Shown here: in pieces, positions 1 to 64,000 of the stretch
How the letters are laid out: every line of letters begins with the position of its first letter
How positions within the stretch are numbered: position 1 is the first letter of the stretch
Assembly (NCBI GenBank): GCA_963722075.1
Contig: CAVRJM010000001.1
Coordinates: 1 to 64,000 of the forward strand
Reading direction: 5' to 3'
DNA: 64,000 nucleotides
From: Candidatus Babeliales bacterium
GTDB lineage: Bacteria > Babelota > Babeliae > Babelales > JANWKD01
Translations under genes and position numbers: made by a program
Notes under the pieces: generated by a model
What the model saw: the letters and a program-made list of their open reading frames with translations, nothing else
The model's database searches: none
Told to the model about the DNA's origin: nothing

Positions 1-2711
1 TTGAGCATGAAAAAATAAGAGTACAGATGTATGCCAATAACTATGTATCATTATCAAAGCAAGATTATCTTCAATTACAACAGAATTACTCAGTTAGTTC
101 TCATGCGCTTGAAGTAGCCGCTCGAATGAATAATAACCAAGAAATTATATCGTTTTTAAATACGTACAATACTAATCAACATGCTTTTGAACAAGCAATT
201 AATCGAACTACCATTGATAAATTAATTCCAGTCTTATATACGTCAAATGGATACCCAAAATTGCAACTAAATACTTATGAAAAGTATCAAGTGGCGCGTA
301 TTATTACTGATTATTATAAAGATGTTTCTCCTGATAACTATTTAAATTTTGTTAAATACAATGCGGCGCAAGGCCATAAGGAATTTAATCAAATACTTAA
401 AGAAGAAACCACCTATGGATCATGGTTAAAACATGAAGCGACTAAATTTTGTGGTTTATTACAAGGTGTTTTTATCGGGACGTCTTTTAATGGCGATATT
501 AATCAATTTAGCAAGGTGATAAAAAATAACGATTTTGTTAATACATTTTATACCGTTGAGCAGTCAATTAAAGAAAATGATTTTACTCAAGCAAAAGCAG
601 TTCTTAATAACTATTTAACTACAAATGATGATAAATTTTTAATATATAAAAAATCATTACAAGATTTGTATACCACTCAGTTAGAAGCACAATGCGCTAC
701 CTTTTTAAAGCGACATGATATTACTCCATCGCCAAAAATAATAGATTTTGTAAAACATATGATTGAATCGCCAAAAACTTTTGAAACGGGTGCCTTATTA
801 TATAAAGAGTTAGCAAATAATCCTACGGATGAGCAATTTGTTAAAACTTTAAAGGCTTTTCTCGATAGAAATGGGATTCCTACATTTTATTCACACAATC
901 GATCATTATTAGATCATATCAAATATTTTAAAACTATTTCTCCTGAACATTTAAATGATCATTTAAAAATTTTAAAGTTACTTTTATTGCCTGAACGAAG
1001 TGGTGTTCAAGCAGGAGTACATTATTTAGCACAAGCATGTGTTGATGGTGAGCCGCTGGCTAAAAGTTATTCCTGTTTAGGAAATTCAATGGTAGCGGCT
1101 TTGGAAGGAAAAACACATGATAAAACAATCTTATCATGTACTGATTTTGCTTTCTTTTATTCAACTCCTGAAGTTTCTACTATTCAGCGACGTATTGTGC
1201 CTTTAGCAGCCAATTTAGTTAATGAAATTGAGCGTTTGAGTGCTTCCGCTGATACTTATGCACAAGCAAATAAATATAAATCAGAATTACTTGCTTTAAG
1301 TAAATTATTTCATCAAGAGAAATTAGGCGATAAAGATCATTATACGCTTCCTGATACCATCGAACGGCTTAATAGAGAATTGCATACTTTTAGCCGACCC
1401 GAAATGCATCGCTCCCCATCAATGGAACAATTATTTTTAGCACACACTGCTGAATATCTGGTTTCGACTAATATTGGCACATTAAGCTTAGATGAATTGA
1501 ATAAATTTTCAGGAACAGCAGAACAAAACGCTATACATACTGATATGATGCATCATATCAAGGTGATGAGTATTAAAGCTGCTACCATTGAAGATACAAA
1601 GCGCGCTGAAATTTTAAAAGTACATAATAAGCTTATTGAATCGGTCTATCAATTAAATAAAGATAGTAGAGTAACGTTGGCAAAAGGCGTGCTTACTGTT
1701 GCCAAAGATGTTGCTTCAATTTTAGTTACCGATTTTCCTTTTGATGAAATTGGAGAATATGCGTATCAAACCATAACTCATCCTATTGATTATATTGCGC
1801 GAACGGGAGAAGGAATTGCCACTGGCGTATGTGGCTTAGCGAAACTTCTTAAAGATAATATCCAGTTATTTCCTAATTCACCTGAACAGCATTTAGAACA
1901 AACCCAACAATATAACACCTTTCTGCATAATTTTTTTGATGGTTGGCAATCATTAGATACACAACAAAAAAAAGAATTTATAGCGCAATTGATGGTCGAT
2001 GGCACCTTAAATAAAGCATTCGGCAAATTACTGAACTTTTTAAATAAAAGTGGCCAATTAGGCGATTTGACTATGCCACTTATCGCTATAGGCGATAGCA
2101 GTTCTGGTATGAGTAGTGGCGCAATCCCACTTGCGCAAGCTGCCGTTTTACTTCATGAAGGAGTTGGTGTTCTTGTACCAGCAACTGCAGTTCCCGTAGC
2201 CGGAATTATTGAAGGGGTGGCAGATATTGGATCGATAATTCATTTATCAACCAATAATGGCGGCAACAATGGCAATAGTGGTAATGTTCCTCCCCCGCCA
2301 CAAGCGTCAGTGCTCGTTGATTTGTATACTGATAGGCTTTCTCAAGAAATTGTGGTGTATGTAGAACCTGGAAAAGGCAATGTTGTTCAGGAATTTACTA
2401 AAGACATTTTATTGAAAAAGGAATTTCATATTTTCTCTCCTAAGCATATAAAGGCAGGTATGGAGAAATTAGGTGATACCCGAGATATCATTGCTGCAAA
2501 AGTGGCTGATCTGATAAAACATGCTGATCTTGCTGAGAAGATTCATATGGGTGATAATACTATGAAAACAGTAATAAATGGTAATAAGGTACTAGTTAGA
2601 ATTATGGTAATAGAGGGCGAGGTAATTAATGTAGATGCTTATCTATGGGATAAAGTTAATGCGGTTTTAAAAGGAAATATATTCGAATTTATTATGGATA
2701 AATATAAATGA
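1..2711 (+). CDS. Large putative polymorphic toxin, 5'-truncated by the window edge; C-terminal Ntox35-like predicted RNase tip
   Basis: The frame is open upstream of ATG 27 to the window start. A long helical N-terminus is followed by a hydrophobic segment, a low-complexity linker (NNGGNNGNSGNVPPPP) and a C-terminal domain with HIFSPKH ... INGNKVLVRIMVIEGEVINVDAY, resembling the H/KH motifs of Ntox35. ATGA overlap with the next gene. Confidence 0.6.
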   Translation, partial: EHEKIRVQMYANNYVSLSKQDYLQLQQNYSVSSHALEVAARMNNNQEIISFLNTYNTNQHAFEQAINRTTIDKLIPVLYTSNGYPKLQLNTYEKYQVARIITDYYKDVSPDNYLNFVKYNAAQGHKEFNQILKEETTYGSWLKHEATKFCGLLQGVFIGTSFNGDINQFSKVIKNNDFVNTFYTVEQSIKENDFTQAKAVLNNYLTTNDDKFLIYKKSLQDLYTTQLEAQCATFLKRHDITPSPKIIDFVKHMIESPKTFETGALLYKELANNPTDEQFVKTLKAFLDRNGIPTFYSHNRSLLDHIKYFKTISPEHLNDHLKILKLLLLPERSGVQAGVHYLAQACVDGEPLAKSYSCLGNSMVAALEGKTHDKTILSCTDFAFFYSTPEVSTIQRRIVPLAANLVNEIERLSASADTYAQANKYKSELLALSKLFHQEKLGDKDHYTLPDTIERLNRELHTFSRPEMHRSPSMEQLFLAHTAEYLVSTNIGTLSLDELNKFSGTAEQNAIHTDMMHHIKVMSIKAATIEDTKRAEILKVHNKLIESVYQLNKDSRVTLAKGVLTVAKDVASILVTDFPFDEIGEYAYQTITHPIDYIARTGEGIATGVCGLAKLLKDNIQLFPNSPEQHLEQTQQYNTFLHNFFDGWQSLDTQQKKEFIAQLMVDGTLNKAFGKLLNFLNKSGQLGDLTMPLIAIGDSSSGMSSGAIPLAQAAVLLHEGVGVLVPATAVPVAGIIEGVADIGSIIHLSTNNGGNNGNSGNVPPPPQASVLVDLYTDRLSQEIVVYVEPGKGNVVQEFTKDILLKKEFHIFSPKHIKAGMEKLGDTRDIIAAKVADLIKHADLAEKIHMGDNTMKTVINGNKVLVRIMVIEGEVINVDAYLWDKVNAVLKGNIFEFIMDKYK

Positions 2712-3418
2712 ATGTCCAAGATTTTTTAAACTCAATTACCTCATTGATTGAAGATATTGAAAGTAAAGAGCACCCCTGGGATTTTATGCCGGCCATACAA
2801 TTATTTCAGCAATTCTTAAAAGATAATCCGGAGAATATTGAGGTTCGAACAAAATACGCGTTGTTTATTTATGATGACGTGCATGATGAAATGGAAGGTA
2901 TCAAACAATTGCATATTATTTTGAAATATGATTGTAATAATATATTTGCTAAATTTTTGCTGGGTTATATTGCTTATTTTTCAATTGGTGTAGTTGATGA
3001 TCTTACTAATGATATAATTTGTGATATGGAAATTAAAGATAATAATAAAGAATTGTTATCAATAAGAGAACTAATAAAATCTTGGTATTATTATTCCGAT
3101 AAAGAAAAAGAAAAAGAGTGTTTGCTAAAATCCATAGAATATTGGGATAAACATGTATGGAATTATAGGCAAGTAGGCCTTTATTATTATTTTAAAAAAG
3201 ATTACAGAAGTGCTTATTATTATTTTGAAAAAGCATTTAGCAATATTCAATTGGTGTATACCAACTATGATAATCGAGAATTGTTTTCCCCTGAATTATT
3301 TATAAATGAACAACTTAAAGGGATATATGTAAGTCATTTTTGCTTTGAAGGGTTACAAAGTTTAATGCAAGAATGCGCCTTGAAAAGTTGTAAGGCGGAT
3401 CCCATGGTTACCAATTAG
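2708..3418 (+). CDS. TPR-like helical protein, putative cognate immunity protein
   Basis: Translationally coupled to the toxin (ATGA). TPR-like segment WNYRQVGLYYYFKKDYRSAYYYFEKA. Duplicated immediately downstream. Confidence 0.6.
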   Translation: MNVQDFLNSITSLIEDIESKEHPWDFMPAIQLFQQFLKDNPENIEVRTKYALFIYDDVHDEMEGIKQLHIILKYDCNNIFAKFLLGYIAYFSIGVVDDLTNDIICDMEIKDNNKELLSIRELIKSWYYYSDKEKEKECLLKSIEYWDKHVWNYRQVGLYYYFKKDYRSAYYYFEKAFSNIQLVYTNYDNRELFSPELFINEQLKGIYVSHFCFEGLQSLMQECALKSCKADPMVTN

Positions 3419-3419
3419 C

Positions 3420-3461
3420 TTAAAAGGCAATGTATTTGAATTTATAATGGATAAGTATAAA
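3420..3461 (+). pseudogene. Orphan copy of the toxin 3' tip (LKGNVFEFIMDKYK)
   Basis: ttaaaaggcaatgtatttgaatttataatggataagtataaa closely matches the last 14 codons of the toxin (about 2667-2708, LKGNIFEFIMDKYK). Confidence 0.85.
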
Positions 3462-4175
3462 TTAACGCTCAGAATTTTATAAGTTCAATTATCTCATTGA
3501 TTAAAGATATTGAAAGTAAAGAGCACCCTTGGGATTTTACGCCGGCCATACAATTATTTGAACAATTTTTACGAGATGATTCTAAAAAATGTTGAGATCC
3601 GAACAAAGTATGCATTATTTACTTATGTAAATTTGCATGACGAAATAGAAGCAATAAAGCAATTACATATTATTCTTAACTACGATCTTAATAATATATT
3701 TGCAAAATTTTTACTGGGATATATAGCGTTTTTTTCTTTTGGAAGGGTAGATGACCTCACTAATGATATTATTTGCGAAATGCAAATTGATGAAAGCAAT
3801 AAAGAGTTCTTATCAATAAAAGAACAAATAAGATCATGGTATTATTATCTTGATGATAAAGAAAAAGAAAAAGAACATTTGTTAAAATCTATAGAATATT
3901 GTGATAGGCATGTATGGAATTATAGAGAAATTGGACTTTATTATTATTATAAAAAGAATTATAAAACTGCTTATTATTACTTTGAAAAAGCACTTAGTAA
4001 TATACAATTGGTATATACAAACTATGATAATCGTGAATTGTTTTTCCCTGAATTATTTATAAATGAACAACTTAAAGGTATTTAAGTGAGTCATTTTTGT
4101 TTTGAAGGTCTTCAAAGTTTAATGCAAGAATGTGCCTTGAAAAGTTCTCAAGTTGATCCATTTGTTACCAATTAA
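3461..4175 (+). pseudogene. Degenerate second copy of the immunity gene
   Basis: Colinear with 2708..3418, but ATG>ATT at 3461, a +1 frameshift in the A6 run at 3584-3589 and a TAT>TAA nonsense at 4083. Homology continues to ...DPFVTN* at 4175. The ORF-track 3510..4085 is a fragment of it. Confidence 0.85.
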
Positions 4176-4199
4176 TTTTTAACTTTTTATGAATGGTTG

Positions 4200-4646
4200 C
4201 AATGGAAATCCTTAATTTGCGAATTCATTCACTAGAAGTATCGGAAAATTAATAGAAAAATGAGCCAATGCCGATGGCTAAGAAGATGAATCCCATTGAT
4301 GATAAAAAAACCGAAGCCTGTTTTAAGCGTTTACCTTGATGCTTACGCAATGCGGTTAATTTTTTCTGATCTTCTTCACGCATTATACTCGCATTGCTAC
4401 TAGCATTTCTTCATCGGGTGATAGGGGAATATCATTGTATCAAACAATAGCCTTTTAACCAGGCAATTAACCATGTCCACAAAATATTAGTCCTATGAAG
4501 AGTGCAACTTCTGTAGTTGGTAGAAATTTGCTGATTTGAGAGGCTTTCTGATACGAATTTTTTGAATATTGATGTTCATTAAAAGCTGTAGTATTTCCAA
4601 TTACATTAATTGCTATGATAATGAAAAAGTATCTGAATAGTCTCAT
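4200..4646 (-). pseudogene. Degenerate paralogue of the adjacent 4692..5117 membrane protein
   Basis: From ATG 4646 it reads MRLFRYFFIII..., with several in-frame stops, then YNDIPLSPDEEMLVAMRVMREEDQKKL, which aligns with FRDMPINDLEKIVVALRGITPPEDREKL of the neighbour. The 3' end is approximate. Confidence 0.55.
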
Positions 4647-4691
4647 GACTTTTTTCTTTAAATGGTAAAAAATTATTTTTTTAATTCTATA

Positions 4692-5117
4692 TTACCGATG
4701 AGATGCGGCGGTTGCAATAGTGTTACCAGCTGTTAACGAAAATACGCCAAATAAGCCAAATACGAATGCTCCTAATAAATATAACCGAGCTTCTAAATTA
4801 TTAGTTTTATTTAATTTTTCACGATCCTCAGGAGGGGTAATTCCTCTTAAGGCAACTACAATTTTTTCAAGATCATTGATGGGCATATCCCTAAATTTTC
4901 TTATAGCATTGAAACCGCAAATGATAGCTAAAATATTTAATGTTATGCCATATCCTAAAAGAGTTGCCGCTGCTAAGGCGCTTTCATTGGCTGTCATGCT
5001 CGGTGATGTTATCAGAGGAGCAGGGTGAGTGGCAGGTGCAATAGAAATGCCATTATTACCTAACGTATTATTACTTAAAGAAAGTGTGGTAAGGGTTATT
5101 AAAAATAGTTTGTTCAT
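4692..5117 (-). CDS. Hypothetical exported/membrane protein (signal peptide + 2 TM)
   Basis: Likely start MNKLFLITL at 5117; two hydrophobic segments. Confidence 0.65.
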   Translation of the reverse strand: MNKLFLITLTTLSLSNNTLGNNGISIAPATHPAPLITSPSMTANESALAAATLLGYGITLNILAIICGFNAIRKFRDMPINDLEKIVVALRGITPPEDREKLNKTNNLEARLYLLGAFVFGLFGVFSLTAGNTIATAASHR

Positions 5118-5251
5118 GCCAAAGTCCTTTACTTTAATTTTTGAGTTTAAGTATATACAGCGATATTTAGAGTGTAAATTGATGGTTTCAATAAAACTGG
5201 TACCAAAAGTTCTATTCAATGGTTAAAATAGAGAATCATAGAGAAGCGAAA

Positions 5252-5280
5252 TTGACTTTTATATGATACTGATTTATTAT
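5252..5280 (+). promoter_or_regulatory. Putative sigma70 promoter
   Basis: TTGACT-17 nt-TATTAT about 45 nt upstream of ATG 5325. AT-rich context makes chance matches likely. Confidence 0.4.
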
Positions 5281-5324
5281 CTAAGAAATTTATAATTAAT
5301 TTAAATATTAAAAATTTTTCTATT

Positions 5325-5891
5325 ATGAAAATTCTATTAAAAACAGTTGCAACATTCATTTTATTTTCGGTAGCAAGGTTGAGCTACGGAACTCCAAAAG
5401 AAGAACTACCAAAATCATTATTTACCCTTTCGGATTTGATGAATAAAATCTTATCAGGAAAGGTGCGAGGAATTGATATTTGCCATGATGAGCATTTAAA
5501 AGATAAATCTCAAGAGATTAAGCAATTTATATTAAATCGTCATAAAAAATTAGAGCTCAAGCTGGAGCATAAAGAAGAATTGCATAAGCAAGCTGATAGA
5601 AATATTTATATTTATACGGGTATACTGGCGCTTACTGGATTGGCTACCATGGGATTGGAAATGGTTTTAAAAGATTATATAGGGTGGCAGTTACTGCAAA
5701 CGCGTGGATTTGATGCTATTTCTTTTGTTAGTTTTCTTCCTACCTTAGTACTCTTTTATAAATGGGGAAGCAATGTGGTCAAAGTATTGAGAACTAATAA
5801 GCGGATAATACAGTTACGTGATAAATTAAAGAATGCCAAGCATGCTGCAAATGCGATTGAAAAGCATCATAATAAGGGGAACAAAATATGA
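5325..5891 (+). CDS. Hypothetical protein: signal peptide, coiled coil, 2 TM
   Basis: N-terminal signal-like peptide, charged helical region and two close hydrophobic segments; ATGA-coupled to a similar gene. Confidence 0.7.
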   Translation: MKILLKTVATFILFSVARLSYGTPKEELPKSLFTLSDLMNKILSGKVRGIDICHDEHLKDKSQEIKQFILNRHKKLELKLEHKEELHKQADRNIYIYTGILALTGLATMGLEMVLKDYIGWQLLQTRGFDAISFVSFLPTLVLFYKWGSNVVKVLRTNKRIIQLRDKLKNAKHAANAIEKHHNKGNKI

Positions 5892-6457
5892 AAATTATGT
5901 TAATTGGTCTCTGCATTTTTTTATATATACCACAGTTTCTTACGGCTTCCTTAGAAGAGGAAGTGAATAAATCCAATTTATTGAATGCAGCGGATATGAT
6001 TAATAAATGGCGGGCAGATAAATATATTATTATAACTGAAGAGAATGAAAAAAAAGCTAAAAAATCTTTAAGGTTATATGTTAAAAAATTAGAACAAAAA
6101 TTACATCAAAAGGAGCGAGAAGAAGAAAAATACAAAGATTTGGTAGATAAAAATATAGACAATTCTCTCTTAAAAACAGGAAGTTTATTATTAGGGGGCA
6201 TGATGACAATTGTGCCATTCATTTATGCCAGTGAAAACCATCCAGTAATATTTTATGCTAAAGCAGCGGTGTTATGCACCCCATTAGCCTATGGCGTTGT
6301 TGATATTTATTATAGAATGTCTAATAGTCTTATACAGTTTTTTTCAACGGTTATTCAACGTCATGTTCTTGTGAATAAGTTGAATGGCTCTATAAAGTTA
6401 TTAGTAGCTATTAAAACTAGAATTTATTTCAGAAAACTCGCACAAGCAACTACATAA
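5888..6457 (+). CDS. Hypothetical protein: signal peptide, coiled coil, 2 TM (probable paralogue of 5325..5891)
   Basis: Same architecture and length. KKLEQKLHQKE...LVDKNI resembles KKLELKLEHKE...QADRNI. Confidence 0.7.
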   Translation: MKIMLIGLCIFLYIPQFLTASLEEEVNKSNLLNAADMINKWRADKYIIITEENEKKAKKSLRLYVKKLEQKLHQKEREEEKYKDLVDKNIDNSLLKTGSLLLGGMMTIVPFIYASENHPVIFYAKAAVLCTPLAYGVVDIYYRMSNSLIQFFSTVIQRHVLVNKLNGSIKLLVAIKTRIYFRKLAQATT

Positions 6458-6699
6458 AAATTTTTCGTTTGTCACGTTGCCCACAATGTTCTTCATAAAC
6501 AAATTGGAATAATCCGATTAATGCAAGTAAGCTTCCTATACTAAGTGAAAAAAAGAATATTTTTTTATAAGGAGAGAAATTATACAAATTTGTATCAGGC
6601 AATTTTGAGAAAAAAACAGGAGTTTTTAAAAAGGGCGGCATGGGCAGCGGTGTGAAATTGAACTCATTACCTATGTTTAGACATTTATAAATATAAGAA

Positions 6700-7542
6700 T
6701 TAAAAGTGATGGGGTTGAATGATTAGCCCATCGAACGATAAAGGCAATTGGTTAATTAATTTAGTTGATCCATGAGTTGGTAAAGGCAAGGTATATGCCA
6801 GCATATTGAAGGGGATTTGTGATAATATGGTGTGCATAATATTCTGCTTTACGTATTTAGGAAAGAGCTTATGAAGGGGAAAGCTAAGAGAGGTGGAATC
6901 TAATTGTCTATCCATAGATATTAGTGCAAAAAGCGGAACAATTAGCTTTTGACCGGAAATTTTTATAGACCCTATAGCTTTTATAAGTGATCCAATTAAG
7001 GAGCTTGCAGCAGTAATCGGTAGTGATATGATTGCTGCAACTGGTAATCCAGATATAAATAAGCCGCCGATATATCTTGCCGACAAATTCAATGCCTCTT
7101 GTGCTGTTGCTTGTGAATGTAGTGACAAGGGATTGTTTCTTAAATCGACCGTTCCCGTTTGATTAATTCTGAATGGTGGAATTATTACTAACTGGTTAAA
7201 ACATAATAATAAAGTGAAATCATTAGGAAGATATGACGGCATTTCGATATGAGAAATTGAGTTTCGAACTAAATTAAGCTGTTTTAATTGAGGAAATAAA
7301 GCAATAATTTGCTTTATATTAACATATTTAAGACGATTATTGCTTAGATTAATAGAAACAGATGGATTGGCAAAACGCTCGATACCATCTAATGTTTCAA
7401 TTTTTCTATGAGAGAAATTAAAGCTGGTGATTGAAGCATCTTTAAATCTGTGTTGATATAAGGCGCGTATTTTATTCAAATATAAATATGCTGCATCTGG
7501 TATCGCATCAAGCGAAGTTTCGTTCCAGAGCCGTCTACTCAT
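6700..7542 (-). CDS. Leucine-rich repeat protein, probably 5'-truncated
   Basis: LRR motifs INLSNNRLKYV, LKQLNLVRNSISHI and VDLRNNPL. The frame extends upstream without a start to about 7630 (KIKTVSNIDVLFECADALEAP). Confidence 0.7.
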   Translation of the reverse strand: MSRRLWNETSLDAIPDAAYLYLNKIRALYQHRFKDASITSFNFSHRKIETLDGIERFANPSVSINLSNNRLKYVNIKQIIALFPQLKQLNLVRNSISHIEMPSYLPNDFTLLLCFNQLVIIPPFRINQTGTVDLRNNPLSLHSQATAQEALNLSARYIGGLFISGLPVAAIISLPITAASSLIGSLIKAIGSIKISGQKLIVPLFALISMDRQLDSTSLSFPLHKLFPKYVKQNIMHTILSQIPFNMLAYTLPLPTHGSTKLINQLPLSFDGLIIQPHHF

Positions 7543-7615
7543 TTTTCGTAATATATTATCCGGTGCTTCTAATGCATCAGCACATTCAAATAGAACATCA
7601 ATATTAGAAACTGTT

Positions 7616-8751
7616 TTAATCTTTTTTTGTTTTTAATACATTTAATTTGGTAAATGAAAGTTCTACTTCATAATTTGGAAAGCTGAGTTTGAGCTTATTT
7701 GTTTTGGTATCATAATTGCTAATGGTTAAGTAACCGGTTTGAAAAAGAAGTGGCATTAAAGAGATATATTCAATTTCAAAGTTCCCTAAACTGCTCTGAT
7801 CAATTTCAATTTCTTTAATATCTTCAATAATAGTATAATGTTTGGTAATTAAATGTATTAAAAAACTGGGTGTTCCCGATTCAAACCAATAATTAAGCAA
7901 CTTTTGATCATGAAGTGCATAAAGGACTGAAAATGGATTATACACATAGATAGGATCTTCTGAAAATCGATAGCTATTGTACCATTTTTTTAATTCTTGA
8001 AGGAGCTCTTTTTTTGAAATGTCTTTTTTATTTGCAAAATCGTGAATATATGATGAAAAATAATACTCAAGTTCCTCTTGCGTATACCCAAGTAATGATG
8101 CGGTCTCTGGCTTTAAGGAAATATCATTAAGATTATTCATGCCAGAAAAAAGTGATGTTTTTGAAAATCTACTTACCCCGGTCAGAAATACAAATCGAAG
8201 ATATGAGTCAAGTCCTTTGATAACACCATAAAAGCTTTTAAGCACTTCTCGTTGTTTATGGGCTTCAGGAAGATTATGTAAATGATCTAGAATTGGTTTA
8301 TCATATTCATCAATTAAAACTACTACTTTGTTTTTAGTGGGTAATTTTCTTATTAAATCGATAGCTGTTTCTTCCGGAGTATCATAATGGTTGGCTTCTA
8401 TTGAATATTTGCTGGCTATTTTTCTTAATCGATTATTTATACTAGTTCTTAATTCTTCAGCCGTTAAATGCGGTATTATCGAAAAATCTAAATGGATTAC
8501 CGGGTATTCTTGCCTATCATAATCACTGCTGCCAATCCATAAATCATTAAATAGATTATTATTTCCAAGAAAAAGTTCTTTTAAAGTAGAAACTAACAGT
8601 GTTTTACCAAAACGACGGGGTCTAGATAAAAAATAATATCCTTTTTTTTTACTAAAGGGTAAATATATTCAGTTTTATCAACATATACATAATTACCCGT
8701 GATCATTTCATTGAAATTGCTTACGTAAAGAGGAAGCGATTTTGTAATCAT
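7616..8751 (-). pseudogene. AAA-ATPase-like (PF09820-type) protein, frameshifted and lacking its C-terminal PD-(D/E)XK nuclease
   Basis: ATG 8751 MITKSLPL...YVYVDKT; frameshift at the T9 run 8642-8650; then YYFLSRPRRFGKT (Walker A), VVLIDEYDKP (Walker B), FLTGVSRFSK, VYNPFS, YWFESGTP and LFQTGYLTI. It ends shortly after FPNYEV. Confidence 0.85.
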
Positions 8752-8870
8752 AGAAGGGCTTTTTTATAAATATAGAAGTTATCTTATTAGCATTCTAAAG
8801 TAACTATTAGAGAATGGCAACGATGACTATTTTTACTTGGCAAACTATTATTTTTGTATTAAAAGATAGT

Positions 8871-8962
8871 ACTGGATCTGGATCCCCACGGTCGCTTTGC
8901 TCCTCAGGATGACAAATGAGGAAATTTGTTGTCATTCTGAGCGAATGCGTAAGAATCCAGTT
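8871..8962. repeat. Palindromic REP-like element pair
   Basis: ctggatccccacg...tcaggatgaca / gtcattctgagcgaatgcgtaagaatccag; the same GTCATYC...RATCCAG family as the other copies. Confidence 0.8.
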
Positions 8963-8999
8963 ATGAAAATAATTCCTAATTCTGTAATGAAAGCGTTTT

Positions 9000-9779
9000 A
9001 TGATAAGAAATTGTCCATTCTGTAAAGAACATAATTCAGTTCCCTATATGAAGCCAACTGCCTGGAATAATCGGCACGGTATCGAGCTGCGCAAATGCAA
9101 GCCCTGTGGTTTTGTATTTAGCGCGGTTTCCATTTATGAATACACGGCCGCGGGAACACAATACCTCAATAAAACCAAAGAAGATTTTTTGAAAGAGGCT
9201 GCAAAACAGCAATTACCCGCGCTTGCAAATGAATTGTTGCAAAAGACAAAGTTGCAAGAAGGAAAAGTGTTAGATTTTGGCTGTGGTATTGGGCTTTTGG
9301 CGCTCTGCTTACAGCAAAAAAAATGTAAAACCTATGGTATTGAGCCTTCAAAAATATGTTTAGAACATCATAAACAATTGGATATTGTTTCAACAGATTC
9401 CATGGAGCAATTTGCAACTCAAAAAAATAGCTTTGATTTGGTGATTATGAAGGATGTGCTTGAACACGTGGATAATCCCGTAGAATTATTACAACAAGTT
9501 GTATCATTTGTAAAACCAGGGGGTTATTTTTATATTCGAGTGCCCAATGTGTATCATTATCCCTTTCATTGGTCGATTGATACTAAATCTCATGTTAATC
9601 ATTTTTCTCCACAAAAATTAACCGCATTACTAAAAGCCAATAATATGAAGCGGGTAGATTTTGTATCAGTATATGATGTTTCAACACGAGTGGGTAAATT
9701 GTATAACGCTGTTTTTTGGCAGTTGCGCTCTTTTATTCCGTTGTATCATCAGATTTCATTTTTATGTCAGCGCGTGTAG
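9000..9779 (+). CDS. Class I SAM-dependent methyltransferase with N-terminal CxxC...CxxC
   Basis: VLDFGCGIG motif I, GIEPS, FDLVIMKDVLEHV, VKPGG and HVNHFS. Confidence 0.9.
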   Translation: MIRNCPFCKEHNSVPYMKPTAWNNRHGIELRKCKPCGFVFSAVSIYEYTAAGTQYLNKTKEDFLKEAAKQQLPALANELLQKTKLQEGKVLDFGCGIGLLALCLQQKKCKTYGIEPSKICLEHHKQLDIVSTDSMEQFATQKNSFDLVIMKDVLEHVDNPVELLQQVVSFVKPGGYFYIRVPNVYHYPFHWSIDTKSHVNHFSPQKLTALLKANNMKRVDFVSVYDVSTRVGKLYNAVFWQLRSFIPLYHQISFLCQRV

Positions 9780-9790
9780 GGCAGACAATA

Positions 9791-10036
9791 TGTCATTCTG
9801 AGATCTTGTTTTGCAAGATCGTAAGAATCCAGTTATAAAATATAACGACTTCTTATTTATTTACTGGATCTAGCCTTCGCTCGAAGAGTTACGGCGGACG
9901 CGGTCCCTATCCGGCTTCGTTAATCCAGCCGTCGCTAAAAGCTATGGCGGAGTAAACAACTACGCCGGACAGGCGCGCTAACATCGACGGAATCCGGCGA
10001 AGCCCACTGGCGAAGTCGGACGCGCTCTGGATGACA
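9791..10036. repeat. Composite nested REP-like element
   Basis: tgtcattctgag...aagaatccag, then ctggatc...ctctggatgaca interrupted by several GC-rich hairpin units. It shares a long segment with 35357-35455. Confidence 0.85.
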
Positions 10037-10043
10037 GTTGAAT

Positions 10044-10745
10044 TCATTTTTTATTAAACAGTGATTTTAAAAAAGGTAATAACATAATTAATGAGAAGAA
10101 TGCTAAAATAATAAGCACTGGTGGGGATAAAATATCGCGCATGGTATTAACCTCTGCCAATTTTTGTCCCGCATAAGCACATAAAAAAGTAATGGGTAAA
10201 ATGCCTAGTATGGTGGTATAAATAAATGTTTTAAGTGAAACATCAGAGAGTGCAGCAACCACCACAATAAATGCGTATGGGGTAAGCGGAAAAAGATGTA
10301 ATGCCAGTAAATAGCGCGCTCCATGATAATTAAACTTTTTTTTGAATGATTGAATATATGCTTCATACCGTTTCATCAATAGATTTTTAAAAAATGAGCG
10401 GATGGTTAAAAAAAGTAGTACGCCTCCCGTAAGCGCACCAATTAAGCTTAATAAGGTTGCCGTAAGCGTACCAAAAAAATAACCGGCAAGAACGGTAATA
10501 AGAAGAGTAAGGGAAATCATAAAAAATACAAAGAGTGCATACAGCGCTATATAGAGCATACCGGAAGTAATATAGTGGTTGGAGATATAATGAGCAAGAG
10601 CTTCTTCATGACTTTTAATATAAGAAACGCTGATGTATTTTTTAATGCCTACCATATAAAGGGCTACGGTTACCGCTATAAATAATAGAAGTAAAATAAG
10701 CCGCTTTTGCCATAATCGATTCACTACGTAATCCTCTTTTACCAA
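10044..10745 (-). CDS. TVP38/TMEM64 (VTT domain, DedA-related) membrane protein
   Basis: LAGYFFG...SLIGALTGG, LHLFPLTPY and FIYTTILGILP...YAG pattern. Confidence 0.85.
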   Translation of the reverse strand: MVKEDYVVNRLWQKRLILLLLFIAVTVALYMVGIKKYISVSYIKSHEEALAHYISNHYITSGMLYIALYALFVFFMISLTLLITVLAGYFFGTLTATLLSLIGALTGGVLLFLTIRSFFKNLLMKRYEAYIQSFKKKFNYHGARYLLALHLFPLTPYAFIVVVAALSDVSLKTFIYTTILGILPITFLCAYAGQKLAEVNTMRDILSPPVLIILAFFSLIMLLPFLKSLFNKK

Positions 10746-10889
10746 ACATACTATATGTATCGTTTTATCAGTTGCAATATTTCAAGCAAAAAAAAATAAT
10801 TTTTTACGAAACTATTTTTTTTCTAAAAATCTTTTTATTATCTTTCTGTGTTGTATCGAATAAATTAATTTTTAAAAAAGGATTAATTA

Positions 10890-12872
10890 ATGAAGCGTTG
10901 TATAAAAATGGCAACCCTTTTAGGATTGCTGGTATATTCGTTAGTGCATGTATCATCCATGCATGCGGATGGCTATGGATGTTCAGCAACAACAATTGAT
11001 ATCAAAAAAGTAATTTCCTCAGTTCTGGTATTATTCCAAAAATATGAGCATCAGGTGGTTGTAGAAGAATTAGAACAGTGCTTGCTGATGCTTGAAAATC
11101 CTCACGATGTTGTTAAAGACGAACTGCTTATCAATAAATTAACGGCGGTGAAAAATAAAATTGAGCAATTGTGTAAAGCACCACGTCCTGATGCGGCGAA
11201 TGTGCCAGCAATTGTAGGGCCATTAGTTGAATGTGATGTTGAATTAGCATTGGGGCTTCTTAATCAAATAATTGGCATTTTAGTTCAATGCTGCAATACG
11301 TTCCAACAAGATTTTATTTTTACTTTTAGCTTTATTAGTGAACTTATTACTACAATAACAGAATGTTGTGATGCAATAGAGAATTCTTTTAATGGAACGT
11401 TTACCGTACTTACTGAAATAAATAATACCTTAACAACTTGTTGCGCGGCAATTGAAAATGAATTTGACAATACGTTCACGTTATTATCTGCTGAGTTTAA
11501 TGGTACTTCCACTGCACTTGCTGATTTAGAATCGACGTTAACCATATGTTGCGATAATATTCAAAGTAATTTTAATGCTACCTTCACTATTATTGCCTCG
11601 CTGAGTACAACGGTTACTTGTCCACCGCCACCTCCTTGTTCACCTACGCCAATCACTGCACCAACCACCATTACCGCTTCAGGTTTTTATTGCTTAGCTA
11701 CTGATATTGCCGGTTCAATTGTGATTACTGCTGATAACGTTACCCTTGATTTAAATGATCATACTATGACCGGTGCTGGCTCGGGTACTGGTATCACCGT
11801 TGGTAGTGGCGTAAATCGCATAGTACGAAATGGTTCCATTATAAATTTTGGTACGGCGATCAATTGCACCGATAATACCGATACCATTATTGAAAATATT
11901 ACCATTATCGATAGTACTACAGAAGGAGTTACGGTAGTTACTAGTACTCTTATTACAATCGATTCGGTTAATGCAAGTGGCGTTTCAGGTATTGGGTTTC
12001 ATTTTACGGGCCCTATCCAAGGAACGATTATCAAAAATTCTACCGTCACCTTAAGTCAGCAAGGGTTTATTTTTAGTAATAATGTTGAATCAGTAATTAT
12101 GGAAAATTGTCACGTCTTGGATTGCAGTTCAGCCATTAACACGCTAAATTTCATAGGCGGTATACTTTTTAGCAACAATTGCTTTGGTATTCAATTAGAT
12201 AATTGTTCAGTTAAAGGATATGTAGGTTTAAATATAATAGTAGCTTTTGCATTTACTGATTCCGAGTTTATTACGGTAAGAAATTGTACGGCTCAAGATA
12301 TTTCAGCCACGGGACCGTCTTCGGAGGTAGGTGGGTTTTCAGTTTTAAGAACAACTGGCGGGCATGATGGTGTAACCCTTATCAATTGCATAGCAAGCAA
12401 CATTACCGGGCCTTTTGTGGTTGCTGGTTTTGAAGCGGATGAGACGGTAATAGTCTATGATGGTTGTACTGCGCAATTTGTTACCGGAGTAATTGAGGGA
12501 GATGGATTCCGTGCAATTGGTGATGCAATCCAATTAACTAATTGCTTTGCGTATGATTGTTCTAATATTGGATTTAATTATTCTGATGTTGATACACGGG
12601 CATCATTTGAATATTGTCAGGCTGCATATAATGATATTGGTTTTTTTATAACATCAACTCAAACTGTAGTTGGAAATTGTGTTGCATTTAGCAATACCGG
12701 CACAGGATTTGACCTTACTGTTTCGGGTAATAGTGATATTTATTTCTGCTTTGCATCTCAAAATGGTTTTGATTATGCGAATGCAGTGAATGTGCAAAAT
12801 GCAAATACACAAATTGATAATGCCGTTGTGGGGTTAACTGGACCGTTTGCTGGTGCGAATCTATTTATGTAA
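10890..12872 (+). CDS. Exported CC-stalk / right-handed beta-helix protein 1
   Basis: Signal peptide, KAPRP...VGPLVEC, four CC pairs, ITASGFYCLATDI...ADNVTLDLNDHT beta-helix cap, C-terminus GLTGPFAGANLFM. Confidence 0.85.
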   Translation: MKRCIKMATLLGLLVYSLVHVSSMHADGYGCSATTIDIKKVISSVLVLFQKYEHQVVVEELEQCLLMLENPHDVVKDELLINKLTAVKNKIEQLCKAPRPDAANVPAIVGPLVECDVELALGLLNQIIGILVQCCNTFQQDFIFTFSFISELITTITECCDAIENSFNGTFTVLTEINNTLTTCCAAIENEFDNTFTLLSAEFNGTSTALADLESTLTICCDNIQSNFNATFTIIASLSTTVTCPPPPPCSPTPITAPTTITASGFYCLATDIAGSIVITADNVTLDLNDHTMTGAGSGTGITVGSGVNRIVRNGSIINFGTAINCTDNTDTIIENITIIDSTTEGVTVVTSTLITIDSVNASGVSGIGFHFTGPIQGTIIKNSTVTLSQQGFIFSNNVESVIMENCHVLDCSSAINTLNFIGGILFSNNCFGIQLDNCSVKGYVGLNIIVAFAFTDSEFITVRNCTAQDISATGPSSEVGGFSVLRTTGGHDGVTLINCIASNITGPFVVAGFEADETVIVYDGCTAQFVTGVIEGDGFRAIGDAIQLTNCFAYDCSNIGFNYSDVDTRASFEYCQAAYNDIGFFITSTQTVVGNCVAFSNTGTGFDLTVSGNSDIYFCFASQNGFDYANAVNVQNANTQIDNAVVGLTGPFAGANLFM

Positions 12873-12887
12873 ATAAAGGAAAAAAGT

Positions 12888-14897
12888 ATGAAGCATTTAT
12901 TAATAAAAATAATGTATATGGTACCACTTATTTGTTTATTGGTACCGCGTATACACGCTAATAATGAACATATGCAAGTTGATCCAATTACGCATGCAAT
13001 AACTATATCACATCTCTTTTTTGATCAAGAAATAGCACATATACTTGATCGCTTGGCTCATGAAGACCCAGGCCAACCCGATATAGCATATTGTAATGAA
13101 GCAATTAAACAGAAAAACGAGTGCATTGATGGACAACGAACGGTTAAAGCACTTATGGCAGTGACAGCGTATTTAGAACAAAATATAAAAGCGCCGCGCC
13201 CTACACCGGAAATTGATGGGAGCATCGTAGGGCCCTTACTTGAATGTGATGTTTTTAGAATCCTTGCATTATTACAGATCTTGGAAAATGCAATTATAAC
13301 ATGCTGTAATCAACTGCAGATTGATTTTAATGGTACATTCACTGAATTAATGGCAATAAGAGATAGTTTTACTACCTGTTGTGCAGCAATTGAACAAGAT
13401 CTTGCAGGTACCTTTACCACGCTTACTGATATTTTTAATACGCTTACGACTTGCTGTGCAACCTCCATAGCATCGGCAACCACGCTTGAAGCAATAATTA
13501 TAAATGATTTTAATGGCACCTTTAGTACCATTGCAGATATAAAAAATACCCTTACGATCTGTTGTAATGCGATTGAAATCAATTTCCAAGGGACGTTTAC
13601 TGCTTTAGCAGCAGCGCAAGTGACGTGTACGTCGGGGGCCTGCAATCCTATTGCCATTAGTGCCAGTACTACTATTACTACATCGGGATTCTACTGCCTT
13701 ACTCAAGATATTATTGGTGCTATTACGATTGCCTCCGATGACGTGCTGCTCGATTTGAATGATCACACCGTAATTGGTGCTGGTGCTGGATCTGGTGCGG
13801 GCATCGCTATTAATTCCGGACTTAATAATATTGCTGTTAAAAACGGAAGAATCGTTGATTGGGATTTCGGTATCACGGGAACAGATCTTACTGCGGCATT
13901 ATTTGAGAATATAGAAACTAATTCCTGTGCCGTTAGCGGCATCAGTATATTGAATGGTTCACAGCTACATTTTAATTTAATAACGGCTAGTGAGATTGGC
14001 ACAATAGGATTACATTTTTCAGGAATATTTGCTGATTGCCAGTTGCAAAATGTAACGGTTAGTCATGCTCAGCAGGGAATAGTGTTTGGGACGCTCAACG
14101 ATGGTTTATTCCAAAATTGTAATGTTTTTGATTGTAGCGTAACAGGAGGGGCAACTATTTCCAACGTAGAAGGAATAGGCATAGCAGCGGGGGGAAGCAA
14201 TATACAATTTGATAATTGTAGCGTTAAAAATTATACAACTAATACCGCTATACAGACAACAGGTATTGGTGTGTTTAATTGTACTAATGTGATTCACAGA
14301 AATTGTGTTGTACAAGCTATTTTTAATGAAGCATCCGTAGGAATAGGTAATGGATTTCTCTGTGATGGGTCTTGTAAAAATGTTCAATATATTAATTGTA
14401 TTGCTACATTAATGACCTCAAATCTGAGTTGTAATGGTTTTAATATAAATGCTCAAGAAGCAACGCTGAGAAATTGTTGTGCAGACCTTATATTACTACT
14501 AGCGTCTTCGGTGTCCGTTGCGGACGGTTTTTTTTGTGGCGGTGGAGATTATGCTTTGATTAATTGTGAAGCATACAGATGTTTCAATACAGGCTTTGAT
14601 TTAACGGGAGGTGGCAATATATTGGCTCAAAATTGTCAAGCCGCTTACAATGATGTTGGTTTTGATATGGGAGCACCTGGGGCAAACAATACGATAGTCA
14701 ATTATAGTGTTGCTTTTAGAAATGACTCAATAGGATTTCAATATGAAGCTCCTACAAGAACATTCCGTTGCTTTGCGACACAAAACGGTATCAATTATAA
14801 TGGGTTTCCACTTAACGTACAGAATGCTAATACCCAAGTTGATACGACAGCGCCTGGATTAACCGGGCCATTTGCTGGCCCAAATCTATTTATTTGA
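12888..14897 (+). CDS. Exported CC-stalk / right-handed beta-helix protein 2
   Basis: Same architecture; C-terminus GLTGPFAGPNLFI; RBS aagga. Confidence 0.85.
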   Translation: MKHLLIKIMYMVPLICLLVPRIHANNEHMQVDPITHAITISHLFFDQEIAHILDRLAHEDPGQPDIAYCNEAIKQKNECIDGQRTVKALMAVTAYLEQNIKAPRPTPEIDGSIVGPLLECDVFRILALLQILENAIITCCNQLQIDFNGTFTELMAIRDSFTTCCAAIEQDLAGTFTTLTDIFNTLTTCCATSIASATTLEAIIINDFNGTFSTIADIKNTLTICCNAIEINFQGTFTALAAAQVTCTSGACNPIAISASTTITTSGFYCLTQDIIGAITIASDDVLLDLNDHTVIGAGAGSGAGIAINSGLNNIAVKNGRIVDWDFGITGTDLTAALFENIETNSCAVSGISILNGSQLHFNLITASEIGTIGLHFSGIFADCQLQNVTVSHAQQGIVFGTLNDGLFQNCNVFDCSVTGGATISNVEGIGIAAGGSNIQFDNCSVKNYTTNTAIQTTGIGVFNCTNVIHRNCVVQAIFNEASVGIGNGFLCDGSCKNVQYINCIATLMTSNLSCNGFNINAQEATLRNCCADLILLLASSVSVADGFFCGGGDYALINCEAYRCFNTGFDLTGGGNILAQNCQAAYNDVGFDMGAPGANNTIVNYSVAFRNDSIGFQYEAPTRTFRCFATQNGINYNGFPLNVQNANTQVDTTAPGLTGPFAGPNLFI

Positions 14898-14916
14898 TAA
14901 TAAAAAAGGGAACAAT

Positions 14917-16866
14917 ATGAAGTATTCAAATTTTATCAGTATGTATATCGTACTAGCACTTTCTATATCATTCATAAGTGCTACTGATAATTTAATACCA
15001 ACCAATGATGATTATATTGCGATATCATTTACTCAAGAAGAAAATGATGTCGATTTAATTAATTTCATGCAAAAATGGTGTACGCTCGATACACAAGTAC
15101 CTACCGGTATGATTGATTGTTGCAAAGCGCTTAGCAACAATGAGCCCATAAAAAAAACTGATGTGCTTTGCACCTTAGCATATATGACGGGTACTTTAAA
15201 AAAACTATTACATGATCCTCAAGAGCCGTTGAATCGGTTATTTGTTGAGTCGATTGAAGCATGTGATTTTACTGATATTATTGGGCTGATTAATCAGCTT
15301 ATTATCTTATTTAATACTTGCTGTGCCCAATTTGAATTTAACGGTACCTTTACCGTACTTACTGATATCTTGAATAGCATAACAACGTGTTGTGCTATAA
15401 TAGAAAACGATTTTACGGGCGTTTTTACGGCGTTAGCTGATTTGAATGGGACGTTAACCAGCTGTTGTGCTGAGATTGCCGTTGATTTCCAAGGAACTTT
15501 AACGGTAGTTCAAACGGGATTTGCGGGTACTTTTACCAGTCTTACCGAGCTTAATGAGACATTAACTACCTGCTGTGCTGAAATTGCTGCTGATTTCCAA
15601 ACTATATTTACTACCATTGCACATCTCACCGCAAATTGTATGGGCAGTTGTTTACCCACACCGATTACTGCTCCGTTTGTTATAACAGCATCGGGATATT
15701 ATTGCTTACAAGCAGATGGGAACGGTCCAATAACTATTAATGCGAGTGATGTAACGCTTGATCTTAATAATCATGCATTAAATGGTGGCGGTTCAAGTAA
15801 TGGTGTAATTATTAATCCCGGCGCTAATAGAGTTGTTAAAAATGGCGCGCTTGTTGATTGTGTTATTGGTGTGTTGGGAAGTACTGTTAATAATACCATA
15901 CTAACTAATCTCTTTATATCAGATTGTACTACTAATGGGATCTTATTTAGCGGTTCAGCAGAAAATATAATCGATTCAGTATTTATTACCGGTATCACGG
16001 GTATTGGCGTACAATTTACGGGTACTAATGATAGCAATTTGATTAAAGCAGTTAATGTATCTCAGTCGCAGCAAGGATTTGTACTTACCGATTTTTCTAA
16101 TGGATTACTTGTTGATTGTCAGGTGTTTAATTGTGTTTCAAATATACCGCCGGCGACCCCTTTTTATGGATATTTGATTACTGCTGGTAACTTTAATGAA
16201 ATAATTAATTGTAGCATTAAAAATTTCATATCCAATCAGTCACGGGGTATTTCGCTTGTTGGTTGTTCAAATGCACTCGTAACGCAATGCACGTTGCAGC
16301 TTATTACTACTAACACGGCAAGTGGATTAGATCTTATTGGATTTGAATATGATAGCGCTTCTACCAATATCGAATGCAACGAATGTTTAGCAACCGATTT
16401 ATTATCTTCAGCATCATGTACCGCGTTTGCCCTTGAAGGAACTACTATAACCCTTAATGGCTGTATTGTTTTAACTTGTTCATCAAGCTCAGGAGAGGGC
16501 AATGGATTTCTTATTACGGGTACCGATGTATCATTAAATGTATGTGAAGCATATTCAAGTAACGCAACCGGTTTTTTAGCAGTTAGCCAAGCGCCTGCGA
16601 TGTTGCAATCATGTTACGCGACCTCTAATGGAAATGGATTTGTAATTGATAATAATGTATTGGTTGGTAATTGTATCTCTGCCATAAATAATAATATAGG
16701 ATTTAGTGCACCGGCTACTGCCATTATATACAAATGTTTTGCCACTAAAAATGGCACCAATTATAGTGGTACCGTGCCCAATGTGCAAAATGCTGATGCA
16801 CAAGTTAACATGGCAAACCCTGGATTAAGTGGACCATTTGCTGGCGGAAACTTATTTAGTTTATAA
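14917..16866 (+). CDS. Exported CC-stalk / right-handed beta-helix protein 3
   Basis: Likely start ATG 14917 (MKYSNF) after aaaggg; same architecture; C-terminus GLSGPFAGGNLFSL. Confidence 0.85.
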   Translation: MKYSNFISMYIVLALSISFISATDNLIPTNDDYIAISFTQEENDVDLINFMQKWCTLDTQVPTGMIDCCKALSNNEPIKKTDVLCTLAYMTGTLKKLLHDPQEPLNRLFVESIEACDFTDIIGLINQLIILFNTCCAQFEFNGTFTVLTDILNSITTCCAIIENDFTGVFTALADLNGTLTSCCAEIAVDFQGTLTVVQTGFAGTFTSLTELNETLTTCCAEIAADFQTIFTTIAHLTANCMGSCLPTPITAPFVITASGYYCLQADGNGPITINASDVTLDLNNHALNGGGSSNGVIINPGANRVVKNGALVDCVIGVLGSTVNNTILTNLFISDCTTNGILFSGSAENIIDSVFITGITGIGVQFTGTNDSNLIKAVNVSQSQQGFVLTDFSNGLLVDCQVFNCVSNIPPATPFYGYLITAGNFNEIINCSIKNFISNQSRGISLVGCSNALVTQCTLQLITTNTASGLDLIGFEYDSASTNIECNECLATDLLSSASCTAFALEGTTITLNGCIVLTCSSSSGEGNGFLITGTDVSLNVCEAYSSNATGFLAVSQAPAMLQSCYATSNGNGFVIDNNVLVGNCISAINNNIGFSAPATAIIYKCFATKNGTNYSGTVPNVQNADAQVNMANPGLSGPFAGGNLFSL

Positions 16867-16887
16867 ATTGTAATAAAGGAGTTTGTA

Positions 16888-18636
16888 ATGAAAAATAGTA
16901 TAGTAAAGCTACTACTACTTATTGGTAGTATATCTATTAATACACTAATAGGTGCTCCTCGATTTGAAATGCGAGCGCCACGTCCTGATGCCCCAATTAT
17001 TGATATTGCCCCGGTAGGGCCTTTAGTCAGTTGTAATGATGAAGAACTAAAAGAATTAATTCAACGACTTGATGCACTAATTGTTTCTTGTTGCGCTCAG
17101 AATGAAGCAGAATTTAATCTTCTTTTTGTTGTCTTGAATGAATTATTGAGTACTTTTACGCTTTGTTGTGCTGAAATTGTATCTGATTTAAATGGAACAT
17201 TTACCTCAATAGCAGAAATTGATACTACCTTAACTGAATGTTGTGCGACAATATTTCAAGATTTTCAAGGCACCTTTAGCGTATTAAATACGGGATTTGC
17301 AAGCACCTTTACTGAAATTGCAGATATTATGGATACATTAACAGCTTGCTGTGACAATTTCCAAATAAATTTTATTGGTACGCTTACGGCACTCGCATCA
17401 ATTGGTGCTAATACTACCTGTACTACCGTATGTGGATCAATTCCTATTATAGCTCCAGTAGTTATTGATGTATCGGGTGTGTATTGTCTTTCTAATGATA
17501 TCATTGGTTCAATTATTATTAATGCCGATAATGTCACCCTTGATTTAAATAACCATACCATTAATGGCCTAGGTGTTGGTGTGGGGGTTCAAGTTAACGC
17601 TGGTTCCAATCGTATGGTAAAAAATGGGCGTATTGTTAATTTTGCAACGGGAATCTTAATTGATGGTAATAGCGATACGCAATTAAATGATATTATTATT
17701 AATGGTTATAGTTCCGCTGGTGTGCAGGCTAATAATAGCGGCACAATATATATTGATTCGCTTCTTATGAACGGGACATTGACGAGCGTTGGCTTAGTTT
17801 GTACCGGTACTAATAATGCATACCTTGTAGAGCGCGTGACGGTTGATGGTGGTACCTCTGGATTTATATTTGCAAATATAGCAGATAGTGTGATTCAAGA
17901 ATGTCAATTTACTAATGGCACTACCGTTGGCTCTGCTGTAGGGTTTGCATTTCAGAGTGGTGGTGCTAATCAATGTAATAACTGTGCAGTAAAAAACCTT
18001 TCTGGTGATGTATCAGCCAATGGGTTTTTTATAGATGATAGTTCTAGTATTATTTTAACAAATTGTATTGTGCAAAATATTATCTCAAGTGCTGGTAATG
18101 CTGATGGATTTATGTGCACTCCGCTTTCTTCTATAATTGATTTTAGGCAATGCTCAGTACTTACAGCAAATGGAGCACTTTCTGCAATGGGGTTTGGATT
18201 TGAAGGAAGGTCAATGACAGCCGTTGAATGCCTTGCTCAATTAGTTAATGGAACTGGATTAAATGGAACCGGCTTTCTGGTTACTGGTAGCGTAACAGCG
18301 TTAAATGAATGTGCTGCTTTTAACTGCTCCGGCACTGGATTTATAATTACTTCATCAGCTACGTTGCTTGAATATTGTGAAAGTGCTTATAATGATACGG
18401 GTTATTCATTTGGTAATGCAAACACGTTAATTGGTAATTCTATTGCGTTTTTTAATAGCACTATTGGATTTGATTTAACGGTGGCGGGAGTTTCCATATA
18501 TCATTGTTTTGCATCCCAAAATGATGCGGGAACTAATTATGTAGGGGCACCCAATGTGCAAAATGCCAATACTCAATATAATCATGCGGCACCAGGCTTA
18601 ACCGGACCGTTTGCAGGTGCTAATCTATTTATATAA
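16888..18636 (+). CDS. Exported CC-stalk / right-handed beta-helix protein 4
   Basis: RBS aaggag; lacks the N-terminal helical domain; RAPRP...VGPLVSC; C-terminus GLTGPFAGANLFI. Confidence 0.85.
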   Translation: MKNSIVKLLLLIGSISINTLIGAPRFEMRAPRPDAPIIDIAPVGPLVSCNDEELKELIQRLDALIVSCCAQNEAEFNLLFVVLNELLSTFTLCCAEIVSDLNGTFTSIAEIDTTLTECCATIFQDFQGTFSVLNTGFASTFTEIADIMDTLTACCDNFQINFIGTLTALASIGANTTCTTVCGSIPIIAPVVIDVSGVYCLSNDIIGSIIINADNVTLDLNNHTINGLGVGVGVQVNAGSNRMVKNGRIVNFATGILIDGNSDTQLNDIIINGYSSAGVQANNSGTIYIDSLLMNGTLTSVGLVCTGTNNAYLVERVTVDGGTSGFIFANIADSVIQECQFTNGTTVGSAVGFAFQSGGANQCNNCAVKNLSGDVSANGFFIDDSSSIILTNCIVQNIISSAGNADGFMCTPLSSIIDFRQCSVLTANGALSAMGFGFEGRSMTAVECLAQLVNGTGLNGTGFLVTGSVTALNECAAFNCSGTGFIITSSATLLEYCESAYNDTGYSFGNANTLIGNSIAFFNSTIGFDLTVAGVSIYHCFASQNDAGTNYVGAPNVQNANTQYNHAAPGLTGPFAGANLFI

Positions 18637-18653
18637 GGAACAAGGAGGGTTGT

Positions 18654-19184
18654 ATGGTTTTTTTTAAAAGAGCTACAGTTTTTTCCTTTTGGTGCATCAT
18701 TTTAACGAGTAAGGGAATGGATAGGTTTATAAAAGAAAATGATATAAGCAAAATGAAATCTTTATTAAAAAGAACACACAGCCCTCAAGAACTTAAAGAA
18801 TATGTTGATGCAAGGCATAATAATTTAATTCATGTTATTGTTGGAAACTTTATTGAACGTGCCAAGCAAAGTGATACCGAGGAAAAATTAGCTGATTTTA
18901 ATAAATTAAAAAATAGTTATACCGAATTATTGACCTATCTTACCCAAGAAATTGGTATTAATATCAATGAATGTAATGATGATTTGAAAACACCGTTATA
19001 TTTGATCCAAGAATGTATTGATAAAAATGAAGTTTTGAAACAAAATTTAGCGCCGCTAGAACGTTGTTTATTAGATTTGGGTGCCCTTTCTTTTACCTAC
19101 TCATATGCACCAGTGATTCGCAATGCTAAAAAGCTTTTTTGGGAAATTATGTGTTGTGGCTGTATGAAAAAGAAAAAAATATGA
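18654..19184 (+). CDS. Ankyrin-like exported protein with Cys/Lys-rich C-terminal tail
   Basis: NNLIHVIV, GININECNDDLKTPL and LLDLGA are ankyrin-like; ends CCGCMKKKKI. Confidence 0.7.
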   Translation: MVFFKRATVFSFWCIILTSKGMDRFIKENDISKMKSLLKRTHSPQELKEYVDARHNNLIHVIVGNFIERAKQSDTEEKLADFNKLKNSYTELLTYLTQEIGININECNDDLKTPLYLIQECIDKNEVLKQNLAPLERCLLDLGALSFTYSYAPVIRNAKKLFWEIMCCGCMKKKKI

Positions 19185-19756
19185 TTTTCTTTCTCTTTTT
19201 TTTCTACTTTTTTACCGGTTCAGCAATGCAGCAAGAATCACTGAGCGAAATAATTGCTAAAAATCCTCAGCACGCATTAGAACAATTAAAACAATATAGG
19301 CTTTCCCGAGTTAAAGAATATCGCGATAAGAATTTTAATAACTTAATTCATATAACGGTTAATGCATTAATTAAACAAATCGTTGATGGCAAGAAAGCTA
19401 ATAAAAAAAAAGATTCTGCTCAATTAATATTAGATTATAAACCGTTATTAGAATACTTAGTTACTCAGGTTGGTATTAATATTAATGAGCTTAATGATAA
19501 TTATTCTTCACCTTTGATTTTAGTATACAGAATGTATGCTTGTCCTGATGAATCATCTCTAACTTCAGAATCATTTAGACTATTTGTTGTTAATAATGAT
19601 TTAGCAAACCAATTAAAACCATTAGAACAGTATTTAATAAATTTAGGGGCAGATAATAATACATGGTTTTTTGATTGGGGCCCTGAGATTCGAAATGTTA
19701 AAAAATTGTGCTGGAAACTTTTGTGCTGTGAGTGCATGAAGAAGAAACATAATTAA
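19181..19756 (+). CDS. Ankyrin-like exported protein, paralogue of 18654..19184
   Basis: Likely ATGA-coupled start at 19181. NNLIHITV, GININELNDNYSSPL and LINLGA; ends CCECMKKKHN. Confidence 0.7.
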   Translation: MIFFLFFFYFFTGSAMQQESLSEIIAKNPQHALEQLKQYRLSRVKEYRDKNFNNLIHITVNALIKQIVDGKKANKKKDSAQLILDYKPLLEYLVTQVGININELNDNYSSPLILVYRMYACPDESSLTSESFRLFVVNNDLANQLKPLEQYLINLGADNNTWFFDWGPEIRNVKKLCWKLLCCECMKKKHN

Positions 19757-19772
19757 AGAATTAATTTTATAG

Positions 19773-19851
19773 CTGGATTCTTACGGCCAAATGGCCTCAG
19801 AATGACAAAGTTTCTGTTGAATGTCATCCTGAACGAAGTGTAAGGATCCAG
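19773..19851. repeat. Palindromic REP-like element pair between convergent genes
   Basis: ctggattcttacggccaaatggcctcagaatgaca ... tgtcatcctgaacgaagtgtaaggatccag. Confidence 0.8.
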
Positions 19852-19865
19852 TGAATAAATAAAAA

Positions 19866-21059
19866 TCATTTGAGTTTGCGCATAACCTCAATAAAACAAC
19901 CAACTTCCTCTAACGTATTATAGGCAAAAAAACTGATGCGAATGGCGCCATCAAGCTTAAATTTACGGGCAACTGGTTGTGCACAAAAATGTCCCGTACG
20001 TACGGCAATGTTATGTGAATTAAGAAAAGCGCCTACATCATGATGGTGGTGCCCCTTTACTACAAAACTGATTAAATGTCCTTTTTCTTGCAACTGCTTA
20101 AGAGGGCCCAATACGGTAACATCAGGGATTTGTTGCAGACCTTGTATAGCGCGTGTGCACAGTGCTGCTTCATGTGAACGAAGAGTATCGAAATTGATAT
20201 GGCTATTTATATAGTCAATTGCAGCGCCAAGTCCAATAACTTGTGCAATCGGTGGCGTTCCCGCCTCATATTTATAAGGAGCTTTATTCCATGTTGCTTC
20301 ATCATAACCAGCGCTAAACACCATGCCGCCGCCAAATTGGTAGGGAGGAACTGATGGTTGCGTTGATTTCTTTATATACAAAACGCCAATACCGGTAGGA
20401 CCGCCTATTTTATGCCCTGAAAAAACTAAAAAATCGGCATCGAATTCAGTTACCGTAATTGCTTGATGTCCAATTGATTGAGCAGCATCAATTAATACTA
20501 AAGCGCCAACGGCGCGTGCTGCATTACTAATTGTTTTAATATCATTATGAACGCCCAATACATGTGAAGTGTGTACCACGCTTACTAATTTAGTACGGTC
20601 AGTAATAAGTGTAGGAAGCAGTTCCATTTGCAGGATACCATCAGGATTGCAGGGAATAAAGACTAATTGAGCTCCGGTATGCTGCGCTACTTGTTGCCAG
20701 GGAATTAAATTTGAATGATGCTCTAATTCAGTAAGTACAATGGTATCGCCTGCTTTTATATTTTTGAGCGCCCATGCCGTTGCAACAAAATTGATTCCAT
20801 GGGTAGTTCCTTGGGTGAAAATAATTTCTTCTGGTAGCGCGCCAATAAAGGATGCTACTTTATTACGGGTGCCTTCAAAGCGTTCAGTGGCCTCTTCAGC
20901 CAAGTGATATATACTGCGATGTACCATTGCATATTCTTTTTGATAAAAGCGCGTAATGGTATCAATCACCGACTGAGGCTTATGAACCGTTGCGGCATTA
21001 TCAAAATAGATTAGGTTAGAGGAATCAAGTAACGGAAAATCTTTTTTGAGATTATTCAT
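19866..21059 (-). CDS. sufS: Cysteine desulfurase, SufS type
   Basis: IYFDNAAT, EHHSN, DAAQ, FSGHK (PLP lysine), EAGTP and RTGHFCA. Confidence 0.95.
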   Translation of the reverse strand: MNNLKKDFPLLDSSNLIYFDNAATVHKPQSVIDTITRFYQKEYAMVHRSIYHLAEEATERFEGTRNKVASFIGALPEEIIFTQGTTHGINFVATAWALKNIKAGDTIVLTELEHHSNLIPWQQVAQHTGAQLVFIPCNPDGILQMELLPTLITDRTKLVSVVHTSHVLGVHNDIKTISNAARAVGALVLIDAAQSIGHQAITVTEFDADFLVFSGHKIGGPTGIGVLYIKKSTQPSVPPYQFGGGMVFSAGYDEATWNKAPYKYEAGTPPIAQVIGLGAAIDYINSHINFDTLRSHEAALCTRAIQGLQQIPDVTVLGPLKQLQEKGHLISFVVKGHHHHDVGAFLNSHNIAVRTGHFCAQPVARKFKLDGAIRISFFAYNTLEEVGCFIEVMRKLK

Positions 21060-21071
21060 ACCTCATCCACA

Positions 21072-21983
21072 TTATCCCTGATTCATAGAATCATTTAGTG
21101 ATTGAACAGTAACTAAATCATTTTTGTTTTGGTTGTTTAAATGTTCCATCTCAATTAATATTCTTTCCAATTGATTTAATTGAGTGACGGTTTCTAGATT
21201 TTTTTCTTTTAAAGAATCAGTTTTTGCATTAAGTTCGTCAATGCTCTTTTTAATAGTAGCTGAATGATTCGATAAATTAGTTACTTCCTTAATGCTCTGT
21301 TCTAATTGTTCAGTAAATTCTTGATCCTGCGTTTGGACTGTTTTAGAAAACTGCTGTAATGCCTCTTCTGATTGTTCCTGGTACCTTTGTAGTTCTAATA
21401 ATGTTTCTGTAATTGGCGTATTATTATATTCATGTTTTATTTTATGAATTAATGCTAATACATGACTATTATTGCGATCAGAAGAATGGAAAAAAGCGGT
21501 GTGTTGTTTTTGCATTTTGTTTGCTATTAATCCCGTTTGCGCTAATGAACTAGTAAGAAAAGGAAGTTGACGAGTAGTAATAGGTAACATAGTGGTTTTT
21601 TCATTCACGATTGCTTGAGCAAGCTCTTGAAGTTCTCCCATTTCGTTACGTGATTTTTGAGCTAAAAGATCTTTAATTGTTCGTTTTGCTTCATCTAAAT
21701 CTTTTTTAGTAGTGTAATCAGTAAGATATTTAAATAGTGCAAGAGAGCCTACAACGCCCCCTGCCAGGAGTATACAATTAATCATAGTTTTATGTTGTGC
21801 ATAAAAAGATTTTTCTTCTATGGTATATCCGCCTTGTTTAAATGAAGCAACTAAAGCAGGAAGCAGTTCTTTAGCAATAGTAGAATTTATATGATTGTTA
21901 TCGCGCAACAAGGAAGTAGAATGGTGCATACCAAGAGAAAGAAATGGATGCATAATAAAAATAATTAACAATTTTTTTAACAT
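21072..21983 (-). CDS. Exported coiled-coil protein D (signal peptide, TM, TKKDL)
   Basis: Signal-like N-terminus, hydrophobic segment, then a long Q/E/L/K heptad region. Confidence 0.75.
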   Translation of the reverse strand: MLKKLLIIFIMHPFLSLGMHHSTSLLRDNNHINSTIAKELLPALVASFKQGGYTIEEKSFYAQHKTMINCILLAGGVVGSLALFKYLTDYTTKKDLDEAKRTIKDLLAQKSRNEMGELQELAQAIVNEKTTMLPITTRQLPFLTSSLAQTGLIANKMQKQHTAFFHSSDRNNSHVLALIHKIKHEYNNTPITETLLELQRYQEQSEEALQQFSKTVQTQDQEFTEQLEQSIKEVTNLSNHSATIKKSIDELNAKTDSLKEKNLETVTQLNQLERILIEMEHLNNQNKNDLVTVQSLNDSMNQG

Positions 21984-21985
21984 TA

Positions 21986-22927
21986 TTAGTCCCTTAATAA
22001 CGAAGTTGAAGATTTTATTTTTTTTGAAAAAGTATCAAATTCTTGTCTTACCTTATTTTGCTCTTCGAGCTCTTGTACTTTAGAATGAAGTTGCATACAG
22101 GTTTGTTTTAATTGGTTATAACCGCCTAGAATGCGGGGAAGCAAGGAATTTTTTTCACGTTCTTCCTTAAGTTGTCTGTCTAAATTAAGACATCGTAGCG
22201 TTAAAGAATGTATAATTGTTAGTTCAGTATCTTTGGCTTCATGAAGTTTATCTAATTGTGCATGAGCGTCCTGGGTTGATTTTTCAATTTGTTCCTGTTC
22301 TTTTGTAACATCATTTACTATCGCAGTAGTAAATGCCACTATTTCGTTATAATCTTGTAAATTGTCACTAACATTTTTTTCTATTTGGCGTATTTTATTT
22401 TGATGTAAGGTGCAATAGAGTGAAAAATTATAGGCGGCAGTACTAAAAATCTTTTTTTGATTAGTAATTAATTTTTGCAATTGTAAAATGTTTCCCATTA
22501 TGAATTTATTTTGTTGCTTTAAACACTGTTGTTGTTTTAATTGTCTATTGTTCAATCCTCTCATAAAACGGCCCATCTGGTCGGTTGTATTAGTGGTATG
22601 GATTAACTTTAATTTTATTTGATCTAAAATATCAGTATTTTCTTTTAATTGGGAAAATATAAAACTGATCTGTAAAGTCGTGTCATTGCTTTGCTCATTG
22701 ATCATATCCACAAATTCATTCATCGCATTTAGAAAGTCTGTTCTAGTGATAGGTATAATATTATTTGAAAACCAATTACATCCTATAGAAAATGAATATA
22801 TGAATGGTTTTGAGGCATAATAACCAGCAGTTGTAACACCACTTTTTACTAATCCAAAATAGCCGCCATATGCATTATTAAGGAAAAAAATCGAGAAGAA
22901 AATAACCATTTTTTTTAAGAAATTCAC
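21986..22927 (-). CDS. Exported coiled-coil protein C (PITRTDF)
   Basis: Signal-like N-terminus and long predicted coiled coil. Confidence 0.75.
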   Translation of the reverse strand: MNFLKKMVIFFSIFFLNNAYGGYFGLVKSGVTTAGYYASKPFIYSFSIGCNWFSNNIIPITRTDFLNAMNEFVDMINEQSNDTTLQISFIFSQLKENTDILDQIKLKLIHTTNTTDQMGRFMRGLNNRQLKQQQCLKQQNKFIMGNILQLQKLITNQKKIFSTAAYNFSLYCTLHQNKIRQIEKNVSDNLQDYNEIVAFTTAIVNDVTKEQEQIEKSTQDAHAQLDKLHEAKDTELTIIHSLTLRCLNLDRQLKEEREKNSLLPRILGGYNQLKQTCMQLHSKVQELEEQNKVRQEFDTFSKKIKSSTSLLRD

Positions 22928-22950
22928 GCAAGTATTCCTTTTATCGGTAA

Positions 22951-23856
22951 TTAAATAATGCCTAATTCTTTTTCTTGTTGCATTATATAATTAGTAAATT
23001 CTAGGTATGTTTCCTCATTATACAAATTAATTTCTAATTGATCCATATCACGTAATAAATCAGTAATAGTGCGCGTATTTTGATTATGTTGATTACAAAT
23101 GCGTGCAAATTCTTTGGCAAAGGTGGAGAATTGCTGTTCTAAATGATTATTATTTTCTGTACAAAATAGAGCTGATTGTTCCTGCAATGAGATAGAAAAA
23201 CTATCTAAAAATCTTCTAATACGGGCAGTGATTTCTGATTCTAAAATTTTAAGCTTTTTTAATTGTTCTTTATATGATTGTTGATGCGTATGAGTAATAG
23301 AATAAATACAATGTTCTATTTCCACAAGCAAACTTCGTTGTACGCGTGTTGCGGTAGCAAAATATTCAGTATGTTCGCTTGAAGAAAGTTGTGCCGAATC
23401 AGTTAAAGCGTTCATTACCAAATGAGGGAATTGATTAATATGTTCTTTGATGATAGTAATTTTAGTATTGAGCTTAGTTAATTCTTTATTTGATGCTTCA
23501 ATCGCTCTTTTAGATTCATCAATTTTGTGTTGCGTATGGGTATTTGCATTTTTTTTGAAAGCACTGATTTCTTGATGGAATCTTTTTTTTGCTTCGTCAT
23601 TAATACGTTTGAGGTCTTTTGCCGTTAGAGGCCAATAAGGGCTCATCCTTAACAATAATAACATAATAGTCATAAGGGAGCTTCCTATACATAATTTTGG
23701 ATAAGAAGTACATAAGGTGATAAGAGTAGTAGGAATTGTTCTTAAAGATGCGCACGAGAAAAAAGAAGGTGATGGGGCAGGCGTAAGCGTAGTATCCATC
23801 CCATAAAGGGGAAATAATGTTAGACAATAAAATAAAAAGAAATACTTTTTTGGCAT
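22951..23856 (-). CDS. Exported coiled-coil protein B (PLTAKDL)
   Basis: Likely start ATG 23856 (MPKKYFFL); TM followed by coiled coil. Confidence 0.75.
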   Translation of the reverse strand: MPKKYFFLFYCLTLFPLYGMDTTLTPAPSPSFFSCASLRTIPTTLITLCTSYPKLCIGSSLMTIMLLLLRMSPYWPLTAKDLKRINDEAKKRFHQEISAFKKNANTHTQHKIDESKRAIEASNKELTKLNTKITIIKEHINQFPHLVMNALTDSAQLSSSEHTEYFATATRVQRSLLVEIEHCIYSITHTHQQSYKEQLKKLKILESEITARIRRFLDSFSISLQEQSALFCTENNNHLEQQFSTFAKEFARICNQHNQNTRTITDLLRDMDQLEINLYNEETYLEFTNYIMQQEKELGII

Positions 23857-23860
23857 AGGC

Positions 23861-24706
23861 TTATGGGCTTTTATTTTTTTTAAGAGTATCTTGAATCCTT
23901 TTCCAGCGATCAAATAAAGCAACAGCATTTTCTATTTTATGGCGATTATGATTTTTTATATCTTGTATTTTACTTTGCACCAGTTCAATAGCGTCTGTTT
24001 GCAGGGTAATGGATTGTTTTGTTTGTTCAATCTCATGCGAAATTTTTTGACCATGTTCCTGCGCATCATCGGTGCATTTTTTTAGTACCATTTCATACTG
24101 TTGTTTGACAAGCTCGAGCAGCTGATCAGTACATCTTTTATTTTCAGTTTCTAATGTATGCAATTCATTATGCAGCATACGTAATCGATCAAGTGCATTT
24201 GTTTGTTCCAGCGCTAATCGTTCTTTAATAGTATCTAACGTTATTCGTAATTCTTTTTGTATTCGGAGCGTGTGCAATTGCAGTTTTTTATTAAGTAATT
24301 GATTAAAAGTAATATGATGTTGATATATACCATGTGCAGCTTCTTTTTTGGCTTCTATAAGATCAGTTACCAATTCTTCTAATTGCATTACATTTTTTTC
24401 AATACTAGCCCTTACTCTGCCTTCTAATTCTTGTTTAGTAGTAAAAAATAATCGATCAATTTGTTCGAAGGTGCTTTTTTGCATTTCTTGGCATTGTGTT
24501 TGGATTAAATTATTAATTTCATTACGTGTTTTTAGAAGATCTTGTTGGGTTGCTGGCATAAAAAAATGTGTTATAAAACTTAGATACTGAAAGGTGCCCA
24601 CTATAAACGGCAATAATAAGGGCTTAAAAAATGATATATATTCTAACGAGCCATAAAGATGAGTGGGAAACGGTAATAAGAAAAGAAGAGCTGCGGTTCG
24701 CTTCAT
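23861..24706 (-). CDS. Exported coiled-coil protein A (PATQQDL)
   Basis: Signal-like N-terminus, TM and long coiled coil. Confidence 0.75.
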   Translation of the reverse strand: MKRTAALLFLLPFPTHLYGSLEYISFFKPLLLPFIVGTFQYLSFITHFFMPATQQDLLKTRNEINNLIQTQCQEMQKSTFEQIDRLFFTTKQELEGRVRASIEKNVMQLEELVTDLIEAKKEAAHGIYQHHITFNQLLNKKLQLHTLRIQKELRITLDTIKERLALEQTNALDRLRMLHNELHTLETENKRCTDQLLELVKQQYEMVLKKCTDDAQEHGQKISHEIEQTKQSITLQTDAIELVQSKIQDIKNHNRHKIENAVALFDRWKRIQDTLKKNKSP

Positions 24707-24709
24707 TTA

Positions 24710-24738
24710 TGTCATCCCGAGTTTACGTGGTGGATCCA
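24710..24738. repeat. Short REP-like copy
   Basis: tgtcatcccgag...ggatcca, same termini as the other copies. Confidence 0.5.
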
Positions 24739-24912
24739 TTGATCAATAACATCCTATTTACCTCTACTCATAGAATACATAATTTGATGGTAAGAAAATG
24801 ATGAGCGGGTTATCAATAGTATTATATGGTATTTGTGTTCTTAGGTTTTGTTGAATTTAGTAAAAGCATTGTGAGTTTACTTTTCAAAGCTTAAAACCTG
24901 CGAAATCAGAAT

Positions 24913-25015
24913 CGTCGTTGCGAGCGGAAGCGTGGCAATCCAGATTAAACTGAATGAAATTTTACATTGGGAGATAGAATAAGAGCCTGGATTGCTTCGT
25001 AAACTCGCAACGACG
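24913..25015. repeat. Palindromic REP-like pair (GTCGTTGCGAG variant)
   Basis: cgtcgttgcgagcggaagcgtggcaatccag ... ctggattgcttcgtaaactcgcaacgacg form an inverted pair. Confidence 0.8.
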
Positions 25016-25082
25016 TACATTTGTAAATCCACATCGATTGAGTCTGATTTTTTTTGCAATGAATTGAATAATAAATAAAAAA

Positions 25083-26180
25083 CTATATTCCAATACCGCG
25101 CTTTTTTAAGCTTTTTTGTGACATATGCAAGCGATAATTGTATTGCGTACCGATTTTTTGAATCATATGGTAAAAAAATTCTCGATCTGCACCTTTTACT
25201 ACTGCCTGTTCATGCGCTTCTGCTAAACAAATAGGATATCCTCTTCCTTTTTGAGTTTGATCAATGATTATTTTTGTTATGTGATCAATGCGATTAGTAT
25301 CGCCAGCAAGCCACGCGGGCAGCTCAATACGCACTATTTCAGTACCGACGTTTAAGTAAAAAAAATAGGGCTTTAAATGTGGCGGATAATAAGCGGTAAT
25401 AGGAGAGTTATGAGCAAATATAATGGTGCGTGCGTATGGTGGCACATAAAAATGGGTGATATCAGTGTCGACTAAATGCTCAATTGCCGCTGAGTTGTTT
25501 GTAGTTGATAAAAATAAACGAATGATATTAATCAATTCTTTATTTTTGGGGAGGCTAATGTAGCCAACAATAGGTATTTGCATTTCATAAAAAAGATGTA
25601 ATGAAGCAATGTAACGAGCTATATACGTTTCTTTAATAGTTTGTTCTTTTCCTTCTAAATGCCAAAAAATTAATGAACCGTCAAAAAGAAAAAGAGTTGC
25701 TTGATGCTGTTTATAAAACTGTTTTGCTAAAGAAACCCCTTCCTGAAATTCAAGCTCTTGTCGGCGACAATTAATATATTCTACTGAATTATCAGTAACC
25801 TCATCGGCGACAATATGGATATATGGTTTTGAATCAAAGAAAATTGACCGCGCGTTATTATAGCCAAGAACTACGGACCCAATATTAATCAAACTACAGC
25901 TGGTTCCTTGGTGTCGATCGGGATAAATTTGAGAGCCATCTACCGAAAAAACCAAGTAATCTTGTATGGTAGCTGTATAGGCGGTGGTGTCAGCTAAATT
26001 GCCGATCCATGAAGGAATTAGATAAGAGTGAGTATTAGTTTTAATTTTTGGAATCAAATCTGGGTCATTAGTGAGCGAATTCCATGCTTGCTCGGCAAGC
26101 AATAATTCATGAGAAAGATCGATAAAAAGGTTGTTAGCACTTTTTTGCAATTCTTGCATTACTTTAGGACGATCCAGCAT
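25083..26180 (-). CDS. nurA: NurA-family nuclease
   Basis: VDGSQIYPDRH, LFDGSLIFW, RIELPAW and GYPICLAEAHEQAVV. Confidence 0.9.
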   Translation of the reverse strand: MLDRPKVMQELQKSANNLFIDLSHELLLAEQAWNSLTNDPDLIPKIKTNTHSYLIPSWIGNLADTTAYTATIQDYLVFSVDGSQIYPDRHQGTSCSLINIGSVVLGYNNARSIFFDSKPYIHIVADEVTDNSVEYINCRRQELEFQEGVSLAKQFYKQHQATLFLFDGSLIFWHLEGKEQTIKETYIARYIASLHLFYEMQIPIVGYISLPKNKELINIIRLFLSTTNNSAAIEHLVDTDITHFYVPPYARTIIFAHNSPITAYYPPHLKPYFFYLNVGTEIVRIELPAWLAGDTNRIDHITKIIIDQTQKGRGYPICLAEAHEQAVVKGADREFFYHMIQKIGTQYNYRLHMSQKSLKKRGIGI

Positions 26181-26203
26181 ATATGATGCTCCACAAAACG
26201 TTA

Positions 26204-26578
26204 TTATAGTTTATTTTGGTAGCTATTAATACCTTCTTGTAATGTGTGTAAGCATAACAAGGCACATTTCAAACGTATAGGGCCTAATGGTATGCCGATC
26301 ATAGTAATTATATCTTCATTAGTTAAAGAATGTATGGATTCGAGCGTTTTACCGATACAATGTTCAGTTAACATCGAAGCAAATCCTTGATTAATAATAC
26401 AGCCGCGTGCCTGAAAAGAAATTGATTCAACTATGTTATTCTTAATATACCCTTCAATAGTAATAGAGTCACCGCACGAAGGATTATGCTCGCTTGAGCG
26501 GAAGGTAGGGTTTTTGAGCGGTTCATTATTGCGGGGACGATGATAATGATCAAGTAAACGGGTATGGTAGGTATCCAT
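26204..26578 (-). CDS. sufU: Fe-S scaffold / sulfur acceptor, SufU/IscU family
   Basis: LDHYHRPRN, NPSCGD, GCII and RLKCALL. Confidence 0.9.
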   Translation of the reverse strand: MDTYHTRLLDHYHRPRNNEPLKNPTFRSSEHNPSCGDSITIEGYIKNNIVESISFQARGCIINQGFASMLTEHCIGKTLESIHSLTNEDIITMIGIPLGPIRLKCALLCLHTLQEGINSYQNKL

Positions 26579-26811
26579 AATTATTAATCTATTTTTTAAA
26601 AGAGTTTTTCTAAATAAAGTTCCTATTACTTATTATACGCTAAAATAACGCTTTTTTTAATTATTTAATCAAAACCCTATACGGGCTAAATTGTTTTTAA
26701 TTATAATCTATTTGTAATTAATTCTTTTAATAAATGGGTAGAAAACCATGAAAAAAATGAAATCAGTATTATTTATTGTAAAAGTAGTTGTTATTACCGT
26801 GCTATTTTATA

Positions 26812-27213
26812 TTACGCGCTTATATCCGGAGCTTTTTGGCTTTTCCGCCCGGGCTGTGGTAAAACGGGAAACGACTGTTCCTCATTAAACGATTGCTCAT
26901 CACTGAAGGTGAAGGCCAGTTCTTTGATCTCGACTTCGCATCCCAGCTTGATTAATTCATCTCTCAACTCTTCTGCTTGGTATTCATTCCAGGTGAAATA
27001 TACTGGTATTTTTATATCAATAGCAGCTTGTACCTGGGCATGTGTACTTTTTGCATAAGTTGCTATAAACTGCAACGATTTAGGTACATTCCAAAATCTC
27101 CAAAAGGGCATGCTACGAATACGAACGCCATAAAACCCGGTGTGTTTTATGGTGAATCCAGCGTAGGAAGATAAAGGAATAAAAATCATTATTAAAAAAA
27201 GTAGTTTTTTCAT
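26812..27213 (-). CDS. Exported protein with ribosomal L7/L12 C-terminal-like segment
   Basis: Signal peptide; QAEELRDELIKLGCEVEIK resembles the L7/L12 CTD end. Confidence 0.5.
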   Translation of the reverse strand: MKKLLFLIMIFIPLSSYAGFTIKHTGFYGVRIRSMPFWRFWNVPKSLQFIATYAKSTHAQVQAAIDIKIPVYFTWNEYQAEELRDELIKLGCEVEIKELAFTFSDEQSFNEEQSFPVLPQPGRKSQKAPDISA

Positions 27214-27308
27214 ATGTTTGTTATTTGATTCATTGATTTTTATAAATGGACTAATTTAATACCTAATGTTAGTATAAATCTAATATAATATTATAATAGC
27301 CATTGTAT

Positions 27309-28136
27309 ATGAACTCAAAAAAGCTTCTTTTCTTATTCTTCCTTTTTTTCTCCATAAGCCAAGCATCAGCTGCCAATATTATTTTTGATATGGATGGTGT
27401 TTTAGTAACCCAGAAAAATAGTTTATGGCATATCGGCCCCTTTAAATTTCTAGGGTTATTTAATCCAATTCGTATTGGGGATAGCTTTTTTGACTTTTTA
27501 GATTCGTTAATGCAAGGCCCCAAAAAAGATTATGTGATGCATAAAGGCCGTGTGTTGCCGCAAATTTTTTGCGATTGGCAAAAAGGTTTACTCTCATCAC
27601 CTCAAATGTTAGAACGGGTTACCAAGCGGCTCCAAGAACTTTCTTGCGCATTTGATAGTAAACGAAAAGCTAAATTAATTGGCGCAATTGCACGGTTAAT
27701 TTTTACGCCAGAGCGTTTTATAAAAATTATTAATCCGGTAAAAAAAGGAATAAAGATATTAAAAAAATGTTATGAACAATTAGATGCGCAGGGAAACCGG
27801 GTTAATAAAATTTTTATTTTAACTAATTGGGCTGATTCATTTTTATTACTCTATGATCTTGGGTGGGCACGAGCAATTTTAGAAGTAGTTGATGGTTTTC
27901 TTACTTCTGAGCAAGCGAAAGAAATCAAGCCAAATCCTGCAATATACCATTATGCATTTGAATATTTTGGTATCGATCCTGATACCGAATTGACCGTTTA
28001 TATTGATGACGAAATTACCAATATAAAGGCTGCACGTTCATTAAATAAAAAACAGTTAAAATGCATTCACTGTAATAATTTTGATTTTGCAAGTGTTGAT
28101 AAAAGTTTACGAAGATTGCTCATTTATAAAAAATAA
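27309..28136 (+). CDS. HAD-superfamily hydrolase with signal peptide
   Basis: IIFDMDGVL (motif I), ILTN, KPNPAIY and YIDD...NI. Confidence 0.9.
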   Translation: MNSKKLLFLFFLFFSISQASAANIIFDMDGVLVTQKNSLWHIGPFKFLGLFNPIRIGDSFFDFLDSLMQGPKKDYVMHKGRVLPQIFCDWQKGLLSSPQMLERVTKRLQELSCAFDSKRKAKLIGAIARLIFTPERFIKIINPVKKGIKILKKCYEQLDAQGNRVNKIFILTNWADSFLLLYDLGWARAILEVVDGFLTSEQAKEIKPNPAIYHYAFEYFGIDPDTELTVYIDDEITNIKAARSLNKKQLKCIHCNNFDFASVDKSLRRLLIYKK

Positions 28137-28149
28137 GGAACTAAAGTAG

Positions 28150-28974
28150 ATGAAGAAATATGTATTCATACTATTGGTATGCTTTTCACTGCCAATGAAA
28201 TTTTCTCATGCAATGGAAGCTCCTCAAGATGAGGTCCAATCTCAGTTATTAAGTCTCGATGGTAATCATTATCAATTATTAGTGTATCAAACCGCGTTGC
28301 TTACTATATTATTAAAACAAGCACAGGAAGAACAACATTGCGAGCAAGATGCATGCCTACAGTGCGGTACCAGAAAATTTGAACCATTTGTAGAATTTTT
28401 GCTTTCATCGCCATCTTTTGAAACTAATTCATTAGTTGCTAGTTTGATTAAGCAAGAAGATTTCGATGGTCAATTGGAACTTTATTGTGATTCTACGGAG
28501 GGAAAAGCGCTTCTTTTTTCTGGTAATACTATTAACCAAGAGCAGTTTCGCGTTGATGTAAAAGAAAAACTGACAGAAGAACAGAAAAACTTTTTTAATG
28601 ATTTTTTTAATGATCGATTACCAACATCATCTGATTTATGGATAAAATCACGAATAAAATTATTACAAGAGCTGCAAATACTTAATCAAAGAACTACATC
28701 ATTAGAATATTTGACGCAATTTTTGGATAAAGGGTTCTCCTATAGCTCCGGTGCATGCGCGGGATATGGATTATCATCACTTATATTGGGTCAGCCATGG
28801 ATACCGGCCGTTGGATTGATGATTTTTAGCGCTATGGCATGTGTAAGCTTACGCGATGTTAATTGTTCTTTTTATTTTAAAAATAAAAAAGGGACGGTTG
28901 ATAATAAAATTGTACACGCAATTACTCGATTAGAATTTTCTAAATCAGCAGCAATTACTATGAGTAGAGATTGA
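28150..28974 (+). CDS. Hypothetical exported protein with C-terminal 2-TM region
   Basis: Signal peptide ending HAME; late hydrophobic hairpin. Confidence 0.65.
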   Translation: MKKYVFILLVCFSLPMKFSHAMEAPQDEVQSQLLSLDGNHYQLLVYQTALLTILLKQAQEEQHCEQDACLQCGTRKFEPFVEFLLSSPSFETNSLVASLIKQEDFDGQLELYCDSTEGKALLFSGNTINQEQFRVDVKEKLTEEQKNFFNDFFNDRLPTSSDLWIKSRIKLLQELQILNQRTTSLEYLTQFLDKGFSYSSGACAGYGLSSLILGQPWIPAVGLMIFSAMACVSLRDVNCSFYFKNKKGTVDNKIVHAITRLEFSKSAAITMSRD

Positions 28975-29049
28975 TTATTTGAAATATTTACCTTTGAGTA
29001 ATGTACCTGATAAGCTTCAATTGAGGCTTAAAATAAAGGTATTATTTCT

Positions 29050-29958
29050 ATGATTAGTCAATTATTATTTTGTATATGTATAAGTTCTTTTTCATTGCTG
29101 TATGGTGATCAAAAAAAAATGGTTGCGGTGCCTGCAAAGCCGCTAGTCCAAAAAAATAACGGAGCTCAGGCCACAAAACCATCATTTGAACTGAGCTGTA
29201 ATCTTTTAGAAGATGGCTTTACACCGATAAAAATCAGTGCTGATCAAATAAAAAAAATTGGTGAAAAAATTTGGTACAATGAATGCAGACAAACGATCAA
29301 AGGATTAACCTCATGGAACAACGGTGAAGATTTTGCATCATTTGGTATTGGCCATTTTATATCATATCCAAAAGGAAAATCAGGGATCTTTAAAGAAACA
29401 TTTCCTACGTTACTTACTTTTTTACTAAAGCATAAAAAAATGCCGGCCGGTATTTTAAAAACTGGTGTTACCGCATGTCCCTGGGAAAATAGACAAGAGT
29501 TCTTGGGTCAGTTGAATAGTAAGCAAATGGTGGCGCTAAGAACTTATCTGGCTGATACCGTCGATTTACAAGCACTATTTATGGTCCAGCGGTTGATGCA
29601 ATCATTTCCTATTACCATTAAAAAACTTTCATCTGATAAAAAGGAACATATCAAGAAACAATTTATCCGTATGATTAATACCCAGGGTGGCCTATATGCA
29701 TTAATTGATTATGTGAATTTCAAAGGTGAAGGGTTAAAAGGACACGAAGAGTATCATGGCTATCGATGGGGATTATTGCAGGTGCTTGAAAATATGGAGG
29801 GGGCTACCCAAGGCAAGGTTGCATTAGAGGAATTTGCCCGTGCTGCTAAAAAGGTATTAACGGGCCGGGTAAGTAATGCGCCCTTAGAATTACGAGAAAA
29901 GGAGTCTCGATGGTTGGTAGGGTGGCTCAATCGTATAAAAACGTATACGCATCTGTAG
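29050..29958 (+). CDS. Conserved hypothetical exported protein, possibly lysozyme-like
   Basis: Signal peptide; IWYNEC...SWNNGEDFASFGIGHF and ALIDYVNFKGEG...WGLLQVL motifs. Function is inferred only. Confidence 0.6.
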   Translation: MISQLLFCICISSFSLLYGDQKKMVAVPAKPLVQKNNGAQATKPSFELSCNLLEDGFTPIKISADQIKKIGEKIWYNECRQTIKGLTSWNNGEDFASFGIGHFISYPKGKSGIFKETFPTLLTFLLKHKKMPAGILKTGVTACPWENRQEFLGQLNSKQMVALRTYLADTVDLQALFMVQRLMQSFPITIKKLSSDKKEHIKKQFIRMINTQGGLYALIDYVNFKGEGLKGHEEYHGYRWGLLQVLENMEGATQGKVALEEFARAAKKVLTGRVSNAPLELREKESRWLVGWLNRIKTYTHL

Positions 29959-30182
29959 GACGCTATTTATTTAATTCAAATGTAAATAAAAATTTATATG
30001 TTGATAAAAAGTTTTTTTTGATATACTACATAATAATACGATCTGTTATCCAGTGACTGATGGAGGGATTTGATATTTTTGACTATTATTCTTGTTTTAG
30101 GCATTATAATCAGATCATACTGATAAAGCATGAATAGGAACAGAGTGTATAATTATAGATTTTCTATTTGCCTGGGGGAATT

Positions 30183-31133
30183 GTGGCTGTTGCCATAGAA
30201 GTAAAGAAACTAAGTAAGACCTTTGAACAAGGGAATAACGACTCATTTCAAGCTGTCAATTCATTAGACTTATCTATTAATAAAGGACACATTTTTGGTT
30301 TTTTAGGACCTAATGGTGCTGGCAAGACCACTACGCTCAAAATGATTTGTGGGTTAATTACCCAAACTAAGGGAAGCATTGCGCTTAATGGTTATGATAT
30401 TATTCAAGATCGCCATAATGCAATGCGTCAAATCGGCGTAGTTTTAGAAGGTGCACGTAATATCTACTGGCAATTAAGTGCTTTAGAAAATCTCTTATAT
30501 TATGGCCGCTTAAAAGGATATGCCGGTAAAGATCTCCATAGCCGTGCTGAAATGTTGTTGCGTGAGCTGCAGCTTTGGGATCGGCGTTATGATTTAGTAG
30601 GAAATTTTTCGCGTGGCACTCAGCAAAAAGTGGCGATAGCATGCGCGCTTATTGCAAATCCGCCGATCGTACTTTTTGATGAGCCAACCTTAGGGCTTGA
30701 TGTACAAGCATCACGTACCGTGAAAAAGTGGATAAAACGATTGGCTGAACAAGAAGGAAAAACGATTGTTATTACCACTCATCAATTAGATGTTGCTGAA
30801 CAGCTTTGTGATTATGTAGGAATCCTCAATAAGGGTCGCCTCATTGCCCATAAATCAATGAGTGAGATTTTAAATCTCTTTAAACAAGAATTATATCAAA
30901 TTAAAGTGGCGGGACATCTTAATAGTAAGCAGTCACAATTGTTTCAACAATTTACCATTGATCAACAAGAAAATAAAACCATTTTTATGGGAAAGCTCTC
31001 AGATTCTAAAGAACTATATTCTGTATTAGAAAAAATGCAAAAAAATGGCTTATCCTTACTTTCTGCTGCCAAAATGAATCATAATTTGGAAGATGTATTC
31101 GTGCAATTAACCGATGAATCACCGTTAAAATAA
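30183..31133 (+). CDS. ABC-2 type exporter ATP-binding protein
   Basis: GPNGAGKTT, FSRGTQQK, LFDEPTLGLD and TTH; likely GTG start at 30183 after ggggg. Confidence 0.95.
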   Translation: MAVAIEVKKLSKTFEQGNNDSFQAVNSLDLSINKGHIFGFLGPNGAGKTTTLKMICGLITQTKGSIALNGYDIIQDRHNAMRQIGVVLEGARNIYWQLSALENLLYYGRLKGYAGKDLHSRAEMLLRELQLWDRRYDLVGNFSRGTQQKVAIACALIANPPIVLFDEPTLGLDVQASRTVKKWIKRLAEQEGKTIVITTHQLDVAEQLCDYVGILNKGRLIAHKSMSEILNLFKQELYQIKVAGHLNSKQSQLFQQFTIDQQENKTIFMGKLSDSKELYSVLEKMQKNGLSLLSAAKMNHNLEDVFVQLTDESPLK

Positions 31134-31135
31134 AT

Positions 31136-31921
31136 ATGAAAACGGCACTATTAATTGTAATTAATGAAATTCGTAAGGGATTACTTGTTACCTGGCATTA
31201 TAAATTTAATATTATAAGTGAGTTTATAACGCTCGGTATTTATTTTTTGGGTACCGCATTATTAATGAATTATGGGGACACTGATTTAGAATCATTTGGT
31301 CCCTCCCTTATTGGCTATATTGTTTGGGTATACTCTTCCTATATTTTAAAAGTAAGCCTTACCTTAACGCTTGAAGGGCGCAGTGGTACGCTTGAACAAA
31401 TGTATATGAGCCCCGTGCATCCGGCGTTAATTTTTATTGGTGCAAGCATTTCTACCATTGTTTCTTCAACGATTATGATCTGCATTATGAGCATTATTAT
31501 TACGTATGTATGCTCAATTTCGATTCCTATTTCATTATTGGCCGTTCCCATTTTATTAATTATTTTAGTTGGCTTGATTGGGTTTGGGCTTTGTATTGCA
31601 GGGATGGCATTATTATATAAAAATGTTGCTGGTTTAATTGATTTAATTGATAACGTTCTATTTTATTTAAGTGGTTCAATGTTGCCGGTAGAACTATTTC
31701 CCTATTGGTTACAAAAAATTGCACATACGCTTCCTACTACTGAAGGTATTGAGGTATTACGGATGGTTATTTTTCAATCGACGTCTTTAACGTCGCTCCT
31801 TCAAGATGGAACGCTTATTTCTCTTTTGATAAATTCAGGCCTCTATTTTATTGTCGGATTAACTCTTTTTATTTATTGCGAGAAAATTGCCAAGAAAAAA
31901 GGGCGCTTGGGACAGTACTGA
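31136..31921 (+). CDS. ABC-2 type permease
   Basis: Six TM segments, GTLEQMYMSP and LSGSMLPVELFPYWLQ. Confidence 0.9.
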   Translation: MKTALLIVINEIRKGLLVTWHYKFNIISEFITLGIYFLGTALLMNYGDTDLESFGPSLIGYIVWVYSSYILKVSLTLTLEGRSGTLEQMYMSPVHPALIFIGASISTIVSSTIMICIMSIIITYVCSISIPISLLAVPILLIILVGLIGFGLCIAGMALLYKNVAGLIDLIDNVLFYLSGSMLPVELFPYWLQKIAHTLPTTEGIEVLRMVIFQSTSLTSLLQDGTLISLLINSGLYFIVGLTLFIYCEKIAKKKGRLGQY

Positions 31922-32233
31922 TTATTTTCTTTTGTATAACTCTGGATGGTATATGCCTTTATCAATAATTTCAAGAAGTCTCAATGCAGAATGACTTGGA
32001 ATTCTTTGACCAGATTCCCATGATTGCACAGTCTTAACACTGACGTTAAGCACGCGTGCAAAAATTCCTTGTGAATAATTATGATTCTCTCTGATCTTTT
32101 TAATTTCTCTTGCTTTATATTGTTTAGGCGGTTCTGGAAGAATGATATCTTCAGATCGAAGCTCAATTTTGCCTTGCTCATATGCAATAGCATCTTCAAG
32201 ACCTGACTTTAATTTTTTAAATAATTTACTCAT
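31922..32233 (-). CDS. higA: XRE-HTH antitoxin (HigA-like)
   Basis: IKKIRE...SQGIFARVLNVSVKTVQSWESGQRIP; downstream of a RelE-like toxin. Confidence 0.85.
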   Translation of the reverse strand: MSKLFKKLKSGLEDAIAYEQGKIELRSEDIILPEPPKQYKAREIKKIRENHNYSQGIFARVLNVSVKTVQSWESGQRIPSHSALRLLEIIDKGIYHPELYKRK

Positions 32234-32236
32234 AAT

Positions 32237-32581
32237 TTAAGCATCACCCTTCAATTTTTTCACTAACGATTTAAGAACATCCTTTTCTTCTTTCGTTAAA
32301 TTTTCTTGTTTATTTTTTGCAAATATCCATAGCAAATAGATATGATTTTGATTAACTAAAAAATAATAGCAAACTCTAAACCCGCCACTTTTACCTCGAG
32401 AGGCTGATTTTAATCTTACTTTGCGTACTCCACCAGCACCGACAATAATATTACCCAAATCAGGGGATGATGTAAGCGCTGTCTTAAAATCAGTGTAATC
32501 TTCAGATAAGAGGCTTCCTTTTTTAAGAAGGCCTTCGATTTCTTTTGTAAATGCTTTAGTTTCTATTATTTTTATTATCAT
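32237..32581 (-). CDS. higB: RelE/HigB-family toxin
   Basis: IIETKAF, GAGGVRKVR, GKSGGFRVCY and IYLLWIFAKNKQENLT. Confidence 0.9.
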   Translation of the reverse strand: MIIKIIETKAFTKEIEGLLKKGSLLSEDYTDFKTALTSSPDLGNIIVGAGGVRKVRLKSASRGKSGGFRVCYYFLVNQNHIYLLWIFAKNKQENLTKEEKDVLKSLVKKLKGDA

Positions 32582-32788
32582 TTCTTATAAGTATACTACA
32601 TTGTAGGGTAAAAAAGCAATAATTTTTTGGGATCTAGGGCGGCATTAAAATTAAAAGTTTCAAATTGGCTAAATTTGATTTTTTTGATAAATTTTTATAA
32701 ACTAATTGATGATTAATTTGTCCGTCTGAAGATGCATAAATTAATCTGTTACATCAAGACTGTTTATATTATTTTAGGAAAATCAAAA

Positions 32789-33614
32789 ATGTTATCTTAT
32801 TCTATTAAAAAAATGATTGCATTAGTATTAATGCTTAGTTCTGTTATTTCATCAAATTCTATGCAGTATGAATCATTAAAAGAGAATTTCTTTTCGATTC
32901 TTAAAAATCATCCTATTAAAGTAGGATTTGCTGCGACATTGGGAATTGGAACTATGTCCTATTATTGTTATCGTAATTATCTTATTAATTCTTACAAACA
33001 AGCTCTTTTAAGGCAACAAAAAGATATTCGCGAAATTAAAGAAATTGCTTGCGGGTTATTATATCCGGTTTCTCATGGGGTGCATTAAAACATATAGTGA
33101 TTCCATAGGATATAAAATAGGTTCATGTAATAATATTTTTATTGCTACCTTTCATCCTATAGAACCGAATCTACTAGCTATTGGGGATAAAAATAAGGTA
33201 AAACTCATTGATTTGAAAAATGATACTGTAATACGAGAATTTCATGATCCATTAAATTTTGATTATCTTCCTTCAGCCATCGAATTTGATAAGAAAGGTA
33301 AGAAAATAGCAATCCGCTATGAAGACCAAGAATTATATAAGAACTCTTATCTTTCTTGTTATAAAACAAAATCAGGCAAGCAATTAGGTCATGTTAAGAT
33401 AAATGATAATTGTGGTGTTTGGGGCACTATAATTTTTGATATAACTTCAAAAAATATTATTAGCGGCTTCAACATGGCAGAAAAATTTTATGAAATATAT
33501 ATTGAAAATCCAATTGCCGCTACCATACTTGAAAAATTGGGAACACCCATTTTCCGAAATGACAACAATCAAAGTTTTGGTAGAATTGGAAAATTTCAAA
33601 CTAAAATCAATTAG
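32789..33614 (+). pseudogene. Split WD40-like exported protein
   Basis: Two overlapping ORFs (32732..33088, 33045..33614) joinable by one frameshift near 33075. Signal/TM N-terminus, then ATFHPIEPNLLAIG and IEFDKKGKKIAI beta-propeller-like motifs. Confidence 0.55.
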
Positions 33615-33682
33615 TTGTTAATGTAAAGAATATATCTTCGATTTGATACACAAACGAAATTTTTTTTTATAAAACATACCCA

Positions 33683-33708
33683 AATTGTCCCACAGCTGTG
33701 GGACAATT
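33683..33708. repeat. Perfect 26-bp palindrome; possible bidirectional terminator or DUF1016 remnant
   Basis: aattgtcccacagctgtgggacaatt lies between convergent genes. Confidence 0.75.
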
Positions 33709-33760
33709 ATTCGAGTGCAATAAATTGTTCAATTGATGTAAAGTCTTGTTTTAGAAAATA

Positions 33761-34120
33761 TTAATTTACTGATTCTTCTTCGACAGGGTTAATAAGATCG
33801 CCCGTTTGTTCGTTATACAATTGCTTATTAACAAAAATCAATTCGCCGCGCAAATCTTTTTCATTATATTGTTTACCATTTAATAGAATGATCAATTGCT
33901 CATTTTCGACTGACGCATCAATATTGAAAGTGGTTTCGCTTTTTATTGATAAATGAGCGCTTTTAAAATTTCTAAAGCCCAATGAAAGGCGACGACCACA
34001 AATACCTGAGAGGCAAACTTTACCATCAGTTACTTTAAAAGGAGATTCTTCAGTTGCTGCTGCTAACGGTAAGGTGGTTAAAAACATGATGCCAAGTAAA
34101 TACGTATTTTTAATGAACAT
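33761..34120 (-). CDS. Hypothetical exported protein
   Basis: Signal peptide ending LPLAAA. Confidence 0.6.
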   Translation of the reverse strand: MFIKNTYLLGIMFLTTLPLAAATEESPFKVTDGKVCLSGICGRRLSLGFRNFKSAHLSIKSETTFNIDASVENEQLIILLNGKQYNEKDLRGELIFVNKQLYNEQTGDLINPVEEESVN

Positions 34121-34165
34121 AGGGGCCTTTCAGTAAAATAAAGCATTGTAATAATGCTTTTAATT

Positions 34166-35311
34166 TTACTGAAGATCACTATATAATTCAATATGCTTTT
34201 GTACCATAATTTCATTATTAAAATCATTTAAATCATCGGCATACTGTTGCATTTTCTTATACAGGTTTTGATTAAGACTTAATTCGATAATGCCGTTTGC
34301 AAGCGACTGCCAATCCCCCTGTTTATATAAAAAGCCATTTTTGCCATGAATAATAACATCATGTATCCCGCCGGTATTATAAGTAAGAATAGGCAACTTT
34401 AAAAGGCGCGCTTCTACAATTGAGCAGGGTAATCCTTCCCATAAAGAAGTAAGAGCAAATGCGTGCCAATTAAGCATAATTTCTGCTACCGATTGTTGCC
34501 AGCCATGCAACGTTATTACCTGATTTAAATTATAAGAAGTAATGAGTTGTTCTATTTGGGGGCGCAATATCCCATCTCCAATAATTTCTAATCGCAGATT
34601 GCTATTATGTTGATAGGCATGCCAGAACGCCTTAATTAAATCCGGAATATTTTTTTGTTTTTTAAAACAGGCAATAGTACCAATAATAAAAAGGTTATGA
34701 TCATGTGTAATGGATAATTTATTGTGTTGCAGTTGATAAAAATGTTGCCAATTAACGGCAGCACGAATAATTGAATATTTTTTTTTAAAAAACGGAAAAA
34801 GAGAAACCCCGGTTTGCACGTCGCTTGATGAAACACATACATAATGCGTGGTAATAAAACTAGTGATAAGTTCTAGAAAATAAATACCCAACCAGATGAT
34901 TTTGGGTTGGAAGGAATGAAAAGCATAGCCATGTACCGTATGAATACGGGTCGGAATGCCGGCAAGAAAAGCTGCCCAGCGACCAACTAAACCAGCTTTA
35001 GTGCTATGCGTATGAACAATAAGGTTTTTATATTTTTTTTTCAATGTTCGTAAATAATAAAACAAAAGAAGAAAACTTTTAATTTCTGCATAAAGATTAT
35101 AAAGTGAGACTTCGCGTTTTAAATTATTTAATAAATAAACGGAGGGATTATGTTGAATGGTAGCTACTAAAGGCCCTTCTGTTCCTGATATAAGGGCAGC
35201 ATTATGGCCTGCTTGTTGTAGCCCTTCAAAGAGTGATAAACATACTTTTTGAGCGCCACCAAGTTCTAATTTAGTAATAATGTATACAACATGAAGCTCC
35301 TTTTTTTTCAT
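34166..35311 (-). CDS. GT4-family glycosyltransferase
   Basis: LGGAQK, VHTHSTKAG, HTVHG, KQKN and SLWEGLPCSIVEA. Confidence 0.92.
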   Translation of the reverse strand: MKKKELHVVYIITKLELGGAQKVCLSLFEGLQQAGHNAALISGTEGPLVATIQHNPSVYLLNNLKREVSLYNLYAEIKSFLLLFYYLRTLKKKYKNLIVHTHSTKAGLVGRWAAFLAGIPTRIHTVHGYAFHSFQPKIIWLGIYFLELITSFITTHYVCVSSSDVQTGVSLFPFFKKKYSIIRAAVNWQHFYQLQHNKLSITHDHNLFIIGTIACFKKQKNIPDLIKAFWHAYQHNSNLRLEIIGDGILRPQIEQLITSYNLNQVITLHGWQQSVAEIMLNWHAFALTSLWEGLPCSIVEARLLKLPILTYNTGGIHDVIIHGKNGFLYKQGDWQSLANGIIELSLNQNLYKKMQQYADDLNDFNNEIMVQKHIELYSDLQ

Positions 35312-35356
35312 GCTCCACAATTCCAATTTACGTTAATGAGGATTATTTATATTTAA

Positions 35357-35474
35357 TGGATCCCCATCCGTCTACGTTAAAACTACGCCGGACAGGCACG
35401 CTATTGACGGAATCCGGCGAAGCCTTCGGCGAAGTCGGACGCGCTCGGGATGACGGTAGTGTACACCACCGTCA
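35357..35474. repeat. Composite nested REP-like element plus terminal hairpin at the atpE stop
   Basis: tggatcccca...aactacgccggacaggc...gacggaatccggcgaagcc...ggcgaagtcggacgcgctcgggatgac is shared with about 9957-10035; tgacggt...accgtca hairpin. Confidence 0.85.
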
Positions 35475-36440
35475 CTTTAAAATTATAATAAGCAGTGCAA
35501 TAAGTAAAGCGTACATTGCTGCAGCATCTATAATTCCTTGTCCTAAAATACTGGTACGGGAAAGTATAGAATGTTGCTCAGGATGTACGGCAATTTCACG
35601 ACAGGCAGCACCTGCAATAAGACCGGAGCTTATGCCAGGGCCTAAAGTACCCAGTGCTCCGCAGATAGCCGCTGCTAGACAAGAAACGGCACCAAAAAAT
35701 TCATTAGGTGCTTTAATTGGTGTTAATAAGAGTACGATTGAAATAAGGACCGCAAATATAATAGGCGTTTCAATAATTGCTTGGCTGATAAAGGTAAACG
35801 GCATAATGATTTTATAAGCATCTTTATTATACGCAATACTTTCTTGACAAATACGGGCAAAACGCGCGAGTCCAAAGGTGGGTCCTATAGCGCCAAAACC
35901 AATACAAATACCACTGGCAAGTAACCTAATACCATTAGCAAGAGTAGTAACTGATCCTAATTGAGCTTTAATAAAAAGCGCTATTAAAAAACTAAAAATT
36001 ACCGGTGTTTGCACTATTGATTGGGTTATGAGTAAGGCATTTAAAATTTTAGTAGCAAAAAAAGGTTGCCGTGCAAGTGCAAAGGCTGCTTGTTGAGCGG
36101 GCAACGATGATAAAATGCCAACCAGAGCTCCGGAAATGCCCAATGCAAGAGCGATTCCCCATTCTCCAATTGCTACATAGAGTTGCTGTTCTGGTTGTAC
36201 GATTGTTGGCCCCAGTATAAGAAACAGTGCCATGACGATACCTAAAATAGCACTTGTTTCAACTAATGCCAGGCTTATGATAAGTGCTCTAAAAATAGAA
36301 GGGTAACTGAGTGGGGCAATATTAAGTGCACGTACCGCTTGCATACTGGCGTTACCGCCGCCAATACCAATCCCAAGCGAAGTGAGTCCAACAATAAAAG
36401 CAATACTACTATAATGCAATAATGGGTGTAAATCGATCAT
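35472..36440 (-). CDS. atpE: F0 ATP synthase subunit c, four fused hairpins (8 TM)
   Basis: Follows atpB. Four Gly-rich hairpin repeats with loops NIAP, ARQP, AYNK and AVHP and key residues E, Q, E, D. Confidence 0.88.
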   Translation of the reverse strand: MIDLHPLLHYSSIAFIVGLTSLGIGIGGGNASMQAVRALNIAPLSYPSIFRALIISLALVETSAILGIVMALFLILGPTIVQPEQQLYVAIGEWGIALALGISGALVGILSSLPAQQAAFALARQPFFATKILNALLITQSIVQTPVIFSFLIALFIKAQLGSVTTLANGIRLLASGICIGFGAIGPTFGLARFARICQESIAYNKDAYKIIMPFTFISQAIIETPIIFAVLISIVLLLTPIKAPNEFFGAVSCLAAAICGALGTLGPGISSGLIAGAACREIAVHPEQHSILSRTSILGQGIIDAAAMYALLIALLIIILK

Positions 36441-37180
36441 TCAAGCCCTCCTTCTTCTGGTGATTGAACTGCAATGGAAAGATAGGTAACCGTTAACATA
36501 GTAAAAACAAATGCTTGAATGAGACCTTCAAAGATAACAAAAAAAGATATAACTAAAAAATTGATACCACTAAAAAGCCCTGCCAGTTGAGTAAATGGAG
36601 AAATAGAAAGTGCATTCATATAAATATTGGTAATAATTGCGCCACCAAAAATATTGCCAAAAAGACGGAAAGAAATTGAAATGATTTTTGAAAAATGGCT
36701 TATTACATTGAGCGGGAACATAATAAAAATTGGATGCAAAAATTCTTGGAGATATGCCTTAAAGCCGTGAATTTTTATGGTATAAAATTCTTTATAAAAA
36801 AAGGAAATGATACCTAAAGCTAATGCAGTATTTATATTTATTGTAGGTTCTTCTATAAAGGGGAGTAATGAAATCCAATTACATAATAAAATGAAGGTGA
36901 AAATTGAGAATACAAATGCAAAATGATGATAGTTAAAGGTACCTAATGATTGGGTAATAAGATCAATAAAAAAAATGATAAATGATTGCGCAACGTAATT
37001 AACAACACTATTTTTATGAATTAAAAACCGGCATATCATTATGAGAACTATTAATACTAATAGTGTGATCCATGTATAGATAATGGTATCGATATTTATT
37101 TGAAGAAAATCAGAATGGAAACCAAAGCGTTCAAAAGGGTTCCAAGCATATTCTGTGCTAAAAAGTTCTAAGCCTTCCAT
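36437..37180 (-). CDS. atpB: F0 ATP synthase subunit a
   Basis: EPTININTALAL, SISFRLFGNIFGG (essential Arg) and EGLIQAFVFTMLT. Confidence 0.97.
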   Translation of the reverse strand: MEGLELFSTEYAWNPFERFGFHSDFLQINIDTIIYTWITLLVLIVLIMICRFLIHKNSVVNYVAQSFIIFFIDLITQSLGTFNYHHFAFVFSIFTFILLCNWISLLPFIEEPTININTALALGIISFFYKEFYTIKIHGFKAYLQEFLHPIFIMFPLNVISHFSKIISISFRLFGNIFGGAIITNIYMNALSISPFTQLAGLFSGINFLVISFFVIFEGLIQAFVFTMLTVTYLSIAVQSPEEGGLE

Positions 37181-37455
37181 AGCTTTGTATCGCTCTTAAT
37201 TAGAATAGTTATCCATAAGGCTATAAAAAATGATAATAGAATTAGTATATAATTAAGAGACTGATAGCGCAATAGATAAAAAAAAATGAGTGATATACTA
37301 CATACTCTGAGAACCGTATGAGTAAAAACAGCGGTAAAAATAGAAGTTGAAGAAGGTAAAAAGGCATTCCTTTTTGTTCTAAAAAAGGAATGCCCGTATA
37401 GTATACCTATTGTTGATCCAATTATACTAGATGTAATGAGCCAGAATAAGCTCAT
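37168..37455 (-). CDS. atpI: ATP synthase I-like membrane protein
   Basis: Small hydrophobic protein immediately upstream of atpB. Confidence 0.55.
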   Translation of the reverse strand: MSLFWLITSSIIGSTIGILYGHSFFRTKRNAFLPSSTSIFTAVFTHTVLRVCSISLIFFYLLRYQSLNYILILLSFFIALWITILIKSDTKLWKA

Positions 37456-37464
37456 AGTAATACC

Positions 37465-38904
37465 TTAGCGAGTTGAATCGATTTTTTTAATGCCTTTATG
37501 TTTCCAATATGAAGCAATGATTGATTGTGAACCAGAAATAACCACCAATCCATGGCGTTCATCAACCGATTTTTTAGCGATATCAAATGCTTCTTCAAAG
37601 TTTTTAACTGATTTTGCTTTTATTTTTAAATTTTTTACGTCATTGGTAATCTGCTCTACATCCCATGAGAGTTCGGCAATACCTGGGATTGGAGATTCAA
37701 TAGGACAGAAGATAATTTGACCTGAGTTTTTCTTAGAGAAGTAACGTAATAATCGTAAAAACTCCTCATTGTTCATGTGATTTTTGTCGCAGGCAAAAAT
37801 AAGCGCAAGTCCTTTTAAAGGACGTTGGTAGTGCATTAATCGAATACCTAATAATAGATTTTTTAATGCATCAACGTTACTTGCATTATCAAGAAGAACG
37901 GTTGGTTTTTCTTTATCAAGAATTTGGAAGCGACCTGGTAAGGTGCTTGATTCTTCTTTCCAAAATTGTTCCAGAGTTTTTTGTGGATTTTCTAATGATT
38001 CTTTCTTACGTTGTAAGGTAGGACGGCCACGTTGTCCTTTTGGTTTAGAAAGTAAGCTGTTACTTAAAATGATAGTGCTATCTTTTAAGAATGAATCTAC
38101 ATAGATTTGGCAAATACGTTCAGCTAATGCAGCAGAACGACCAAACATTTGCTCAAAAGGATACGCTAATGGTGCAAGTTTACGAATAGGCATTTCCCAA
38201 ATACCTTTATGAAGCTCAACCTGATCAGCCATTAATTGAAGGTTTAATTTACTTTGATCGCCAGAAATAACATGCATACTTGGTTTAACGCTTGAAAGAA
38301 TATATTTTATATAATCAATGGTTTTTTCATTCTTTGGCGTAATATCTTCATTGGTGATTCGGGTAATTGCAAATACTTTTGGTTGGCATACATTTACCGG
38401 ATCAAATGGGCTATTGTCTTTCATTTCTAATAAGGCAACATCAACATTATTTTGATCAAAATAAAGGATCCCCATCATCGTTAAAATATCAAATGAGGTG
38501 ACTGGTATTTCGTGAGTTTCTGCAACATTGATTACTTCGTTGGCAAGCTCAGTGAACGTTTTATTTGAAATAATTTCATTATTAATAACAAATCGTTCGT
38601 TATAACTTAATAAATGAGGAGAATAAAAAGAACCAACAGTAATTTTTTCTGCTTGGAATAGTTTTGATGCAAAATGGATGGTTAATCCTTTTCCGTTGGT
38701 ACCACCGATTGCAATAGCATTAATTTTTTTTGATGGACTTTTAAGTGCTTGGTCTAATTTATTTATATAAGCAAATGTTTTTGCTGAAGGCTGTTCGTGG
38801 CTCCAATGAGCATCTAAAAAATCTATTATTTCGTTATAATTTTTTTGCTTACCTAACGCGGTAGCAGCTTTTACACTCGTTTCGCGTTTATTTACAATTG
38901 CCAT
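37465..38904 (-). CDS. folC: Divergent FolC/Mur-ligase-family protein
   Basis: IGGTNGKG P-loop, FYSPHLLSYNERF, VDVALLE and LPGRFQ...VLLDNASN. Confidence 0.75.
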   Translation of the reverse strand: MAIVNKRETSVKAATALGKQKNYNEIIDFLDAHWSHEQPSAKTFAYINKLDQALKSPSKKINAIAIGGTNGKGLTIHFASKLFQAEKITVGSFYSPHLLSYNERFVINNEIISNKTFTELANEVINVAETHEIPVTSFDILTMMGILYFDQNNVDVALLEMKDNSPFDPVNVCQPKVFAITRITNEDITPKNEKTIDYIKYILSSVKPSMHVISGDQSKLNLQLMADQVELHKGIWEMPIRKLAPLAYPFEQMFGRSAALAERICQIYVDSFLKDSTIILSNSLLSKPKGQRGRPTLQRKKESLENPQKTLEQFWKEESSTLPGRFQILDKEKPTVLLDNASNVDALKNLLLGIRLMHYQRPLKGLALIFACDKNHMNNEEFLRLLRYFSKKNSGQIIFCPIESPIPGIAELSWDVEQITNDVKNLKIKAKSVKNFEEAFDIAKKSVDERHGLVVISGSQSIIASYWKHKGIKKIDSTR

Positions 38905-39120
38905 CTTTTCTCCAAAAATAAATTATAATTGTTTAAAAACCTCGTCATTTATGAATCCATTACCATACTCAGCTTAAACTTTTCTATTTGTATTAATGAT
39001 GTGTTTTTATCACTACATTAATGACATTTCCACTCTTTTAGTATAAAATTTATTATAAAAATGTCAAACATTGAATTATATCTGAAAAAACCTTGATTGT
39101 ATTTACAAAAGATTAAAAAG

Positions 39121-39738
39121 ATGACGTATTTAACTTGGGATAATAAAGGGGATGTAGAACAGTTCATAAGAATCTTGCATGAAGGCAAGGTGGTTGTGGG
39201 TTCTTCTGATACCGTATTAGGATTATATTCTGATAGCACGTATAAGGGCTTTCTTTCGCTTAATGCTATAAAGGCGCGGGGCGATAAACCTTATTTGCTG
39301 CTTATAGACAGTAAAGAAAAGGCTGAATTATTCGTTGATTCAACGTATTTGTTACAAATGGAAAAGTTAATGCATGGCTGTTGGCCGGGGCCGCTAACAA
39401 TAATCTTTCCTGCAAAACCAGCGACGGCATCTTATTTGATGGGTAAGGATGGTACTGTTGCCTTGCGAGTGCCAGCCCATAAGCAGTTATTGTATGTTTT
39501 AAAACATTTTAATGCGCTTTTTTCAACGAGTGCTAATATAAGCGGCGGTGCCGTTCCCAGTACTCTTGCTCAATTAGATCCTGCTATTATGGATGCCACT
39601 GAATACATTATTACCGCAAAGGATCAAATAATTACTCCGACGGTTCCTTCTACCATTATTCAATGGACCGTTGATGGTTTTGTTGTAATAAGAGAAGGCG
39701 CTTATTCTAAACAATTCTTGGAGCAACTCTGTTCATAA
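39121..39738 (+). CDS. tsaC: L-threonylcarbamoyladenylate synthase (Sua5/YrdC/TsaC)
   Basis: SDTVLGL, KAR..KP, WPGPLT, ALRVP, STSANISG, PSTII and REGA. Confidence 0.92.
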   Translation: MTYLTWDNKGDVEQFIRILHEGKVVVGSSDTVLGLYSDSTYKGFLSLNAIKARGDKPYLLLIDSKEKAELFVDSTYLLQMEKLMHGCWPGPLTIIFPAKPATASYLMGKDGTVALRVPAHKQLLYVLKHFNALFSTSANISGGAVPSTLAQLDPAIMDATEYIITAKDQIITPTVPSTIIQWTVDGFVVIREGAYSKQFLEQLCS

Positions 39739-39814
39739 ACGTTAAAGCATTGACTTTTTGATCCTTACTAGCGTTATTATAATTACAGATGCTTTATAGG
39801 GTTAGGGGAAATGT

Positions 39815-40300
39815 ATGAAGCAAACATACAGTGGGTTTACTATGATAGAGCTTATGATAGTAGTGGCTATCATAGGCTTTCTTTCAATGTTGTCGATTCC
39901 AAGTTTTTTACGATTTTTATCAAAAGCAAAACGCGCAGAAGCGTATATGAATTTAGGATCATTATATGTTTCTCAAAAAGCATACTGGGCTGAAAATGGT
40001 ACCTATTCATCTATGCTGCATGGGAAAAATGGCATAGGATGGAAACCGGAAGGTTATTCTGGTGGTGGTGTACAAGAAAAATTCAATTACACCTACGGTT
40101 TTAATCAGGGTCAAGAAGGACAACATTTTTTTACGGGTAAATTAAAAGCGCCACAATCGGCATTAGGTGTCACTAAAGCTGACCAAGAAGGTTTTATTAT
40201 TGCAGCTGCAGCTGATATTGATGGCGATGGCATTTATGATCTATTAACGGTTAATCAAAATAATGATATTCGTGTTATTACTGACGATCTGAGTAATTAA
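39815..40300 (+). CDS. Type IV pilin
   Basis: Prepilin motif GFTMIELMIVVAIIG; AKRAEA. Confidence 0.92.
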   Translation: MKQTYSGFTMIELMIVVAIIGFLSMLSIPSFLRFLSKAKRAEAYMNLGSLYVSQKAYWAENGTYSSMLHGKNGIGWKPEGYSGGGVQEKFNYTYGFNQGQEGQHFFTGKLKAPQSALGVTKADQEGFIIAAAADIDGDGIYDLLTVNQNNDIRVITDDLSN

Positions 40301-40313
40301 TAAAGCGAGAGCT

Positions 40314-41069
40314 TTATGGTAACGAATGAAAAAAGAATGAAGATAATTGTGCCGGGTAAAGACTATACAGTAATGCTCCCAGTGCTAAAAAAGGACCAAA
40401 TGGAATTTTAGCAGAGCGATTTTTATAGAAAAAAATATATATAATTCCATATATAGAACCTATAGCGGAAGCAATAAGAAGTGTTATCCACCATCCCATG
40501 ATTCCTAAAAAAGAACCAATAACCATTAATAATTCAACATCTCCTTGTCCCATTCCTGTTTTTTGAGTGCACCAATAAAATAGTTTATTAATTACATACA
40601 AGAATATAAAGGCAGTTGCGCACCCAGTGATGCTTTGGATGATGGTGATCGGCAATAACTGTAAATAGCTTACTAAAAAACCTACTGGAATTAAAAAAAT
40701 GGTAGTAAAACGCGAAATGAGCATATGTTCTAAATCAGTACGGATAGTAATGATGAGCGCTGAGAAAAAAATAAAGTAGGAAATTTGATACTGATGAGGG
40801 ATAGTTATGAGGAGCGCCATTAATAAAAAAACCGTAAGGGCTTCAATAAAAAAATAGAGCCAACTAATGGGTTGCGCACACCAACGACAGTTACCTTTTA
40901 AAATAAGCCAAGAAAGAAGCGGAATTAAATCATACCAAGCGATGGTTTTATTGCAATGAGGGCAAAATGAACGGAGACGTAATAAGCTATCTTCAGAAAT
41001 TAAGCGATAGGCGAGCATATTAAGGAAAGAACCCCACACCAAAAAAAAAGGAATATAATAGATAATTAT
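40314..41069 (-). CDS. pilD: Prepilin peptidase
   Basis: GSFLN, RSFCPHC, WYDLIP, CRWC, D..HMLI, MGQGD and IPFGPFL. The start is uncertain (TTG 41042 or ATA overlapping the rbfA stop). Confidence 0.93.
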   Translation of the reverse strand: MIIYYIPFFLVWGSFLNMLAYRLISEDSLLRLRSFCPHCNKTIAWYDLIPLLSWLILKGNCRWCAQPISWLYFFIEALTVFLLMALLITIPHQYQISYFIFFSALIITIRTDLEHMLISRFTTIFLIPVGFLVSYLQLLPITIIQSITGCATAFIFLYVINKLFYWCTQKTGMGQGDVELLMVIGSFLGIMGWWITLLIASAIGSIYGIIYIFFYKNRSAKIPFGPFLALGALLYSLYPAQLSSFFFHSLP

Positions 41070-41434
41070 AGCTCCCCCTTTTCTTTGAGCGATTCTAATA
41101 ATTTATTGAATTTTTCCTCTTTTTCATATTGCTCATCAAATTTAAAAATTAAATCAGGGGTATAGCGAGACTTAATAGATTTAGCAAGTGCGGTACGCAA
41201 AGACGGTTTATAGAGCTTAAGCGTTTCTAATAGCTCTTTAAATTCCTGCGCCCCGTTTGGCGTATAAAAATAGATAAAACAGGTGCTTTTATCAGAAGAC
41301 AATTTTACGCGACTTATTGCCAAACGAGATAATTGAGGATTATCAGCGGCAGCTTGAAGAAAGAGATACGAGATTTCTCGCATCAAAAGACTTTCTTTTT
41401 GGGCTAATTTTATATTTTTAACACCATTAGGCAT
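41066..41434 (-). CDS. rbfA: Ribosome-binding factor A
   Basis: ISRVKLSSD...LRTALAK...RYTPDLIFKFD. Confidence 0.9.
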   Translation of the reverse strand: MPNGVKNIKLAQKESLLMREISYLFLQAAADNPQLSRLAISRVKLSSDKSTCFIYFYTPNGAQEFKELLETLKLYKPSLRTALAKSIKSRYTPDLIFKFDEQYEKEEKFNKLLESLKEKGEL

Positions 41435-41438
41435 AAGC

Positions 41439-41651
41439 TTAAACAGATCGTAGGGTGGCCATTCTTATATAATTTTGTTTAATTGCTCGAATGAGGCTTT
41501 TACGGCGTTGTTGGGTAGGCGCTTCATAGTAAACAATACGCTTCATATCGCGCGTAACGCCTTCGCGTTCCATTTTCTTTTTTAGCTGTTTTATAGCACG
41601 CTCTAGGTTATTATTAACCTGAATTTCGATATTAGATTTTCGTTTACTCAT
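41439..41651 (-). CDS. rpsU: 30S ribosomal protein S21
   Basis: LERAIKQLKKKMEREG...YYEAPTQQRR. Confidence 0.9.
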   Translation of the reverse strand: MSKRKSNIEIQVNNNLERAIKQLKKKMEREGVTRDMKRIVYYEAPTQQRRKSLIRAIKQNYIRMATLRSV

Positions 41652-41729
41652 TGGTTATCATTAGTCCTTTATAAATTATAGGTAATATCCATATTGTAAA
41701 TTCTTTTTTCAACCCTGTCTATAGAATAA

Positions 41730-43340
41730 TTAGAAAACAGCTCTAAAAGTCCCCATATAGGTGCTAGAACGATATGCATTACGCTGGGCTACCGGGAACT
41801 GAGCAAAGAGTCCTAATTGCAGATTTGGCGAAATATCATAGTATAATGAGGTATTTACAAATTGGGAAACAAACTTAGTGGTACATTCTGCCTGTTTTAT
41901 GATAAATGCTGGATCGGGGCTTACCAGTGAAATATGATCTTGCTCATGTTTTACAAAGACATATTCAGCAAACGCCGATAATCGATCTACAAAATGATAA
42001 GCATTAAATACAGCCCGGAAATTGAAGTTAAGGCCCGGTGCCACATCAACTGCTGCAAAGAATGGAAAGATTCCTTGCTGATAGACATCAGTGGGCAAAT
42101 TATAATGGTTAATGGTGCGTGGGAAAAAGTAGTTAAGGCCGCCATAAAATCCGATTTCCACTGTTTCAACAAAATCAATATCGAAGCCAGCATCAAAACC
42201 AACTGACCAATGCCCATCATTACCAAATGGTAAGGAATACAGCTGCAGGCGTTCTTTTGGCTTTGCTGATGGAATAACAAAATTAAATTCCAAGGAAGGC
42301 ATGAGTAGAAAATAAGCCCAACTGCAGCGATCACGATTAATTTCATAAATATGGCGCCACCAAAAAATAAAGCGGACATCTTCAAATGAGGTTTTTTCAA
42401 AATTACAATCATCAAAACCAATTTGTCTAAAAATTGCACTTGCTCTGCTTGCTTGCATCAGTTGGTTTTCAATCTCTATATACGGATTAGTACAAGAGGA
42501 GGTTATACTCGAATCAGGATTTTCTGCGGGGCATAAACTTGGATCGCATATATCGCACATGGAATAGGTATTGCTTGGCAGTAATACAGGAATATTTCTA
42601 AAAAAGTTATTTCCAAATGGTTGGCCTGGACATAAGGGGCTTGGACAATTGCCGCTCGGATAAGCCATTTGTTCATTTTCAGGGGGAATATTTGGGGTAC
42701 GGTCAAGAAGCGCTGTAACGGTTTGGCGGATTTCAGAAACACCGCCTTGAATGGTAAGCCCTATATCGCAAAACAGAAGCCAATCAAATTGCACGCGCGC
42801 ACCAATTTTACGATAATGGATAGGGACGCTAAAAAAACCGATATTTTGACTGCTGTCAGTGATTACGTAATCATTCGTATCGGTGATAATAATATCTTCA
42901 AAGGATACGGGAACGGGGACAGTGGTTCCCGGGCGAGGAAGTAATGATTGCATAAGATCAGAAAAAATATGTAGTTTAGCGACCCCCAATTGAGTATTTT
43001 GTAGAGACTCACCTATGGGTAAGGGGCCATATAGCATCCCCAACATATTCCATGGGCCAGCAAGATCTCCCAGTAAGCGCTGATCATGGGCAAAATCGCG
43101 CCCGCTCTTAGCTTTTTGATCGAATGCTGAGATTGCTAATGCCCATGTTTCTGAATCACAACATACTTCATTACAACCAATAATCCATTCTTTTTCCCAA
43201 CGGCTTAAATAGGGATCATAAATAGCATTATATACAGGATATGGGTCGTTATTTGCTAAAGAACTCAGAGCCGATAATGAATTATTAAAGAAAATACTGA
43301 TAAACAGAATAATTAGATAGGGCTTCATTAACCAAGTCAT
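41730..43340 (-). CDS. Cys-rich putative outer-membrane beta-barrel protein
   Basis: Signal peptide, amphipathic beta-strands, PFGNDGH motif, C-terminal ...GTFRAVF; Cys/Pro-rich insertion. Confidence 0.6.
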   Translation of the reverse strand: MTWLMKPYLIILFISIFFNNSLSALSSLANNDPYPVYNAIYDPYLSRWEKEWIIGCNEVCCDSETWALAISAFDQKAKSGRDFAHDQRLLGDLAGPWNMLGMLYGPLPIGESLQNTQLGVAKLHIFSDLMQSLLPRPGTTVPVPVSFEDIIITDTNDYVITDSSQNIGFFSVPIHYRKIGARVQFDWLLFCDIGLTIQGGVSEIRQTVTALLDRTPNIPPENEQMAYPSGNCPSPLCPGQPFGNNFFRNIPVLLPSNTYSMCDICDPSLCPAENPDSSITSSCTNPYIEIENQLMQASRASAIFRQIGFDDCNFEKTSFEDVRFIFWWRHIYEINRDRCSWAYFLLMPSLEFNFVIPSAKPKERLQLYSLPFGNDGHWSVGFDAGFDIDFVETVEIGFYGGLNYFFPRTINHYNLPTDVYQQGIFPFFAAVDVAPGLNFNFRAVFNAYHFVDRLSAFAEYVFVKHEQDHISLVSPDPAFIIKQAECTTKFVSQFVNTSLYYDISPNLQLGLFAQFPVAQRNAYRSSTYMGTFRAVF

Positions 43341-43422
43341 TACTCACCTTTCTGGACGAAATCAGATTTTGATATTATATAGCATCTTTATCCTGTAGCC
43401 GTCAACTCCCGTAAATCATAAA

Positions 43423-44628
43423 TTAGGTAAGAAAAAAAACTTCTTCAAAGGAAAAATATAATATAACCAAAGCAGTAATAAGTCCTAAAATTGTTTTAAT
43501 ATTTTGACCTGATTGCCATTCTTTTTTATTGAGCAAAAGCGTTACCATAGAACTAATGAAGGCACCAATAAGAAATATATCAGTTAAGCTAAAAAAAAGT
43601 TCGATACGGCTGATAGTGTAAAATGGAATAAAAATGGCAATTCCCATAGCTATTATAGCAGTTCGATTGGTAATTAACTGATGCTGAAAGGCATTTTTTA
43701 TTACGGTTGATTTACACTTATGCAAATACGTAATCAATAACGTGCTTGCTGACCAAAGCATAGAATGAATGGTTCCCAAAAGAGCAGAAATTATAGAAAG
43801 TTGAATCAGCGTTAAAAGCCAACGATGGGTTGGTAATACATTTTCTAAAATAGTTCGCAGTGAAAGGTTTGGATCGGTAAAATATGAAGCAGGAACTGCA
43901 TAAATAATTGATCCGACAAATACCATATATAAAGTGCCAACTAATAAAATTGAATACCGTAAAGCGCGTGGGACATTTTTTTCCGGATATTCAACGATAT
44001 TAAAAAGGGATGCGGCGCATTCAAATCCAAAAAAGCCAAAAATAACCGCTTTGGTAGCGCTTAAAACGTTACCCATTCCATACGGGAAAAAGGGATGCAA
44101 GTTACTACTATTACCATGCCATAAGCAAATAAGGGTGGTCATAATAATAGGTGAAATGGTACAAATAATGAGAATAATTTGGCCAATTTGAGAGATGGTT
44201 ACGCCAAAAATATTAAATATGACTAAAGAAATTAAAACAATAACTCCCCACATAAAGCTTGAAAGGTATGGTAAAAATTCATGAATATAGCTACCGGCCA
44301 TTTGTGTTAAAAGGCCCATAGCAATAATGAGCCCAATAAGATATGAGCCGGCAGTTAGAAGGCCAGCTATATGGCCACCCCATTGATATGCATAGGTATA
44401 AAATGAACCTTCCTTAGGATATAAATATGCAAGGCGAGCTAATGAAGTACCCATGAACCACACAGCGATAATTACAAATAGGTAGGTAAGCAATCCTGCG
44501 GGCCCTACAAATGAACCGAGCGCAGCGGGTACGCTAAAAATGCCCGCACCAATCATGGCATTCATTCCTATTATAGTGGCGGTGGCAACACCAATTTTAT
44601 TAAGTTGATTAGACATTTTTGTTCCCAT
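43423..44628 (-). CDS. APC-family amino acid permease
   Basis: MIGAGIFSVP, PKEGSFYTY and FGFFGFE...PEKNVPRA. Confidence 0.92.
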   Translation of the reverse strand: MGTKMSNQLNKIGVATATIIGMNAMIGAGIFSVPAALGSFVGPAGLLTYLFVIIAVWFMGTSLARLAYLYPKEGSFYTYAYQWGGHIAGLLTAGSYLIGLIIAMGLLTQMAGSYIHEFLPYLSSFMWGVIVLISLVIFNIFGVTISQIGQIILIICTISPIIMTTLICLWHGNSSNLHPFFPYGMGNVLSATKAVIFGFFGFECAASLFNIVEYPEKNVPRALRYSILLVGTLYMVFVGSIIYAVPASYFTDPNLSLRTILENVLPTHRWLLTLIQLSIISALLGTIHSMLWSASTLLITYLHKCKSTVIKNAFQHQLITNRTAIIAMGIAIFIPFYTISRIELFFSLTDIFLIGAFISSMVTLLLNKKEWQSGQNIKTILGLITALVILYFSFEEVFFLT

Positions 44629-44766
44629 AGTAAATTAATAATATTTTTTAAGAATATAAGAATATAAGAATTTGTAAAAGTCCCAGAAAAGAGGCAGATG
44701 AAATTACTGAATAATTATTGTATAATTGTATAATAAACAGTTGCGCATTTTATTTTAAGGAGGATT

Positions 44767-45359
44767 ATGAGATTTTTATTGTTTCTATTTGTAATGGCTA
44801 TGCCTGGGTTGATATATACGATGAGTTCTAGGGAAAAATTATACGCTAAAAATCCACACTGGCGCCAACTTCACTTACATGCAATGTACAATGGTTTGTA
44901 TCAGGCTGCAAGAAAGAATGAGCTTGTTTCTATTAGTGACCCCAAAAAAAATCTATTAGCAAAAATATTTATAGATTATGGTGATAATACCAAACAGCAT
45001 ATAAAGTATTTAAAACAAATGAATAAAAAACAGATCAACGGCTTAAAACAGAAAACTGCTAATAAAAATATTTTCCGTGATCTAGTGGTATTTTAGCAGG
45101 AGCGGTCTTATATGCACGTCGTTTTTTGATAACAGAAAATAATAGTTTTTTGACCTAAATTGCGCAATTACCAGTTTCTCAAGAAACAACACGAACATTT
45201 TTTAATTATTCTGGTATTGCTTTGGGAGCATTATGTGGTTACAAATGTTTGAAGGGATTCTATAATTGGCTGTTTATTAATAACCATATGGATGAATTAA
45301 AAAGACATAGAAACATTAAAGTGTGGCTTAAAGATATGCCATTGCAACAAGATTTATGA
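44767..45359 (+). pseudogene. Disrupted signal peptide + 2-TM protein (family of 45356..45889 and 46877..47560)
   Basis: The ORF stops at 45096, but downstream frames give a hydrophobic segment and ELKRHRNIKVWLKDMPLQQDL* ending in the ATGA overlap at 45356-45359. Confidence 0.55.
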
Positions 45360-45889
45360 AAAAAATAATCATACTGCCTTTGCTATTATCTAGTTCTTAT
45401 CTTTATGCAATAACTACCGGAAATTCTACGTATAAAAAAATTTACCAAGCGTTTTCTAAGCCAATAAATGAAAATGAATATTATGGGCGTTCTGCTACTC
45501 GCTTTTTCCCCACTAAACGATTAGAAGAGATTTGTCGGGAGAAAATTGAAAAATTAGAATCAAAAATAAAGAAAAATGAGAAAACTGATCCAACCACCTT
45601 ACGAAAGATAAATGTAGGTGGGTTATGGACAGGAATTAGTATTGCTGCAGGCTTTGTTAATTGGAAATATGCACCGTATTCTTCTGCGAATCAAATCAAT
45701 GCATTGCAATATACAATAACAAGCACTTGCATTTTACTTGCCATGTATGGCGGATATTATTCCGTTAAAAATATGTTCACTTTATTTAGATGGAAAAAGA
45801 ATAAAGATAAAATTAATAATTATCAGATGCGATTAGAAACTCATAATAAAGTGATGAAGTGGCTACAAGGCGGAATGATTTTTGATTGA
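45356..45889 (+). CDS. Hypothetical protein: signal peptide, coiled coil, 2 TM
   Basis: Ends THNKVMKWLQ, like its neighbours. Confidence 0.7.
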   Translation: MKKIIILPLLLSSSYLYAITTGNSTYKKIYQAFSKPINENEYYGRSATRFFPTKRLEEICREKIEKLESKIKKNEKTDPTTLRKINVGGLWTGISIAAGFVNWKYAPYSSANQINALQYTITSTCILLAMYGGYYSVKNMFTLFRWKKNKDKINNYQMRLETHNKVMKWLQGGMIFD

Positions 45890-46086
45890 TTATTTCCAAT
45901 CATTAATAGTTTCAATGCGATCAAGATCTTTTTCGGGCTTCAGCGTAAGCTTTTTTTAAAAGTAGGGTTTTAAGGGCTTTATTAAGAGCGACGAGACAAA
46001 AGCATTTAATTCTTTTTCTCCAACAAGCTTATGCAGTAATTTATTCGTTTCGGTTGAAATTGAAAAGTAACATTTATGTTTTTCAT
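45890..46086 (-). pseudogene. Frameshifted ribbon-helix-helix antitoxin-like remnant
   Basis: RBS gaggag, ATG 46086 MKNINVTF, then after a frameshift SISTETNKLLHKLVGEKELNAFVSSLLIKAL. The 3' end is approximate. Confidence 0.45.
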
Positions 46087-46103
46087 GATAACTCCTCTCT
46101 ATT

Positions 46104-46529
46104 TTATATAACTAGATCAATAGAAAGCTCAGGATATATTTTTTTGATCATCGAAATAATTTTTAAGCTCGGATTGCAATTTTTAGTTTCTAGACGTTGA
46201 TAACTATAAATAGTATCAAAACCCATTTTTTCAGCAGCTTCTTTTTGAGTAAGCCCATGTTTGATTCGCCAATAGCGTACAAGAAATGAGAATGCTATTT
46301 GAGGATCGACTGGAACAGTAACAACATTTTTTGAAGTTTTTATGGATTTACTTGGTAATTTTGCAAGATCTTTGGAGTTAGATGGCTCTTGTATATAAAG
46401 ATTTAAAGCTTCTTGCATATTTGTTTGCAGTTCTTCTAAGGTATCGCCTTCAGTAATACAGCCAGGAAGCTCTATACATTGCGCCCAAAAACCGCCGTTT
46501 TCTTTATGAATTTTAAAATGATATTCCAT
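46104..46529 (-). CDS. hicB: HicB antitoxin with C-terminal HTH
   Basis: FWAQCIELPGCITEGDTLEE...EAL plus XRE HTH GLTQKEAAEKMG. Confidence 0.92.
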   Translation of the reverse strand: MEYHFKIHKENGGFWAQCIELPGCITEGDTLEELQTNMQEALNLYIQEPSNSKDLAKLPSKSIKTSKNVVTVPVDPQIAFSFLVRYWRIKHGLTQKEAAEKMGFDTIYSYQRLETKNCNPSLKIISMIKKIYPELSIDLVI

Positions 46530-46531
46530 AA

Positions 46532-46728
46532 TTATTCCCCTTTAGTTATAGTTTCTAATAACTTTCTCAAAGCATGTTCTGTCCCTTTTTTTAATTCTTT
46601 ATGATCTGGGATAATAATAGTAGGACAACCGCTTTTTTTTATTTAATATGACTCCCTTTGCCACCGGCTACTATTTTATATCCTGCTTTTAAAAAAAGCT
46701 TGCATAAATCGTTCCCACTTATAGGCAT
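46532..46728 (-). pseudogene. hicA: HicA toxin, frameshifted
   Basis: MPISGNDLCKLFLKAGY...GKGSHIK, a one-base loss next to the T8 run 46633-46640, then ...IIIPDHKELKKGTEHALRK. Confidence 0.85.
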
Positions 46729-46876
46729 AATCATTATCCTTAGAAGTCTATTTAATAAGAAGTATACCAAATATAGTTGGTATGATTCAAGAGGCAAAAA
46801 TGATCTTTGATTGATCAAATCAGCAATTTAGAGCTATACTATTTAAAATTCATATTAGTAGCAGAAGGGTATCCCC

Positions 46877-47560
46877 ATGAATAAAATAATAGCTTTGATA
46901 TTAATAATTACTTCTTATATACCAGGTGTGTTTTCTTACGAATTTGATGACCTTTCTTGGGAATTCAAACAAACAATGATTGATGCAATCAATGATTCTA
47001 AAAAAAAGGAAAATAAATCAAAAAAAATAGCGCAAAAATCTAATAAAAATGAATTTTCTTCTCAATCTTCTACCGCTGATCAACCCACAAATTCTTTCGA
47101 ATCACAAAAGCCAATACAAGTAAATACTGAAACAGAATATTCTTACAAGCCGCTATTAACCTACGATGAATTAATGGTTCATTTTGATCACTACAAAGAT
47201 GGAAAACAATTAAGTAATTTTAAAGTAGATAAAGAATTATTATTAGCTCGTGCACACAATGAAATAAAATATTTGGATACATTAGCCAAGGAAGCAGGAA
47301 GTCAAGGCCGTTATGTAGCTAGAATACTTATTACAGGAGGGGCAGCGCTTTGTGCCGTATTGCCATGGATTGCAGTTCTATGTGGATATTCGATTGATAC
47401 TAAGCATGGGCTGTGTTGGAGTGGTGGAAGTATTTTAGTTGGTGGATATGCTGGCAAAGAGGCATTAGAAGCTAAAAAAGCATGGGATACCAATAAGAAA
47501 TTTATTGCAATAAAAAATAAGCATATTGAACTACGCGATTGGTTACAAAATCTGCCATGA
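46877..47560 (+). CDS. Hypothetical protein: signal peptide + 2 TM
   Basis: Ends KHIELRDWLQNLP. Confidence 0.7.
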   Translation: MNKIIALILIITSYIPGVFSYEFDDLSWEFKQTMIDAINDSKKKENKSKKIAQKSNKNEFSSQSSTADQPTNSFESQKPIQVNTETEYSYKPLLTYDELMVHFDHYKDGKQLSNFKVDKELLLARAHNEIKYLDTLAKEAGSQGRYVARILITGGAALCAVLPWIAVLCGYSIDTKHGLCWSGGSILVGGYAGKEALEAKKAWDTNKKFIAIKNKHIELRDWLQNLP

Positions 47561-47812
47561 AATTATGTGCTTATTACCAAGCGCAAGTAAAAAGATCTGA
47601 TACCTGGTTTTTAACCGCAACGTTGCGCAGTTTTGAACATCTTTGCTTTGATCGGGCGCTAAAAAAAGAAGAATAGTTTATTTGAATTTTTTGTACCGCA
47701 CGATTTGGAAACATATTTTTTAACGGTAATGGAGTATTACCAACAACAAGGTATTATAACTGAGTTTAAAAGAGTTCCTAATAGATTAGAAAATCCAGAA
47801 GAACAAGTGTAA
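47557..47812 (+). pseudogene. Small conserved-looking protein (DUF4911-like), frameshifted; absent from the ORF track
   Basis: ATGA-coupled start MKLCAYYQAQV...LRSFEHLCFDRAL; frameshift at the A7 run about 47661-47667; continues NSLFEFFVPHDLETYF...PEEQV*. Confidence 0.6.
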
Positions 47813-47925
47813 CAATGGAAAGAATAATTAGATGATAAAAAAACTATTCATAGTTTTATCGCTCGTAATGATTTTTGCAAATCTATCGCAAGTGAGAAAT
47901 CTTTTCTTTTGCAATGATTTAATAT

Positions 47926-49368
47926 TTATACAAATTTTTCCAAACGTCTCTTACTTTCTTGCGGTCCCAAAATAGTAATAATATCTTTAATTGCTGGCCC
48001 ATGAATAGATCCGGTAAGTAATAATCGTAAAATAGTAAAGAGTAATTTGATTGGAATTTGAGCAGTTTTGGCATCACTTTTGAGCTGCTCTAAAAACTGA
48101 TCAGCATTTTCAATAGTACTCAGATGTTTAGTAATAATAGCTTGTAAGGTTGGCTGCAAATCTACCGGAATATGTTCTAAAATGGTTTCCTTAGAAAGAA
48201 TCGGTTCTTCAAAATAGAAATGCAATTTTGCCACCGCATCGTTGAGCGTAGTTAATTCAGATTTGATGACTTGTAGCAAATTAATCAACTGATGATGTTC
48301 AATATTTTTTATTTGTGGATATGCCGCTTGAATATACGGCAAGGTGCGTTGTGCTAATTGTTCAGGATCATAATGCTGTATCCATTTATGATTAACCCAT
48401 TTTAATTTTTCTACATCATATTTAACTGAGCTGGTTGGCTTAATATGATCAAATGGCATGGCTTTAATAAGTTCTTGCATGCTCATAATTTCATGTTCGA
48501 ATGAACCGCCACCGATGATTGCTAAATAATTAGTAATTGCTTCCGGTAAAAAGCCATTATTTTTTAAATCATTAAGGGAGAAGCCAAAATCTCTTTTGGA
48601 TAGTTTTTTCCCATCAACATTACAAATAATAGGCAAATGCCAAAAGAGTGGCGCTTTTACGCCAAATGTTTCATATAAAACAATTTGGCTGGCCGTGTTT
48701 GAAAGATGATCTTCGCCACGCAGTACGTAGCTTATATTCATAAGCATATCATCGACACAATTGGCAAATATAAAGGTGAAGGTGCCATCAGATCTGCTTA
48801 CGGGGAAGTCAGAAAAATGGTTCATATCAAAATTAATAACATCATGGGCCAAGTCATGAACAGCAGCCACATAATCTTCAGGGATTTTAAAACGCCAAAT
48901 GAAGGGAATGCCTTCTTTTAAATTAATTTCAATTTGTTCTGAAGTTAATTTAAGACAGGTGCGATCGTAGCGAGGTGCAATTTTAAGGGCTATCGATCGG
49001 GCACGTTTGCGTTCTAATTCTTCTGGGGTACAGAAACAGCGGTATACCGCGTTTTTATCCTTGAGAAAATCCAGTTGGCTTTGATAAATAGCCGTACGCT
49101 CCGATTGGTAATAAGGAGCATAAGGACCTCCTTTTTGAGCCCCTTCATCATACGTTAAACCTAACCAGGCTAAATCCAGTAATATTTGTTGAGCCTGAGG
49201 GTCAAAATTACGATCGGGATCGGTATCTTCAATACGGATAATGAAAGAACCGTGTTTTTGCTGTGCAAATAGATAATTTAATAAGGCGGTACGAACGTTG
49301 CCTAAATGCATAATTCCGGTAGGAGAAGGCGCAAATCGTACACGAATAAGATTATTTTGAGTTTCCAT
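47926..49368 (-). CDS. gltX: Glutamate--tRNA ligase
   Basis: RFAPSPTG.MHLGN (HIGH), RIEDTD, RGEDH and KLSKR (KMSKS). Confidence 0.97.
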   Translation of the reverse strand: METQNNLIRVRFAPSPTGIMHLGNVRTALLNYLFAQQKHGSFIIRIEDTDPDRNFDPQAQQILLDLAWLGLTYDEGAQKGGPYAPYYQSERTAIYQSQLDFLKDKNAVYRCFCTPEELERKRARSIALKIAPRYDRTCLKLTSEQIEINLKEGIPFIWRFKIPEDYVAAVHDLAHDVINFDMNHFSDFPVSRSDGTFTFIFANCVDDMLMNISYVLRGEDHLSNTASQIVLYETFGVKAPLFWHLPIICNVDGKKLSKRDFGFSLNDLKNNGFLPEAITNYLAIIGGGSFEHEIMSMQELIKAMPFDHIKPTSSVKYDVEKLKWVNHKWIQHYDPEQLAQRTLPYIQAAYPQIKNIEHHQLINLLQVIKSELTTLNDAVAKLHFYFEEPILSKETILEHIPVDLQPTLQAIITKHLSTIENADQFLEQLKSDAKTAQIPIKLLFTILRLLLTGSIHGPAIKDIITILGPQESKRRLEKFV

Positions 49369-49448
49369 AAGATCAATTATTAAGCTTTTTTATATTTAGT
49401 TTAACGGATAGTTTTTTTAAGTCTAGAATTGAAATTTATTCCTTTTTT

Positions 49449-49478
49449 TTGACATTAATTCAGTCGATTTGTTAAGTT
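49449..49478 (+). promoter_or_regulatory. Putative sigma70 promoter
   Basis: TTGACA-18 nt-TAAGTT with TG upstream of the -10, ahead of RBS aaggaga and ATG 49517. Confidence 0.35.
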
Positions 49479-49516
49479 TGCGTCCAAAGGAATAAAAATA
49501 AAAAGGAGAGAGTATC

Positions 49517-49792
49517 ATGGCACAATGTTTGCGTATTAGTTTTACCGGTGATGTACCTACAGCTTTTTTACAGAATATTATTCAAAAAAACGCCAAAAAA
49601 CTACACCTGGAAGGAACGGCTGAAATGAATAATAATACAATATTAATTGTAGTATGTGGCTTAAAAGAATCGATTGATGAATTTGTTGATATACTCCATA
49701 AAGAGATAATGAAAAAATCTGCGGAAAATTTAGAAATCGAACCATTTATTAAGGAAAAAGATTATAGAGGGGTTTTCAGAATTATAGAATGA
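49517..49792 (+). CDS. Acylphosphatase-like protein
   Basis: Size and pattern (G.V...AKKLHLEG...VCG...F...FRIIE) match AcyP, but the GVGFR catalytic motif is absent. Confidence 0.6.
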   Translation: MAQCLRISFTGDVPTAFLQNIIQKNAKKLHLEGTAEMNNNTILIVVCGLKESIDEFVDILHKEIMKKSAENLEIEPFIKEKDYRGVFRIIE

Positions 49793-49876
49793 CGGAGCAA
49801 CACGTCATTTTATGGCATGTACAATCACTTATGATACACTATTGAACATAAGTATTATACTTCAATAGGATTTTAG

Positions 49877-52797
49877 GTGATTTATCAAATTAACCGCTTG
49901 CACCTTACATTTATTATTTTTTTTTCTTTTTTTTTCGAATTTATGGTTCCGAAAATACAGAACAAATAGTAGACCTAAATAGTACCCAAACTGTGCAGAC
50001 GCTTACTATTGAAATTGATTTATCAAAAGATAGTCAGCAAAATCTAAACGAGTTATTTAGTATTCTTCCTGAAGAATTTTTTTTAAAGAAATTAGATTTT
50101 AAATCAGATACGTATATCAGCGATTCTGAAAAAAGCTATTTATTGGGTTTTAAGGAAGAATCTTGCGTTACTAAGCAGACACTGATTAATACCTGTTCGT
50201 ATTTTAAAATAAAAAATAAATTCTCAATAATAAAATTAAACTTTACCGTTATAGAAAATGAGTATTGCTTACTAATGGAAACAATAGGGTTATGGACCTT
50301 TAATAAAGTAGTTATTAAAGGGTTAATGCGTAATGCAGAAAAATATAAACAGCTTTATTTAATGGAATATGGTGAGCCTTTTAATATTAATAAGCATCAC
50401 CATTCAATAGAAAAAATTAAAGAAATATTCCAAGAAGAAGGATTCTTTAATGCAAAAATATATGATTATTTACAATATGATGCTACTACCAAAGCAGTGT
50501 TAGTAACCTTAGTGATAGAAAAAGAACACCAATTTACCATTCAAGATGTTATAATAACCATTCAAGCCGAAGATATAAAACTTAATCAATTACTGCTTAA
50601 AAAACTACAAAGACTTTTTACGCCACGCCTCAAGAAAAATTATTATCATCAATCGTTGATTAATAATGAAACACAATTTTTAAAACAATATTTAGCAAAA
50701 AAAGGATTTTTAAATTCTATCATTAAATTGGGTAAAGAGTTTGATTATAATAATAGCATGGTGAAGCTAAACTTTCATTTAACGCTTAATCAAAAAAAAA
50801 CGATCTCATTTTTTGGTAATCATTTTTATTCTAATAAGGAGCTGTTTGATCTATTTTTTGCTTTTGGTCGTTCAGCGGCTTTATTACCTAATTCATTTAT
50901 ATGCCAAGAAATAATAGGGGCATATCAAAAAAAAGGGTTTTGGAACATTGAGGTAAATAGTAAAGAAGAGAAAAATAGAACTTTTTTTTTAATAAATGAA
51001 GGGCAACGCAGTACTATCACTGCTGTTGAAGTGGAAGGGGCGCCACATAGTAATCAATCCGTATTAAAAAATGCCATTCGCCAGGTTAAAAAAGAGCCTT
51101 TTGATGAAGAAGTAGTGCGCATTGCATTGCAAAAAATTGTTAATGCATATTTAAAAGAAGGTTTTTTTGATATAAAAATTCAAAAACAAGAATATATCCC
51201 AACTGAAGAATCAGGTTGTTATAAGTTGCTGCTTATTTTTAATGAAGGGATACAGCGATTTATTGAAAAAGTAACGATTGATCAATTTCCAGAGCTTATA
51301 GATCAGGGCCCTTTTGCTTTAATTACGGCGCAGCAAACAATGCCTTTTGATATCAATCAAATTCAAGTACAACGGCAATGGTTAATAGATTATTTTCATA
51401 AGCAAGGATTTTTGTATGTTGAGCCGGCGCATACCCTTACTTATGAAGGCAATAAGGCTGCCATATCATGGCATGTTGATGGTATACAACAAAAGGTTAC
51501 TTTTGGAAAAACTATTATTTTAGGCGTTACTAAATTTCCTTTTGAATATATTAGAAGAGAACTTGCTTTTAATGAAGGCGATTTGTGGCAAAAAGAGAAG
51601 TTAGAAAAGTCGTTAGATCAATTACGTCGCTTAGGAATTTTTGAGAGCATTTATATTTATCCCTATAACATTTCGCAGCGTGAACAAGAAAAAACTATCA
51701 TCATAAAAGTACAAGAAGATGATCCGTTTGAAGTTCGATTTCGCATGGGCTTTCAGCAAGTAAGTAAAACGTTATTAGAATTCAGAAAAGGAACTACGTA
51801 CAAAATCGGGAGCACGTTCTTATATAAAAATCCTTTTAATGTAGCAGACCGATTTAGTATTGATCTGGATTTTACGCGCTTTTATAGAAATGTTTCAATT
51901 GAATATAAGCGCCCTTGGTTTTTTTCTTTGCCGATTAATACGGTATTAAAGGGCTATAGTAATAAATATATCCAACCGGTTGTTATGGGAAGTGATAAAC
52001 GGTTGTATCAAGCAGTGCAACAAGGGTTTTTAATCAGTATTAATCAGTGTTGTAATTACTTAAATTACGGCTGCAATCTTGGACTGGAAATTATGGAAAC
52101 TAATGATCTTTCATTGGAAATGGCTCGTGCAATTAATTTCATTACCTCATTGGTTGATAAACAAGTACCGTACCTTTATACGGAACCAAATTTAGTCGTT
52201 GATTATTTAGATAATGATGTAAATCCCAGTTACGGGTCATTATCAGTAATTTCTTGTAAAATAATGGTGCCGTTGCGCAGTATTAGTACCACTTATTTTA
52301 AATGTTTATTAGAACAAGTCGTTTTTTTCCCTATACGTTTTTTGTGGTCAACCGTGGGAATTCGTTTTAAATTAGGACATATTTTCAACCGAGAATTTAG
52401 CAATATTATGCCCCCTGACCGCTTTTTTTTAGGAGGGCAAAACTCATTACGCAGTTATGAACCAGATAAGGGGCCACCGCTGGGGAGTTTTACTGAAAAA
52501 GATGGCAAAAGAATTTTGGTACCTCAAGGGGGCAGAACCATGGTTAATTGTAATGTAGAATTACGCTTTCCGTTATTTTGGAATATTGGTGGGGTTATTT
52601 TTCAAGATTTAGGCTTATTAGCGCAGCATTCAATTACCGAAGTAATCAAAAGCCACTTATTAGCCGGAACGGGATTTGGCTTGCGCTATTATACCCCGGT
52701 GGGGCCGCTCAGGTTTGATATTGGGTGGAAATGGAAAAAATTCAATCTGGAGGAATCGCGCTATGCCTGGTTTTTGACATTGGGCCATGCCTTTTAG
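49877..52797 (+). CDS. Omp85-family (BamA/TamA) outer membrane protein; N-terminal signal peptide out of frame
   Basis: POTRA-like repeats (YIRRELAFNEG...LRRLGIF), RFFLGG.NSLRSY, ELRFP, GFGLRYYTPVGPLRFD and terminal GHAF. The GTG 49877 signal peptide joins the main ORF via a frameshift in the poly-T at 49917-49935. Confidence 0.9.
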
Positions 52798-52954
52798 CGA
52801 TATATTAATTGCCCTATGCGCTTACTTTGCCTCTAGCCTAGAAAAATTGTAATAAGATATTATGTGGTAAAATATGGTAGTTTTTGATTTATTTTGAAAA
52901 AAATTTATAGTTAAAATTAAGGTATTTTATAGTAAATGGTTAGGAATAAGTTAT

Positions 52955-53686
52955 ATGGATAATCATTCAGAGCATAATTGTACGGCTCATGGGAAGCAAA
53001 ATGGCCTTATTATGGGGGAATTGCTGCACCACTTTCCTTATGCAGTTTTTTCGGTAGCATTCGGTCTTATTATTTTAAGCTTTTTAGATGTTTTAGGGTT
53101 AGATGGGGGTGGCTGCCATGGTGACCATCATCATATGCATGGTGCTCATCTGCTATTTCATAGCTTGCACTTCTTGCATATTATTTTTGCCATTACCGGG
53201 TGTTTAGTTACCTTTTCTCGGTTTTCTTCTAATATAGTGAAAGGCGTTATTGTTGCGCTTTTTTCATCATTCTTTTTTTGTACATTATCAGATGTCATTC
53301 TACCGTACCTATCAGGAACATTATTAGGGGTTACGATGAATTTTCATATCTGCTTGATTTCAGAATTTTATAATGTAATCCCCTTTTATATAATCGGCTT
53401 AGTTAATGGACTGATTATGAGTAAGCATGCCTCTGGCATTAAAAGCTTTTATTCAATAGGATCACATTTTGGTCACATTTTAATTAGCTCGCTTGCTTCA
53501 TTATTCTATTTGATCTCTGAAGGATTTGCTAATTGGTACCCACATATGGGACTTTTATTTTTATTTTTAATTATAGCAGTAGTGATTCCTTGTACCTTAG
53601 CAGATGTTATTGTTCCAATCTTTTTTGCGCGTTCGAGAAAGAATAATGAAAAGTATCAGACTTCAGAATATCAAAAAGTCATATAA
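52955..53686 (+). CDS. His-rich multi-pass membrane protein, possible metal transporter
   Basis: HGDHHHMH loop; repeated intramembrane HxxH and CTLxD motifs. Confidence 0.6.
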   Translation: MDNHSEHNCTAHGKQNGLIMGELLHHFPYAVFSVAFGLIILSFLDVLGLDGGGCHGDHHHMHGAHLLFHSLHFLHIIFAITGCLVTFSRFSSNIVKGVIVALFSSFFFCTLSDVILPYLSGTLLGVTMNFHICLISEFYNVIPFYIIGLVNGLIMSKHASGIKSFYSIGSHFGHILISSLASLFYLISEGFANWYPHMGLLFLFLIIAVVIPCTLADVIVPIFFARSRKNNEKYQTSEYQKVI

Positions 53687-54737
53687 TGGGCATACCATTT
53701 TAGACAACCTTAACTTGACTATCCCTGCAGGTCAGTTTTTTGCATTGTTGGGACCGAGCGGCTGTGGTAAAACAACTATTTTGCGATTAATCGCTGGTTT
53801 TGAAGCGGTAGATAGCGGCCATATTTTTTTAGGTGATGAAGAAATAACCCATTTACCTATTAATAAGCGTCCGGTTAATACCGTTTTTCAGACGTATGCA
53901 CTATTTCCTGATTTAAATGTCTTTGAAAATGTTGCTTATAGCCAACGAATTAAGGGATTACCACGTACCGTTATCCAGCAAAAAGTAATGCGTGTGCTTA
54001 CGGCGACACATTTAGAAAATCATGCCTACAAAGACATTGACCAACTATCTGGTGGCCAAAAACAGCGGGTAGCTCTAGCACGTGCTCTTATTAATGAACC
54101 GGAAGTATTGCTTCTTGATGAGCCGCTGACTGCGCTTGATTTGAGATTGCGTGAACGTATTTTGGTTGAGCTTATAGATTTGCAAGATAAATTACAAACA
54201 ACCTTTTTATATGTTACTCATGATCAATCTGAAGCATTAGCAGTAGCAGATCAAATGGCTATTATGAATCAACATGGGGGAATTGAACAAATTGGAACAC
54301 CTAAAGAAATTTATGAATTACCGGTGTCTACCTACGTAGCTAAATTTGTGGGGATGACTAACATCTTCAAAGGAAGCTTAAAGGAAGAAAATAATAAATT
54401 CTTTTTAGATATTCCCGGGCTACACTCAGTACAAGTATGGTTTTCTGAAAGAAAGCCATGGATAAAAGAATCAAATGATTTGTATTTAAATTTAAGGCCA
54501 GAAAAAATACTTATTAGCATTAAAGAGACAGCGGGTTTTTCAAATAATTTAAAAGGTATAGTGGAATCCATTGTCTATCAAGGCCGTTCAACTCAATATA
54601 ATGTTCGACTTGATAATGGTATGCTGGTACATGTTTTTGAACAAAATGAGGAACATTTTGTGCGTGATAGTATCGATTATGGTATGAGCGTATATTTATA
54701 TTGGCAAAAAGAGAACGCTATTTTATTAGAAAAATGA
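53646..54737 (+). CDS. potA: Spermidine/putrescine ABC ATPase
   Basis: GPSGCGKTT, KRPVNTVFQ.YALFP, LSGGQ and TOBE-like C-terminus. Confidence 0.93.
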   Translation: MKSIRLQNIKKSYNGHTILDNLNLTIPAGQFFALLGPSGCGKTTILRLIAGFEAVDSGHIFLGDEEITHLPINKRPVNTVFQTYALFPDLNVFENVAYSQRIKGLPRTVIQQKVMRVLTATHLENHAYKDIDQLSGGQKQRVALARALINEPEVLLLDEPLTALDLRLRERILVELIDLQDKLQTTFLYVTHDQSEALAVADQMAIMNQHGGIEQIGTPKEIYELPVSTYVAKFVGMTNIFKGSLKEENNKFFLDIPGLHSVQVWFSERKPWIKESNDLYLNLRPEKILISIKETAGFSNNLKGIVESIVYQGRSTQYNVRLDNGMLVHVFEQNEEHFVRDSIDYGMSVYLYWQKENAILLEK

Positions 54738-54738
54738 T

Positions 54739-55632
54739 ATGAAGCAAAAAATAAAAATTATTTTTAATCGCGAATCATATTTTTTTAAAACGGCACCGGC
54801 GTTTGTGTGGCAATTGTTATTTTTCTTGATACCAATTGCTTTTTTATTAGCTCTCAGCTTTATACAATCTGATAGTAATTCATGGTGGGGATATTCTTTA
54901 ACCATGGCTCATTATGAACAATTACTATCGTTTGATTATGTAAAAATTATCATACGTTCTTTTTTTATGGCATTAATTACGGCACTGCTCTGTTTATTTG
55001 TTGGCTATCCACTAACATATTATATTGCATTAAAGAAGCGTGCATGGAAAAATATTTTTTTATTTTTTTTAGTGCTGCCGTTTGTAACTAACTTATTAGT
55101 ACTGACCTATGCATGGAATTTTGTGCTTGATAAAGATGGTTTATTAAATCAGCTATTATTATTTTTGCATCTGATTGCTGAGCCACTACCATTATTAAAT
55201 AATTATTTTGCAATATTACTCGTAATGTTTTATTGCTATTTACCATTTATGATTATGCCGCTTTTTGCTAGTTTAGAAAAATTTGATCGCACCTTAATAG
55301 AAGCATCACATGATCTAGGGGCAACGCAAACACAAACATTTTTTAAAATAATTTTACCCATGACCTGGCCAGCTATACAAACGGGGATGTTACTTGTTTT
55401 TATTCCGGCATTTGGCGAATTTGTTATCCCTCTATTAATGGGAGGCGATAAATATATGTTTGTGGGAAGCGTTATATCACATTACTTTTTTGTAGGTCAA
55501 GATCGACCAGTTGGTGCAGCATTTACGTTATTAGTGAGCGTATTGATGTGTGCATTTATAGTATTTTATTTATTCTTCTTTTCAAGCAAAAGGCCTAAAA
55601 GAAGGGGGCAGGCATATGATAAAATATCTTAG
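54739..55632 (+). CDS. potB: Spermidine/putrescine ABC permease
   Basis: YLPFMIMPL...LIEASHDLGA and FIPAFGEFVIP.LMGG. Confidence 0.92.
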   Translation: MKQKIKIIFNRESYFFKTAPAFVWQLLFFLIPIAFLLALSFIQSDSNSWWGYSLTMAHYEQLLSFDYVKIIIRSFFMALITALLCLFVGYPLTYYIALKKRAWKNIFLFFLVLPFVTNLLVLTYAWNFVLDKDGLLNQLLLFLHLIAEPLPLLNNYFAILLVMFYCYLPFMIMPLFASLEKFDRTLIEASHDLGATQTQTFFKIILPMTWPAIQTGMLLVFIPAFGEFVIPLLMGGDKYMFVGSVISHYFFVGQDRPVGAAFTLLVSVLMCAFIVFYLFFFSSKRPKRRGQAYDKIS

Positions 55633-56401
55633 ATCTATTTTTGCATCCTACTATGGATTATTTATTGCATTAACATTTCTTTTTATCTATATACCAATTT
55701 TCATTTTAATACTTTTTTCATTTAATAAGGTTGCATATCCGTATCGATGGGTTGGCTTTTCAATACACTGGTATCAACAACTTATGCAATCTGAAGAGAT
55801 TTGGCATGTGGTAAAAAATTCTTTTATTGTTGCGGTGAGTTCAGTATTTTTGAGTGTTATGATGGGAACCTTATTGGTGTTTTATACGGCAGGTAGTCGC
55901 TTACGCTACGCGCTTTCCATTTTTTATACTAATTTACTGCTACCTGAAATAATAGTAGCCGTTTCACTGTTATCATTTTTTATATTATGTGATATTCCTA
56001 CGGGGCTTATGACGCTTATTGCCGGGCATACGGTACTGGGGCTTGCGTATGTAGTGCCTATTTTATCAGCACGGCTTGCTGAAATGGATCCCTCTTTAAT
56101 TGAGGCTTCCTTGGATTTGGGGGCAACTATTAATCAGACATTCTATCGAATTATTATTCCGTTTTTATTTCCTGCACTAATAGCAGCAGGATTATTAGTC
56201 TTTGTTATATCTTTTGATGATTTTTTAATTGCTTTTTTTTGTGCCGGAACTGAATCACAAACATTACCACTTTATATTTTTGCAACAATACGTACCGGTA
56301 TCTCACCGTACTTGAATGCACTCTCAACCGTTTTATTGGTCTTGAGTAGTTTGTTTGTTTTGGTTTTTTGTTGGTTGCAAGCAAAAATACGGGTTTTTTA
56401 A
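55616..56401 (+). CDS. potC: Spermidine/putrescine ABC permease
   Basis: YIPI...FSFN, EASLDLGA, SFDDF and TLPLYIF. Confidence 0.92.
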   Translation: MIKYLRSIFASYYGLFIALTFLFIYIPIFILILFSFNKVAYPYRWVGFSIHWYQQLMQSEEIWHVVKNSFIVAVSSVFLSVMMGTLLVFYTAGSRLRYALSIFYTNLLLPEIIVAVSLLSFFILCDIPTGLMTLIAGHTVLGLAYVVPILSARLAEMDPSLIEASLDLGATINQTFYRIIIPFLFPALIAAGLLVFVISFDDFLIAFFCAGTESQTLPLYIFATIRTGISPYLNALSTVLLVLSSLFVLVFCWLQAKIRVF

Positions 56402-56402
56402 T

Positions 56403-57476
56403 ATGCCTACAAATTTTTTCAAAAGTCTCTTTATAAAAATAGGTATTATATTTTTTTGGGCCATCCTTTTTTTGTTTGTTTTGTATGTACCCAAGTTTTT
56501 TAAGCATATCCATTCACGCAATTCTATCAATATTGCAACATGGACGGATATGATTGATGAAACAATGATTAAACAATTTGAAAAAAAGACCGGCATCAAG
56601 GTTAATTTAAGTTATTTTGATAATAATGATGAGCTTTTAATTAAAATTCGAGCAACCAAAGGCAAAGGGTATGATCTTATTATTCCTTCTGATTATACCG
56701 TACAAACACTTATTAAAGAACAGTTATTAAAACCATTTGATAAAACAAAAATTACCGTTTGGGATCGTATTAATCCACGTTTATTGGGTGCTTATTTTGA
56801 TCCAGAAAACCACTATTCAATTCCTTATTACTGGGGAATTTATGGCATTGGTATTAATACCGATTTGGTTTCTTTGCATAAAAATGATATTTCATGGGAT
56901 CTTATTTTTAAGCCGTATAATACGTACACAATTTCTATGCTCGATAGCCCACGAGAAGCAATTTTATTAACGGCGTATTATTTATTTCATTCGATACATA
57001 ATCTTGATGCTGGTAAAATTCAGCAGGTAAAAGAGCTACTAATTAAGCAAAAAAAATGGGTTGAAGCATATACTGAATTTCGTGCTGATTATTTATTATT
57101 ATCGCAAACGTGTCCGCTGGTGGTTACCACATCGCCTTTAATGTTTAGACTTATGAACACGCAAAAAAATGTTAATTTTTCTCTGCCAAAAGAAGGCACC
57201 TTTACCGTAACCGATAACTGGGTTATTCCTGCAGCAAGTGACAAGGAATTATTAACCTATCAATTTATTAATTTTATCTATCAACCAGAAGTGATTGCAT
57301 ATCATTTTGATATTTTTAGTTTTATTCCAGCAACTATTGATATCGAATTACTTTTATCTGATTATCCTGCCATATACGATGCTCATACCAATAATGAATA
57401 TCATTTAGAATATTTTGAAAATGTATTATCAAAGGACGTGCTTAATAGCGTATGGATCGCGTTGAAGGCAAGATAA
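56403..57476 (+). CDS. potD: Spermidine/putrescine-binding protein
   Basis: W.DMID...FEKKTGIKV...DNN, YDLIIPSDY, PYYWG and PKEG. Confidence 0.92.
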   Translation: MPTNFFKSLFIKIGIIFFWAILFLFVLYVPKFFKHIHSRNSINIATWTDMIDETMIKQFEKKTGIKVNLSYFDNNDELLIKIRATKGKGYDLIIPSDYTVQTLIKEQLLKPFDKTKITVWDRINPRLLGAYFDPENHYSIPYYWGIYGIGINTDLVSLHKNDISWDLIFKPYNTYTISMLDSPREAILLTAYYLFHSIHNLDAGKIQQVKELLIKQKKWVEAYTEFRADYLLLSQTCPLVVTTSPLMFRLMNTQKNVNFSLPKEGTFTVTDNWVIPAASDKELLTYQFINFIYQPEVIAYHFDIFSFIPATIDIELLLSDYPAIYDAHTNNEYHLEYFENVLSKDVLNSVWIALKAR

Positions 57477-57734
57477 ATAAGAAAATCTTGACATTTGTCG
57501 TTGGCATTTTAATACTAGTGCCATGCAATTTTGTTAATTTTGCGAGCGTTAATAAGGTGTTAAAAATTGATAATATATCCTCAAAAATGCGTGGAGGTGC
57601 CTCGAATAAAAAGTAACAATTAAAAGGTATGGTAGTAAGAGCGCTTATCCTTTCTAATGAAGCATCATATCTCTTTTTATCATAGTAGGCCTTAAACAAA
57701 AACTAATTTAACTCATAAAAAAAGGAAGAAGAAT

Positions 57735-60700
57735 ATGAGAAAAAATGTTCTCTTGCATTGTTTAGCATTAATTTTTCTAGTGGGCCTGAGTATCAGCGGA
57801 CCACGATTATATGCAGCACCGTGTGGTACAACGGTAAACTGGCATAATTTAAGTGATACTGGCTGTGGATCAGGCACTACTGATCCTGGTATCACCATGA
57901 ATGTTATTGACCAAAATATTGATGTAATAGGAACAAATGCGCTTGTTGGCGGCATTCATGTTGAAGCGCGCACCTGCGATATTACTATTTCAGTGACCAA
58001 TGGGGATGCAATTATTACCGGAACGGGTAATCGTTGTGATGGTGTTTCTACTGCGCCGGCAATGTTATATCTTTTTGCTGCACTTGGGCGTACCATTAGT
58101 TTCAATCTAGAAAATAATTTAGCATTTACTGGTACAGCATCTAACGGCGTTCCGCTTGATTTATTAGTAACAGCGTCTGGTGGTGGTACTATACAATTTA
58201 TTCTTCATGATGGTAAATCGGTTAGCTTTACGGCGCTCAATGCAGGGGATGGTGGCACATTCTTTATAGAGGGAATGACAACCCCACCTACAACTACTGT
58301 TATTTTTGAAAATTCGTCATTTGTGACAACAAGTCATCATCATGCGCAAGTAATAGTAGGGCCGAGATCATTTATGGGGTTTGCTTCGCAAATAGGTGTT
58401 GGAAGCGCATTTGCAAGTTTGATATTTAAATCTTCACCATTCAGAGGATTACGATTAGTAATTGAGAATGGTGGCGGTCTTAATATTGCCGGCTTTGCAG
58501 CTGATTTAACATTGCCTGATTTCTCAATTGGAGATATTGACTTTAGTATGCCAACAAATGCGACACCAAATTTTGTAGTAGAATCCTTATTCCTAGGGGA
58601 TGGTGCGAAAATCCCTGGAGATGGTGCGAACGTACAAATTGTTAATAATAACCAACAGGATTGTCAGCAATTACTTTATAATCCATTCTGCCAAAGCACT
58701 CCTTATACCGGTGTACTATCTGGTTTCGTGTTAACAGCACCAAGTACTATTACGGTAAATGATCAATCATATATTGAATATATTGGTACGGCAACCAATA
58801 CGTGTTGTACCTTTACGCTTTATGATGAATGTGGTGTTCCTATGACGATGCAGCGGTTACGTAATGCATCTGCATTAATAGTGGATTCGCCAAGTATCGA
58901 TTTACCAGCATCTATTATTTTGAATGGATCATCAGCGTTCTATTTTGTTTCTGGGGTCAGTAATTGTGGTACAGTATCTTATGATTTTACCGTAAATACC
59001 AGCATATTAAGTGATTGTGCAGGAAACATCGTACTTGATGTTGCTGGACCGTTAAGCATTTTTGGTTCTTCACCAGATGAAACAACGGTAGAAATTCTTT
59101 CATTGCAGGTAGCTCCAACCGGATGCCCAGTAACGGTAGATTCCACGTTGTCAGATTCGAATTTCCCACGTCGTACGTTTGCTCGACAACCAGATGGCCA
59201 TTATGTTCAATATAATTTGGGTGCGTTTTTGATCAGTAGTCAGTTGAGTTTCTTTGATACTTCCTTAGATCATACTGATACCATTCACAAAGTATATGAA
59301 CATTTTAATTTAGGTAATCCAAACTTATTTTCGGAGCCAACCTATATTGGTAGTGATAGCTATTTATTCCCGTGTCATGCAGGTGAGCCGCGTCCAACCA
59401 TATCATTTGTAAATAGTAAATTCAGAGTTCACAATAGTGTTGCTTCAACGGGCGTAGATTTCCTGTTTCCTAATGAGGTTGATCTTGGTAATACCAGTTC
59501 CTTAATTTTCTATAATAACGGTTTCTGTATCGATAAAGGATACGGCCGTAATATGATTTTGGGAACAGATATTTGTTTTGAGCCCTGTATTACTACTACC
59601 GATATGGATTCACATTTGAATGTGTTCCAAACAAGTGCAGATGCTGGTGCCTCTAATTTAAATCTGTGGTTGATAACCGGGTTCAATACTAATTGCATTA
59701 CACAAGGTATTCCAAGCCAAGCAGCGATTGCAGGTCAAAATGCCGTACAGACTATTTTCCTTAACAATGGAAGTAACTTCTCAATTGGTACCAACGGATC
59801 AGTAGGTATTGATCCAACAACAGGTACACCATTTGTTTTAACTGTTACTGCTAACGTGCTCATTGATGGTTCCTATTATTCATTTGATACGCGTGGTGGT
59901 GTGCTTGCGTTCCCACAATCAGTAAGTACTACTGGTCAGGGTGGTATTTTCGTTGATATGCTCGGTGTACTTAGTTTACTTAATAATCGTATTGCAAGTT
60001 TTGGTACCATGGTAACCAAAAGCAGAAACGGTGTAGTAAATCTCCCAAGTAATCAAGCATTCTTTGAACCGCGTGTTGGTATTGCTGAATGGCAACCGAA
60101 TTTATCTGATCCAGTACAACGATTGTTAGTAGCCCCAGGCCAAAGCCTTTCTGATTATACCCTCGATTGGGGTGCTGCTATGAAAACCTATTGCTGTAAT
60201 GATTTTTGTGTGACCCCATACTGCTTTATACCATATACCATTGAAGAAGTTCCAGCACCATGCGCAGCGCCAGCAGTAACACAAAATAACTTAGTGAATT
60301 TACCAACGGTGCAAGGTGAAGTAGATCAAATGCAAATCCTACGTTCACGAATGGGTGATTTTGTTCACTTGCTTGTTGATGGTGGCTTTATTCGTGAGTT
60401 AATATTCTTACATGGCTTTAATACTGCTGAAGGTCCATTTGGCTTCATAGTAATGCAAAATGATAGTTTAGTAGGCCTTGGAACATCGCATAAAGATGTT
60501 GATTCTCTTGAAGCATCAATCGTGCTTGGCGTGAATGGTGTTATGTTGGTACCAAACGGTAATGCTAATATCGAATTAAATGAAGATATTATTATTAATA
60601 ACGTTTGTCATATTCTAAGTGGTACTGCATTTGGCCTGAATGGCCCGAATGTACTTTCAATTAGTTCTACAACGCCAAAAGAATTACGTATTAAATCAAC

Positions 60701-62150
60701 CGGTGTTCTTGATCTGAGTCAATTTACCACCCCAAGTCAGATTATTGAATTTACGGGCCAGGTTCGTTTAGTATGTGAACCGGGCGCACGTATTATCCTT
60801 AATGGCGGTATCATGCGCTTCAGTGGTCAAGCAGAATGGTTCTTAGAACCAGAATTTGATACGCAAGTAATGGCCTTACCTGCAGTCAATGTTAATAGCA
60901 CGGATAATGTCCGCGTAAAACTAAGTGGTACCGGTATCATTGAAATGATTGAAGACTCATCAATGTTTATTGGGCAAAATGCATTCTTTGGTGTTGAGAC
61001 CTTCCCTACCTGTACACCAATCACTAATATATTGTGGGTTCTTAATAATAGCGCGAGCATTCAGATAGGGAATATTTCTAACCCAGGTGGTGCTTTCCAA
61101 GTAGGAGACACCGTTGTTACTTCTCCGGCACAATCAATTTCATTGCAACTTGAATTAAGTGGTCAAGGAGCGTTATTTGAAATTAATCAAAACGGATTCT
61201 TTGGATTAGGTGTAGGTATTGTTCAAAAACTACCTAATGACAATCCTAATACTTGGTTGGTTGGCTGCTTATCAAATGTTACTACGGTTTCCTTGGTAGT
61301 AGGTGGGCCATTTGGTATTACCGGTGCTTCACCGGGCGGAACCTTCAGCCATAATCAAATTGCACCAGGAAATTTCCCTGAAGCTTCGTTATTGGCTATT
61401 GGTTCAACGGGCAGCTATACGTTTGCATTTAATCCTGCTAACTCGGTAATTCTTGGTGGTGGTAACATGGTTCAAATTAACTGTGCACCAACCGAAGTTA
61501 TCAGATTAATTGAGAAGACAAAACGCGGCGTAATTAATGATGAAGAGCGAAATAAATTGCATAAAGAGCTTCTTCAATTATTAATATTGAACCCATTAAC
61601 GCCAATACAGATCAATAATTTGAGCTCTAATCAGGTTCAACTGCCGGTAATCACCATCGATTCTGCTAGTTTAAATGATTTGCTTAATTGCTTAAACGAT
61701 CAGGATTTAAACATTGAAGGACTTAATAGCTTTGTACAACCAACGGCGCTGAATCCAACGGTGACAACATTTGCTGGTAGCACACAAGGTGGATTAGTTC
61801 AAACTGGTATTTTGGCTGGTAAATTCTTATTGCAAGATCGTGGTAAACCAGCACAACCGACAGGGGTTTCAGCATCGGCACTATTTAACTATTTAAGTAC
61901 GGTGAATTATTTCCTTAACTTCTCGCCTAAATCTAATTTAAATTCTAATGCACTTAATCAAACAAATATGGGATTTGTAGTTAATTCCACCATTCGTCGT
62001 GATGAAGATCCAGTAATAAGAGGATCATCAGGTACTAACGTTGTGACTGCAACTCACTCATTAGATATTGGTGCGGTAGCATTTAAGCTCGATCCGGTTT
62101 CTCTTGCAAAGGTAAGTGTGCGTGAGATTTTAGGTTCCAGTAGTTTTTAG
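57735..62150 (+). CDS. Very large Cys-rich exported beta-rich protein (1471 aa)
   Basis: Signal peptide; Gly/Thr/Asn/Val-rich beta-solenoid-like composition with many Cys including CC pairs. Confidence 0.8.
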   Translation: MRKNVLLHCLALIFLVGLSISGPRLYAAPCGTTVNWHNLSDTGCGSGTTDPGITMNVIDQNIDVIGTNALVGGIHVEARTCDITISVTNGDAIITGTGNRCDGVSTAPAMLYLFAALGRTISFNLENNLAFTGTASNGVPLDLLVTASGGGTIQFILHDGKSVSFTALNAGDGGTFFIEGMTTPPTTTVIFENSSFVTTSHHHAQVIVGPRSFMGFASQIGVGSAFASLIFKSSPFRGLRLVIENGGGLNIAGFAADLTLPDFSIGDIDFSMPTNATPNFVVESLFLGDGAKIPGDGANVQIVNNNQQDCQQLLYNPFCQSTPYTGVLSGFVLTAPSTITVNDQSYIEYIGTATNTCCTFTLYDECGVPMTMQRLRNASALIVDSPSIDLPASIILNGSSAFYFVSGVSNCGTVSYDFTVNTSILSDCAGNIVLDVAGPLSIFGSSPDETTVEILSLQVAPTGCPVTVDSTLSDSNFPRRTFARQPDGHYVQYNLGAFLISSQLSFFDTSLDHTDTIHKVYEHFNLGNPNLFSEPTYIGSDSYLFPCHAGEPRPTISFVNSKFRVHNSVASTGVDFLFPNEVDLGNTSSLIFYNNGFCIDKGYGRNMILGTDICFEPCITTTDMDSHLNVFQTSADAGASNLNLWLITGFNTNCITQGIPSQAAIAGQNAVQTIFLNNGSNFSIGTNGSVGIDPTTGTPFVLTVTANVLIDGSYYSFDTRGGVLAFPQSVSTTGQGGIFVDMLGVLSLLNNRIASFGTMVTKSRNGVVNLPSNQAFFEPRVGIAEWQPNLSDPVQRLLVAPGQSLSDYTLDWGAAMKTYCCNDFCVTPYCFIPYTIEEVPAPCAAPAVTQNNLVNLPTVQGEVDQMQILRSRMGDFVHLLVDGGFIRELIFLHGFNTAEGPFGFIVMQNDSLVGLGTSHKDVDSLEASIVLGVNGVMLVPNGNANIELNEDIIINNVCHILSGTAFGLNGPNVLSISSTTPKELRIKSTGVLDLSQFTTPSQIIEFTGQVRLVCEPGARIILNGGIMRFSGQAEWFLEPEFDTQVMALPAVNVNSTDNVRVKLSGTGIIEMIEDSSMFIGQNAFFGVETFPTCTPITNILWVLNNSASIQIGNISNPGGAFQVGDTVVTSPAQSISLQLELSGQGALFEINQNGFFGLGVGIVQKLPNDNPNTWLVGCLSNVTTVSLVVGGPFGITGASPGGTFSHNQIAPGNFPEASLLAIGSTGSYTFAFNPANSVILGGGNMVQINCAPTEVIRLIEKTKRGVINDEERNKLHKELLQLLILNPLTPIQINNLSSNQVQLPVITIDSASLNDLLNCLNDQDLNIEGLNSFVQPTALNPTVTTFAGSTQGGLVQTGILAGKFLLQDRGKPAQPTGVSASALFNYLSTVNYFLNFSPKSNLNSNALNQTNMGFVVNSTIRRDEDPVIRGSSGTNVVTATHSLDIGAVAFKLDPVSLAKVSVREILGSSSF

Positions 62151-62159
62151 TTTAGCTAA

Positions 62160-62198
62160 TTTTACGAAAGCCATGTGTTTTACATGGCTTTCGTAAAA
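62160..62198 (+). terminator. Strong intergenic hairpin
   Basis: ttttacgaaagccatgt-gtttt-acatggctttcgtaaaa, a perfect 17-bp stem between two co-directional genes. Confidence 0.75.
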
Positions 62199-62223
62199 TA
62201 ATTGATATGTTAAAAGGAGCAAT

Positions 62224-64000
62224 ATGAATAAACGAAATCTTAAAATTCTTGCACTCCTTATCCTGGGTGTTACCGGGGTGAAGGCAGTGATTGATGAATT
62301 TAGAACGCCTATCCCATTGGAGCGTGGATATGCTTTTAGCCATTATCCATTTGCACGTCCTGATTATGGTGATTGCAAAAATTGGTATTTAGATATATGG
62401 GGTGCTGGATGGCATAAAAATGCTAATTTTGCATTCCCTGATAAGGATACTACAAGTAAAGTTTCCCTTTCAAATCTTTTCTTTGGCGCGCCTTCATTTA
62501 CGCTAGCACAAATAGTTACGCCAGGAACGTTGCCTCCTGCTTATTCATTATTAAGTCTGACATCGCTTACGCCAACATTTGATTATAATGAAATTGGCGC
62601 TATTTTTGGTGTTAATTTAGAAACAGTTTTTGGTTGTGATTGTCAATGGCATGCCGGGGTTCGTGCCCGTGTTCCTTTTCGTTCTTTAAAGACGGCACTT
62701 AATAGTTGTTGTGCCCTTGAAGAAAGCACTTCAATTACCGATCTATATGTTCTCGATAATGAACGTGTAAACTGTCCAACTTGTAATGTTGATGTTCCAG
62801 TAGGTATGGAAGAAACGGTTCAAGATGTTTTTGCCATTCGACTCGATTTAGCCTCAGCATTATTTGAGCAGCAATCGGGTGTTCCACCTTTAACTCAATT
62901 ATTAGTATATGGTAACGGAACTACGACACCGCCACCGGTGGGCGATACAGAGATGTTTGGTATTGATATTACCAACGTAAGCCCTGGATTAACGCCAGTT
63001 TATCTTATAGAAAGTGATGGTGGTGGCATACCAACGCCTCCTTTTGGTTTAATACAACCAGATGTTGCAGACTTACCAATGTTACCACTAAGTGGTGTTG
63101 GTGCTGGTACAGGAAGTAGGTATGTATTTGAAGCTGTCGCGCCTTATGCCGGTAGTCCGATAGCAACAAATCCAGCGTTGCAAAAGAACTTCTGGATTGC
63201 TCCTGCTATCAATAATAGCGCTGCTGATCCTGATCTAGATTTAGTAGATGATGCTGATACGATTAGAAATGAACTTAATACATTACTACAATTTCACCAA
63301 ATTAATAATATATCCGGTCTTGCGTTGTTAAGTAGCGGTACTAATGCTGTTAGCTTTGACACTATCGAAAATAACGGCCTTGGTAATTTTGATCTTGAAT
63401 TCTATCTTCGCCATGATTTATGCGATTGCTGCGTAGGTCATTTATTTGCAGAAGGTATTATTGGTGCACGTTTCCCAACTGACACACGCGTAACCGCAAC
63501 AAATAATTTATTATTAGTGCCTACCGGCAATAATAAACATTACGAAGCTAAGATTGGTGGTTTTGTAGGCTGGAGCCCTATTGAATGGTTTGCGGTAAAA
63601 GCTGACGCGTGGTATTATTGGGTGCTTTCAAAAAAAGAAACAGTACCTGCACCATTTATGGGCGCTACCGTTGCTAATATTGGGCCTGGCGTTCCTGCTA
63701 AAGTGAGATGGAGTTACTTCATTGGTGATATTGATTTCACGTTCTTAATTCCGTGTCTTGATTCGTATGTTGGATTCGATGTTGGTTATCAGGCATGGGT
63801 AAAACAAAAAACTCATGTAGATCTCAGTGTCAGTTCAGCTACAAGCTTCTTTGGTACTGTATTACCGCTTGATGCAACTATTCTTGAAAATAATACAAAA
63901 CGTGTTGCACATACTATCAAAGCAGAAATATTTAGACAAACATGTGATTGGCAAATTTATGCTGGTTGGAATCATGCCGTTGCAGGTAAAAATGCATTGA
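62224..64000 (+). CDS. Cys-rich putative outer-membrane beta-barrel protein, 3'-truncated by the window edge; absent from the ORF track
   Basis: RBS aaggag, ATG 62224 MNKRNLKILALLILGVTGVKA, open to 64000 (...GWNHAVAGKNAL). PTGNNKH and AGKNA match PFGNDGH and AQRNA of 41730..43340. Confidence 0.8.
   Translation, partial: MNKRNLKILALLILGVTGVKAVIDEFRTPIPLERGYAFSHYPFARPDYGDCKNWYLDIWGAGWHKNANFAFPDKDTTSKVSLSNLFFGAPSFTLAQIVTPGTLPPAYSLLSLTSLTPTFDYNEIGAIFGVNLETVFGCDCQWHAGVRARVPFRSLKTALNSCCALEESTSITDLYVLDNERVNCPTCNVDVPVGMEETVQDVFAIRLDLASALFEQQSGVPPLTQLLVYGNGTTTPPPVGDTEMFGIDITNVSPGLTPVYLIESDGGGIPTPPFGLIQPDVADLPMLPLSGVGAGTGSRYVFEAVAPYAGSPIATNPALQKNFWIAPAINNSAADPDLDLVDDADTIRNELNTLLQFHQINNISGLALLSSGTNAVSFDTIENNGLGNFDLEFYLRHDLCDCCVGHLFAEGIIGARFPTDTRVTATNNLLLVPTGNNKHYEAKIGGFVGWSPIEWFAVKADAWYYWVLSKKETVPAPFMGATVANIGPGVPAKVRWSYFIGDIDFTFLIPCLDSYVGFDVGYQAWVKQKTHVDLSVSSATSFFGTVLPLDATILENNTKRVAHTIKAEIFRQTCDWQIYAGWNHAVAGKNAL

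Follow-up and report, generated by a model that had tools for sequence, protein, structure and literature searches.

Within the window, a 64,000-nucleotide stretch of the genome of a Candidatus Babeliales bacterium (phylum Babelota, also Dependentiae/TM6) that likely parasitises protists, four tandem genes run in the same direction on the forward strand from 10890 to 18636. Gene 1 (10890-12872, 660 aa) encodes a signal-like start, a three-helix N-domain (aa 33-95), the motif KAPR (aa 96-99), a cap cysteine (Cys115), a stalk with four vicinal cysteine pairs (CC) and a beta-helix head. Gene 2 (12888-14897, 669 aa) has the same layout, with KAPR at residue 101. Gene 3 (14917-16866, 649 aa counted from its ATG) has the N-domain and carries HDPQE where the RxxR motif would be; the ORF finder places an alternative TTG start at 14872. 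Gene 4 (16888-18636, 582 aa) is without the N-domain, and its RAPR at residue 29 directly follows the signal. The four proteins are paralogues, about 45% identical to one another, and form one subfamily of a modular Babelota family. Gaps of 15, 19 and 21 bp separate the genes, and every gap holds a purine-rich stretch resembling a Shine-Dalgarno sequence. An AT-rich region of 144 bp (10746..10889, forward strand) is common to gene 1 and a divergent VTT/DedA-type gene. A sigma-70-like site at 10772-10800 was weak and no better than chance (41 sites found in the scan versus 42 expected), and the terminator scan gave results at or near chance level.

All four proteins have signal-like starts, in line with the signal peptides proposed by an initial sequence-only reading of the locus; these calls use a crude charge/hydrophobicity rule and nothing else. 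Three features had escaped that reading: the N-domain of genes 1-3, the [RK]APR motif of genes 1, 2 and 4, and the cap cysteine, which lies 19 residues ahead of the first CC in all four proteins. The N-domain (10986..11189 of the forward strand in gene 1) is family-specific; it is modelled as three helices of 68 aa in total, contains one invariant cysteine and ends in KAPRP (33-row alignment; model pLDDT 85). Its eight matches in this genome (G000) all fall inside stalk genes, and it had no telling Pfam match. The best fold match, at Z 8.5, shares a common helical arrangement and was discounted. The N-domain is a putative pro- or chaperone segment. Within the first 300 aa, [RK]APR occurs in only six long ORFs of the genome, namely five stalk proteins and one 3738-aa fibre, and it resembles the minimal R-x-x-R convertase site. 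The rarity of the motif, together with the lack of an evident surface anchor domain in the four proteins, is what fibres shed into the host vacuole might display, cut at RxxR by host proteases and then acting on the vacuole or masking the cell. We regard such release as highly improbable: the genome has an S8 peptidase of its own, and a soluble factor would have little evident use for a long rigid stalk.

Cysteine makes up 4.1-4.9% of the four proteins, whereas the median over 652 long ORFs is 1.14%. Stalk CC pairs begin at residues 134/159/184/220 in gene 1, 139/164/189/225 in gene 2, 135/158/183/219 in gene 3 and 68/93/118/154 in gene 4, which reproduces the spacing first reported (25/25/36 in genes 1, 2 and 4; 23/25/36 in gene 3). 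Every stalk indeed has four pairs, but genes 2 and 3 each encode a fifth beyond the stalk, at aa 530 in the head and aa 68 in the N-domain, respectively. Twenty genome ORFs of at least 200 aa have at least two CC, and all nine with at least four are family members; thus, the CC content of the family is not due to chance. The genome holds nine family genes in all.

The supposition of a fixed CC register applies to the subfamily, where 25/25/36 is a trait, but not to the family, whose stalks hold 0-41 pairs at varying spacings, including a CC every 11 residues in one genome's stalk. The sequence-only reading had named variable register among homologues as a refuting condition. Because the varied spacings are mostly steps of 7 and 11, coiled-coil phase is kept and the model is not refuted. 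Sums of 7 and 11 account for 495 of 563 family CC spacings of 5-60 aa (background 54%), a weighted count in which related repeats are included, and for 116 of 143 spacings distinct per genome (background again 54%). The 38 distinct spacings pooled family-wide showed no phasing (p 0.84).

Hydrophobic periods of the stalks of genes 1-4 were 3.575, 3.57, 3.625 and 3.60, and differed significantly from shuffled sequences in three of the four (p 0.001, 0.17, 0.004 and 0.003). The gene 4 stalk (aa 50-174; 17035..17409, forward strand) is an amphipathic helix for which a parallel coiled coil is predicted; at 1.5 A per residue, its length would be about 19 nm. CC pairs straddle the hydrophobic face with the first cysteine at -31 to -92 degrees. 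Ring disulfides fit ideal bundles when this angle is -30 to -70 degrees, as in 11 of the 16 window pairs; the other 5 of 16 lie outside this best range. A position profile of 436 CC sites gave the local register L(d)-x-x-C(g)-C(a)-x-x-I(d)-x-x-x-F(a). Modelling aa 40-365 of gene 4 in three copies likewise produced a parallel coiled coil, scoring 0.55 versus 0.00 for the best of three controls. This score passes a mark that 20 of 30 proteins with a solved homodimer structure attain, as does 1 of 23 whose solved structure is a single chain; the mark is a rough guide in this case, where three copies and our own alignment were used. At least 72% of contacts were common to the runs, and pLDDT was 78 or higher. 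The interface took in each of the four CC pairs, 119-118' and 94-93' being some of its tightest contacts. The trimer contacts predicted with confidence involved no residue of the head, about half of which was in the model. In the monomer model of gene 4, stalk pLDDT was 40-60. Periods, angles and modelled contacts together support the proposal that the stalk is a coiled coil of 7/11 period whose CC pairs point toward neighbouring chains.

Chain number is less constrained than that proposal implied. The three-copy model passes the mark and may owe this to a likeness to solved trimeric coiled coils, but three to six chains all fit the geometry, of which the trimer is just one. Ring disulfides were allowed in ideal bundles of three or more chains, not in dimers and not within one helix: the closest C-beta distance between adjacent CC was at least 5.1 A in ideal dimers and 3.1-4.6 A in most three- to six-chain bundles, with 5.2 A in the loosest trimer. 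Baculo_PEP_C matched 23 of the 29 stalk rows, with a score well under the cut-off in the row shown (17 versus 38 bits), and coronavirus HR1 matches reached E 1e-4; both were rejected as identities and taken as likeness of helical period only. A structure atlas offered no usable match for the stalk.

Six thiols per layer would suit soft metals, as in designed three-stranded coiled coils, and CC stalks are also present in certain genomes that lack the oxidative folding protein VKOR; the cysteine layers might accordingly bind metal ions. The related suggestion of a dimeric stalk looks to PLVAP, whose extracellular domain is a disulfide-linked dimer with cysteine spacings of 11, 25, 21 and 25 (PMC10083539). 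The two would share an extended parallel coiled coil bonded between chains at several points spaced 11/21/25. However, PLVAP is eukaryotic and its cysteines are single and symmetric, not CC rings. With adjacent CC too far apart in ideal dimers, and with proteins that appear exported from a cell possessing VKOR, we consider either variant very unlikely. Another parallel is an engineered RSV F trimer in which adjacent g-a cysteines were reported to form interchain rings (PMC4476739). As described there, adjacent cysteines occupy g and a of a parallel coiled coil and recur along the helix; in the Babelota stalks, the 436-site profile, the angles and the contacts 119-118' and 94-93' also place adjacent cysteines at g-a toward neighbouring helices. 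Rings of the engineered zipper recur every heptad, whereas the distance between successive CC along the 7/11 coil of the Babelota stalks ranges from 11 to 100 residues, and the Babelota version is natural, bacterial, has up to 41 pairs, and has bonds predicted from geometry. On the modelled geometry, the stalk is likely a natural version of the RSV F cysteine zipper.

The C-terminal right-handed beta-helix that had been proposed was recovered by two routes. Pfam Beta_helix matches three of the four proteins, two above the curated cut-off, and the gene 4 head (aa 185-545; 17440..18522, forward strand) was modelled as a single-chain, right-handed parallel beta-helix with pLDDT mostly above 90. 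Conserved cysteines recur about every 27 residues along its C-terminal half. Fold matches comprise tailspikes and adhesins, with phi29 gp12 among the best (Z 35.8, rmsd 4.1, 357 aligned), which agrees with the tailspike-like head originally suggested. In the structure atlas, gene 1 reached only generic beta-helix clusters at 0.88. The best viral-library matches were Klosneuvirinae beta-helix proteins of Barrevirus, Hyperionvirus and Klosneuvirus (E 3e-11 to 2e-8). Unlike tailspikes and these viral proteins, the Babelota genes are chromosomal, bear signals and lack a phage context. Phage records yielded no match to the gene 4 stalk, and of 26 candidates from scanning viral contigs for the head motif, none was confirmed. 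Depolymerases, lyases and epimerases also rank among the best fold matches, raising the idea that the heads are stalked enzymes cutting polysaccharide of the host coat or cyst in the manner of phage tailspikes. This is quite unlikely, as identity to those matches is only 7-17%, an alignment of 18 heads has no invariant D/E/K/R/H column past the N-cap (best D/E columns 12/18 and 13/18), and Lys/Arg number just 7-10 per ~390 aa. Head paralogues could differ in active site.

Stalk matches were found in 26 of 261 genomes of the phylum. The family layout is a signal, an optional three-helix N-domain, an [RK]APR linker, a stalk of 7/11-residue units and a head that is exchangeable or absent. Consistent with the claim that no described family has this architecture, Pfam and profile searches of the window proteins returned none, and no description was found in the literature; the Babelota genome papers searched mention none in their main texts, though their supplements might include the genes. 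A metagenome scan confirmed 0 of 274 candidates as family members; in a scan of genome collections 3 of 96 were confirmed, and by motif count these lacked a CC stalk. Stalks contain 315 D/E-x-N-x-S/T sites versus 43 expected. N-glycosylation was nonetheless rejected as an explanation: a search of 31 genomes returned no STT3 (with the control detected in 4 archaea) and secreted proteins genome-wide had no N-x-S/T excess (1139 versus 1130 expected). The richness reads as a by-product of the DFNGT consensus.

Tips on the common stalk repeat form a mosaic of three head types (beta-helix, beta-helix plus WD40, and 'WEERF'-type) and headless members. In this the family resembles Bdellovibrio MAT fibres. 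Those too are secreted paralogues of a bacterium that invades cells; their N-terminal module is conserved, their length varies and their C-terminal tips are exchangeable. MAT proteins have a beta-rich start domain of ~130 aa, intertwined trimeric beta-helices and, in 13 of 21, an S74 chaperone (PMC10769870). The N-domain here is 68 aa in three helices and absent in gene 4, no S74 Pfam match was found in the four proteins, the head is a single-chain beta-helix in the gene 4 model, and the stalk is alpha-helical with CC. Trimeric autotransporters (YadA, SadA) also combine a modular coiled-coil stalk with a head, and their fragment 2wpr gave a weak profile match (E 0.26). Their YadA anchor (PF03895) is absent from the four proteins and from the genome (E. 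coli control positive), and here the head lies C-terminal to a Cys-rich stalk instead of at the expected N-terminal position. By these sequence comparisons, the family is neither a trimeric autotransporter nor a MAT fibre, nor is it OmcB, discussed below.

Stalk span is matched across the array (84-88 aa), hinting at hetero-oligomers, given members only ~45% identical. Headless members form four-gene arrays in two other genomes, G003 and G004, where all four G004 genes are 25-26 aa shorter than all four G003 genes at 30-40% identity. Such concerted length change is no proof because AU tests left separate duplication within each genome acceptable (p 0.30 and 0.41). That the array builds one hetero-oligomeric fibre of four chains, riveted by cysteine-zipper rings and RxxR-matured, with stalks kept equal by selection and four different heads, is a tentative and rather doubtful proposal.

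For stalk disulfides, this genome supplies a candidate oxidative-folding route, a VKOR with its CxxC; DsbB is absent, and exceeds cut-off in 1 of 261 Babelota genomes. A DsbA-type partner (PF13462) was not found in the genome. VKOR is present in 16 of 26 stalk-positive versus 60 of 235 stalk-negative genomes, counts in which related genomes are not independent. CC stalks occur without VKOR in G259, G258 and G206, and G120 has VKOR with mostly single-Cys stalks. The VKOR-stalk link across genomes is thus loose. Chlamydia is reported to use DsbA/DsbB for oxidative folding (PMC6752827), as opposed to VKOR in Babelota. The analogy with the Cys-rich chlamydial envelope survives as a loose likeness, both phyla having Cys-rich exported proteins (OmcA/OmcB in the obligately intracellular chlamydiae), but Chlam_OMP6 (PF03504) had no match in the four proteins. 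A stricter version has the proteins cross-linking as a periplasmic or surface mesh that stiffens the released cell, with structural heads. Cysteine content about four times the genome median, the headless arrays, the cysteine ladder of the head, and published descriptions of TM6 envelopes as degenerate (PMC4776705) and of distinct mature particles released by Babela (PMC4378268) would all favor such armour. Stalk cysteines face the bundle core, however, and would be spent within one fibre and not between fibres. With no OmcB family match, a stalk found in only 26 of 261 genomes, and head exchange that fits recognition better than scaffolding, we judge the mesh unlikely.

The reading we favor, and hold to be probably correct, is a parallel coiled coil of at least three chains, covalently ringed at its CC pairs and bearing a beta-helix head whose likely ligands are glycans on the surface of a protist host. 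Signal-like starts suggest Sec export, after which the three-helix N-domain would likely act early and, judging by conservation, may be removed at [RK]APR. Stalks would then zip in register into an almost straight bundle, as 7/11 units give a period near 3.6. Periplasmic oxidation, likely via VKOR and exported thioredoxin-fold proteins whose genes are present, would close Cys2-to-Cys1' rings, and the locked fibre would leave by a putative secretin or dedicated barrel route, for which genes also exist. Stalk length and head type are shuffled among paralogues, which would yield a repertoire of reaches and specificities.

If bonds form as predicted, the stalk is a natural example of a repeating cysteine zipper, which we encountered in the literature only in vaccine engineering, and it offers a ready scaffold on which covalent coiled coils of adjustable length could be built. 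Moreover, the family provides candidate substrates for the patchy VKOR pathway of the phylum. Were the four-chain array real, it would represent a class of adhesins specific to Babelota, combinatorial and locked by redox chemistry, that reducing conditions in the host could unlock. For recognition and entry of protists by Babelota, the family offers concrete, expressible candidates.

The sequence-only reading had described four co-directional genes in tandem, and the ORF coordinates bear this out: genes 1 to 4 lie on the plus strand at 10890-12872, 12888-14897, 14917-16866 and 16888-18636, with ribosome-binding-like runs in the gaps of 15-21 bp. Genes 2-4 share 33-41% identity with gene 1. Counting in the proteins reproduced the claimed register of vicinal cysteine (CC) pairs along the stalk, with spacings of 25, 25 and 36 residues (23, 25 and 36 in gene 3); genes 2 and 3 each have one extra CC beyond it. 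Cys content of the four products is 4.1-4.9%, versus a median of 1.14%. Among the long ORFs of the genome (G000), 20 have at least two CC pairs and nine at least four, all nine being family members. Two small paralogous genes with Cys-bearing basic C-termini begin 17 bp 3' of gene 4 (18654-19756, +); they had no Pfam match and were not seen adjoining the array of G001, a genome of the same genus. Four tandem genes at 21072-24706 (-) encode charged, helical-looking proteins of 280-325 aa with hydrophobic N-terminal segments and no Pfam family above cut-off.

All four array products have a signal-like N-terminus by a crude rule. Genes 1-3 encode a three-helix N-domain (~65 aa) with a single invariant Cys, matched eight times in G000, always inside stalk genes. 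An [RK]APR motif occurs in genes 1, 2 and 4; within the first 300 aa it is confined to six long ORFs of this genome, encoding five stalk proteins and a 3738-aa fibre. The cap Cys lies 19 residues N-terminal to the first stalk CC. A short Cys/Pro neck follows the stalk, then a beta-helix (gene 4, aa 185-545), and a conserved C-terminal tail has the final motif GPFAGxNLF. Stalk and N-domain belong to no family in Pfam or NCBIfam. At 7-17% identity, the head resembles tailspikes and adhesins and also epimerases, and its best viral matches are giant-virus beta-helix proteins; a stalked depolymerase, in which this head would be an enzyme, is distinctly unlikely.

Because of where hydrophobic residues recur around 436 CC sites (-10, -7, -3, +4, +8, +12, +14/15 and +18), the predicted register, with one stutter allowed for in every 25 residues, places CC at g-a of the local heptad. 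Window stalks have a hydrophobic period of 3.57-3.63, significant in three of four. Against a background of 54%, sums of 7 and 11 account for 495 of 563 CC spacings of 5-60 aa, and for 116 of 143 when each is taken a single time in a genome or protein. The best period of these spacings, which come from related repeats, was 3.595 (p 0.0003 versus uniform draws); the 38 distinct values pooled over the family showed no phasing (p 0.84).

Modelled as three copies, the gene 4 product (aa 40-365) reached a score of 0.55; the best control reached 0.00. The score mark, met by 20 of 30 pair-solved and 1 of 23 single-chain-solved proteins, is a rough guide for three copies with a custom alignment, and part of the passing score may come from resemblance to trimeric coils of solved structure. 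Runs had at least 72% common contacts and pLDDT of at least 78. As proposed, CC pairs faced neighbouring chains, in all four cases within the confident interface (stalk aa 49-173), and the tightest contacts include 119-118' and 94-93'. In ideal symmetric bundles with assumed radii, ring disulfides can close among three to six chains if the first Cys is offset from the axis by roughly -30 to -70 degrees, a range containing 11 of the 16 window CC pairs. An i,i+1 bond inside an intact helix is unreachable (closest S-S 3.5 A), and dimers hold C-beta atoms at least 5.1 A apart. A metal-bound or dimeric coil is a very improbable account of the pairs. Engineered cysteines of the RSV F trimer, as described in parts of PMC4476739, have the geometry computed for the window stalks. 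Hydrophobic a, e and g positions with Thr at d would leave a tetramer or larger bundle possible.

All 13 multi-CC members of this head subfamily (eight in two arrays, five metagenomic) measure 84-88 aa from the first CC to the last, at ~37-51% stalk identity where compared and even with an inner CC lost. G001 has the same four-gene array in a different neighbourhood, and a solitary relative in G001 has one CC. Headless quartets, stalks without heads, have spans of 115 in G003 (4/4) and 89-90 in G004 (4/4). Hetero-oligomers of array chains are only a lead, and a rather doubtful one, because AU tests did not reject separate duplication in each genome (p 0.30, 0.41), other neighbours are unmatched (248 and 316 for the G000 pair at 1.22 Mb; 516 and 455; 564 versus 516 and 518), and metagenomic members were taken as neighbours solely because their contigs have equal length.

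Matches to the stalk profile occur in 26 of 261 phylum genomes, spread over 7 of 21 families. All nine organism-named proteins among 69 hit by a stalk profile are from Babeliales or Dependentiae. For G000 itself, 27 bases of 16S sequence match six records, of which five bear the name TM6 or Babeliales and one is labelled uncultured Pseudomonadota. Across the loci read (40 chosen regions and loci of five more genomes, a subset of matches), members range in length from ~210 to 2800 aa, carry 0-41 CC pairs, and include headless, single-Cys and Cys-poor variants. Five further genes elsewhere in G000, with other heads and 7-21 CC pairs per listed ORF, lie at 67.7-72.2 kb, 73.2-76.3 kb, 79.7-84.2 kb and, as a pair, 1.22-1.23 Mb. 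The first (C1 67687-72249, -), beyond the window, is one long gene broken across three frames within repeats, by assembly error or real breakage. Stalk-less genes for another, 'WEERF'-type head (G000 C1 64994-66358 and 78421-79734; 7235-8494 of DNA stretch L026) adjoin stalk genes with the same head; the one stand-alone head examined had no Pfam family.

VKOR is encoded by 76 of 261 phylum genomes, G000 among them with CxxC kept, and DsbB above cut-off by one. G000 had no match to DsbA-type PF13462; it has two DsbD genes and thioredoxins with signals. By hand count, VKOR occurs in 16 of 26 genomes with the stalk and in 60 of the 235 lacking it, an odds ratio of 4.7 over kin that are not independent; among VKOR-less genomes, two have CC-poor stalks and three others retain CC. 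In two genomes of one genus, though not in G000, a VKOR gene shares its strand with CC-stalk genes ~4 kb away (L028 2968-3333; G004 C6 89551-89910). Envelope armour, with the proteins cross-linked into a mesh, is an unlikely reading of the family.

For export and anchoring, G000 has two secretins and one Omp85 gene, and no YadA anchor was found there. A shed factor, released from the cell, is highly improbable. At 57735-62150 (+) the window encodes a 1471-aa secreted-type protein without Pfam match, then a Cys-bearing barrel-like gene (62206-64000, +). G001, G259 and G206 have the order giant-protein gene, barrel-like gene, short stalk-only gene, and the barrel-stalk portion of this order recurs in G258; in all four the short CC-stalk gene 3' of the barrel ends in a WLKxIY helix. 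G000 has the first two genes and, by eye, ATPase-like remnants in place of the absent third.

Elsewhere in the window, the product of an ATP synthase subunit c gene adjoining subunit a (35472-36440, -) is 322 aa long and contains four c-subunit repeats. Inspected by eye, its four hairpins have E, Q, E and D in turn at the carboxylate position, making this an unusual fused c-ring subunit. An 894-aa protein (27-2711, +) with a C-terminal Ntox35 match slightly above cut-off overlaps a 236-aa gene (2708-3418, +), possibly a polymorphic toxin and immunity pair.

The stalk family is not OmcB. Bdellovibrio MAT fibres, as presented in parts of PMC10769870, and trimeric autotransporters work alike, but the defining features of each fail here. 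Literature searches, including terms in the main texts of PMC4776705, PMC6561590 and PMC4378268, returned no description of the family in the portions covered; sections of PMC4378268 describe different Cys-rich barrel proteins. Laboratory isolates of the phylum all infect protists, according to parts of PMC12172432, and we infer a protist host for this organism. The stalk family is fairly probably a modular surface fibre, riveted by disulfides, with a predicted role in host recognition.
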